Part shown: one piece after another, positions 1 through 32,000 of the stretch
Layout of the letters: each line of letters starts with the position of its first letter
Numbering within the stretch: position 1 is the first letter of the stretch
Source: Candidatus Omnitrophota bacterium
GTDB lineage: Bacteria > Omnitrophota > Gorgyraeia > Duberdicusellales > 4484-171
DNA: 32,000 nt
Direction: 5' to 3'
NCBI GenBank assembly: GCA_021735045.1
Contig: JAIPHU010000002.1
Span: forward strand, 30,001-62,000
The notes under the pieces: model-generated
Databases searched by the model: none
What the model was told of the DNA's origin: nothing
What the model saw: the letters and a program-made list of their open reading frames with translations, nothing else
Translations under genes and position numbers: made by a program

Positions 1-617
1 GCTCCGGTTGAAAGAGGACAGGAAAAAGTATAGAAAGCTGTTTTGTAGTCATATATTTTATAGATATCAGATTTTTTCAGTTTATTTAGGGGCTTAATCC
101 CATTGATCAGTTCAATGAATTCACCGGATCCAGTAAATATGGCTGCTTTAACAAAGTTACGCAAAGCTTTTTCTTTTCGTCCAAAATTTTCTTTAATTGA
201 CAAGAAAGCATTGATTGCCAGCGCATAAACAATATCTCCAACTACAATTCCCAGATCATTACCGTTAAATTTTGCTTTTTTGTTTTTAGCTAAATAATTA
301 TCAAACATTGCATGCATCGAGGGTTTGCCACGGCGGGTTTCTGACTTATCAATTATATCATCATGGATTAGCATAAAGTTGTGAAGTAGTTCTATCGAAA
401 GCGCACTTTGGTAAAGTCCGGCTGCGGATTTATTTTTATAGCCTTGGTAACCAACTATAAATAAGATAGGTCGGATTCTTTTTCCCTTGCGGAGGCTAAA
501 ATCTTTAATTTTATTAAAAAGAATCGGTGAGATAGAAGATAAAGAGTAGTCTTTATCTAGTTTGGCGAGGAAACCAGAAAGATTCTTATCAATTTTCTTT
601 TTTATTTTTAAAAACAT
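1..617 (-). CDS. polyprenyl (farnesyl/geranylgeranyl) diphosphate synthase family protein. The N-terminal ~205 aa are present and the 3' end runs off the left edge.
   Basis: This gene is not in the ORF track because it has no stop in the window. My reverse-strand translation from ATG 617..615 reads MFLKIKKKIDKNLSGFLAKL...RKGKRIRPILFIVGYQGY...LSIELLHNFMLIHDDIIDKSETRRGKPSMH. This contains the first aspartate-rich DDxxD motif typical of trans-isoprenyl diphosphate synthases. Confidence 0.8.
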   Translation of the reverse strand, partial: MFLKIKKKIDKNLSGFLAKLDKDYSLSSISPILFNKIKDFSLRKGKRIRPILFIVGYQGYKNKSAAGLYQSALSIELLHNFMLIHDDIIDKSETRRGKPSMHAMFDNYLAKNKKAKFNGNDLGIVVGDIVYALAINAFLSIKENFGRKEKALRNFVKAAIFTGSGEFIELINGIKPLNKLKKSDIYKIYDYKTAFYTFSCPLSTG

Positions 618-623
618 TAATTT

Positions 624-651
624 ATGATAGCATATAAAAAAATAAAAACAA
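624..651 (-). promoter_or_regulatory. sigma70-like promoter, possibly producing a leaderless mRNA for the polyprenyl synthase gene
   Basis: On the - strand: TTGTTT (651..646), 16 nt spacer, TATCAT (629..624), 6 nt, then ATG (617). There is no SD. Confidence 0.45.
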
Positions 652-723
652 TTATTTTGAAAAATTATTATAAAAAAAAGATTATTAGTATTTATTTGCT
701 AAAATTAAAATAATTAAATAAAT

Positions 724-753
724 TTGCAAAACCTATCTTGATTGCGGTAGAAT
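724..753 (+). promoter_or_regulatory. candidate sigma70-like promoter for sufCB
   Basis: TTGCAA (724..729), 18 nt spacer, TAGAAT (748..753), about 36 nt upstream of ATG 790. Confidence 0.35.
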
Positions 754-789
754 AAATGTCCAAAATAAGTAGCTGGATAAGGTATTACT

Positions 790-1533
790 ATGGAAACTAT
801 ACTAAAAATTAGAAATTTAACAGTCGAGGTTGAAGGTAAGGCTATTTTGCGTAACCTGGACCTTGATATTGCAAAAAATCAAAACCTTATTCTGTTTGGC
901 CCGAATGGTTCTGGAAAATCAACTTTAATTGGGGCGATTATGGGGTTTGAAAACTATAAAGTAACTTCAGGGACTATTGAGTTTTCCGGTAAAAATATTA
1001 TCGGTTTAACTCCTGACCAGCGAGCAAGGCTGGGGATTGGGGTTATGTTTCAACATCCTCCTAAAATTAGAGGCATTCAGCTCAAGCAATTTATCGAGCT
1101 ACTTTCTGATAAAAGTAACAATAGCAAAGAAAAAGATAGTTTAGTTGAAACTTTAAATTTAAGCTATTTACTCGATCGGGATCTAAATGTAGATCTATCT
1201 GGAGGCGAGATTAAACGTTCTGAGTTGTTCCAAGTTTTGGTTCAAAGGCCTAAGTTATTGCTTTTAGACGAACCAGAATCAGGAGTTGATTTAGAAAACA
1301 TTGCGCTGATGGGTAAAGCATTGAATTCTTATCTTAAACGCCATAAACTTTCTGCATTAATTATAAGTCACACTGGCTATATTTTAGAATATATAAAAAC
1401 TAAGTATGCTTGTGTGATGCTTGAAGGTAAAGTTTGCTGTCATGACAATCCTACCAAAATTTTCTCTGAAATTAAAAGTGTAGGTTATGAGAGATGTAAA
1501 GATTGTCGATGTAGAAGTGGAATTAAAAAATAA
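790..1533 (+). CDS. sufC: Fe-S cluster assembly ATPase SufC (ABC-type ATPase)
   Basis: Walker A GPNGSGKST, ABC signature LSGGEIKR, Walker B LLLLDEPESGVD and H-loop ISHTG are present. It lies directly upstream of a SufB/D family gene. Confidence 0.85.
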   Translation: METILKIRNLTVEVEGKAILRNLDLDIAKNQNLILFGPNGSGKSTLIGAIMGFENYKVTSGTIEFSGKNIIGLTPDQRARLGIGVMFQHPPKIRGIQLKQFIELLSDKSNNSKEKDSLVETLNLSYLLDRDLNVDLSGGEIKRSELFQVLVQRPKLLLLDEPESGVDLENIALMGKALNSYLKRHKLSALIISHTGYILEYIKTKYACVMLEGKVCCHDNPTKIFSEIKSVGYERCKDCRCRSGIKK

Positions 1534-1535
1534 TT

Positions 1536-2636
1536 ATGACTAAAAAAATTAATCATAATTTCAATCAAGAAGATCAAGACAAAATTAAAAAAACTGGGCT
1601 TGATTTTTCGCAAAAAACTCGTTCAGCTTCTTTTATTCAACAAGATAATGATATTTTGTTCAATAAATCATTGCTTGACGGTATTGAAATTGAACCAATT
1701 GAGGCAGCTTTGAATAAATATCCTCAGATAAAAGAAAAATATTACGGAAAAGCTTTTAAGGAACTAAATAAAGAATATCCTAAAGAGACAGTTGGTGGTT
1801 ATTTTATCAGAATAAAAAAAGGCAAAAAAGTCGAATTTCCAATTCAATCTTGTTTGTTTTTAAAAAATAAAAAATTTAAACAAAAAGTTCATAATATAAT
1901 TGTTGCTGAAGAAGGTGCTCAGGCTCATATCATAACCGGTTGTGCTTCAGCTAAAGCAGCAGAAGAGGCATATCATTTAGGAATCTCAGAGTTTTTTGTA
2001 GAAAAAAATGCTTATCTTAACTTCACTATGATTCATCGCTGGGAAAAAGATATTGAAGTAAAGCCGATGAGTGTGGCTATAGTAAGTCAAGGTGGGTCAT
2101 TTGTCTCAAACTATATTTGTCTTAATCCGGTTAGAGATATCAAGATGTATCCTACTGCGGTATTAGCTAAAGATTGCAAAGCTACTTTTAGCTCACTTAT
2201 GGTAGCTTATCCTAACTGCATACAAGATATCGGCTCGAGAGTGATATTTAAAGAACCAGGGGCATCAGCTGAAATTATTTCACGTGCCGTTAGTTTAGGT
2301 GGAGAAGTTATTGCTCGAGGAGATCTAGATTCAAAAGCAGCTGGGATAAAAGCTCACCTAGAGTGCCGGGGTTTAATAGTTACCGAAACCGGTAAGATAC
2401 ATGCAATTCCAGAACTTAAGACAAAATATCGTGATGTTGATATGTCTCATGAGGCTGCAATTGGTAAAATTAGTAAAGATGAGATTAATTACCTAAGAGC
2501 AAGGGGGATACCTAAAGAAGAGGCACAATCTTTAATAATTCGTGGTTTTGTTGATGTAAATATTTTAGCTTTGCCTGAAGAGTTGCGTAAAGAAGTAGAT
2601 AAATTAGCAGATCAAACTCTAGAGAGTGGTCTTTAA
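1536..2636 (+). CDS. sufB: Fe-S cluster assembly scaffold, SufB/SufD family (short form)
   Basis: The C-terminal region ...DMSHEAAIGKISKDEINYLRARGIPKEEAQSLIIRGF matches the conserved SufB/SufD C-terminus. It starts 2 nt after the sufC stop, suggesting translational coupling. Confidence 0.75.
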   Translation: MTKKINHNFNQEDQDKIKKTGLDFSQKTRSASFIQQDNDILFNKSLLDGIEIEPIEAALNKYPQIKEKYYGKAFKELNKEYPKETVGGYFIRIKKGKKVEFPIQSCLFLKNKKFKQKVHNIIVAEEGAQAHIITGCASAKAAEEAYHLGISEFFVEKNAYLNFTMIHRWEKDIEVKPMSVAIVSQGGSFVSNYICLNPVRDIKMYPTAVLAKDCKATFSSLMVAYPNCIQDIGSRVIFKEPGASAEIISRAVSLGGEVIARGDLDSKAAGIKAHLECRGLIVTETGKIHAIPELKTKYRDVDMSHEAAIGKISKDEINYLRARGIPKEEAQSLIIRGFVDVNILALPEELRKEVDKLADQTLESGL

Positions 2637-2645
2637 TTTTTTTTG

Positions 2646-2673
2646 TTGCAATTTTTAGAAAAAACTATAGAAT
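2646..2673 (+). promoter_or_regulatory. candidate sigma70-like promoter for fbaB
   Basis: TTGCAA (2646..2651), 16 nt spacer, TAGAAT (2668..2673). These are the same hexamer pair as the sufC candidate promoter. Confidence 0.4.
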
Positions 2674-2726
2674 AAAGATTCTCTTACCAAGAATAAATAA
2701 TATATTCAGTCAAAGAAGGAGGAATA

Positions 2727-3779
2727 ATGAGCGATAAGATTAAACAAATCTTAGGGGATGATGCAAAAGATTTATTAGAACACAGTTGCCAAACTATCTC
2801 TAAGGATGACCTGCATCTACCAGGGTCTGATTTTGTGGATAAGATTCATGCTGGTTCTGATCGGCCCAACAACGTGTTAAGAAATTTACAGGAAACTCTT
2901 AATCACGGAAGGTTAGGCGGAACCGGTTATTTGTCGGTTCTACCGGTTGACCAGGGTATCGAACACACTGCCGGTGCATCATTTGCGCCAAATCCGATCT
3001 ATTTTGATCCAGAGAATATTGTAAAGTTAGCGATAGAAGGTGGTTGCAATGCAGTAGCCTCAACTCTGGGAGTATTAGGCATCGTTTCCCGGAAATATTG
3101 TCATAAAATACCTTTTATTGTAAAAATTAATCATAATGAGCTTCTAACCTATCCTAACTCATATGATCAAAGATTGTTTGCCAACGTGGAACAAGCATTT
3201 GAAATGGGAGCAACTGGAGTGGGTGCGACTATTTATTTTGGTTCAGCACAGTCTCGGCGTCAAATTGAAGAAATATCGGAAGCTTTTGCTCGTGCCCATG
3301 AGTTAGGAATGTATACAGTATTATGGTGTTACTTGCGTAATTCAGATTTTAAAAAAGATGGTAAAGACTATCATACGGCTGCTGATTTAACCGGGCAGGC
3401 AAATCATCTTGGGGTAACTATTGAAGCTGATATTATTAAGCAGAAACAACCTACTCTAAATGGTGGTTTTGATGCAATTGGTTTTGGTAAGACTCATCCT
3501 TTGATGTATGAAAAATTAAGTTCAAATCATCCTATTGATTTAACTCGTTATCAAGTTGCAAATTGTTATATGGGAAGAGCCGGTTTGATTAACTCCGGTG
3601 GAGCATCTGGGAAAAACGATATGCAACAAGCGGTAAAGACTGCAGTAATTAACAAACGAGCTGGAGGAATGGGTTTAATTTCAGGAAGAAAGGCTTTTCA
3701 GAAACCAATGGAAGAAGGAGTTGAAATTCTTAACGCTATCCAAGATGTTTATCTTGATCAAGAAATAACTATTGCCTAG
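2727..3779 (+). CDS. fbaB: class I fructose-bisphosphate aldolase (FbaB/DhnA type)
   Basis: The 350 aa protein is collinear with my recollection of E. coli FbaB (also 350 aa): [123 protein letters not shown] strong SD (GAAGGAGG) precedes it. Confidence 0.92.
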
Positions 3780-3786
3780 GTGTAGT

Positions 3787-3811
3787 AAGGTATTCGCTAA
3801 ATAGTTGCATT
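3787..3811 (+). repeat. 25-bp direct repeat, copy 1 (AAGGTATTCGCTAAATAGTTGCATT)
   Basis: It matches 3862..3886 at 23/25 positions, 75 bp away. The two copies bracket a hairpin. Confidence 0.8.
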
Positions 3812-3819
3812 AAGTATAA

Positions 3820-3851
3820 GACACTACGCCGAGTAATTCGGCTTAAGTGTC
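3820..3851 (+). terminator. stem-loop downstream of fbaB, a possible terminator with no T-tract
   Basis: GACACT (3820..3825) pairs with AGTGTC (3846..3851), and GCCGA (3828..3832) pairs with TCGGC (3838..3842). A 5-nt loop closes the hairpin. It is followed by an A-rich rather than a T-rich run. Confidence 0.4.
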
Positions 3852-3861
3852 ATTAAAAATA

Positions 3862-3886
3862 AAGGTATCCGCTAAATAATTGCATT
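3862..3886 (+). repeat. 25-bp direct repeat, copy 2 (AAGGTATCCGCTAAATAATTGCATT)
   Basis: 23/25 identical to 3787..3811. Confidence 0.8.
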
Positions 3887-3909
3887 TTTAATGAGGAGGT
3901 GGAAGATGT

Positions 3910-3953
3910 GTTCAATCTTTGCGAAGCAAAGCGGTCCGAAGGACAAATTGAAC
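3910..3953 (+). other. compact GC-rich structured element in the ferredoxin upstream region (candidate RNA motif or small palindromic insertion)
   Basis: A closing 7-bp stem GTTCAAT (3910..3916) / ATTGAAC (3947..3953) encloses two hairpins. The first is CTTTGC-GAA-GCAAAG (3917..3931). The second is GTCC-GAA-GGAC (3934..3944). Both have GAA triloops. Confidence 0.45.
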
Positions 3954-4033
3954 CCATCGGTTTTAGTAATAGCAATTTTTCTTAAGAGATAAAGGATTTG
4001 CAAATTAGGAGATAAAAGCATAGGAGGTAAGAG

Positions 4034-4222
4034 ATGAAGGTAAAAGTTGATCCAGAAAAATGTATCGGTTGTCAAATGTGTGTGCAGGTTGCACCTGATC
4101 TATTTGAGATGAAAGAAGATAAAGCTGAAGCAAAGGTTGAAGAAGTGCCTGAAGACAAACAGGATGAAGCTAAACAATCCTCAGAACAATGTCCTGTAGA
4201 TGCAATCTCGATTGAAGAGTAA
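4034..4222 (+). CDS. small single-cluster ferredoxin
   Basis: CIGCQMC...CP cysteine pattern (Cx2Cx2C plus distal CP) in an acidic 62-aa protein. A strong SD (TAGGAGG) precedes it. Confidence 0.85.
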   Translation: MKVKVDPEKCIGCQMCVQVAPDLFEMKEDKAEAKVEEVPEDKQDEAKQSSEQCPVDAISIEE

Positions 4223-4247
4223 AAAAAGAATAATTTAATAAATTCGG

Positions 4248-4276
4248 CCCCGAAATCGTTTGGTTTCGGGGTTTTT
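4248..4276 (+). terminator. intrinsic terminator after the ferredoxin gene
   Basis: CCCCGAAA (4248..4255) pairs with TTTCGGGG (4264..4271), followed by TTTTT (4272..4276). Confidence 0.8.
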
Positions 4277-4282
4277 AATATC

Positions 4283-4311
4283 TTGCATGCTTATTTATTT
4301 TAAGATACAAT
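4283..4311 (+). promoter_or_regulatory. sigma70-like promoter for the response regulator / histidine kinase operon
   Basis: TTGCAT (4283..4288), 17 nt spacer, TACAAT (4306..4311). The predicted transcription start (TSS) near 4318 falls at the start of the octamer repeat. Confidence 0.55.
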
Positions 4312-4313
4312 TT

Positions 4314-4390
4314 AATTAACCAATTAACCAATTAACCAATTAACCAATTAACCAATTAACCAATTAACCAATTAACCAATTAACCAATTA
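4314..4390 (+). repeat. perfect tandem octamer repeat (AATTAACC) x9.6, G-free on the + strand, ending directly at ATG 4391
   Basis: Read directly: 9 complete AATTAACC units (4314..4385) plus AATTA (4386..4390). No mismatches and no SD. Confidence 0.97.
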
Positions 4391-5104
4391 ATGCCTTACT
4401 CAATCCTTTTAGTTGATGATGACAAAGTATTTCAGCAAGAATTCATAGCTTCTTTCGATGATTATTCAATCGTTCCTGCCTGTTCAGGAGAAGAAGCGCT
4501 AAAGATATTAAGCAAACCGCATGAAATCGATTTGGTTTTACTGGATGTGATGCTGCCTGGCCAACGGGGGACTAAAATCCTAAAAAAGTTAAAAAAAACC
4601 AAACCAGAGTTGAAAGTAATAATTTTAACTGGTTACAGCAACAAAGATATTGCCATTGAGGCCTTAAAGGCTGATGCTGATGATTATCTGGAAAAGCCCC
4701 TTGATTTAGAAAAGGCAGCGGCTATCTTTGAACAATACTTAAAGTATGGAACCAAAAGGAGTAATTTAGGCGCAAGTAGTATTGAAGAAAAAATTGCCAG
4801 GGTAAAAGAGTATATCCAGCGCAACTACCATACCCAAGTTTCTTTAAATGATGCTGCAAAAATAGTTTTTTTAAGCCCGAAATACTTAAGCCGGGTTTTT
4901 GCAAAGGTAACCGGTCAAGGGTTTAATCAATTTAAGCTTTCTTGTAAGATTGACAAAGCCAAAGAGCTGCTTCAGAAAAGTTCCTTAACTATTGAACAGA
5001 TTTCTTATCAATTAGGTTATCAAAATATCGAATCTTTTGTCCGGATTTTTAAAAAGTTTACTGGTAAAAGACCGACTCAATTTCGTAAAAAAAAGAAAAA
5101 ATGA
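4391..5104 (+). CDS. two-component response regulator, receiver domain plus AraC-type HTH output
   Basis: Receiver motifs LLVDDD, DLVLLDVMLPG and ILTGY are present. The C-terminal AraC HTH reads IEQISYQLGYQNIESFVRIFKKFTGKRPTQFR. Confidence 0.88.
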   Translation: MPYSILLVDDDKVFQQEFIASFDDYSIVPACSGEEALKILSKPHEIDLVLLDVMLPGQRGTKILKKLKKTKPELKVIILTGYSNKDIAIEALKADADDYLEKPLDLEKAAAIFEQYLKYGTKRSNLGASSIEEKIARVKEYIQRNYHTQVSLNDAAKIVFLSPKYLSRVFAKVTGQGFNQFKLSCKIDKAKELLQKSSLTIEQISYQLGYQNIESFVRIFKKFTGKRPTQFRKKKKK

Positions 5105-6621
5105 AACAAAATTTAATTTTATCTCAGTGTCGGCTTGCTAAATTAATTGATGAGCCAGTGATCACCTGTGATTTAGATAATAAAATTTTGCTTTGGAATC
5201 AGGGAGCCGAGAAAAAATACGGTTGGACAAAAGAAGAAGCACTAAATAAAGATGAAAATCAACTGCTAAAAACAAAAGCCAATCAAGATTTTCGCCAAAT
5301 TAAAAAAGAAATTAAAAAGAAGGGGAAATGGGAAGGTGAGTTAGTTCAGGAAAAAAGTGATGGTAGAAAAATTATTGCCTGGAGCAAATGGGTTTATGAT
5401 CGAGATCAAGCCGGAAATCCGATCGCAATAATTAAAATTAACAATGAAATCACTCACCAAAAAAGAATGGAAAGTGCCCTAGAGAACGCTTATCAGGAAT
5501 CAGAAAAAACTGCAATTAAACGTACGATAGAGCTGCAAGAAGCAAATGAACTTTTGGCCCGAATATTTTCGTCAACTTATGTTCTTTTTGCTTATCTGGA
5601 TATCAACTTTAATTTTATCACTGTGAATAAAGCTTATGCTGATGCAGAAGGAAAATCGATCGATTATTTTCCCGGCAAAAATCATTTCGATCTTTATCCT
5701 AATCAAGAAAATTTAGAAATATTTAAAAAAGTGCTGGCAACCGGAAAAACCTATCTTTGTTACGAAAAACCCTTTATTTATCCAGATCAGCCGCAAAAAG
5801 TCACTTATTGGGACTGGACTCTGGAGCCGATTAAAGATCCTTTTGGCGAGGTGGAAGGGTTACTTTTATGTTTAGTAGATGTAACCGAAAGAAAACTGCA
5901 ACAAAAAGAACTGATTGAGACCGAGAAAGAATTGTCTGGTGCTCAGCGTTTATCCAGTCTAGGAACATTGTCGGCAAGTATCGCTCATCAATTGCGCACT
6001 CCTTTAGCGGTGATTAAAATGGCTACCTTTAATATTAAAAGAAAAAGCAAGAATCCCGAAATTGCAAAACATATTGAAAATATTGAGAAAAAAATATCAG
6101 AAAGCAGCCATACGATCACCAACCTCTTAGCTTATTCTCGCCTGAAGCAACCGGATTTTGAAGAAGTTTATCTGGATCAGTTGTTGACTGATTGCATCAA
6201 AACTCACCAAAAACTATTTTCGAAAAAAAAGATTAGAATCAAAAGAGATTTAAAAAGTTTAAAAAAAGTTTTATTTAAATTAGATTCCTATCAAGCCCAA
6301 GAAATTTTTAATAATATTCTCACCAATGCTTGTCAAGCTTCGGCTGAAAAGAGCACGGTTGAAGTCAAAGCCGAAAAAGGAAGCGACTTTAAATTTTTAA
6401 TTAAAATTTCCGACCAAGGTTTGGGGATTAATAAAGAAAATATAAAAAGAATCTTTGAGCCGTTTTTCTCCCGCAAAAAAACAGGCACCGGCCTCGGTTT
6501 AAGTTTGGTTAAAGAGTTAGTGGACCTAAATCGGGGAAAAATCAATATAGAGAGCAAAGAAGGAAGAGGAACCACAGTTACTCTAGAATTTTCCGCCGAA
6601 AGCATACCTGCCCGTACTTAA
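5101..6621 (+). CDS. PAS-domain sensor histidine kinase
   Basis: Two PAS-like regions are present, with H-box SIAHQLRTPL, N-box NNILTNACQA, and G-boxes DQGLGI and GTGLGLSLV. Its start overlaps the response regulator stop (ATGA). Confidence 0.88.
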   Translation: MKQNLILSQCRLAKLIDEPVITCDLDNKILLWNQGAEKKYGWTKEEALNKDENQLLKTKANQDFRQIKKEIKKKGKWEGELVQEKSDGRKIIAWSKWVYDRDQAGNPIAIIKINNEITHQKRMESALENAYQESEKTAIKRTIELQEANELLARIFSSTYVLFAYLDINFNFITVNKAYADAEGKSIDYFPGKNHFDLYPNQENLEIFKKVLATGKTYLCYEKPFIYPDQPQKVTYWDWTLEPIKDPFGEVEGLLLCLVDVTERKLQQKELIETEKELSGAQRLSSLGTLSASIAHQLRTPLAVIKMATFNIKRKSKNPEIAKHIENIEKKISESSHTITNLLAYSRLKQPDFEEVYLDQLLTDCIKTHQKLFSKKKIRIKRDLKSLKKVLFKLDSYQAQEIFNNILTNACQASAEKSTVEVKAEKGSDFKFLIKISDQGLGINKENIKRIFEPFFSRKKTGTGLGLSLVKELVDLNRGKINIESKEGRGTTVTLEFSAESIPART

Positions 6622-6654
6622 TCTAATTTTTTTACAGTATTTTTTATTTTTTTC

Positions 6655-6687
6655 AATCACTACAATCGTATTTTAATCACTGTAATC
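6655..6687 (+). repeat. two 13-bp direct repeats AATCACT(AC/GT)AATC with 20-bp period, upstream of the polX promoter
   Basis: AATCACTACAATC (6655..6667) and AATCACTGTAATC (6675..6687). Confidence 0.6.
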
Positions 6688-6700
6688 TCTGTATAAATTA

Positions 6701-6763
6701 GTAGAAAAAAGTCAAAAAAAGGGAGAAACTCCCAGTTTCTTTATTGTTTAGATTAGTTAATAT
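6701..6763 (+). promoter_or_regulatory. conserved bipartite motif plus promoter, copy 1 (upstream of polX)
   Basis: GTAGAAAAAAGTCAAAA (6701..6717), N14, CCAGTT (6732..6737). The -35 position is TTTCTT (6736..6741), followed by a 16 nt spacer and TAATAT (6758..6763). Confidence 0.55.
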
Positions 6764-6800
6764 ATAGTTAACTAAAGAATATAAAACAAGGGAGCATCCT

Positions 6801-8522
6801 GTGCCAATCCATAATAATAAAATAGCAGATATTTTTTCCGAAATTGCCGATCTTTTGGATATCCAAGACGAGAACCAATTTCGGATTAGGTCCTACCGTA
6901 ATGCTGCTCGCACTATTGACGGTTTAAGCCAGAGTGTGGCTGAAATGGTTAAAGAAGGGAAAGATTTATCCAAGCTTTCCGGTATTGGTAAAGATCTTGC
7001 CCAAAAGATTGAAACTATTGTCAAAAAAGGGAGTTTGCCGCAGTTGAAGAAATTACGCAAAAAGACTCCCCAGAGTTTAAGTACGATCATGAAAGTAGCG
7101 GGCCTAGGGCCCAAAAAAGTGAAAGCAATGAATAAGAAATTAAATATAAAAGCCTTAAAAGATTTAAAGAGAGCTGCCAAAGCGGGAAAAGTTAGTCAAT
7201 TAGAAGGTTTTGGTAAAAAGACCGAGAAAAATATTTTAGAAAATATTGGTCAAATTGAAAGCGGAGAAAAACGGAAAAAGATATTGGCGGTAAAACAGTT
7301 AGCCGAGCCTTTAATTGCTTATTTAAAAAAAGATCAGAGCCTAAAGGATATATCCACCGCTGGAAGTTACCGGCGCAAAAAAGAAACCGTAAAAGACTTA
7401 GATATTTTGGTTACCCACAAGAGTAAGTCAAAAATTATGGATCACTTTACAAAATATGAAGATGTAAAAAAGGTAATAGCTAAAGGAAATACCAAATCAA
7501 CCGTTAAGTTGCGTTCTGATTTCAATGTTGATCTACGTTCGGTAGCCAAATCAAATTATGGCGCGGCTCTTTTATACTTTACCGGTTCTAAAGCGCACAA
7601 TATTGCAATTAGAAAAATCGCGGTAGCAAAAAAGTATAAGTTGAATGAATACGGCTTATTTAAGGGAAAAAAAAGAGTTGCCGGAAAAACTGAAGCAGAG
7701 GTTTATCACAAATTAGGGCTTAAATATATTGCGCCGGAACTACGCGAAAACCGAGGTGAGGTAGAAGCGGCAAAGAAGAATAAACTGCCGAAATTAGTGA
7801 AGCTCAAAGATATAAAAGGAGACTTTCATGCACACAGCAAAAGCACCGACGGTAAAAATACAATTGAAGAGATGGCCAAAGCGGCCAAAAAAATCGGTTA
7901 TAAATACCTGGCAATTACCGATCATACTAAGAATGTAACGGTAGCCGGTGGCCTGGATGAGAAAGCTTTTAAAAAACAGATAAAAAATATTGATCAGGCA
8001 AACAAAAAAATAAAAGGGATTACCCTGCTTAAAGGCGCAGAGGTGGACATTTTAAAAGATGGCTCGCTTGATTTGCCAGATTCGGTATTAAAAAAATTAG
8101 ATGTAGTAGTTTGTGCAGTTCACTACAACCGCAATCTTTCCAAGCAAAAACAGACTAAAAGAGCGCTCAAAGCGATGGATAATCCTTATTTTCAGATTTT
8201 CGCTCATCCTTCCGGGCGATTAATCAATGAGCGCAAGCCTTACGAAATTGATCTGGAAAAAGTGATGCAGAAAGCAAAGCAAAAGAATATAATTTTAGAA
8301 TTAAATGCTCATCCCAAACGGCTTGATTTAAATGATGCAGATGTAAAAAGAGCCAAAGAAATGGGGATAAAAATAGCTATTGCTACAGACGGCCATTCAA
8401 CCGATGACCTAAAGCTTATGGGGTATGGCCTCGGTCAAGCCCGACGGGGCTGGTTGGCTAAAAAAGATGTGATAAATAGTTATAGTTTAAGCCAGCTTAA
8501 GGACGTATTAAGAAAAAAGTAA
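6801..8522 (+). CDS. polX: family X DNA polymerase with C-terminal PHP domain (PolX)
   Basis: HhH motifs (LSGIGKDLAQKI), a pol-beta nucleotidyltransferase core (GSYRRKKETVKDLDILV) and a PHP domain (GDFHAHSKSTDG, ITDH, ELNAHP, TDGH) are present. GTG start with SD AAGGGAG. Confidence 0.9.
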   Translation: MPIHNNKIADIFSEIADLLDIQDENQFRIRSYRNAARTIDGLSQSVAEMVKEGKDLSKLSGIGKDLAQKIETIVKKGSLPQLKKLRKKTPQSLSTIMKVAGLGPKKVKAMNKKLNIKALKDLKRAAKAGKVSQLEGFGKKTEKNILENIGQIESGEKRKKILAVKQLAEPLIAYLKKDQSLKDISTAGSYRRKKETVKDLDILVTHKSKSKIMDHFTKYEDVKKVIAKGNTKSTVKLRSDFNVDLRSVAKSNYGAALLYFTGSKAHNIAIRKIAVAKKYKLNEYGLFKGKKRVAGKTEAEVYHKLGLKYIAPELRENRGEVEAAKKNKLPKLVKLKDIKGDFHAHSKSTDGKNTIEEMAKAAKKIGYKYLAITDHTKNVTVAGGLDEKAFKKQIKNIDQANKKIKGITLLKGAEVDILKDGSLDLPDSVLKKLDVVVCAVHYNRNLSKQKQTKRALKAMDNPYFQIFAHPSGRLINERKPYEIDLEKVMQKAKQKNIILELNAHPKRLDLNDADVKRAKEMGIKIAIATDGHSTDDLKLMGYGLGQARRGWLAKKDVINSYSLSQLKDVLRKK

Positions 8523-8537
8523 AAGAAGGAGGTAGTA

Positions 8538-8774
8538 ATGACAAAAGAAGTTTTAGTCTATAGCACAGCAACTTGTCCTTATTGTCAAAAGCTAAAAGAG
8601 TATCTAAAAAAAAATAATCTTAATTTTACTAATTATGACGTCTCTAGTGATCAAGAAAAACTAGAAGAGATGAAGGAGAAATCTGGACAAATGGGAGTGC
8701 CGGTTATTGATATTGATGGTGAAATCATTAAAGGGTTCGATCAAGAAAGGTTAAATCAGGTTTTAGGAATTTGA
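8538..8774 (+). CDS. glutaredoxin-like / NrdH-like small thiol-disulfide oxidoreductase
   Basis: CPYC active site near the N-terminus, GVPV...G thioredoxin-fold motifs, 78 aa. Strong SD. Confidence 0.85.
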   Translation: MTKEVLVYSTATCPYCQKLKEYLKKNNLNFTNYDVSSDQEKLEEMKEKSGQMGVPVIDIDGEIIKGFDQERLNQVLGI

Positions 8775-8797
8775 TAATTTTGGTTTAAAGAGGCAAG

Positions 8798-9187
8798 ATG
8801 GATATGGCCAAGAAGAAAAAAAATATTATGATTGTTGATGATGATGACGATTTACGCAATGAGTTATCAGAAATCATGCGTGAGGAAAATTATGAAGTAG
8901 AAGCTTTTTCAGACGGTAGGGAAGCTTTGGCTAAAATTACAGAGCTTCATCCCCATGTTTTACTTCTCGATATTAGAATGCCGAAAATAAATGGAATTCA
9001 AATGTTGGATAGGTTAAGAAGCAGGAACGCGATTGACGGGACAAAGGTCATCTTAATTACCGGATTTTATGATCAACAGAAATGCAAAAGAATATTGCAG
9101 ATATACGATGCAGATTCATATTTATTAAAACCTTTTGACCCGGAGGATCTGATAAAGAGAGTTGAAACAATCACTAAAGAGAATTAA
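8798..9187 (+). CDS. receiver-only (CheY-like) response regulator
   Basis: IMIVDDDDD, VLLLDIRMPKINGI and LLKPF receiver signatures, with no output domain. Confidence 0.85.
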   Translation: MDMAKKKKNIMIVDDDDDLRNELSEIMREENYEVEAFSDGREALAKITELHPHVLLLDIRMPKINGIQMLDRLRSRNAIDGTKVILITGFYDQQKCKRILQIYDADSYLLKPFDPEDLIKRVETITKEN

Positions 9188-9231
9188 TAATTAGAGTTTA
9201 AAATAAGTTAAAAATTTTATTAGGAGGAGAA

Positions 9232-10134
9232 ATGGAAGAAGTTGTAATCGTGGGAGCAGGGATCTCCGGCCTTACTGCTGCAATTTATGCAAAGCGGAAA
9301 AAAATGGATTTTGTTCTGTTGGGGGAAAATTTTGGCGGTCAATTTCTCGAATCGGGGAAAATCAATAACTATCCCGCAATTACAGAGATTAACGGTACAG
9401 AATTGAGCAAAATGTTTGAAAAGCAACTTAAATTTAATCAAATTGAACCAAAAATCGGGGAAAAAATTACTAAAATTAGCAAGATTGATTCTGGTTTTAA
9501 GCTAGAAGGTAAAAAGGATAACTATCAAGCCAAAACGGTAATTATTGCCACGGGTTCTCATCCGAAAAAACTGAGCATCAAGGGTGAAGAAGAATTTGCG
9601 AACAAAGGTTTAACTTATTGTTCAATTTGTGACGGCCCTTTATTCTCTGGTAAAACTATTGCTGTAATTGGCGGAGGTAATTCTGCCTTAGAAGGAGTTG
9701 ATTTTACGCATAAGGTTGCGAAAAAAATTTATTTAATTAATATTGACCAAAAATTTAACGCTCATCAGGAATTAATTGATAAAGCTACTGCTTACGATAA
9801 TGTTGAAGTGGTTAATGAAGCAGAAACTGAAGAAATCTCGGGAGAGAAAATGGTAACTGGCCTTAAATACAAAAAAGACGGAAAAATGCATGAGTTAGCT
9901 GTTGACGGAGTAATTGTTGAAATCGGCAGAACTCCGAATACGGATTTTTTAGAAGGTTTTCTTCAATTAAATAACAAAAAACATATCCAGATAGATTGTC
10001 AGTCTAGGACTTCCGTAGAAGGGGTGTTTGCTGCCGGAGATTGTGCCTCGGGTAATGAATACCAGTATGCGATTGCTGCCGGCCAAGGCTGCATAGCTTT
10101 ACTGAAAGCTGCCCGCTATCTAGCCGGCAGATAA
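9232..10134 (+). CDS. trxB: thioredoxin reductase-like FAD/NAD(P)H disulfide oxidoreductase
   Basis: FAD site GAGISGLTAA, redox CxxC CSICDG, NAD(P)H site GGGNSALEG and the GDCA motif are present in a 300-aa protein. Confidence 0.85.
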   Translation: MEEVVIVGAGISGLTAAIYAKRKKMDFVLLGENFGGQFLESGKINNYPAITEINGTELSKMFEKQLKFNQIEPKIGEKITKISKIDSGFKLEGKKDNYQAKTVIIATGSHPKKLSIKGEEEFANKGLTYCSICDGPLFSGKTIAVIGGGNSALEGVDFTHKVAKKIYLINIDQKFNAHQELIDKATAYDNVEVVNEAETEEISGEKMVTGLKYKKDGKMHELAVDGVIVEIGRTPNTDFLEGFLQLNNKKHIQIDCQSRTSVEGVFAAGDCASGNEYQYAIAAGQGCIALLKAARYLAGR

Positions 10135-10147
10135 CCATGGTACCACT

Positions 10148-10166
10148 GTGCACACCCGGTGTGCAT
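10148..10166 (+). other. short GC-rich hairpin between trxB and the hemerythrin gene
   Basis: GTGCACAC (10148..10155), CCG loop, GTGTGCAT (10159..10166). There is no T-tract. Confidence 0.4.
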
Positions 10167-10195
10167 ATAAATAGGACAAGAATGAGGAGGTAGAA

Positions 10196-10762
10196 ATGAG
10201 CAGTGAAAGAAAGTATAAGGTGCAGCCAGCTGGCCCTTTAATGAAGGAGCACCGAGTAATTGAAAAAATGGTATCTTTACTTGAAAATGAAAGAAAAACT
10301 TTAGAAAAAAGTGATGTTGATGTTTGCTTTCTAAAAATTGCAGTAGATTTTTTCCGGTTTTATGCAGATCATTGCCATCATGGTAAAGAGGAAGATATTT
10401 TATTTTCCAGATTGGAAAACAAGGAAATAAGCAAAGAGCATCAAGAGATTATGGAAGAATTATTTGCTGACCATAAAAAGGGGCGTAAGTTGACCAAAGA
10501 GTTAGATCAATTGGCGGATAAAGCAAAAGAAGCAGGTACTAAAGACAGGGTTGTAAATATTTTAGATGAGTTAGTTTCTTTGTACCGCCAACATATCCAA
10601 AAGGAAGATCAGCAATTTTTTTTACCGGTTATGGATTATTTTGATAATGTCGAAAAGGATGCAATGATCGATAAGTTTTTTGATTTTGATAAAGATTTAA
10701 TTCACAAGAGATATAGTAATATAGTTTCTGAATTAGAAGAAGAAAAAAATGGTGAGAAATAG
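10196..10762 (+). CDS. hemerythrin-like (HHE cation-binding) domain protein
   Basis: Histidine and glutamate-rich metal-ligand motifs are present (EHRVIE, HCHHGKEEDILF, HIQKEDQQFF). Confidence 0.7.
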   Translation: MSSERKYKVQPAGPLMKEHRVIEKMVSLLENERKTLEKSDVDVCFLKIAVDFFRFYADHCHHGKEEDILFSRLENKEISKEHQEIMEELFADHKKGRKLTKELDQLADKAKEAGTKDRVVNILDELVSLYRQHIQKEDQQFFLPVMDYFDNVEKDAMIDKFFDFDKDLIHKRYSNIVSELEEEKNGEK

Positions 10763-10789
10763 TTATGGTTAACAAAAGAGGAGATTTAT

Positions 10790-11374
10790 ATGGATAAAGC
10801 ATTATTGATAATTGATTTACAAAATGATTTTTGTCCGGGAGGAAAATTACCAGTTCCCGAAGGAGACAAGATAGTTGAACCTTTAAACAACTATATTCAG
10901 ATTTTTCAAGCAAAAGATTTACCGATTTTTGCTTCCCGTGATTGGCATCCGGAGAAGACCAAACACTTTAAACAGTTTGGGGGCAGGTGGCCTAAACATT
11001 GCATCCAAAACACAAAAGGAGCAGAATTCCATCCGGAGTTAAATTTACCTGAATCAGCAGTAGTTTTATCCGCCGGGATGGACCCGGAATCTGAAGGTTA
11101 TTCCGTTTTTGAAGGAAGAAGCCAGAATCAGAAAAGATTCCAGGGGCTGTTGGAGGAGCAAAATATCCAAGAGCTTTATATTGGTGGATTGGCTACCGAA
11201 TTTTGCGTCAAGCATACTGTGTTGGAAGCATTGGAAAGGGGGTTTAAGGTCTGGCTTTTAGTCGATGCGGTATTGGGGATTGATTCAGAAGAGGCAAAGA
11301 AGGCTAAAGAGGAAATGACCGCCAAAGGCGCAAAAACGATAACCCTCAAACGTTTGTCCAAAGTTAAAAAGTAG
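10790..11374 (+). CDS. pncA: nicotinamidase/pyrazinamidase (isochorismatase family)
   Basis: LLIIDLQNDFCPGG N-terminal motif, DWHP, and catalytic-Cys context GLATEFCVKHT. Confidence 0.85.
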   Translation: MDKALLIIDLQNDFCPGGKLPVPEGDKIVEPLNNYIQIFQAKDLPIFASRDWHPEKTKHFKQFGGRWPKHCIQNTKGAEFHPELNLPESAVVLSAGMDPESEGYSVFEGRSQNQKRFQGLLEEQNIQELYIGGLATEFCVKHTVLEALERGFKVWLLVDAVLGIDSEEAKKAKEEMTAKGAKTITLKRLSKVKK

Positions 11375-11433
11375 ATAAAAGTCAAAAAATGTGCGAAAAT
11401 ACCAGTTGTATTTGTTAGCTATTGTAATATCAT
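11371..11433 (+). promoter_or_regulatory. conserved bipartite motif plus promoter, copy 2 (upstream of the superoxide reductase gene)
   Basis: GTAGATAAAAGTCAAAA (11371..11387, overlapping the pncA stop), N14, CCAGTT (11402..11407). Then TTGTAT (11406..11411), 16 nt spacer, TATCAT (11428..11433). Confidence 0.6.
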
Positions 11434-11451
11434 AAAACAAAAGGAGGTAAA

Positions 11452-11847
11452 ATGGCAGAGCTTGAAAAATTATATCAATCTGCGGATTGGAAACAAGAGA
11501 AGCATGTTCCGGTAATCGATGCACCGGAGAGCGTAAAAAAAGGAGAATTTTTTTCAATTGAGGTAACTATCGGTAAAGAAGTCGCTCATCCAAACAAAAC
11601 CGAGCATCATATTGCTTGGGTAGATGTTTATTTTCAACCGGAAGGGTCAAAATTCCCTTATCAGATTGGAAAGACTGAATTTAGTTCCCACGGGGCATCA
11701 ACAGAAGGGCCGGATACTAGCTCTGTTTACACTCATCACAGGACATCGTTAAGTTTTAAAACAGATAAAGCCGGCACGCTTTTTGCATCGAGTTATTGCA
11801 ATATTCACGGCCTCTGGGAAAACTCAAAAAAAATATCTGTTAAATGA
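11452..11847 (+). CDS. superoxide reductase (1Fe-SOR / neelaredoxin-type desulfoferrodoxin family)
   Basis: EKHVPVI, HPNKTEHHIAWV and CNIHGLW iron-ligand motifs. There is no N-terminal desulforedoxin domain. Confidence 0.88.
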   Translation: MAELEKLYQSADWKQEKHVPVIDAPESVKKGEFFSIEVTIGKEVAHPNKTEHHIAWVDVYFQPEGSKFPYQIGKTEFSSHGASTEGPDTSSVYTHHRTSLSFKTDKAGTLFASSYCNIHGLWENSKKISVK

Positions 11848-11872
11848 CAATTTAATTAAATAAGGAGGTTTT

Positions 11873-12163
11873 ATGAATGAAGATTTAAAAAAAGCTTATC
11901 AGGAAAAGACTGAAGCCAAGCTCAAAGAGTGGTCGGCTAAACTTACCGAATTAAAAGGAAAAACAGCCGGCCTAGGAGAAGAGGCAAAAGCTAATGCAAA
12001 TAAAAACATTCAAGAACTACAAGGAAAAATCGAACAAGGAAAAGAAAAGTTAGCTGAACTTCGCCAACAAGGTCAAGCCAATTGGCAGGAGACAAAAACT
12101 AAGATAGAAGGAATATCTGAAGGGATAAAAAATATGATTGATGAGCTTAAATCAAAAAATTAA
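11873..12163 (+). CDS. small coiled-coil protein of unknown function
   Basis: 96 aa, K/E/Q-rich with heptad-like periodicity. A strong SD precedes it and an intrinsic terminator follows. No catalytic motif was recognised. Confidence 0.6.
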   Translation: MNEDLKKAYQEKTEAKLKEWSAKLTELKGKTAGLGEEAKANANKNIQELQGKIEQGKEKLAELRQQGQANWQETKTKIEGISEGIKNMIDELKSKN

Positions 12164-12186
12164 TTTTTAGTTGGAAATAAAAATTG

Positions 12187-12213
12187 CCCGGGGCTTTGTC
12201 CCGGGTTTTTTTT
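12187..12213 (+). terminator. intrinsic terminator
   Basis: CCCGGG (12187..12192) pairs with CCCGGG (12200..12205), followed by T8 (12206..12213). Confidence 0.85.
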
Positions 12214-12238
12214 ATTTCAGAAAGACTGACAACAAAAC

Positions 12239-12267
12239 TTGCAAATTGATAAGCTAAACTATAAAAT
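12239..12267 (+). promoter_or_regulatory. sigma70-like promoter placed for a leaderless HD-protein mRNA
   Basis: TTGCAA (12239..12244), 17 nt spacer, TAAAAT (12262..12267), 6 nt, then ATG 12274. No SD. Confidence 0.5.
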
Positions 12268-12273
12268 AAAACT

Positions 12274-13416
12274 ATGTTAAGTAAGGAGCTTATTTTAAAA
12301 CTTTATGAAGCTGCAAGTATGCGGCGCTGGAACGACCAGATTCGGCCAGTTGAATTGACTGAGCTTGATAAACAGGCTCATAAGATGATTATTGCTTATG
12401 TTTTAGCAAAGATCGAAGAAGATAAGGGTAATAAAGATATTGATTGGCTTGAAATAATTGAAGCGGGTATCTTTGAGTATTTACAAAGAACAGAGCTAAC
12501 AGATCTTAAGCCGCCCCTTTTCCATAGAATTAAAGAAAACCAACAAAAGTATATTCGTCTTAACCAGTGGGCTTATGACCGCTTAAAACCGGTTATTTCT
12601 GCAGCCGGAAAAAAATTTTGTTTACGTTTCAAAAATTATCTTTTCACTAAAGAGCGAAATCTAAACAGAAGGATTATAAGTGCTGCTCATTTTTACGCAA
12701 CAAAGTGGGAGTTTAATATTATCAAAAGGGCTAATCCCCAAGGCCATCTAATCAATGAAATTGAAAAAGATATAAAAGAAAAGCAAGAGAAATATCATGA
12801 TTTGGCGAGTATGCAAACTTTGCTTCAATCACAAAATTTATGTGATTTTATTCACATTTGCGGGCAGCTTCGATTTCAAATTCGCTGGAGTCATATTCAC
12901 CGGGTTCCTAAAACCTCGGTTTTAGGTCATATGTTGATTGTAGCGATGTTTAGCTATTTGTGTTCTGTTGATAAATGCATTGAACAAAAGAGGCTTATAA
13001 ATAACTATCTTACCGGACTTTTTCATGATTTACCTGAAGTTTTGACTAGAGATGTTATTAATCCAGTAAAGCGTTCAGTCGAAGGTATAGGCGATATTAT
13101 AAAAGATTATGAAAAAGACCAGATGCAAAGAAGAATTTATAAAATTTTACCTTCAAACTGGCATCAGCAGATGAAGAGGTATACCGAGGAAGAGTTTTCT
13201 GATTTAAGAATCGATAAAGAAACAATAGTTAGAGACGGTGAGCTGGTGAAAGCTTGTGATAGATTAGCAGCTTTTATCGAAGTCTATTTATCCTTACAAA
13301 ATGGAGTGTCGAATCGAGATTTGGAAAAAGCAAAAGAAGATATCTTTACTCAGTATCAGGGAAAAATGATTTCTGGTATAAATTTTGAAAATATTTATAA
13401 GGATTTTAAAGATTAA
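12274..13416 (+). CDS. HD-domain metal-dependent phosphohydrolase with a degenerate N-terminal HD-like repeat
   Basis: The C-terminal half has RW..IHRVPKTSVLGHML...LFHDLPEVLTRDV (H...HD...D). The N-terminal half repeats the RW...ELTELDKQAHKM layout without the HD dyad. Both halves resemble the YfbR-like 5'-nucleotidase fold pattern. Confidence 0.7.
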   Translation: MLSKELILKLYEAASMRRWNDQIRPVELTELDKQAHKMIIAYVLAKIEEDKGNKDIDWLEIIEAGIFEYLQRTELTDLKPPLFHRIKENQQKYIRLNQWAYDRLKPVISAAGKKFCLRFKNYLFTKERNLNRRIISAAHFYATKWEFNIIKRANPQGHLINEIEKDIKEKQEKYHDLASMQTLLQSQNLCDFIHICGQLRFQIRWSHIHRVPKTSVLGHMLIVAMFSYLCSVDKCIEQKRLINNYLTGLFHDLPEVLTRDVINPVKRSVEGIGDIIKDYEKDQMQRRIYKILPSNWHQQMKRYTEEEFSDLRIDKETIVRDGELVKACDRLAAFIEVYLSLQNGVSNRDLEKAKEDIFTQYQGKMISGINFENIYKDFKD

Positions 13417-13622
13417 TGAAATTTATTTATATTTTCTTTCGAATTTTATTTTTCTATTTTTTGTTTGTTATTGCTTTTAGGTTGGTGTTTTTTTTAATTA
13501 GGTATTTTTTTAAAAATAAAAGAAAAAGTACCCACTATCGGGCTAAGAGACAGAGTTCAAGAAAAGACGGTTCTTCTAAGAAAGAAAGTATTATTGATGC
13601 TGAATATGAAGAAATTGAATAA
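13416..13622 (+). CDS. small membrane protein with a basic linker and acidic C-terminus (IIDAEYEEIE)
   Basis: An N-terminal hydrophobic segment of about 30 aa is followed by a K/R/S-rich tail. The start overlaps the HD gene stop (TAATG). Function is unknown. Confidence 0.5.
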   Translation: MKFIYIFFRILFFYFLFVIAFRLVFFLIRYFFKNKRKSTHYRAKRQSSRKDGSSKKESIIDAEYEEIE

Positions 13623-13623
13623 T

Positions 13624-13980
13624 TTATTTTCTGGCGAGATCTTTAGCTATAATTTTCTTTATAACATCTAAACTATTTTTTTTTATTTTATAGAATTCAA
13701 TGCCTGTATCATAATAAAAAAGATCTTTGCTTTGTATGTTTTTGCGGCTAAAAACCCACAAAATTTTACCTTGGCAAAGGATAGGCTTTCTTTTGATTGT
13801 ATAAATTTTAAGATTAACTATTGAGCCAGAGCTGAATTTATGTTTTATTATTATGCGCAAGCCACCGGCGCTGATGTTTCTAGTTTTTGCTGATATGTTG
13901 TTAGGCGATCCAGATAGATAAATTTTAAGGGGCAGGCTTATTCGGACAAATTGTCTTCGTTCATGGCTATCCCAACTCAT
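13624..13980 (-). CDS. PilZ domain protein (putative c-di-GMP receptor)
   Basis: The two PilZ signature motifs are present: RRQFVR near the N-terminus and NISAGG. Confidence 0.8.
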   Translation of the reverse strand: MSWDSHERRQFVRISLPLKIYLSGSPNNISAKTRNISAGGLRIIIKHKFSSGSIVNLKIYTIKRKPILCQGKILWVFSRKNIQSKDLFYYDTGIEFYKIKKNSLDVIKKIIAKDLARK

Positions 13981-13989
13981 TCTACTTAA

Positions 13990-14018
13990 AATATACCATT
14001 TAAAATTATAAGTTACAA
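13990..14018 (-). promoter_or_regulatory. sigma70-like promoter for the PilZ gene, giving a very short or absent leader
   Basis: On the - strand: TTGTAA (14018..14013), 17 nt spacer, TATATT (13995..13990), 9 nt, then ATG (13980). No SD. Confidence 0.45.
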
Positions 14019-14020
14019 TA

Positions 14021-14084
14021 GTGGAAAAAAGTCAAAATAAAGTAGATAGAGCCAGTTGTTTATTGGCCTAATTTGTAACAAAAT
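14021..14084 (+). promoter_or_regulatory. conserved bipartite motif plus promoter, copy 3 (upstream of the ferredoxin-fragment ORF and rtcB)
   Basis: GTGGAAAAAAGTCAAAA (14021..14037), N14, CCAGTT (14052..14057). Then TTGTTT (14056..14061), 17 nt spacer, CAAAAT (14079..14084). Confidence 0.5.
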
Positions 14085-14111
14085 AAAACTACAATTAAGA
14101 GTTTAATAAAT

Positions 14112-14240
14112 ATGGAGGTTTTTAATTTAGAAAACGGGAAAGCAAAAATTATTGTTGATCAAGTTCCCAAAGAAGTTGAAGTCAAGTGCAAAGAGGCTAC
14201 AGCAAATTGCCCGGTTGATGCAATTACAATAGAAAAATAA
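14112..14240 (+). CDS. 42-aa ORF resembling only the C-terminal half of the small ferredoxin (truncated paralog or mini-protein)
   Basis: It is below the ORF-track size cutoff. My translation is MEVFNLENGKAKIIVDQVPKEVEVKCKEATANCPVDAITIEK. Compare residues 24-62 of the ferredoxin at 4034..4222: FEMKEDKAEAKVEEVPEDKQDEAKQSSEQCPVDAISIEE. The Cx2Cx2C part is missing. Confidence 0.4.
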   Translation: MEVFNLENGKAKIIVDQVPKEVEVKCKEATANCPVDAITIEK

Positions 14241-14283
14241 CAATCTTTTAAAAATAAGGCTCAGGTTATAATTGAGGAAGTTT

Positions 14284-15741
14284 ATGCAGATTATAAATAA
14301 ATTAGAAAAAATTTCTGAAGCGGTTTGGGAGATTCCTAAAACTTACCAAAAAGGAATGCTTGTTCCGGCCCGGTTTTATGGCACTGAAAAAATAATTGAA
14401 GCTATCGAAGGCGGGGTATTACAGCAAATTGCTAATGTTGCTACTTTACCTGGGATTGTAAAAAATGCAATATGTATGCCGGATGGCCACCGGGGTTATG
14501 GTTTCCCGATTGGAGGGGTTGCTGCTATGGATTCTGAAGTAGGGGTGATTTCTCCGGGAGGAATAGGTTTTGATATTAATTGTGGAATGCGGCTCCTCAA
14601 CACTAACTTAAGCTACGATCAAGTTAAGCCGTATATAAACAAGTTGATTAACAAGTTATTTCAAAAAATTCCTGCTGGGGTTGGAAAAAAAGGATTTATT
14701 AAAATAAGCCAATCCGAGTTTAGGAAATTAGTTGAGCAAGGTTCTCGCTGGTGTATCGATAATGGATTTGGCTGGCCCCAAGATTTAGAAAGAACCGAAG
14801 AAGGAGGAAGGTTTCCCGGTGCAGATTCGAATTGCGTAAGCAGAAAAGCGATTGAAAGAGGCTATAGGCAGGTAGGTACACTGGGTTCAGGAAATCATTA
14901 CCTAGAAGTTCAGGTTGTAAAACCAGAAAATATTGCTGATAAAGAACTGGCTAAACAGCTCGGTATTAAAGTTCCTAATCAGGTGGTGGTGATGTTTCAT
15001 TGTGGTAGCCGTGGCTTTGGCCATCAAATTGGCACTGATTATCTGCAAAGTTTTTTAAAAGTTATGCAATCAAAGTATGGAATGAAAATTAGAGATAAAG
15101 AGTTAGCCAGCGCTCCTTTTAAGTCCAGGGAGGGGCAAAACTATTATCGGGCGATGCAGTGTGCAGTAAATATGGCTTTTGCTAATCGCCAAGTGATTTT
15201 ACATAGAATAAGAGAGGTGTTTGCCGAAGTTTTTAATAAATCAGCAAAAGATTTAGGGATGAACCAAGTTTATGACGTAGCGCATAATACTGCTAAATTA
15301 GAAAAACATCAAATCGAAGGTAAGACAAAAGAGCTTTTGGTGCACCGAAAAGGTGCAACCCGAGCTTATCCGCCGGGTTCAGAAGATCTGCCTTCTTTCT
15401 ATAAAGAAACCGGCCAGCCGGTTATAATTGGCGGGAGCATGGAAACCGGCTCATATCTTTTGGTGGGTTGTAGTTCGGGTAAAGATACTTTCTATACTAC
15501 TGCTCATGGAAGTGGTAGAATTATGAGTCGAACTAAAGCAAGAAAAAAATTTCGCGGAAAAAGTTTATTAGCGAAATTGAAAGAAAAAGGGATTTACGTT
15601 AATGCAGCTTCTTTATCAGGTTTGGCTGAAGAAGCAGGTGGTGCTTATAAAGATATTGATGAAGTGGCAAAATCAATTCAGTTAGCCGGAATCAGCAAGC
15701 CGGTAGCAAAACTTGTTCCGATAGGAAACATAAAAGGGTAA
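14284..15741 (+). CDS. rtcB: RNA 3'-phosphate ligase RtcB
   Basis: MPDGHRGYGFPIGGV, GSGNHYLEVQ, HCGSRGFGH, HNTA and HGSGR motifs are present. I prefer ATG 14284 (SD GAGGA at 14274..14278) over the TTG at 14272 used by the track. Confidence 0.92.
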   Translation: MQIINKLEKISEAVWEIPKTYQKGMLVPARFYGTEKIIEAIEGGVLQQIANVATLPGIVKNAICMPDGHRGYGFPIGGVAAMDSEVGVISPGGIGFDINCGMRLLNTNLSYDQVKPYINKLINKLFQKIPAGVGKKGFIKISQSEFRKLVEQGSRWCIDNGFGWPQDLERTEEGGRFPGADSNCVSRKAIERGYRQVGTLGSGNHYLEVQVVKPENIADKELAKQLGIKVPNQVVVMFHCGSRGFGHQIGTDYLQSFLKVMQSKYGMKIRDKELASAPFKSREGQNYYRAMQCAVNMAFANRQVILHRIREVFAEVFNKSAKDLGMNQVYDVAHNTAKLEKHQIEGKTKELLVHRKGATRAYPPGSEDLPSFYKETGQPVIIGGSMETGSYLLVGCSSGKDTFYTTAHGSGRIMSRTKARKKFRGKSLLAKLKEKGIYVNAASLSGLAEEAGGAYKDIDEVAKSIQLAGISKPVAKLVPIGNIKG

Positions 15742-15743
15742 TT

Positions 15744-16919
15744 ATGATAAAAAGGGCAAAAGATCCAGTTTGTGGAATGAGCGTGGATAGGAACAAGGCA
15801 TACAAGTTGGATTATCAAGAAGGAACATATTATTTTTGTAGCAAGCGATGCCTTAATCGCTTTAGAGAAAAAAATAAAGTTAAACTGGGGGAAACTAAAA
15901 GTTGTCAGTCTTGCAAGAAAGCGCCATTTTATAAAAATAAGGTTTTTCGGGTAGCCAGTATTTTAATGTTGCTGGTAGTGCTTTCATATTTTTTTCCACT
16001 GTTAGTTCCTTTTCGGAAATCGTTATGGGATTATTTTAAAATTATTTGGTGGGCGGTGTTATTGGGATTTTTGATCGGGGGGATTATAGATCATTATGTA
16101 CCTAGAAAATATATATCTCAAGTTCTTGCTCGTTCTGGTAAGCGGACGATTTTTTACGCAGTTTTTGTAGGATTTTTAATGAGTGCATGCTCGCATGGAA
16201 TACTTGCATTATCTATTCAGCTTTATAAAAAAGGAGCATCTGTTGCTTCGGTAGTAGCTTTTCTTTTAGCTTCTCCCTGGGCCAATTTGCCACTTACAAT
16301 AATTATAATTGGATTTTTTGGTCTTAAAGCTTTATTTATAATAATTTCTGCGATAGTAATTGCAATAATTACCGGTTTAATTTTTCAATTTCTTGACAAA
16401 AAGAGTTTAATTGAGAAAAATCCTAATTCGGTTGATTTTGATAAAAATTTTTCAATATTTAAAGATATTAAAAAAAGATTTAAAGAATATAAATTTTCAC
16501 TTTCAAGTTTTGCCATAGATGCAAAAGGTATCTTTGAGGGTGCTGTCTCATTAGCAAATATGGTTTTGTGGTGGATTTTAATTGGGGTGGGTCTTGCAAG
16601 TTTAGCCTCAGCTTATTTACCTAAAGATTTATTTCAGCAATACATGGGGCCAACCATAGCCGGACTACTTATTACTTTATTGGTCGCTACTGTAGTTGAA
16701 GTGTGTTCGGAAGGTTCGGCTCCGATGGCATTTGAAATTTTTCGGCAAACTAAGGCTTTAGGTAATAGTTTTGTTTTTTTGATGGCAGGGGTAGCTACTG
16801 ACTATACTGAAATCGGCCTTATTTGGACAAATATTGGTAAAAAAACAGCTATTTGGTTGCCAGTTATAACAGTTCCACAAGTTATATTATTAGGTTTTGT
16901 TGCGAATTCAATATTTTAG
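15744..16919 (+). CDS. TRASH/YHS metal-binding domain fused to a COG0701-type (ArsP-like) permease
   Basis: The N-terminus DPVCGMSV...YYFCSKRC is the TRASH/YHS cysteine pattern. It is followed by multiple TM helices with conserved cysteine motifs, SACSHG and VCSEGSAP. Confidence 0.75.
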   Translation: MIKRAKDPVCGMSVDRNKAYKLDYQEGTYYFCSKRCLNRFREKNKVKLGETKSCQSCKKAPFYKNKVFRVASILMLLVVLSYFFPLLVPFRKSLWDYFKIIWWAVLLGFLIGGIIDHYVPRKYISQVLARSGKRTIFYAVFVGFLMSACSHGILALSIQLYKKGASVASVVAFLLASPWANLPLTIIIIGFFGLKALFIIISAIVIAIITGLIFQFLDKKSLIEKNPNSVDFDKNFSIFKDIKKRFKEYKFSLSSFAIDAKGIFEGAVSLANMVLWWILIGVGLASLASAYLPKDLFQQYMGPTIAGLLITLLVATVVEVCSEGSAPMAFEIFRQTKALGNSFVFLMAGVATDYTEIGLIWTNIGKKTAIWLPVITVPQVILLGFVANSIF

Positions 16920-16952
16920 ATCTAAAGATAGTTTCTGGCAAAGGAGGAATTT

Positions 16953-18272
16953 ATGTTGTCAAAATTACTAAAATTTATTAAGCATGACATTTGGCGGATG
17001 CGCTTAAAAGATCTTGATCGATCTAAGTCACTTTTAATAAAACCACTTAGAATTTTACTTTTAGCTTTGCGTGGGTTTAATGAAGATAAATGTCAACTAA
17101 GAGCATCTGCCTTAACTTTTTATTCTCTTTTATCTATTGTGCCTGTGGTAGCCATGGCCTTTGGGGTTGCTAAAGGTTTTGGGTTCCAAGAAACGCTTCA
17201 AGATCAACTTTTAAATAAAATCCCTGGCCAGGAAGAAGTGATGCTAAAAATAGTTAACTTTGCTCATTCTTTATTGGCTAATACACGTGGCGGGCTTGTA
17301 GCTGGAATTGGTGTTGCTATTTTATTTTGGACGGTGATCAAGGTATTGGGTAATATCGAGAAATCTTTTAATGACATCTGGGGGGTTAAGCAACAACGTT
17401 CTATAGGCCGTAAATTTAGTGATTATTTATCGATAATGCTAATTTGCCCAATCCTTATAATTGCCTCAAGTAGCGCAACTGTTTTCTTAACTACTCAAAT
17501 AAAAGTTATTATAACTAAGGTAGAATTTCTTGGTGCATTTTCACCGTTAATTTTGTCAACATTAAAAATATTACCTTATTGTATAATCTGGTTAGTTTTT
17601 AGTTTTATCTACATCTTTATGCCAAACAGTAAAGTTAATCTTAAATCCGGGATAATAGCGGGTATAGTAGCCGGTACTATTTATCAATTAGTGCAGTGGG
17701 GGTACGTCAACTTTCAAGTCGGGGTATCTAAGTTTAATGCTATTTATGGTAGCTTTGCGGCTTTACCCTTATTTTTGGTTTGGTTGCAAATCAGTTGGTT
17801 AATTGTTCTTTTGGGCGCAGAAATATCTTTTGCTGATCAAAATGTTGATACTTATGAGTTTGAACCAGATTGCCTAAATATAAGCTATTCTTTTAAGAGG
17901 CTGCTTACCCTTGAGGTAATGAATCTATTGGTGGTTAATTTTTCTAAATGCAGGCCAACTATGACCGCTGATCAGATTTCACATAGTTTAGACATACCAA
18001 TCCGTTTAGTTCGTGAGATAATTTTTGAACTAAGTAAAAGCGGGATGATTTCTGGGGTTCAAACTGCTGAATATAAAGAAATTGCTTATCAGCCTGCCTG
18101 TGATATCAATAAGCTCACTATAAAACGGGTAATCAATTCTTTAGAAGATACAGGAGTTGATGATATTCCGGTGGCTAAGACTAGACAGCTAGAGGTTATC
18201 TCAAAGAAGCTTGAGGTTTTTGATAAGGCATTAGAAAATTCATCCAGCAATACACTTTTAAAAGATATATAA
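16953..18272 (+). CDS. YihY/BrkB family membrane protein with a C-terminal extension of about 130 aa resembling a winged helix
   Basis: ALTFYSLLSIVP and GSFAALPLFLVWLQISWLIVLLGAEISF are YihY family hallmarks. The tail TADQISHSLDIPIRLVREIIFELSKSGMISG looks like a wHTH. Confidence 0.75.
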   Translation: MLSKLLKFIKHDIWRMRLKDLDRSKSLLIKPLRILLLALRGFNEDKCQLRASALTFYSLLSIVPVVAMAFGVAKGFGFQETLQDQLLNKIPGQEEVMLKIVNFAHSLLANTRGGLVAGIGVAILFWTVIKVLGNIEKSFNDIWGVKQQRSIGRKFSDYLSIMLICPILIIASSSATVFLTTQIKVIITKVEFLGAFSPLILSTLKILPYCIIWLVFSFIYIFMPNSKVNLKSGIIAGIVAGTIYQLVQWGYVNFQVGVSKFNAIYGSFAALPLFLVWLQISWLIVLLGAEISFADQNVDTYEFEPDCLNISYSFKRLLTLEVMNLLVVNFSKCRPTMTADQISHSLDIPIRLVREIIFELSKSGMISGVQTAEYKEIAYQPACDINKLTIKRVINSLEDTGVDDIPVAKTRQLEVISKKLEVFDKALENSSSNTLLKDI

Positions 18273-18305
18273 TTAAATATGTTTTTAAAATTAATTAAAC
18301 TATCC

Positions 18306-18333
18306 TTGCATCTTAGTTTATCTTTAGTATCAT
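18306..18333 (+). promoter_or_regulatory. sigma70-like promoter placed for a leaderless mRNA
   Basis: TTGCAT (18306..18311), 16 nt spacer, TATCAT (18328..18333), 6 nt, then ATG 18340. No SD. Confidence 0.55.
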
Positions 18334-18339
18334 ATTATT

Positions 18340-18780
18340 ATGGCTATTGAATTATTTAAAAATTTATTTGGGAAAACTAAAAAAACTGCTAAAAAAGCAA
18401 CAGTAAAAAAGAAAGTTAAAAAGAAAAAGTCTGCAAAAAAGAAAGTTAAAAAGAAAAAGTCTGCAAAAAAGAAAACAACTCCGAAAAAAAAGAAGAAAAA
18501 AGCAACTAAAAAGAAAAGCATTAAAAAAGCCCAAGAAAAAGAAATAGGCGTAGTTACTCATTATTTTGGAAAGATTTCAGTAGGTATTATTAAGTTAAAA
18601 AGCAGTTTGAGCCTTGGAGATAAAATAAAAATAAAAGGTGCTCACGTTGATTTTAACCAATCAATCAAATCGATGCAAATAAACCATAAGGATGTAGCTT
18701 CTGCGCGAAAAGGGGCTGAGGTGGGTGTTAAAGTAAAAAAGCGCGTTCATCCTAAAGATAAGGTATATAGGAAAATCTAA
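18340..18780 (+). CDS. lysine-rich N-terminal tail fused to an EF-Tu domain-2-like beta-barrel (translation elongation factor-like protein family)
   Basis: About 60 aa of K-rich low complexity is followed by IGVVTHYFGKISVGIIKLKSSLSLGDKIKIKG...MQINHKDVASARKGAEVGVKV. That segment resembles the small stand-alone EF-Tu domain II-like proteins. Confidence 0.6.
   Translation: MAIELFKNLFGKTKKTAKKATVKKKVKKKKSAKKKVKKKKSAKKKTTPKKKKKKATKKKSIKKAQEKEIGVVTHYFGKISVGIIKLKSSLSLGDKIKIKGAHVDFNQSIKSMQINHKDVASARKGAEVGVKVKKRVHPKDKVYRKI
18411..18470 (+). repeat. perfect 30-bp tandem duplication inside the lysine-rich region (encodes KKVKKKKSAK twice)
   Basis: 18411..18440 is identical to 18441..18470 (GAAAGTTAAAAAGAAAAAGTCTGCAAAAAA). 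Confidence 0.95.
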
Positions 18781-18863
18781 CTAACTCCTCTCTAAGCAGT
18801 TCTTATCTATTGCTAATAACTTATTAAAAAATACCTAAATCAGCTTGTGTAATTATTTTTACT

Positions 18864-20435
18864 ATGAGGATCTTAGATAAAAAAAGATATCGTTTAAGGA
18901 TTGTTATTCCAGCCTTTCCAACCTTTAACATTTATTCAAGTGTTGCTAAGAGGACTACGGCTTTGGGGCCGATATCTGTTGCCAGTGTGGTTAAAGAGAT
19001 ACCCGGATGGGACGTTGAGGTAATTGATGAGAATAATCTTAGATTATATGGGCCCAAAGACCCAGAGAAAGGAGCTGACCATGAATTCCTTCAAGCAGAG
19101 CGGCCGGCTGATGTAGTAGGTTTCTACGGTGGGTTGACCAGTACAATTCCCCGCCTTTACCAGTTAGCTAGCTTCTATAAGAAAAAAGGCGTTACAACTA
19201 TTGCCGGTGGACAGCATTTTGTTGGTAAAAATATCAAAGAGGCCCTTAATTCAGATATTGATCTGGTAGTGCGAGGCGAGTCCGAGGTAACAATCAAAGA
19301 ACTACTAACTTCCTTAGTCAGGCAAGAGCGACTCGATCAAATTAAAGGTATTGCTTATAAAGATAAAGATAAAATTATCAAAACAAAAGAACGTGAGCCA
19401 ATCGAAGATTTTGAAAGCTTGCCTAACCCGGATTTTTCTTTAGTTCGTTATGCTAAGATAAAAATGTATCCGGTAAGTAGGATTCGAGGTTGCGGAATGG
19501 ACTGTGAGTTTTGTACGGTAAAGGGCAGGCCCCGTTATGCTAGTTCAAAGAAACTGTTAGATACTATAGAAAATCTTTTAGAGACTAAAGATGCTAGGCA
19601 TTTTTTTATTGTTGATGATCTGTTTGGCCAACAAAGAAATGAAACTATCCACTTTTGTAAAATGCTTGCAGATTATCAACAGAGAGTTAATAAGCGTCTT
19701 GATTTTACTGTCCAGATTCGGCTAGATAAGGCTAAAGATACAGAACTTCTTTTTGCAATGCGTGAGGCTGGCATTAATACAGTTGCAATTGGGTTTGAAT
19801 CACCAATTAAAGAAGAGCTTGAAGCAATGAAAAAACACATTAAACCTCAAGATATGATTGAGTTGTCACGGATTTATCGTAAATTTGGTTTTTTAATTCA
19901 TGGGATGTTTATATTTGGATATCCGCAAAAAGGTAATACAAAGATAAATCTCTCAATCAAAGAACGAATCAAAAGATTTAGGATTTTTATAAAAAAGGCT
20001 AAAATTGATACCATTCAAATTCTTCTTCCTGTGCCTTTACCCGGAACTGAGTTGAGAAATCGCTTAGAAAAAGAAGGTAGAGTTTATTCAATTGAAGATA
20101 TCGGCTGGCAGTATTATGATGGTAACTTTCCTCTTTTTGAACCAGATGATCCTTTGACAGCTCAAGATTTACAAAGTTCAATACATAAGATTATGGGTAA
20201 ATTTTATAAGTTCAAATATGTTTTTATGCTTGGTTATCATATCTTTTCGTTTCCAGCTCTAGTTTTCTTTCTACATAATATCAGAAAGGGTTGGAAGATT
20301 TGGTATAGGTCTTGGCGGAATGCTTTAGTCCGTTTTGGCGGCTGGGCCGTATTGAGAGGCTGGACAAAATCGTTTAGAGCTGGTAGCTTTTCGGATCAGT
20401 TAAAAAAAGCTCAAAAACATATCCAACACGATTGA
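18864..20435 (+). CDS. B12-binding-domain (class B) radical SAM protein with a hydrophobic/aromatic C-terminal tail
   Basis: A Rossmann-like N-terminal domain is followed by the radical SAM motif GCGMDCEFC. The C-terminal ~70 aa is rich in F/W/L/R. Confidence 0.75.
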   Translation: MRILDKKRYRLRIVIPAFPTFNIYSSVAKRTTALGPISVASVVKEIPGWDVEVIDENNLRLYGPKDPEKGADHEFLQAERPADVVGFYGGLTSTIPRLYQLASFYKKKGVTTIAGGQHFVGKNIKEALNSDIDLVVRGESEVTIKELLTSLVRQERLDQIKGIAYKDKDKIIKTKEREPIEDFESLPNPDFSLVRYAKIKMYPVSRIRGCGMDCEFCTVKGRPRYASSKKLLDTIENLLETKDARHFFIVDDLFGQQRNETIHFCKMLADYQQRVNKRLDFTVQIRLDKAKDTELLFAMREAGINTVAIGFESPIKEELEAMKKHIKPQDMIELSRIYRKFGFLIHGMFIFGYPQKGNTKINLSIKERIKRFRIFIKKAKIDTIQILLPVPLPGTELRNRLEKEGRVYSIEDIGWQYYDGNFPLFEPDDPLTAQDLQSSIHKIMGKFYKFKYVFMLGYHIFSFPALVFFLHNIRKGWKIWYRSWRNALVRFGGWAVLRGWTKSFRAGSFSDQLKKAQKHIQHD

Positions 20436-20478
20436 TTAGAGGTTTTGTAAAAAAATTTCCCAAAATATTTAATTCTGA

Positions 20479-20484
20479 TATAAT
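20479..20484 (+). promoter_or_regulatory. extended -10 (TGaTATAAT) upstream of treT
   Basis: TGATATAAT at 20476..20484, about 50 nt upstream of ATG 20536. Confidence 0.4.
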
Positions 20485-20535
20485 CTCAATTTAATAACTT
20501 GATATTTTAAACTATTTAAACAAAAGGAGACTATT

Positions 20536-21750
20536 ATGTTGATGAGTTTGGGTGATTATATTGATGTAGTAGGGGCAGAAGAAATTTCAAAAATTTATAA
20601 AAAAGCCAATAAACTATACACAAAGCATATCGCTAATGTTAATGCGACTTTTTTAGGTGGAGGGGTAGCGGAAATTTTAGGCCGAATGGTTCCTTTGATG
20701 AACGATGCGGGCCTGGATGCAGAATGGAGAACAATCCATGGTAGCCCGGGTTTTTTTGATATAACTAAAAGTTTTCACAATGGGCTACAAGGTGGAGATA
20801 TCGAGCTTTCGGATATGACTAAATCAGTGTATATGAATATAAACCAGGAATATGCAAATTTTTCCCATCTCAATATTTATGATTCAATTATCGTCCATGA
20901 CCCTCAACCGCTTCCTTTGATTAAGTTTTACCGAAAGCAGCAACCTTGGATTTGGCGTTGTCATATCGATATAACTGACCCTAATCCTGAGCTTTGGAAT
21001 TTCCTAAAGAAGTTTATGATTAGATATGACGTAATTGTGGTATCCAGCGAAAAGTATAAAAAGGACGATTTGCCGGTTCCCCAAAAAGTAATCCCTCCTG
21101 CTATAGACCCTTTAGCTTTAAAAAATAAGGAGTTGTCAGAAGAAGCTATAATTAACTATATTAAAAGTGTTAACATACCGACCGATAAGCCGATAATGGC
21201 TCAAGTATCGCGTATGGATCCTTGGAAAGACCCGGAAGGTGTATTAGAAGTTTTTCGCAAAGTTAAAGAAAAAGTAGATTGCCGTCTTCTTTATTGTTAT
21301 AACCTTGCTACCGATGACCCGGAAGGGATGAAAATATACAAAAAAGTTTATGAAAAGGTAGAAAAAGATGTTAAAAATGGTGATGTATTGTTTGTGGTCG
21401 GAAATAACGACTTGTTAGTTAATGCTGTACAAAGGTTTGCCGACGTGATTGTTCAAAAATCTACTCGGGAAGGGTTTGCTTTAACCGTAACCGAAGCTTT
21501 ATGGAAAGGCAAGCCGGTTGTAGCCAGTAATATCGGCGGAATCCCTTCGCAGATTACCGACGGAAAGAATGGATTTTTAGTTGATCCTCAAGATCACAAA
21601 ACTTGTGCTGACCGGATAATTAAAATTTTAAAAGATCCCAAATTGGCTAAAAAATTAGGGACTAACGCCAAAGAATCGGTACGGAAAAATTTTCTTACTA
21701 CTAGATTAGTTTCTGATTATCTTGATCTTTTAACTGAAGTTTTAGCTTAA
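20536..21750 (+). CDS. treT: trehalose synthase (TreT-type, GT4 glycosyltransferase)
   Basis: NATFLGGGVAEIL..MVPLMNDAGLDAEWRTI.G...FF.ITKSFHNGLQG and the C-terminal GT-B motif STREGFALTVTEALWKGKPVV match the TreT family as I recall it. Strong SD. Confidence 0.8.
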   Translation: MLMSLGDYIDVVGAEEISKIYKKANKLYTKHIANVNATFLGGGVAEILGRMVPLMNDAGLDAEWRTIHGSPGFFDITKSFHNGLQGGDIELSDMTKSVYMNINQEYANFSHLNIYDSIIVHDPQPLPLIKFYRKQQPWIWRCHIDITDPNPELWNFLKKFMIRYDVIVVSSEKYKKDDLPVPQKVIPPAIDPLALKNKELSEEAIINYIKSVNIPTDKPIMAQVSRMDPWKDPEGVLEVFRKVKEKVDCRLLYCYNLATDDPEGMKIYKKVYEKVEKDVKNGDVLFVVGNNDLLVNAVQRFADVIVQKSTREGFALTVTEALWKGKPVVASNIGGIPSQITDGKNGFLVDPQDHKTCADRIIKILKDPKLAKKLGTNAKESVRKNFLTTRLVSDYLDLLTEVLA

Positions 21751-21793
21751 AAGAAGTAGTTATTTTAGAAGAAGGGCTTTTGCTTATAATTGT

Positions 21794-21822
21794 TTGACAA
21801 TTTATTTAATAAATGATAAAGT
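21794..21822 (+). promoter_or_regulatory. sigma70-like promoter in the treT-fkbp spacer
   Basis: TTGACA (21794..21799), 17 nt spacer, TAAAGT (21817..21822). Confidence 0.5.
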
Positions 21823-21856
21823 TATAAGTAACTGACTTAAGAGTAGACGCATAAAG

Positions 21857-21890
21857 CCGCAAAGATATTTTTAGCTTTGCGGTTTTTTTT
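21857..21890 (+). terminator. intrinsic terminator
   Basis: CCGCAAAG (21857..21864) pairs with CTTTGCGG (21875..21882), followed by T8 (21883..21890). Confidence 0.85.
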
Positions 21891-21923
21891 ACAATATTAA
21901 TTATAAGAAAGGGAGAAGAGAAA

Positions 21924-22427
21924 ATGAAAAAAAGTTTTTTGTTCTTTGTCTGTTTAATTTCAGTAATGGCTATAGGAGCCGTAAAAGTAAAGGGAGATGA
22001 TAGTATGACTATTGAAAAAGGGAAAAAAGTAGCTTTTGATTACACCTTAACCGTTGATGGCCAAGTGGTCGATTCTTCTAAAGAGAGAGGGCCTCTGACT
22101 TATACTCACGGAGAAGGAAAAATTATACCTGGGCTTGCTACAGAGCTCAAAGGCATGAAAGCTGGAGAACAGGCTACTGTAAAGGTCGAACCTAAGGAAG
22201 CTTATGGACAAAAAAATCCAGAAGCTTTGAAAGAAGTACCGAAAAGTTCTTTGCCCAAAGATCTAGAACCAAAGGTAGGGATGATGCTTCAGATGCAAGG
22301 CCCACAAGGACAAGCTGTACCGGTTAAAGTTGCTGAAGTTAAAGATGAAGTGGTAGTGCTTGATCTTAACCATCCTTTGGCTGGTAAAACTTTGAATTTT
22401 GATGTGACTGTAGTTTCGGTAGAGTAG
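21924..22427 (+). CDS. secreted FKBP-type peptidyl-prolyl cis-trans isomerase (SlyD-like domain)
   Basis: An N-terminal signal-like segment MKKSFLFFVCLISVMAIGA is present. FKBP core motifs are FDYTLTVDGQVVDSS and LDLNHPLAGKTLNFDVTVVSV. Confidence 0.85.
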   Translation: MKKSFLFFVCLISVMAIGAVKVKGDDSMTIEKGKKVAFDYTLTVDGQVVDSSKERGPLTYTHGEGKIIPGLATELKGMKAGEQATVKVEPKEAYGQKNPEALKEVPKSSLPKDLEPKVGMMLQMQGPQGQAVPVKVAEVKDEVVVLDLNHPLAGKTLNFDVTVVSVE

Positions 22428-22440
22428 TTGAAAAAAATAA

Positions 22441-22476
22441 TTTGGCTCTGTACTGTTTAAATCATACAGAGCCAAA
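22441..22476 (+). terminator. 12-bp stem hairpin after the FKBP gene, with no downstream T-tract
   Basis: TTTGGCTCTGTA (22441..22452) pairs with TACAGAGCCAAA (22465..22476). Confidence 0.5.
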
Positions 22477-22605
22477 GCCTTTCCTTGAATTCAAAATCTC
22501 TCCTAATATTAAATGAATTTGCTATAATAATATAATCATTACTATTTTTTTTTGGCTTTGATGGCGGCAGCAATCAGCGATACTATGAAATAGGAGTTAA
22601 ATTTT

Positions 22606-23037
22606 ATGAAAAAGAAAGTATTGTTTGTCTGTATCCATAATTCAGCTCGCAGCCAGATGGCGGAGGCGTTTTTGAATCAACTGGCTAGAGATAAGTTTGA
22701 AGCTGAAAGCGCGGGATTAGAGCCGGGTAAACTTAATCCGCTTGTGGTTAAGGTGATGCAAGAAGTTGGTATTGATATTTCCGCTAATAAAACAAAAAGT
22801 GTTTTTGATTTTTACAAGCAAGGTAAGTTGTATGATTATGTGATAACTGTTTGCGATGAATCTCAATCAGAACGCTGTCCGGTATTTCCCGGTGTAGCAA
22901 AAAAACTTCATTGGGGTTTTTCTGACCCGTCAAGTTTTTCCGGCACTGATCAAGAAAAATTAGAAAAAACCAGAAAGGTTAGAGATGAAATCAAAATGAC
23001 CTTAGAAGAATGGTTTAAAACCCATTGCACGGAATAA
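22606..23037 (+). CDS. arsC: arsenate reductase / low-molecular-weight protein tyrosine phosphatase family (thioredoxin-coupled ArsC type)
   Basis: The Cx5R P-loop CIHNSARSQ with MAEAF is present, along with downstream cysteines in [11 protein letters not shown]. Confidence 0.75.
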
Positions 23038-23046
23038 TTAATATTG

Positions 23047-23072
23047 TAGGGGCACATTGCAATGTGCCCCTA
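23047..23072. other. perfect 26-nt GC-rich palindrome TAGGGGCACATTGCAATGTGCCCCTA
   Basis: Read directly: 13-nt arms with no central spacer and no T-tract. It lies 10 nt after the arsC stop. Confidence 0.9.
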
Positions 23073-23123
23073 GATGATCGTATGGAAAAATTTGGTTGTT
23101 CAATATCAAATTCTAAAAATTTC

Positions 23124-23151
23124 TTACACAATCCTGTCTTTTTGTTATAAT
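23124..23151 (+). promoter_or_regulatory. extended -10 promoter placed for a leaderless or near-leaderless miaB mRNA
   Basis: TTACAC (23124..23129), 16 nt spacer, TGT-TATAAT (23143..23151), 8 nt, then ATG 23160. No SD. Confidence 0.55.
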
Positions 23152-23159
23152 GCCTTGCC

Positions 23160-24434
23160 ATGGGTAAAATTTACATTAAAACATTCGGCTGTCAGATGAA
23201 TGATCGTGATTCGGAGGCTCTGCTCGGGCTTTTTTTACAGAAGGGGTATATTCAGGCAAAGTCCGAGAAAGATGCTGAGGTTATTTTGGTTAACACCTGC
23301 TCGGTACGTGATCATGCTGAAAACCGTGCCCTGTCGTTGTTGGGAACCTACAAGAAATTCAAGCAAGGTACCGAAGGACGATGGACGAAGGACGAGGGAC
23401 AAAAGATGAAATCGTCTAACGTCCGAGCGAAGCGGTCATCCATCGCCTCTCGGAAAGTTATTGGCCTCATTGGATGCATGGCGAAAAATAAGGGGGATGA
23501 AATTTTTAGTAAGATGCCGTATATTGATTTAATTTGTGGCCCTTCTGCCTTTTTTAAAATTCCGGAATATGTGGAAAGAATTAAGCGAAGTAAACGAAGT
23601 GAACGGAGTCCTGAGCGACTGAAGGAAGTCCTGAGCGAAGCCGAAGGGCGACCGAAGGGAGTCGAAGGAGATAAAGGTTTAAGGATAAAGGATCTAGAGG
23701 ATAGAGATAGAGACGAAAGTTTTTATGACAGTGTTTACCGTAAAGAGCCAGATCATGCCCAAGTAGTTATTTCCACCGGTTGTTCCAATTTTTGTGCCTA
23801 CTGTATTGTGCCTCATACTCGCGGCAGACTTCGGCCGAGAAATCCGGATAAGATAATCGCTGAGATAAAGGAGAATATAAAACAAGACAGGAGAAAGATT
23901 ACTTTATTGGGCCAAAACGTCAATGACTATCATTTTAAGTCACAAGTTATTAATTTTGTGGAATTATTGAGAAAAATCGATAAAATTGAGGGGTTGGAAG
24001 AGTTGGATTTTGTAACTAGCCATCCCAAAAACACCTGCCAAGAACTATTTAAAGTAATGGCTGAATCTGATAAAATTAAAAAACATCTTCACCTGCCTTT
24101 TCAATCCGGCTCAAACCGGATTTTAAAGTTAATGAGGAGGGGCTACAGTAGAGAAGAATATATTGAACTCACTAATCAATATAAACAAATAACCGGCGGG
24201 ACTTTGGGAACAGATATTATCATTGGGTTTCCCAGTGAAACCGAAGAAGATTTTAATCAAACTAAAAGTTTGGTAGAAGAAGTAGGTTTTAAGTATGCTT
24301 TTATCTTTAAGTACTCTCCGCGCTTAAAAACTAAAGCAGCAGAAATGGTAGATGATGTTTTAGAAAAAGTTAAAAGCAGACGTCACAAGAAACTTCTTGA
24401 TTTACAAAAAGAAATTTCTGCTTCAATAAAATGA
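23160..24434 (+). CDS. miaB: tRNA-i6A37 methylthiotransferase MiaB-like radical SAM enzyme, with two in-frame insertions and no TRAM domain
   Basis: MTTase N-domain cysteines (FGCQMN, NTCSVR, GCMA), radical SAM CSNFCAYC, and the HLPFQSGSNRILKLMRRGY and IIGFPSETEEDF motifs are present. The ORF ends at ...LLDLQKEISASIK, where the TRAM domain normally begins. Confidence 0.85.
   Translation: MGKIYIKTFGCQMNDRDSEALLGLFLQKGYIQAKSEKDAEVILVNTCSVRDHAENRALSLLGTYKKFKQGTEGRWTKDEGQKMKSSNVRAKRSSIASRKVIGLIGCMAKNKGDEIFSKMPYIDLICGPSAFFKIPEYVERIKRSKRSERSPERLKEVLSEAEGRPKGVEGDKGLRIKDLEDRDRDESFYDSVYRKEPDHAQVVISTGCSNFCAYCIVPHTRGRLRPRNPDKIIAEIKENIKQDRRKITLLGQNVNDYHFKSQVINFVELLRKIDKIEGLEELDFVTSHPKNTCQELFKVMAESDKIKKHLHLPFQSGSNRILKLMRRGYSREEYIELTNQYKQITGGTLGTDIIIGFPSETEEDFNQTKSLVEEVGFKYAFIFKYSPRLKTKAAEMVDDVLEKVKSRRHKKLLDLQKEISASIK
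23371..23453 (+). repeat. GC-rich in-frame insertion 1 in miaB, with imperfect terminal inverted repeats and a 7-bp tandem repeat
   Basis: CCGAAGGACGATGGA (23371..23385) matches the reverse complement of TCCATCGCCTCTCGG (23439..23453) at 12/15 positions. The tandem repeat GGACGAT GGACGAA GGACGAG GGAC spans 23376..23400. Confidence 0.7.
23584..23670 (+). repeat. GC-rich in-frame insertion 2 in miaB, composed of short direct repeats
   Basis: AGTCCTGAGCGA occurs twice (23607..23618 and 23627..23638, 20-bp period). CCGAAGGGCGA / CCGAAGGGAGT / CGAAGGAG follow (23641..23670, 11-bp period). There are six CGAAG pentamers in 87 nt. Confidence 0.75.
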
Positions 24435-25186
24435 CAAATAAAAAAACAATTAGTATATACTTACTTAGTTTGTCTTTTATCCTTTATTTTTTATCCTTTC
24501 CTGCTTATCCAGCTTCTCTAGAAGATGCACAGCGCCAGTATTTGTTTGGTAATTTAGATAAAGCCGTTAGGTTAGCAAAAAGATTAAGAAGTAGTGCCCA
24601 AAATATTTATTTTTTAGGGCTTGTATATATTAAGAAAAAAGAATACAGAAAAGCTCGCTATTACTTTAAAAAAATAATTGATAATTATCAAAATTCTTAT
24701 TTTTATCAAAAAAGTCAAATCAAACTAGCAGATAGTTATTTTTTTGAAGGTAGCTATCAAAAAGCCAATCAGCTATTCACTAATATTTTAAATAAGAAAA
24801 ACCAGAAAAACGATGAACCTTTGATTTTGCTTCGCTTGGCCCAAGTTGCGGCCAAACAGGGAAAGTGGGCCGATAAAGAAAAGTATTCAACTGTTTTAAA
24901 AAATAGATATCCCAATTCTTTAGAAATTAAATATATTAAGATTCTTGATTCTTACGGAAGTTTTTTCACTGTACAAATTGGTGCTTTTAGCGATAAAAGC
25001 AACGCTTTAAATCTATATAATCAAATCTCGAAAGATTTTGATGACCATGTTTTTATTGTTGAAAAAAAGAACCAGGACTTTCCTATCTACAAGGTAAGAG
25101 TAGGGAAGTTTAAAGATCGTTATTCGGTAGAAAAATTGGCGGAAAAATTACAAAATCAAGGTTACCCAACCAGAATTTATCCCTAA
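24431..25186 (+). CDS. TPR-repeat protein with C-terminal SPOR (peptidoglycan-binding) domain and N-terminal signal/anchor
   Basis: A hydrophobic N-terminus is followed by TPR-like YxxA/G repeats. The SPOR-like C-terminus reads FTVQIGAFSDKSNALNLYNQ...YKVRVGKFKDRYSVEKLAEKLQNQGY. Confidence 0.75.
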   Translation: MTNKKTISIYLLSLSFILYFLSFPAYPASLEDAQRQYLFGNLDKAVRLAKRLRSSAQNIYFLGLVYIKKKEYRKARYYFKKIIDNYQNSYFYQKSQIKLADSYFFEGSYQKANQLFTNILNKKNQKNDEPLILLRLAQVAAKQGKWADKEKYSTVLKNRYPNSLEIKYIKILDSYGSFFTVQIGAFSDKSNALNLYNQISKDFDDHVFIVEKKNQDFPIYKVRVGKFKDRYSVEKLAEKLQNQGYPTRIYP

Positions 25187-26145
25187 TGTCTAAAATTATA
25201 TTTATTGTAGGGCCGACGGCTACGGGAAAAAGTGATGTTGCCTATCTTTTGGCAAAAAGGCTCAAGGCAGAAATTATTTCCTGTGATTCGATGTTAGTCT
25301 ATAAGGAGCCAAAGATAATTACAGCAAAACCTGCAAAAAAAATGTTATCAGATATTCCGCATCATTTTATAAATTTAATTTCAGTTACTGAGAAATACAG
25401 CGTTTATGATTATTATCAAAAAGCAACCAAAAAAATAAAAGAACTTTATAACCAGAATATTCCGGCAGTTGTCTGTGGTGGAACCGGCCTTTATTTTAAG
25501 GTGCTTTTAGATGGGATTTTTTTACAATCAAAAAAGGATGACAGCCTACGAAAAAAACTTTATCAACAGGCTAAAGAGGGAGGGCTTGGAGTTCTATATA
25601 AAAAGTTGAGCCGGGTTGATCCCAAAACTAGCGAAAAGATTTCCGAAAACGACCAAAAAAGAATTATAAGAGCCTTAGAGGTATATTACCTTACTGGCAA
25701 GCCTATATCTTCTAAGAAAAAAGAAGCCAAAGGTCTTTGGGGTAAAACCCCGATTAAGGTCTTTGGCCTAAAGTTAGATCGAGGTAAGTTGTATGAGAGA
25801 ATAGAGCAAAGGGTAGATGACATGTTTAGCCAAGGAGCTATAGACGAGGTCAAGGGTTTATTAGATAAAAAACTGAGTTTAACTGCTGAAAAAATTATCG
25901 GCATCAATGAAATAAAAGATTATTTGAAAAATAAAGGGGACAGTCTCCATACAGGGACAGTTCCCCTAGTTGGGGAAGCAAAAGAAAAGATAAAACAAAA
26001 TACGCGCCGGTTTGCAAAAAGGCAAATCACTTGGTTTAAAAAAGACCCGCGGATAGAATGGATTGACGCCGAAGGTATGGCTGCTGAAGAAGTAGCAAAT
26101 ATGATAAGATGCAAGATGCAGGGAGCAAAAGGAGATAAACAATAA
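25186..26145 (+). CDS. miaA: tRNA dimethylallyltransferase MiaA
   Basis: P-loop GPTATGKS, the DSMLVYK and HHFI motifs, and the C-terminal NTRRFAKRQITWFKK are present. Confidence 0.92.
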   Translation: MSKIIFIVGPTATGKSDVAYLLAKRLKAEIISCDSMLVYKEPKIITAKPAKKMLSDIPHHFINLISVTEKYSVYDYYQKATKKIKELYNQNIPAVVCGGTGLYFKVLLDGIFLQSKKDDSLRKKLYQQAKEGGLGVLYKKLSRVDPKTSEKISENDQKRIIRALEVYYLTGKPISSKKKEAKGLWGKTPIKVFGLKLDRGKLYERIEQRVDDMFSQGAIDEVKGLLDKKLSLTAEKIIGINEIKDYLKNKGDSLHTGTVPLVGEAKEKIKQNTRRFAKRQITWFKKDPRIEWIDAEGMAAEEVANMIRCKMQGAKGDKQ

Positions 26146-26333
26146 ACAAATAACAAATTCCAAACAAATCCCAAATTACAATAAATAATAAAAGGGAAAT
26201 ATTAAAAAATCCAAATAGTTTTTAATTTGTATATTGTCTATTAGGTATTGTTTGTGATTTGGGATTTGTATATTGTAATTTATTCGCATCTTGTATTTTG
26301 GTTATTGATTATTTCACTGCGAAAAGTTAAACC

Positions 26334-27605
26334 ATGATTGAAACTCGCAAAAAAGAAAAAGCACTTTTAGTAGTAGCTAAAACTAAAGAAGAAAGCTGGA
26401 GTCGGAAAATGCTGTCTTCAGAGTTTAAGGCTTTGGTTCTTTCAACCGGGATTGAAGTGGTAAAGGTAGTTGATTTTAATCTAAATCAGCCGAATGCTTC
26501 GCTTTATATTGGCAAAGGAAAGGCCCAAGAGTTAAAAGAAGTTGTGGAGGAAAAAGATATCAACGTTGTTATCTTTAATAGCAACCTAAACTATAGCCAA
26601 CAAAGAAACTTAGAAGATCTCCTAGGATTAAAAACTTTAGATCGAACTCAGCTGATTTTAGATATTTTTGCAAAACATGCTAAAACTAAAGAAGGTAGCT
26701 TGCAAGTTGAACTAGCCCAGCTTCAATATCTATTGCCCAGGTTAAGGGGTAGAGGGGTAATGTTATCTCGTTTAGGTGGGGGGATTGGAACTGTTGGCCC
26801 GGGAGAAACTAAGCTAGAGGTAGACAGAAGAAAGATATCAGAAAGGATCACTAGATTAAAAAACGAGATAAAACAGATAAGCCAACATCGAGATGTTGCT
26901 CGGAAAAAACGTCAGCGTCAAAAGATTCCAATTTGTTCACTGGTAGGCTATACCAATGCTGGAAAGACCACGCTCTTTAACCTTTTGACTGAGAATAACC
27001 AAAAAACATCAGCCAACTTATTTACTACCTTAGATACAGTAACCAGAAAAACTAAAATCGAAGAAGGGATGGATGCTATTATTTCTGATACGGTTGGTTT
27101 TATCCATAGGTTGCCACCAAACCTAATAGAGGCTTTTAAAGCTACTTTAGAAGAGCTAAATTATTCAGACCTTTTACTTCATGTTATTGACGCCAGTGCA
27201 GCCAATATAAAACAGATAAGAAGATCTGTTGAGCAAGTTTTAACAGAGTTGGATCTTAAAGACAAAGATAAAATTGTTATTTTTAATAAAATAGATAGTT
27301 TAGACCAGATAACCTTAGAGAAGATGGAAAGGGCTTATCCGGACAGTATTTTTATCTCAGCATCAACTGGCCAAGGTATCGCTAAGATGAAAGAAGAAAT
27401 CTATAAGTATCTTTCCAATAATTTTCTTGAACTGGTGGTAAAAATTCCTATTTCCAGAATGGATATCATGAATTTTTTTTACAGAAACAGTCAAGTGCTA
27501 AAAACAAAATATGATAAAGATAATATTTCTTGTTGGATAAGAATTTCAAGATCTAAACTACCTTTTTTAAAAAAAGAAAATCTTGAAATGGAAAACCTTC
27601 CTTAA
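26334..27605 (+). CDS. hflX: GTPase HflX
   Basis: An HflX N-terminal domain with the LAQLQYLLPRL coiled region is present. G motifs are GYTNAGKTTLFN, DTVGF and NKID. Confidence 0.9.
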   Translation: MIETRKKEKALLVVAKTKEESWSRKMLSSEFKALVLSTGIEVVKVVDFNLNQPNASLYIGKGKAQELKEVVEEKDINVVIFNSNLNYSQQRNLEDLLGLKTLDRTQLILDIFAKHAKTKEGSLQVELAQLQYLLPRLRGRGVMLSRLGGGIGTVGPGETKLEVDRRKISERITRLKNEIKQISQHRDVARKKRQRQKIPICSLVGYTNAGKTTLFNLLTENNQKTSANLFTTLDTVTRKTKIEEGMDAIISDTVGFIHRLPPNLIEAFKATLEELNYSDLLLHVIDASAANIKQIRRSVEQVLTELDLKDKDKIVIFNKIDSLDQITLEKMERAYPDSIFISASTGQGIAKMKEEIYKYLSNNFLELVVKIPISRMDIMNFFYRNSQVLKTKYDKDNISCWIRISRSKLPFLKKENLEMENLP

Positions 27606-27614
27606 TACTAACCT

Positions 27615-27635
27615 ATTCCGTTCCCGCAACGGAAT
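27615..27635 (+). terminator. hairpin immediately after hflX
   Basis: ATTCCGTT (27615..27622), CCCGC loop, AACGGAAT (27628..27635). No clear T-tract. Confidence 0.5.
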
Positions 27636-27764
27636 GAAATTGGTTGATTTTATTTGGTTTTGAGAATTTAAATATATTTAAAAAATAATTTAAAAGTTTT
27701 TGAAAAATAACTTGACAAAATTGTAAATATATTGTATAAATGAGTTGTAAAAAGGGAAAAAGCA

Positions 27765-28043
27765 ATGAAGTGGAAAGATTTAGAAGAAAATTTTGATTTA
27801 GATATTCCCGTAGAGGAGCCGATCTTTCCGGTGAATATAGTTTGTAAGCTGCTTGATATCCAGTATTATCTGCTCCATGAGGTTGTAAAAGAGGGGATTT
27901 TAGATAAGAAGAAAAAACAAAAGAAGAAACTGTTTTCACTAAAGGATATAAAGCAACTAAAATACATAAAATATCTAGTAGAAGATCAAGGCGTGAATAT
28001 TAAGGGGGTAAGAGTAATTTTAGAGATAAAAGAAAAGGAGTGA
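27765..28043 (+). CDS. hspR: MerR-family regulator resembling heat-shock repressor HspR
   Basis: MerR HTH layout (IVCKLLDIQYYLLHEVVKEGIL...LFSLKDIKQLKYIKYLVEDQGVNIKGVRVILEI). It is located at the head of a chaperone cluster. The candidate promoter is TTGACA-17-TATAAA at about 27709..27737. Confidence 0.65.
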   Translation: MKWKDLEENFDLDIPVEEPIFPVNIVCKLLDIQYYLLHEVVKEGILDKKKKQKKKLFSLKDIKQLKYIKYLVEDQGVNIKGVRVILEIKEKE

Positions 28044-28061
28044 TTTTTTTTTGGGTTATTC

Positions 28062-28088
28062 TTAGCACTCTTGGCTTGGGAGTGCTAA
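28062..28088. promoter_or_regulatory. CIRCE operator (HrcA binding site) upstream of hsp20
   Basis: TTAGCACTC-N9-GAGTGCTAA is a perfect match to the CIRCE consensus. It lies 22 nt upstream of ATG 28110. Confidence 0.95.
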
Positions 28089-28109
28089 GAATAAAAAAGG
28101 AGGTAAATT

Positions 28110-28556
28110 ATGAAACTTGCACCTTATCATCAAGACGATCCTTTTAGGTTGTTACGTGATTTTGGTAAAGAGATTGATAGCTTTTTTGAATCACCATTTA
28201 AAGGCATTACTAAAAAAGATGCTGATTTTGCTTTGCCATCTTTAGATATTTCCGAAGATAAGGATAATATCTATGTTGATGCGGATTTGCCAGGTTTTGA
28301 GCAAAAGGATGTTAAAGTAAAGATGAAAAAAGATAGCTTAGTTATTAGTGCTAGTAAAGATGATAAAAGTGAAGAAAAAAAGAAAAATTATTATCATTGT
28401 GAACGGTATCAGGGAAGTTTCTATCGGGAAGTAGCTCTTCCTCAAGCCATAAATGATAAAAACATAAAAGCTAGCTACAAAAACGGTGTATTGAAAGTAA
28501 CTCTCCCCAAAAGTAAAGAAGAAAAAGAAAAAGAGATTTCAATTGATGTTAAATAA
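28110..28556 (+). CDS. small heat-shock protein, Hsp20/alpha-crystallin family
   Basis: The alpha-crystallin domain (PSLDISEDKDNIYVDADLPGF...ASYKNGVLKVTLPK) is present. Strong SD and a CIRCE lie upstream. Confidence 0.9.
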   Translation: MKLAPYHQDDPFRLLRDFGKEIDSFFESPFKGITKKDADFALPSLDISEDKDNIYVDADLPGFEQKDVKVKMKKDSLVISASKDDKSEEKKKNYYHCERYQGSFYREVALPQAINDKNIKASYKNGVLKVTLPKSKEEKEKEISIDVK

Positions 28557-28560
28557 ATTG

Positions 28561-28589
28561 TTTGCACTCCCAAGCCTAAGGTGTTATTT
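28561..28589. promoter_or_regulatory. degenerate, inverted copy of the upstream CIRCE (including its spacer), overlapping a candidate clpB promoter
   Basis: GCACTCCCAAGCC (28564..28576) is the exact reverse complement of GGCTTGGGAGTGC (28073..28085). The right arm has decayed (AAGGTGTTA). The candidate promoter is TTGCAC (28562..28567), 17 nt spacer, TATTTT (28585..28590). Confidence 0.55.
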
Positions 28590-28594
28590 TGTTA

Positions 28595-28617
28595 CCAATT
28601 AACCAATTAACCAAATT
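28595..28617 (+). repeat. short version of the CCAATTAA octamer repeat (2 perfect units plus CCAAATT), directly abutting the clpB ATG
   Basis: CCAATTAA CCAATTAA CCAAATT, then ATG 28618. The sequence is G-free and there is no SD. Confidence 0.9.
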
Positions 28618-31227
28618 ATGAATTTAGAAAAATTTACCATTAAAGCTCAAGAAGTAATAGTTGCGGCATTAGAGGTGGCGCGTAAATTTAAGCACCAAGC
28701 TTTAATTCCCGAGCATATTCTTTATTCTTTGCTTAAAGACAAAAAAAATATTGCTTATAAGATTTTGGCTAAGCTGGGGGTAAATCCAGATGATGTTTTA
28801 AAAACAGCCCAAGATCATCTTTCTTCACTGCAAAAAGTTTTAGGGCAATCAGATCAAGTTTATGCCTCTCAAGCTACTGCACAGCTGTTAAGCCAAGCAA
28901 AAGAAGTTGCTAGTAAGTGGGGTGATCAATATGTAAGTTCAGAGTTGTTGCTTTACCTTCTTGGGGTTGATAAGAACTCATTGCTAGCCAATTACCTCAC
29001 TAAACAAGGGGTTAATTCTAAGGATATAGTCCGAGTTATAAAAGAAGTTCGCGGAACTCATAAAGTAGATACTCAGGCTGCTGAAAGTACTTACCAAGCT
29101 CTGGAAAAATTTGGCCGTGATTTAACTGAGATGGCAAAGAAAGGAAAACTGGATCCGGTGATTGGTCGAGACAATGAGATCAGACGGTTAATGCAGGTTT
29201 TATCACGCCGCACCAAAAATAATCCGGTTTTAATCGGTGATCCGGGGGTGGGGAAAACAGCAATTGCCGAAGGCCTAGCCCAGCGGATTGCTCAGCAGGA
29301 TGTACCTGAGGGTTTAAAAAATAAAAGAATAATTGCTCTTGACTTAGGGTTGATGGTTGCGGGAGCAAAATTTCGTGGTGAATTTGAACAACGGCTAAAA
29401 GGGGTTCTCAAAGAGATTGAAGCAAAACAAGGTGAAATTATTCTTTTTATTGACGAACTACATACAGTAGTTGGGGCTGGTTCGGCTGAAGGAGCAGTGG
29501 ATGCTGCAAACATGTTAAAACCAGCTTTAGCCCGAGGTACTTTACGTTGTATTGGCGCAACTACTTTAGATGAATACAGAAAACATATTGAAAAAGATGC
29601 GGCTCTGGAGCGAAGATTTCAGCAAATAATTGTTGAAGAGCCAACAGCTGAACAAACTATTGCAATTTTACGGGGATTAAAAGAAAAATATGAAGTGCAT
29701 CATGGAGTGAGATTGAAAGACTCTGCTTTAATTGCGGCAGCTATGCTTTCAGACCGTTATATAACGGGAAGATTTTTGCCGGATAAGGCAGTGGATTTAA
29801 TTGATGAAGCTGCATCCCACTTGCGGATTGAAATTGACAGTAAGCCGGAAGAGATTGATCGGCTGGAGAGAAAGATCTTAGAACTTCAAATTCAAAGACA
29901 GGCTTTAAAGAAGGAAAAAAGCAAACAAACTGAAAAGGAACTTAATCAAGTGGAGAAACAGATTAAAAGCTTAGAAAAAGAGTTGGATTTAAAGAAAAAA
30001 CATTGGGAAAAAGAAAAAGAGATCATTACTCAAATCCGCAACAAGAAAGAAGAGATCGATAAATTAAAAAATCAAACAGTTGAATTAGAAAAGGAGGGTA
30101 AATTAGATAAAGTCGCTGAAATTAGATATGGAAGAATTCCAGAACTTTCTGCTCAAGTCGAAGATTTTAACAAAAAGTTAATTAAATTACAAAAAAATGA
30201 AAAGATGTTAAAAGAAGAGGTTGATCAAGAAGATATTGCTCAGATTGTATCCCGTTGGACCCATATTCCAGTTTCTCGTTTGATGGAAGAAGAAGTTAAA
30301 AAATTGCTCCATATGGAAGAGGAGATTGAAAAAAGAGTAGTGGGTCAAAATCAGGCGGTAACTTTGATATCTGATTGTGTGCGCCGGGCTCGTTCTGGCC
30401 TAGCAGATCCCAACAAACCATTAGGCTCGTTTATTTTTGCCGGGCCAACCGGTGTAGGTAAGACCGAACTGGCGAAGGCTTTAGCGGAGTTTTTATTTGA
30501 TACAGAAGATGCATTGATTACCTTAGATATGAGTGAATATATGGAGAAGTTTGCGGTTTCTCGTTTGGTGGGAGCTCCTCCTGGTTATGTCGGCTACCAA
30601 CAAGGGGGACAGTTAACCGAGAAAGTAAGAAGACAACCTTATTCGGTAATATTATTTGACGAGATAGAAAAAGCCCATCCGGATGTATTTAACATTCTTT
30701 TACAAATTTTAGATGAAGGCCGGCTTACTGATTCACAAGGCCGAATTGTAAACTTTAAAAATACTTTAATTATCATGACTTCTAACGTTGGAAATCAGTT
30801 CTTTAACGATCCTCAAGTAAAAAAAGAGATAATTGAAAGAAACTTAAGACAGGAGTTAAAGAAACACTTTCGCCCGGAACTGTTAAACCGCCTAGATAGT
30901 ATTGTTGTTTTTAACAGCCTTGAGCTCTCTGAGATCAAAAAAATAGTAGATATTCAAATGCAAACCATCAAGAAGAGATTGGCAGATAAAAATATAAAGG
31001 TCGAGCTCACACCTCTAGTCCGTGATTTTTTGGCAGAAAGAGGATTTTCGCCTGAATATGGTGCAAGGCCCTTGAAACGGGTAATTCAGCGGTTGGTAGT
31101 TAATCCTTTAAGCGTTGATTTGATAAAGGGGAGATTTATGCCAGGAGATAAAATAAAGGTTAAAAAGGAAGATAAGCAGATATTTTTTGTAAAACTAAAA
31201 CAAGATAAAAAAAAGGAGGATAAGTGA
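28618..31227 (+). CDS. clpB: ATP-dependent chaperone/disaggregase ClpB
   Basis: A Clp N-domain, two AAA+ modules (GDPGVGKTA and GPTGVGKTE Walker A) and a long coiled-coil M-domain between them are present. The protein is 869 aa. Confidence 0.95.
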
Positions 31228-31559
31228 AGGTAGAAATTTCATTTAAATATTTAAAAAAGAGCAGTTTTGTTAATAGTGTTTTAGACAGTGATATAGAAAA
31301 AATAAAACGTAAACTGCAGATATTTAAAAAAGATGATCCAGTTCATCTTTCAGTACATATTGAGAAAAATCCTCACAAGGAAGAGTATTATTGCCGGTCT
31401 CATATTTACCTGCCTAAAGCTAAAACAATTGTGGCTAATGAAAAAAGTAGGAATGTAACCGCAGCAATCAACAAGAGCTTTCGGGGTTTAAGTAGGCAGC
31501 TGGCTAAGGTTAAGACCAAGCTGGAGAAACATCTCCAAAAAAAAAGAACTCGAAGATAA
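31224..31559 (+). CDS. hpf: ribosome hibernation/translation inhibitor protein, short HPF/RaiA (S30AE) family
   Basis: The 111-aa protein has the S30AE-like layout (VEISFKYLKK...LSVHIEK...YYCRSHIYLP...ANEKSRNVTAAINKSFRGLSRQLAKVK). GTG start with SD GGAGGA, overlapping the clpB stop (GTGA). Confidence 0.7.
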   Translation: MKVEISFKYLKKSSFVNSVLDSDIEKIKRKLQIFKKDDPVHLSVHIEKNPHKEEYYCRSHIYLPKAKTIVANEKSRNVTAAINKSFRGLSRQLAKVKTKLEKHLQKKRTRR

Positions 31560-31572
31560 TTTAGATAAGAGC

Positions 31573-31600
31573 TTGACACAAAAGTTTTGTATGCTAACAT
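31573..31600 (+). promoter_or_regulatory. sigma70-like promoter of hrcA
   Basis: TTGACA (31573..31578), 16 nt spacer, TAACAT (31595..31600), immediately followed by a CIRCE. Confidence 0.6.
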
Positions 31601-31601
31601 A

Positions 31602-31628
31602 TTAGCACTCCCCGATTCAGAGTGCTAA
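31602..31628. promoter_or_regulatory. CIRCE operator upstream of hrcA (autoregulation)
   Basis: TTAGCACTC-N9-GAGTGCTAA is a perfect consensus match. Confidence 0.95.
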
Positions 31629-31652
31629 ACTAAATTAAAAAGTAGTTAAACT

Positions 31653-32000
31653 ATGGGAAAAACTATTAATAAAAAAGAAAGAGAAGCGGAAATCCTTGAG
31701 CTAATAATTAGCAGTTATATCCGGGAATCTAAGCCGATTAGTTCTAGTTACCTTTGTTCTGAATATGATCTTGACTATTCTTCGGCTACTGTCCGTAGTG
31801 TAATGCATAATCTAGAGGAAAAAGGGTTGATTGCACATATTCATACTTCTAGCGGAAGAGTTCCGACCAAAGAAGGGTTTAAGTATTATGTAGCAACTTT
31901 GAATCCAGAACGTTTTGGTACCTTTTACAATGTAGAGTTAGATTTTTCTTCTCTAACCAGTTTACATCAGATAATGCAATATAGTTTGGATAGTCTGTCT
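31653..32000 (+). CDS. hrcA: heat-inducible transcription repressor HrcA. The N-terminal ~115 aa are present and the gene continues past the right edge.
   Basis: This gene is not in the ORF track because it has no stop in the window. My translation is MGKTINKKEREAEILELIISSYIRESKPISSSYLCSEYDLDYSSATVRSVMHNLEEKGLIAHIHTSSGRVPTKEGFKYY. This is the HrcA winged-helix N-terminus (SSATIRN.M..LE..GL...HTSSGR.PT..G.R.Y pattern). Confidence 0.88.
   Translation, partial: MGKTINKKEREAEILELIISSYIRESKPISSSYLCSEYDLDYSSATVRSVMHNLEEKGLIAHIHTSSGRVPTKEGFKYYVATLNPERFGTFYNVELDFSSLTSLHQIMQYSLDSLS

Follow-up and report, generated by a model that had tools for sequence, protein, structure and literature searches.

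How a ribosome finds the start codon of a messenger whose predicted leader is nothing but a microsatellite is the question raised by a response regulator gene (RR gene) in the window, that is, the 32,000-nucleotide stretch of DNA from a Candidatus Omnitrophota MAG analysed here. Immediately before this gene, on the forward strand, lies an octamer microsatellite, (AATTAACC)x9 plus AATTA (4314..4390), which constitutes the whole predicted 5' UTR, is free of G and carries no Shine-Dalgarno (SD) sequence. By direct inspection, nine perfect AATTAACC units occupy 4314..4385 and AATTA occupies 4386..4390, followed by the ATG at 4391; Tandem Repeats Finder reported a tandem array at 4314..4391 with a period of 8, 9.8 copies, 100% matches and a score of 156. 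The 16-mer made of two units was expected 0.11 times in the window but was matched 10 times, and no shuffle reached 10. The G count was 0 across the 77 nt preceding ATG 4391, the leader being 75% A+T and 0% G, and a scan for SD-like tetramers 5' of this ATG found none. Neither ATG nor GTG nor TTG occurs within the tract 4314..4390, and an upstream ORF in the repeat was rejected because the unit lacks all three triplets and supplies TAA in all frames. For the leader together with the first 30 coding nt, RNA folding gave a minimum free energy (MFE) of -2.8 kcal/mol, a centroid of 0 (unpaired) and a z of -0.2, while the antisense RNA of the leader is predicted to form a long G·U hairpin (-22.6 kcal/mol, z -4.2). 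Hence both the G-free nine-unit tract running into ATG 4391 and the lack of an SD or of stable structure, which an earlier note on this DNA had described, were borne out. In the window as a whole, no curated RNA family was matched (Rfam 15, gathering score) and no tRNA was found.

The placement of the array within a transcript is derived from the elements that precede it. Nothing else stands between the -10 box and ATG 4391, the order being terminator, promoter, array and start codon. The ferredoxin gene upstream ends in an intrinsic terminator at 4246..4278 on the forward strand, with a 12-bp G+C stem and a T run; a terminator scan placed it at 4246..4273, and it recurs in five lineages. Because this strong terminator lies just upstream, the RR gene needs a promoter of its own, and the regulator operon is transcriptionally isolated by it. 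The promoter TTGCAT-17-TACAAT (forward strand, 4283..4311) comprises TTGCAT at 4283..4288, a 17-nt spacer and TACAAT at 4306..4311; a consensus scan did not list it, since its -35 hexamer agrees with TTGACA at 3/6 positions only. ATCTTGC and TAnnAT are found at the same place in four related contigs (L119, L128, L129 and L244), and the terminator and a TTGC..(17)..TAnnAT promoter are kept in five lineages, with the leader diverging beyond the -10 box. This conservation places the repeat within the transcript. It also agrees, together with the sequence itself, with two proposals of the earlier note: that a promoter lies exactly here and that the repeat makes up the whole leader downstream of it, in which case transcription would probably start within the first repeat unit, near 4318.

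The start codon itself is well defined. The RR gene (forward strand, 4391..5104) encodes 237 aa with a REC domain, which begins at residue 5, and an AraC-type helix-turn-helix (HTH_18) according to Pfam (NCBI MCF7873357.1 / MCF7894355.1). All seven homologues, P0001-P0007, have the N-terminus MPY[ST]ILLVDDD, and because MPYSILLVDDD is common to all close homologues, ATG 4391 is the true start. A start further downstream with its own SD, a possibility that the earlier note had raised, was rejected on account of this conserved N-terminus and because initiation at the next Met would remove the acidic pocket of the REC domain. A PAS histidine kinase gene (forward strand, 5101..6621; Pfam) has a start overlapping the RR stop (ATGA) and therefore belongs to the same operon; the synteny fdx-RR-HK-PolX is kept in relatives. 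We also considered a promoter inside the repeat that would give rise to a leaderless mRNA and rejected it, because the octamer unit contains no TAnnnT hexamer. The end of the -10 box is separated from ATG 4391 by 79 nt, which is not the spacing of a leaderless mRNA. Deletion of the array would leave 7 nt between -10 box and ATG at the RR gene, or 8 nt at clpB, the second gene with such a repeat, and a spacing of 7-8 nt matches that of the leaderless-looking genes at 12274, 18340 and 23160.

A survey of the sequences upstream of the window genes revealed that most of them use a strong AGGAGG, that about one third are without AGGAGG and that several look leaderless; non-SD initiation is therefore normal in this organism. 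Within a genome that uses strong SDs for most of its genes, the repeat leaders are exceptions. We lean towards the reading that the array is a slippage-prone microsatellite which provides a leader that is unstructured, SD-independent and variable in length. According to this model, the microsatellite between the -10 box, or transcription start, and the ATG would be transcribed as the complete 5' UTR, and its sense RNA, composed only of A, U and C, would be unable to fold and would offer no Shine-Dalgarno sequence. Because the leader is G-free, unfolded and SD-less, the 30S subunit would have to be recruited by an SD-independent, accessibility-driven route, presumably with ribosomal protein S1 on the single-stranded leader, and the repeat would act as a single-stranded landing pad presenting the AUG. 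Because the units are perfectly repeated, replication slippage would add or remove them, so that leader lengths would come to differ among close strains, and length may tune expression quantitatively; the array would be incapable of on/off switching by frameshift or promoter spacing. An enhancer activity of the repeat and an effect of unit number on expression are both putative.

Close parallels for such a route are S1-dependent translational enhancers with A/U-rich or CA-rich single-stranded leaders, among them the omega leader of TMV, a G-poor leader whose S1-dependent, SD-independent translation in E. coli is reported in the passage of PMC13577412 that cites Tzareva et al. 1994. Like omega, the RR leader is G-poor and unstructured, consists of short direct repeats and lacks an SD, and its translation would, by analogy, need S1- or accessibility-driven binding of 30S subunits. 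It shows no SD complementarity and is predicted to be single-stranded, A/U-rich and G-poor throughout, as expected of an omega-like leader. Unlike omega, a plant-virus leader tested heterologously, it is native to a bacterium, perfectly periodic and polymorphic in length, and S1 binding and enhancement are putative in its case. If functional, the RR leader would give bacteria a native equivalent of TMV omega: a defined G-free periodic sequence that supports SD-less initiation in a host where strong SDs are otherwise the rule. It would then lend itself well to studying, in a natural setting, how start codons on unstructured mRNA are located by 30S subunits.

Tandem Repeats Finder and the sequence itself show the repeat once more, as ACCAATTA x2.6, at 28594..28614, upstream of clpB (28618..31227, 869 aa, Pfam and homologues; NCBI MCF7873385.1 / MCF7893864.1), both on the forward strand. 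It starts 3 nt past the -10 box and is separated from ATG 28618 by 3 nt (ATT), so that the earlier note was right about a second copy at clpB but not about its direct contact with the start codon. The 24 nt preceding ATG 28618 contain no G, and the clpB leader has neither an SD nor structure upon RNA folding. Further upstream, the block at 28561..28590 (forward strand), TTGCAC-17-TATTTT over a degenerate CIRCE-like TTTGCACTC-N9-AGGTGTTAT, probably functions as promoter and operator, with a transcription start predicted near 28596. This block is almost identical in four orthologous loci (L139, L140, L141 and L243), all of which share it and encode ClpB proteins of 86-91% identity; in place of the repeat, the same four carry GAGG, GAGGG, AAGGAAGGTG or AAAGGAG. 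With an SD in all four close orthologues (4/4), the comparison indicates that the repeat displaced an ancestral GGAG-type SD leader at clpB, and because it replaced an SD-bearing leader, initiation there would have to be SD-independent; clpB would thus be a case in which the repeat has been caught replacing an SD. Alternatively, losing the SD may have been a down-mutation that the cell tolerates, in which case the repeat would not be a functional substitute. As the clpB repeat is neither an inverted repeat nor an SD-sequestering hairpin, we rejected the possibilities that it represents a CIRCE element (TTAGCACTC-N9-GAGTGCTAA) or an RNA thermometer. A perfect CIRCE is located upstream of hsp20 at 28062..28088.

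The number of units at the RR gene differs among close relatives. In the lineage whose RR is 93% identical (P0003), six contigs (L119-L123 and L127) have 5.6 units and one (L124) has 8.6, compared with 9.6 in the window, counts that hold at the level of short-read assemblies, in which repeats can be miscounted. The 5.6- and 8.6-unit alleles precede the identical protein P0003, AATTAATC variant units in this lineage are themselves duplicated, and two further contigs (L125 and L126) begin inside the repeat. The heterogeneity in copy number that the earlier note had advised looking for is thus present, both as alleles and as contigs broken within the array. Together with clpB, the natural alleles of 0, 2.6, 5.6, 8.6 and 9.6 units amount to a ready-made titration series. 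Lineages with RRs of 94%, 87% and 81% identity have other, unrelated leaders, all of them SD-less; the motif is absent upstream of the 94%-identical RR of L128, and L244 has a different tandem repeat in its RR leader. Looking for the array at orthologous loci, as the earlier note had recommended, therefore gave a divided answer, with presence in the 93% lineage and absence at 94%, 87% and 81%. The promoter-repeat junction had no match in a metagenome scan, and a scan with the regulator protein returned only relatives of at most 41% identity.

These comparisons indicate that the octamer array is lineage-specific at both genes, young and unstable, and that it is dispensable for the RR gene, where various SD-less leaders, the octamer among them, are interchangeable. 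Because the RR orthologues without the octamer are SD-less as well, the octamer is not a required element, and for this leader "enhancer" may mean no more than "permissive". The absence of the octamer from close lineages and the variety of their SD-less leaders also fit a neutral microsatellite, a by-product of slippage upstream of an RR gene that never depended on an SD, with the loss of the clpB SD tolerated and any strand bias due to selection against G-rich hairpin leaders. The other tandem repeat in the RR leader of L244 points in the same direction, suggesting that the region is prone to duplication. Neutrality accounts less easily for a AATTAACC-type unit at two start codons within 32 kb and for other genomes that have many such loci, and we hold it to be rather unlikely; the evidence on placement given below also bears on it.

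The length alleles recall a second possibility, a strict contingency locus at which expression of clpB and of the two-component system would follow from the number of units, as with hmw1A, and selection would act on a population of mixed copy number. In Haemophilus influenzae, hmw1A and hmw2A are preceded by (ATCTTTC)n, a transcribed G-free 5'-UTR simple sequence repeat (SSR). This repeat and a G-rich arm further downstream form a long hairpin, which RNase III cleaves, and the more repeats there are, the lower the expression (PMC12721329). The earlier note knew of no described bacterial leader of this kind; this system shows that the kind is not wholly unknown, and it provides a precedent for an inverse relation between repeat length and expression (PMC12721329). 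As at hmw, a G-free short-unit tandem repeat is situated between promoter and start, would be transcribed and varies in copy number among strains. Unlike hmw, the window repeat leads directly to the AUG with no SD in between and has neither predicted structure nor a G-rich partner: there is no G-rich segment in the sequence between the RR repeat and the ATG, and the folding values (MFE -2.8 kcal/mol, z -0.2) are not those of an hmw-type hairpin, so that the RNase III mechanism lacks its substrate. The genes also differ: the host is an environmental Omnitrophota bacterium, and the products are a chaperone and a cytoplasmic regulator, not surface antigens; an effect on their expression is putative. 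With classical contingency loci (the tetranucleotides of Haemophilus and Neisseria, promoter-spacer repeats) the array has in common a perfect SSR, in this case between -10 box and ATG, repeat-number polymorphism in close strains at the assembly level, and the occurrence of the same unit at several loci per genome, which is typical of such loci. It departs from them in its 8-nt unit, in a host that is not a host-adapted pathogen and in its position outside both the coding frame and the -35/-10 spacer, which leaves no evident on/off mechanism. We therefore regard strict contingency as improbable. With this finding, microsatellite variation in the 5' UTR, known from host-adapted pathogens, reaches into uncultured environmental bacteria, where it concerns regulators and chaperones.

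Direct repeats beside the promoter of a regulator gene could instead constitute a DNA operator array, bound either by the gene's own AraC-type product, which would thus be autoregulated and have clpB in its regulon, or by another DNA-binding protein; once bound, the protein would form a roadblock downstream of the promoter. The occurrence of the motif at a second, stress-related window gene, clpB, would suit such a role. However, the 94%-identical regulator of L128 lacks the motif upstream, as do those at 87% and 81%, and it is missing in the four clpB orthologues; the motif is thus not conserved at orthologous targets in the manner of AraC/RR direct repeats or CtsR-like heptads. The 8-bp period does not fit helical phasing, the genes that follow arrays in other phyla are unrelated and have no such regulator adjacent, and a strong bias between sense and antisense orientation is unexpected for a roadblock on DNA. 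An operator is consequently hardly tenable, and the operator phasing that the earlier note had envisaged for the AraC-type regulator appears unlikely, given L128 and the unrelated housekeeping genes preceded by arrays elsewhere.

Beyond the window, at least 118 loci in other genomes contain an 18-mer of the repeat, most of them in Bacteroidota and PVC phyla. Placement is strand-specific, the G-free strand lying just 5' of start codons and the G-rich strand just 3' of stops: arrays at most 30 nt from an ORF start number 25 in sense against 1 in antisense orientation. About 40% of the arrays elsewhere are in the G-rich orientation, (GGUUAAUU)n, directly after stop codons and so are not leaders; cultured Bacteroidota among the carriers include Pedobacter chinensis and Salinimicrobium xinjiangense. 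These arrays, with the clpB copy, uphold the claim of the earlier note that the repeat is not a one-off, and they point to a widespread placement of octamer arrays at the starts and ends of genes that depends on the strand, for which we found no description in the literature searched. Among 40 leaders of this type elsewhere, 4 contained an SD-like tetramer, the mean G content over the last 40 nt was 5.9%, and the genes downstream were diverse housekeeping genes such as obg, nadD, ugd, purM and pyrB. With respect to neutrality, the strong antisense hairpin alone would account for the orientation bias, but arrays end a few nt from start codons far more often than neutrality plus strand selection predict. 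In viral contigs, the 18-mer had 20 matches against 50, 4, 11 and 16 for composition-matched control octamer repeats, which led us to reject an exceptional frequency of the octamer; this lack of enrichment again suits a neutral origin.

The recurrence of near-identical units (AACCAATT, AACCAATC, AACCAGTT and AACCATTT) across Bacteroidota, Planctomycetota, Omnitrophota, Ignavibacteriota and others raises the question of whether the sequence itself is recognized, an AACCAAU-type unit being bound by a conserved partner in trans such as an rRNA stretch, an RNA-binding protein or an sRNA. Arrays elsewhere are often degenerate yet retain the AACCAAT core, and the hexamer CAAUUA is common to the window octamer and to TMV omega, which consists of ACAAUUAC x3 and a CAA tract. 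Our analysis identified no such partner, and we know of no convincing complementarity between the octamer AAUUAACC and E. coli 16S rRNA. Moreover, control octamers were about equally frequent in the viral contigs, many neighbouring arrays are built of quite different G-poor units, and close relatives dispense with the unit. Sequence-specific recognition is thus very improbable, and the unstructured, SD-independent leader remains our preferred reading.

Most arrays elsewhere lie in SD-less, G-poor leaders of Bacteroidota, resembling the initiation regions of that phylum, which ribosome profiling of Flavobacterium johnsoniae by Baez and colleagues in 2019 reportedly found to be SD-less, A-rich and unstructured; the window organism is unlike Bacteroidota in relying on strong SDs for most genes. 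Literature searches with the unit and its dimers yielded nothing beyond cloning primers and unrelated matches, the Geobacter "octanucleotide repeats" were rejected as a precedent because they are unrelated, and a tandem-octamer architecture of Bacteroidota leaders is undescribed in the literature searched. A bolder and, in our estimation, doubtful extension is that AACCAAUU-type arrays, which span Bacteroidota, Ignavibacteriota and PVC phyla (Omnitrophota among them), make up a class of modular, strand-asymmetric RNA elements that has so far gone undescribed. Its C-rich strand would be an omega-like landing pad able to replace an SD leader outright, as at clpB, and its G-rich strand would form G·U hairpins right after stops; such elements might move to further gene boundaries of the same genome, in some cases beside Avd-like four-helix-bundle cassettes, with their length tuned by slippage. 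The window contains no PF05635 four-helix-bundle gene. In three flavobacterial genera, with Ugd proteins of 76-87% identity, the order PF05635 four-helix-bundle gene, array and ugd is retained, which argues against neutrality. In another Omnitrophota genome (L011), the stop codon of one gene lies inside an array whose end is 6 nt upstream of the ATG of nadD.

Nine perfect units of the octamer AATTAACC occupy positions 4314..4385 of the forward strand and are joined by AATTA (4386..4390) to ATG 4391 of the response regulator (RR) gene (4391..5104, forward strand), whose product combines REC and AraC-type HTH domains according to Pfam and whose stop codon is shared with the first bases of a gene for a PAS histidine kinase. 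Tandem Repeats Finder describes the tract as 9.8 copies of period 8 with 100% matches and a score of 156. The two-unit 16-mer has 10 matches in the window against 0.11 expected, a number that no shuffle equalled, and all ten are confined to this tract and a second, shorter forward-strand array at 28594..28614. The earlier note had reported this second copy at 28595..28617, abutting the start codon of clpB (28618..31227, forward strand, Pfam); the copy is present, but it ends 3 nt short of ATG 28618. Identical proteins are on record for Candidatus Omnitrophota MAGs, on a 107-kb contig. The promoter hexamers TTGCAT (4283..4288) and TACAAT (4306..4311), separated by a 17-nt spacer on the forward strand, lie where the same note had placed them. 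With a -35 hexamer that agrees with the consensus at just 3/6 positions, they are absent from the consensus-scan list. In a terminator scan, the upstream ferredoxin gene was found to end in a strong terminator (4246..4273, then a T run; forward strand), and the RR operon therefore needs its own promoter within the 35 nt upstream of the repeat. All close RR homologues begin with MPY[ST]ILLVDDD, and the REC domain of RR starts at residue 5, which establishes ATG 4391 as the real start and rules out a later start codon with its own Shine-Dalgarno sequence (SD). A coding role or uORF in the array was also excluded: the unit contains no ATG, GTG or TTG, and TAA occurs in each of its six reading frames, so that it can neither code nor host a uORF.

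Relatives keep the gene order ferredoxin, RR, histidine kinase, PolX. Upon alignment of five lineages, the terminator, ATCTTGC (-35) and TAnnAT (-10) are kept and everything downstream of the -10 box is divergent. Relative to the window leader (RR identity 100%, (AATTAACC) x9.6), the lineage of homologue P0003 (93%) has the same promoter followed by mixed AATTAACC and AATTAATC units, with 5.6 units in six contigs and 8.6 in L124; all its contigs encode an identical protein, and two of them (L125 and L126) start within the repeat. Copy-number heterogeneity, which the earlier note had anticipated among relatives, is thus found at the RR locus (5.6, 8.6 and 9.6 units). The remaining leaders are a non-repetitive, G-poor one of 47 nt in P0002 (L128, GCA_021736105.1; 94%), one of roughly 250 nt within a 307-nt intergenic region in P0005 (87%), and one of ~88 nt with another, ATTTGTAATTTGRA-like tandem repeat in P0006 (L244; 81%), each without an SD. 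The absence of an SD in all lineages and the divergence downstream of the -10 box show that SD-less initiation is the ancestral state of the RR gene, that its leader is an evolutionary hot spot, and that the octamer array is a young, lineage-specific, length-unstable version of that leader. At the leader position of L244 (1410-1470), the different tandem repeat reads ATTTGTAATTTGAA / ATTTGTAATTTGGA, and the RR leader has therefore repeatedly acquired tandem duplications. At the other end of the gene (5080..5104), where it meets the kinase gene, the A-rich run AAAAAAAAGAAAAA encodes a lysine tail, and relatives are 5 residues longer there; this run may be a second slippage-prone tract.

In the best-supported account, an octanucleotide microsatellite transcribed from the conserved promoter would form the entire 5' UTR. 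Being G-free and single-stranded, this leader would present the AUG to the 30S subunit by SD-independent, S1-type binding, and because the array is perfectly periodic, slippage would add or remove units and leader length would differ among strains. The transcription start, the involvement of S1 and whatever effect length has on expression are inferred. A purely neutral microsatellite is a serious rival to this account; the array may also be a strict contingency switch, although no on/off mechanism is evident. Folded with the first 30 coding nt, the RR sense leader has an MFE of -2.8 kcal/mol (z -0.2) and a wholly unpaired centroid, and the clpB sense leader is likewise predicted to be unstructured. 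On the opposite strand, (GGUUAAUU)n can pair with itself via G·U and A-U pairs, with a predicted hairpin of -22.6 kcal/mol (z -4.2). For the G-poor TMV omega leader, an S1-type, SD-independent route has been documented in E. coli (PMC13577412), and the window array has the features of such leaders at the level of sequence. The closest described case is hmw1A of H. influenzae, whose (ATCTTTC)n repeat is, like the window array, a G-free SSR of the transcribed 5' UTR, and whose repeat length controls expression (PMC12721329). The hmw1A repeat acts by pairing with a G-rich arm into a hairpin, which RNase III cleaves (PMC12721329), whereas fold prediction shows that the window leader lacks this defining feature. 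Our literature search returned no paper mentioning the octamer unit or its arrays in bacteria; the window array combines a 5'-UTR microsatellite with a putative SD-independent leader, each of a kind already known.

AGGAGG-type sites precede most window genes, and about one third lack them. Start codons 12274, 18340 and 23160 have no SD and a -10-like box only 6-8 nt upstream of the ATG (TTGCAA/TTGCAT/TTACAC, a 15-16-nt spacer, and TATAAA/TATCAT/TATAAT). This geometry is that of leaderless mRNAs and suggests that leaderless translation is common in this Omnitrophota genome. Given the genes without AGGAGG and these three starts, non-SD initiation is normal here, but the RR and clpB repeat leaders are clear exceptions to the genome's SD habit. 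ORF 18340..18780 contains a lysine-rich coding tandem repeat (18392..18515; 2.3 perfect copies at period 30, together with degenerate AAAAAGAAA units); its 146-aa product has no Pfam match and is possibly a histone-H1-like or nucleoid protein.

Upstream of clpB lie a MerR-like gene and hsp20. The block TTTGCACT(C/G)(C/T)CAAGCCnAAGGTGTTAT(T/C)TT, which contains the promoter together with a degenerate CIRCE-like element, is common to the window and four relatives (ClpB identity 86-91%). Between -10 box and ATG, the leaders read AAATAAAAGAGGAAAAGATTAAAGT (L139), AAATTAATGAGGGAAAAAAGAT (L140), AAATTAGATAAGGAAGGTGAAAAAT (L141), AAATTAAGAGAAAGGAGTGAAAT (L243) and GTTACCAATTAACCAATTAACCAAATT (window). 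An SD precedes the ATG in 4/4 relatives and the swap spans exactly this interval; therefore, the repeat replaced an SD-bearing clpB leader in the window lineage. The swap is the strongest indication that a leader of this kind at least permits translation, but it could also be a tolerated down-mutation. Without the array, 7-8 nt would remain between -10 box and ATG at RR and clpB alike, the leaderless geometry found elsewhere in the window; at locus L011 (Omnitrophota), the obg array follows the same pattern (TAAAAT, CT, array, AAAGC, ATG). A perfect CIRCE (TTAGCACTC-N9-GAGTGCTAA, 28062..28088) lies upstream of hsp20, and the degenerate element (28561..28587) overlaps the clpB promoter. In relatives, hrcA-grpE come after clpB and a gene for a ribosome hibernation factor; L140 and L243 have no hsp20, and there the perfect CIRCE immediately precedes the block with the clpB promoter.

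An exact scan for the 18-mer CCAATTAACCAATTAACC, with one genome per species, yielded at least 118 loci in other genomes. Counted by record titles, the matches listed include ~84 from Bacteroidota, 16 from PVC phyla including Omnitrophota and 5 from Ignavibacteriota, and among them several genomes have 5-7 array loci each. Degenerate arrays, containing AACCAATC, AACCAGTT and AACCATTT units, are common. We defined class I by the G-free strand being sense to the downstream gene, counting ATG-initiated ORFs of at least 80 codons. Among the matches listed, ORF starts within 30 nt of an array were 25 sense versus 1 antisense, and within 60 nt 39 versus 7. Only 4/40 class I leaders contain any SD-like tetramer, and their last 40 nt average 5.9% G. 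One array at L011 includes the upstream gene's stop codon and stops 6 nt short of the ATG of nadD, and thus forms an operon-internal, SD-less junction. Class I genes are varied housekeeping genes (obg, nadD, ugd, purM, pyrB, metF, hisD, cheW, response regulators and others), a diversity that argues against a dedicated regulon. An operator role, put forward earlier as operator phasing for the AraC-type regulator, is unlikely: neither the genes of nearly identical regulators nor the clpB orthologues have the motif upstream, its 8-bp period is out of step with helical phasing, unrelated genes follow arrays elsewhere, and arrays show a strong orientation bias relative to the gene.

Class II comprises arrays at which an upstream ORF (minimum 100 codons) ends and whose G-rich strand has the sense of that ORF; it accounts for 56 of ~130 arrays among the matches listed (e.g. 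L010, L014, L034, L036, L038, L052, L086 and L103). Here, (GGTTAATT)n mostly lies at most 30 nt past the upstream stop or supplies the stop itself, giving C-termini ...LIG*. Such a transcript would carry the hairpin-forming strand with long G·U/A-U pairing, and the array may be a 3'-end or terminator element. At the starts as well as the ends of genes, arrays are thus placed in a strand-specific manner, which fits selection on RNA structure, with unstructured 5' and structured 3' ends. That octamer arrays are a widespread modular class of RNA element is a less likely, more novel reading. In viral contigs, the 18-mer is not unusually frequent (20 matches versus 50, 4, 11 and 16 for composition-matched octamer repeats), so that there may be nothing special about the unit itself.

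Small PF05635 genes ('23S rRNA intervening sequence protein', Avd-like four-helix bundle) adjoin arrays in 7/10 cases within loci (L006 6100-6720; L011 7520-7960; L037; L059; L067; L075; L115), some between arrays of inverted orientation; the window has none. The order four-helix-bundle gene, array, ugd is kept in Salinimicrobium, Salegentibacter and Gillisia. Viral contig L144 (IMGVR_UViG_3300020160_001188, 14178 bp) carries four 18-mer copies near each end in inverted orientation, which look like array-based terminal inverted repeats.

Follow-up and report, generated by a model that had tools for sequence, protein, structure and literature searches.

Three intergenic regions within a 32,000-nt stretch of a Candidatus Omnitrophota genome (hereafter the window) share a bipartite sequence element, raising the question of which protein reads it and what the genes behind it have in common. 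A search for GTRGAWAAAAGTCAAAA-N14-CCAGTT returned exactly three copies in the window, at positions 6701-6737, 11371-11407 and 14021-14057, all on the plus strand and all intergenic, confirming the number, positions and shared orientation reported in a first-pass annotation of this DNA. When a degenerate form of the 37-nt pattern was allowed up to three mismatches, these copies were the sole matches on both strands of the window, and the same search produced no match in 100 dinucleotide-preserving shuffles. The 9-nt core AAGTCAAAA alone (up to one mismatch) was not enriched (37 observed vs 31 expected), indicating that the signal is the full composite.

A weight matrix trained on 10 sites from outside the window's lineage placed the three copies at ranks 1-3 of 63,920 positions (site 3, 42.4 bits; site 1, 38.8 bits; site 2, 23.7 bits), and the next position, at 13.0 bits, was in a coding region. 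This interval (13 bits vs 24-42 bits) bears out the earlier statement that no further promoter in the window has the element, and none of the other window promoters, with TTGACA or TTGCAT -35 elements, carried the box. A contig (L129) that is 100% identical to positions 23184-32000 extends the window downstream through ClpB by ~9 kb and held no further site, so that ~41 kb of this AT-rich genome (35% G+C) was scanned. A weak matrix match at window position 7, paralleled at position 3464 of the related locus L121, was attributed to chance, since both positions fall within a conserved coding region of the minus strand.

Directly upstream of site 1 is a pair of plus-strand genes with the features of a classical two-component system: H-box, ATPase, receiver residues and adjoining genes. 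The first (4391-5104) encodes a candidate cognate response regulator in which Pfam identifies a receiver (REC) and an AraC-type double helix-turn-helix (YesN-like; HTH_18/HTH_AraC); no NCBIfam equivalog covers this protein. The phospho-acceptor set of the receiver is intact (D9, D10, D52, T80, K102), and both recognition helices (LSPKYLSRVF and GYQN.ESF.R.F) are invariant in nine homologues that are 54-81% identical overall, matching the conservation of the box described below. The second gene (5101-6621) begins within the last 4 nt of the regulator gene and encodes a soluble histidine kinase, the candidate cognate sensor, in which Pfam identifies two PAS domains, HisKA and HATPase_c and nothing further. 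Its catalytic residues are intact in the H-box (SIAHQLRTPL) and in HATPase_c, and it weakly matches the FAD-binding PAS sensor MmoS (3ewk, E=1.5e-4).

Eight further independent loci (L121, L122, L123/124, L125/126, L127/128, L130, L131 and L132) were fetched by protein homology to the REC-AraC regulator alone, with regulators 54-81% identical and lineages including Omnitrophota and WOR-1. These loci hold the regulator by construction, and the presence of the motif is the actual test. The first part of the element (box 1) was found in all eight with 0-3 mismatches and no further than ~7.6 kb (for 11 of the 12 sites, no further than 4 kb) from the regulator gene, always between genes and co-oriented with the next gene, compared with our own estimate of ~0.03 chance matches per 20-kb locus at up to two mismatches. 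With the window included, 9/9 independent loci have the box near an AraC-family regulator gene. Two of the fetched genomes have 55-58% G+C, a background against which an A-rich box stands out. In three lineages (L122, L127, L131) the regulator gene itself has a site immediately in front of it, which points to possible autoregulation there.

For the converse relationship, from motif to regulator, the evidence comes from the window, L031 and L121. L031 was found by searching 596 Gb of genome contigs for AAAAGTCAAAA-N14-CCAGTT, which returned at least 118 stretches, almost all of them chance matches in unrelated phyla; among the matches listed, only this true relative, carrying the orthologous site, also had the 5' GTRGAW. 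A stricter pattern gave a single match in metagenome contigs (L120), which at 1.3 kb is too short to judge for the regulator and is informative for the -35/-10 assignment. The gene downstream of the L120 site was considered as a SOD, an assignment left unproven by a best PDB match to Aquifex Fe-SOD at E=0.73 and no Pfam match. Exact-protein look-ups returned nothing for PolX or SufC, and for the superoxide reductase (SOR) only a 1-kb contig.

The one DNA-binding protein common to all nine loci was REC-AraC; genes for OmpR-type (Trans_reg_C) or other DNA-binding proteins did not recur, and neither sigma nor anti-sigma genes were present in any locus examined. Single-domain REC proteins are constant neighbours too, and complicate the signalling picture.

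When 16 sites from nine lineages were aligned, box 1 was seen to be followed by a gap reading AAAA and by GGRGA at +21, and the TT at positions 36-37 did not vary. In 16/16 sites box 1 is followed after exactly 18 nt by a sigma-70-type -35 hexamer beginning with this TT, upholding the earlier proposal that the TT of CCAGTT starts the -35. A -10-like hexamer is located 16-18 nt past the -35, with a mean match to TATAAT of 4.56/6 vs 2.59/6 at random positions, intergenic and other, in the same loci (0/2000 resamplings reached 4.56). The three hexamer pairs first proposed for the window (TTTCTT-16-TAATAT, TTGTAT-16-TATCAT and TTGTTT-17-CAAAAT) proved right on direct reading, and other lineages have core promoters such as TTTACG-17-TATAAT (L120), TTTACA-17-TATGAT (L123) and TTGTTT-17-TATTAT (L127). 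Of the six bases of TTGACA, the -35 hexamers of the window sites share only 2-3, and a generic promoter scan misses the window's core promoters. All 16 sites share a single orientation and a single register, and the element is without dyad symmetry.

Box 1 (GTRGAAAAAAGTCAAWA) constitutes a strongly conserved distal half-site at approximately -71 to -55, within which GTCAAAA spans approximately -60 to -54. Its highest-information columns in the 16 aligned sites form two sub-boxes 10 bp apart, GTAGA (positions 1-5) and GTCAA (positions 11-15), an arrangement that would suit a single AraC-type DNA-binding domain with its two helix-turn-helix units. A putative second, weaker half-site begins 21 bp downstream of the box 1 start (approximately -50 to -34), and at its 3' end it shares 3 nt with the start of the -35. 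Here the first sub-box recurs at positions 22-26 as GGAGA, GGGGA, GTAGA or GTGTA in 13 of the 16 sites. The second sub-box is conserved, as CCAGT, within the window's lineage only; as it varies between lineages, the case for a dimer on two half-sites is weaker than that for box 1. Likewise, CCAG is specific to the window's lineage and is replaced elsewhere by ATTA, CCGC, CCGG, CTTC, GCAA or CCTA while box 1 stays exact. The fixed N14-CCAGTT spacing that had first defined the motif thus holds in the window but not as a general form, where the conserved unit is box 1, 18 nt and the -35; between the two lies a degenerate second half-site, of which N14-CCAGTT is the local version.

The three sites were delineated in the window by the scan and the 16-site alignment. 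Site 1 (6701-6738, plus strand), upstream of polX, consists of box 1 GTAGAAAAAAGTCAAAA (6701-6717), a 4-nt gap and the proximal half-site GGAGAAACTCCCAGTTT (6722-6738), which has a 3-nt overlap with the -35. The orthologous promoter of L031 preserves this block at 100%, against 82-89% identity in the flanking DNA. The core promoter (6736-6763) is composed of -35 TTTCTT (6736-6741), 16 nt and -10 TAATAT (6758-6763); it fell below threshold in a generic sigma-70 scan, and its weak -35 is as expected for an activator-dependent promoter. A hairpin within the site (GGGAGAAACTCCC), flagged as terminator-like, was rejected as a terminator, its stem being broken in the L121 orthologue (GGAGAAACTGCC). 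The predicted target is a plus-strand operon (6801-11374; Pfam, NCBIfam) of polX-grx-REC-trxR-hemerythrin-isochorismatase order, encoding PolX-PHP (6801-8522), a glutaredoxin, a REC-only protein, a TrxR-like flavoprotein, a hemerythrin and an isochorismatase-family hydrolase. In L121 the same promoter drives DJ-1/PfpI instead of PolX.

Site 2 (11371-11408, plus strand) precedes the SOR gene. Its box 1, GTAGATAAAAGTCAAAA (11371-11387), shares sequence with the isochorismatase stop codon (TAG), and its proximal half-site is TGCGAAAATACCAGTTG (11392-11408). The core promoter (11406-11433) comprises -35 TTGTAT (11406-11411), 16 nt and -10 TATCAT (11428-11433), and serves a plus-strand unit (11452-12163; Pfam, NCBIfam) encoding the SOR (desulfoferrodoxin family; 11452-11847) and an sll1863-family stress protein, with a strong terminator at its end (12186-12206). 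L121, an 81% relative, is without this promoter: box 1 is reduced to its first 10 nt, and SOR forms part of the operon upstream.

Site 3 (14021-14058, plus strand), the top matrix score in the window, lies upstream of a ferredoxin fragment and rtcB. Box 1 is GTGGAAAAAAGTCAAAA (14021-14037), and the proximal half-site GTAGATAGAGCCAGTTG (14042-14058) starts with GTAGAT as box 1 does. The core promoter (14056-14084) pairs -35 TTGTTT (14056-14061) across 17 nt with a weak -10, CAAAAT (14079-14084). In L121 the site is kept with two changes and the core promoter reads TTGCTT, 16 nt, TAATAA. The plus-strand target unit (14112-18272; Pfam, NCBIfam), whose extent is proposed from the close spacing of its genes, encodes a 42-aa C-terminal ferredoxin fragment (14112-14240), the RNA ligase RtcB (14272-15741), a YHS-ArsP permease and a BrkB-family membrane protein. 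A minus-strand reading of site 3, in which TTGACT from the reverse complement of box 1 would act as the -35 of a divergent PilZ gene, is unlikely, because there is no gene on the minus strand for sites 1 and 2 to serve, and because a 19-nt spacer would be required to reach the one good -10 of that strand.

The targets identified across lineages are mainly concerned with O2 and reactive oxygen species (ROS): SOR (in three lineages), glutaredoxin, TrxR, hemerythrin, DJ-1/PfpI, MsrAB, POR and Rrf2-ODP, and additionally PolX, RtcB and single-domain receivers. Weaker sites were located upstream of hemerythrin, of REC-TrxR-hemerythrin and of PNPOx-Fd-SOR. The functional coherence that had been noted among the window's target genes is also seen in other lineages.

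We consider each copy to be a ~38-bp composite site for an AraC/XylS-type activator, most likely the phosphorylated REC-AraC response regulator (4391-5104) acting with the double-PAS kinase (5101-6621), and assign this reading a probability of roughly two in three. It is based on the asymmetric ~17-bp half-site, a proximal half-site overlapping a weak -35 and linkage to an AraC-family gene, features of AraC/XylS class II activation. Where the annotation had left a choice between a regulator and a sigma factor, the regulator is supported, most probably this REC-AraC protein with its PAS kinase; the sigma factor is not, since CCAG is unconserved and sigma-70-type hexamers are conserved.

The closest architectural parallel is AraC at E. 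coli pBAD, where 17-bp half-sites form a direct repeat, the proximal half-site has 4 bp in common with the -35, and the distal half-site is bound with ~100-fold higher affinity (PMC11983282). As in araI1-araI2 (and rhaI1-rhaI2 for RhaS, or XylS at Pm), the half-site described here is asymmetric and 17 bp long, its two sub-boxes separated by roughly one helical turn, and the partial repeat of box 1 downstream would give the direct repeat and 21-bp register of araI1/araI2. It also resembles pBAD in that the proximal half-site overlaps a poor -35 by 3-4 bp, and in that a strong distal site (here, judging from sequence, a well conserved one) is combined with a weak proximal one. In contrast to AraC, the candidate regulator has an N-terminal phospho-receiver in place of the sugar-binding/dimerisation domain, such that activation would occur through phosphorylation by the PAS kinase; there is no sign here of the distal looping operator or CRP site of pBAD, the half-site sequence is unrelated to TAGC-N7-TCCATA, and the targets are stress rather than catabolic genes.

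A further parallel is offered by the enterobacterial activators SoxS, MarA and Rob. These AraC-family proteins recognise an asymmetric ~20-bp marbox at class I or class II positions and activate a dispersed set of genes, among them those for superoxide defence and DNA repair. The system described here shares the AraC-family domain, the asymmetric site and a predicted dispersed superoxide-defence/DNA-repair regulon. However, box 1 (GTAG-N6-GTCAAA) lacks the GCAC of the marbox (AYnGCACnnWnnRYYAAAYn) and its spacing exceeds that of the marbox by one base; SoxS and MarA act as monomers, have no receiver and are controlled by their own synthesis, whereas the candidate here has a REC domain; and marboxes occur in both orientations, whereas orientation and register are the same in all 16 sites described here. 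In domain composition (REC plus HTH_18/HTH_AraC) the protein is like the YesN-type response regulators (PDB 6swi/6swf, deposited as 'Two-component response regulator'), with 6swi providing the nearest solved DNA-binding domain of the REC-AraC type (E=5e-12). To our knowledge, the YesN-type members characterised to date control sugar uptake or use beside their own genes, unlike the stress genes predicted as targets here.

PerR, OxyR and Rex are the usual controllers of SOR, thioredoxin and peroxidase genes in anaerobes; PerR and Rex are repressors, and all three act at dyad operators (Fur-like 7-1-7, ATAG-N7-CTAT and TTGTGAA-N4-TTCACAA, respectively). The output of their regulons overlaps with that found here (SOR, thioredoxin-system, hemerythrin and rubredoxin-type genes), but the present element is asymmetric, and it extends from upstream of the -35 into that hexamer. 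A literature search found no paper on the motif, nor relevant work linking AraC-type response regulators to SOR.

An element with this anatomy might instead be the operator of a factor encoded elsewhere, such as an OmpR/PhoB-type response regulator, which reads direct repeats at 11-bp intervals, or a different redox regulator, leaving REC-AraC as a mere co-regulated neighbour or target. Winged-helix response regulators read tandem direct repeats (pho boxes), and the three G-K-N-R-A blocks at positions 1, 11 and 22, with a ~10.5-bp period, resemble such repeats. Targeting of the regulator gene in three lineages would be equally expected of a simple regulon member, and Rrf2 genes occur near the sites in L130 and L131. 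Set against this, REC-AraC is the sole constant DNA-binding protein, with no Trans_reg_C gene recurring in the nine loci, its invariant recognition helices parallel the invariant box, and the absence of dyad symmetry argues against dimers of the Rrf2, Fur/PerR, Rex or LexA type. We therefore regard control by another factor as unlikely. The spacing of the element also invites its interpretation as an alternative sigma factor promoter, with GTCAAA as the -35 and CCAGTT as the -10: the 15 nt between them is promoter-like and strictly kept in the three window copies, and the GTT ending resembles the -10 of some ECF sigma factors. The comparative data contradict this, leaving it a very low probability, since CCAG is not conserved in the 10 sites of other lineages where box 1 is exact, sigma-70-type -35, spacer and -10 are kept downstream at a fixed offset, and none of the loci has a sigma or anti-sigma gene.

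A more general explanation is that the box is a UP element or an A-tract in the context of a -35, a sequence of mobile or repeat origin, or a similarity that arose by chance and has no specific role in regulation. UP elements, the sites of alpha-CTD, have an A/T-only consensus at -59 to -38 and are typical of strong housekeeping promoters; the box is A-rich, sits at a comparable position and belongs to a genome of 35% G+C. Yet the most informative columns are conserved G, T and C positions (GTAG, GTC, GGRGA), the box is missing from the window's other, stronger promoters, and it is restricted to loci with this regulator, persisting where G+C reaches 55-58%. Moreover, the copies are alike at motif positions only, which argues against a repeat family, and among the stretches listed (at least 118) the 5' GTRGAW was present only in the true orthologue L031, which argues against chance. 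We consider this group of explanations very improbable. Of the two roles first suggested for the GTCAAAA box, that of an activator site fits its position (approximately -60 to -54), and that of a UP element is contradicted by the conserved G/C positions and its absence elsewhere.

The conserved anatomy, the gene content, the fixed register relative to the -35 and -10, and the association with the regulator gene in different lineages are properties of the sequences themselves, and their best reading is that the PAS-kinase/REC-AraC system would activate, rather than repress, an oxidative-stress regulon. Two regulator molecules would probably bind head-to-tail on the same face of the DNA, the proximal one contacting sigma region 4 and the distal one alpha-CTD, and together they may recruit RNA polymerase to promoters too weak on their own. 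The signal, to judge from the content of the regulon, is probably oxygen or redox stress perceived through the PAS domains. In the window the predicted output would be co-induction of thiol-redox and O2-binding proteins with PolX, superoxide reductase and RtcB.

We tentatively suggest, at somewhat less than even odds, that these components form a previously undescribed O2/ROS master switch, in which a soluble PAS kinase and a REC-AraC response regulator act via a deeply conserved ~38-bp site in several uncultivated anaerobic phyla, including Omnitrophota and WOR-1/Saganbacteria. Such a switch would be functionally like OxyR, PerR or SoxRS but mechanistically unrelated, and in Omnitrophota would wire ROS detoxification to PolX gap repair and RtcB RNA ligation.

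Gene regulation in Omnitrophota and neighbouring candidate phyla is almost unknown because these phyla are uncultivated. The present analysis supplies a regulator-operator pair open to testing, which could be rebuilt in E. coli without culturing the organism, together with a well-defined weight matrix and a cross-lineage promoter architecture that are usable for regulon prediction in thousands of metagenome-assembled genomes. If the proposed system is correct, these anaerobes run their oxygen defence by a two-component AraC-type activator and not by the OxyR/PerR/Rex repressor-type circuits of cultured bacteria, and DNA repair (PolX) and RNA repair (RtcB) would be co-induced with superoxide reductase.

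The element GTRGAWAAAAGTCAAAA-N14-CCAGTT was read directly on the + strand of the window at 6701-6737 (site 1, upstream of polX), 11371-11407 (site 2, upstream of the superoxide reductase (SOR) gene) and 14021-14057 (site 3, upstream of a ferredoxin fragment and rtcB), exactly where the first-pass annotation had placed its three copies. That annotation had found the motif at no other promoter in the window; consistent with this, a search of both strands of the 32 kb allowing ≤3 mismatches gave no fourth match, and no match occurred in 100 dinucleotide-preserving shuffles. The 9-nt core by itself was not over-represented (37 occurrences versus 31 expected), indicating that the signal resides in the full composite. 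When both strands were scanned with a weight matrix trained solely on 10 sites from other lineages, the three sites ranked 1-3 among 63,920 positions (42.4, 38.8 and 23.7 bits), and the next-best score was 13.0 bits, at a position within a coding region. The maximum score in a control set, 867 kb of loci pre-selected for AAAAGTCAAAA-N14-CCAGTT, was 24.9 bits. Site scanning covered about 41 kb of the source genome; one fetched stretch (L129, assembly GCA_021735365.1) was 100% identical to window 23184-32000.

Across 16 aligned sites the element begins with box 1, a 17-nt distal half-site (positions 1-17, GTrGAAAAAAGTCAAwA) in which G1, G4, A5, G11, T12 and C13 are invariant or nearly so. This is followed by a gap (positions 18-21, wAAA), a second occurrence of the five bases that open box 1, 21 bp downstream of them (positions 22-27, GgrGAw), a variable stretch (positions 28-35) and an invariant TT (positions 36-37) that starts a sigma-70-type -35 hexamer, as had been proposed for the TT of CCAGTT. 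The -35 hexamers include TTGCCA, TTTACA, TTTACG, TTGTTT and TTTACT, and a -10-like hexamer lies 16-18 nt past the -35: TATAAT in L120 (a 1.3 kb stretch), TATGAT in L123 and L125, and TATTAT in L127, L130 and L121. Best matches to TATAAT averaged 4.56/6 at the sites, compared with 2.59 ± 0.25 for randomly chosen positions of these loci, and the value at the sites was attained in 0/2000 resamplings. If position 36 is counted as -35, box 1 covers -71 to -55 (centre near -62) and the proximal half-site -50 to -34 (centre near -41), which are classical class I and class II activator positions.

Among the genome-collection matches listed, mostly due to chance, was the polX promoter orthologue from L031, a Candidatus Omnitrophota MAG with 82-89% identity to the window across the regulator/kinase/PolX region. 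In this promoter the block bounded by AAATTA and TTTCTTTATTGTTT, which takes in box 1, the spacer and CCAGTT, is unchanged, while its flanks differ on both sides by substitutions and an indel. A perfect palindrome (TTAGTTAA-N7-TTAACTAA, 6753-6775) overlaps the polX -10; its arms change compensatorily in L031 (GTTAA/TTAAC to GTTAC/GTAAC), and a different palindrome (CTTATAAT-N5-ATTATAAG) lies at the same place in the promoter of the relative L121. The polX palindrome might serve a repressor as an additional operator on the activated promoter, or might form a hairpin in the 5′ leader.

Immediately upstream of site 1 are genes for a REC + AraC-HTH response regulator (4391-5104; acidic pocket, D52, T80 and K102 intact) and a soluble histidine kinase (5101-6621; two PAS domains, intact H-box) whose PAS region matched the FAD-binding PAS sensor MmoS only weakly (E=1.5e-4). 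The regulator has a YesN-like REC-AraC architecture, its nearest solved DNA-binding domain is 6swi, no NCBIfam equivalog was found, and a close homologue (P0002, 94% identity) is assigned to Candidatus Omnitrophica in its record. Eight loci were chosen via regulator homology (54-81% identical) and not via the motif, and the surrounding DNA was fetched: L121, L122, L123/124, L125/126, L127/128 (candidate division WOR-1), L130, L131 and L132. Box 1 was present with 0-3 mismatches in 8/8 of these loci, twice in some; for a match with ≤2 mismatches we estimate a chance expectation of about 0.03 per locus. Two of the fetched genomes have 55-58% G+C, making the A-rich box 1 conspicuous there. Every site in the fetched loci is intergenic and oriented toward the next gene, and most lie <4 kb from the regulator gene, the two outliers being L131 17641 (about 7.6 kb from the regulator gene start) and the L121 ferredoxin-rtcB site (about 8.3 kb from the regulator gene end). 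In L122, L127 and L131 a site directly precedes the regulator gene itself. Both recognition helices are invariant among nine homologues otherwise 54-81% identical, in keeping with the invariance of box 1.

The geometry of the element resembles that of AraC-family activators at pBAD, pRha and Pm. At pBAD, the 17 bp AraC half-sites form a direct repeat, the proximal half-site and the -35 have four base pairs in common, binding is about 100-fold tighter at the distal half-site, and the core -35 is poor (PMC11983282). Similarly, the distal box of the element is well conserved and the proximal box degenerate, and the window -35 hexamers match TTGACA at just 2-3/6 positions. A generic sigma-70 scan stays below threshold at the three element promoters; other window promoters carry TTGACA or TTGCAT with a good -10 and lack the box. 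Judged from its sequence, the element is predicted to operate like an AraC/XylS class II tandem site. From the AraC-like geometry, the weak -35 and the invariant helices we infer regulator binding, activation and dimer arrangement at the element, and propose a chain in which the regulator would be phosphorylated by the PAS kinase, would bind head-to-tail to the two half-sites and would then recruit RNA polymerase.

An alternative-sigma promoter is contradicted by the alignment: CCAG (positions 32-35) is restricted to the window's lineage and gives way elsewhere to ATTA, CCGC, CTTC, GCAA or CCTA, whereas the sigma-70 hexamers are kept. Of the regulator or sigma factor originally invoked, the regulator has a candidate in the REC-AraC protein adjoining site 1, and the sigma factor falls away. 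An UP element, a repeat or chance is contradicted by the confinement of the element to these loci, by the shuffle and weight-matrix statistics, and by the conserved G and C positions, which together with the box-less promoters elsewhere in the window uphold the earlier view that the box is more specific than a generic UP element. It is possible that the element is the operator of another factor encoded elsewhere, and its three G-N-N-R-A blocks at 10.5-bp periodicity would be compatible with an OmpR-type response regulator. No OmpR-type gene recurring in the examined loci was found, however, and the element lacks dyad symmetry. It also differs from the marbox and from PerR, OxyR and Rex operators, and no mention of the motif was found in the literature searched.

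Annotation of the three downstream units agreed with the genes initially assigned to them. Unit 1 (site 1) encodes PolX-PHP, glutaredoxin, a REC-only protein, a TrxR-like flavoprotein, hemerythrin and isochorismatase; unit 2 (site 2) encodes SOR and an sll1863-family stress protein, followed by a strong terminator; unit 3 (site 3) encodes a 42-aa ferredoxin C-terminal fragment, RtcB, a YHS/ArsP permease and BrkB. The fragment ORF (14112-14240) lacks the N-terminal CxxCxxC portion of a single-cluster ferredoxin and keeps just the last 42 aa; intact 62-aa ferredoxins are encoded by the L121 orthologue (17806-17994) and by a window paralogue upstream of the two-component system (4034-4222). The fragment is probably a decaying gene still providing leader/RBS context for rtcB. 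A REC-only gene (window 8798-9187) is near-constant in operons behind the element (also L121, L122, L123, L125, L130, L131 and L132), and its product may be a phosphate sink or connector feeding back on the two-component system.

Across lineages, strong sites precede PolX or DJ-1/PfpI with Grx, REC, TrxR, hemerythrin or a second flavoprotein, isochorismatase and sometimes SOR; SOR with an sll1863-family gene; ferredoxin with RtcB; REC, rhodanese, REC, LDH, SOR and MsrAB; M50 protease with POR; the regulator with POR; a P-type ATPase, then PNPOx, Fd, SOR, POR, rubredoxin, Prx and DJ-1; Rrf2 with an ODP di-iron protein; and several REC-only and GAF-kinase genes. Weaker matrix matches lie upstream of hemerythrin (L131), REC-TrxR-hemerythrin (L122) and PNPOx-Fd-SOR (L130). 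The theme common to the targets is oxygen/ROS defence and shielding of oxygen-labile metabolism, bearing out in several lineages the functional coherence first noted in the window; PolX and RtcB are regulon additions in the window's lineage. Given this theme, the inducing signal is plausibly oxygen or redox state, sensed via the PAS domains. In L120 (1-232, minus strand) the gene behind an element copy encodes a signal-peptide protein with no Pfam match, whose N-terminus shows non-significant similarity (E=0.73) to Aquifex Fe-SOD at the first helical hairpin of the latter.

The L121 regulator shares 81% identity with that of the window; in this relative DJ-1/PfpI stands in place of PolX behind the conserved site 1 promoter. 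The SOR-specific promoter is absent, about 50 nt being missing (15139-15170 versus window 11371-11452); the sole remnant is the first 10 nt of box 1, GTAGATAAAA, at the isochorismatase gene end, and SOR is joined to the upstream operon. Sites therefore turn over within short evolutionary times with the theme retained, and the L121 differences are evidence of fast regulon rewiring.

Several other features were observed. The octamer AATTAACC, repeated 9.8 times in a perfect tandem array (4314-4391), fills the 5′ leader of the regulator gene, whose good sigma-70 promoter (TTGCAT-17-TACAAT, about 4284-4312) lies upstream of the array and the start codon; 2.6 more copies directly precede clpB (28594-28614), and L121 has another short repeat in place of the array. 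Changes in its copy number could make this leader a tuner of phase or translation. Upstream of hsp20-clpB is a canonical CIRCE inverted repeat (TTAGCACTC-N9-GAGTGCTAA, 28062-28088), itself preceded by a small MerR-family gene (27765-28043), and hrcA-grpE-dnaK-dnaJ lies 3′ of the window, as seen in L129, placing the heat-shock genes under a regulator other than that of the element. A lysine-rich ORF (18340-18780), for which no Pfam match passed the threshold, includes a 30-nt tandem repeat in 2.3 perfect copies (18392-18488) as well as degenerate 12-18-nt repeats.

The mechanistic kind of the element, AraC/XylS-type, is known; what is new for the REC-AraC architecture is that it is predicted to govern an oxygen-stress regulon, a role conserved in several uncultivated phyla. 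Although the mechanism is conventional, the worth of the finding lies in a rare, directly testable candidate regulator-operator pair in unculturable organisms, and in the link that it draws between ROS defence and the repair of DNA and RNA.
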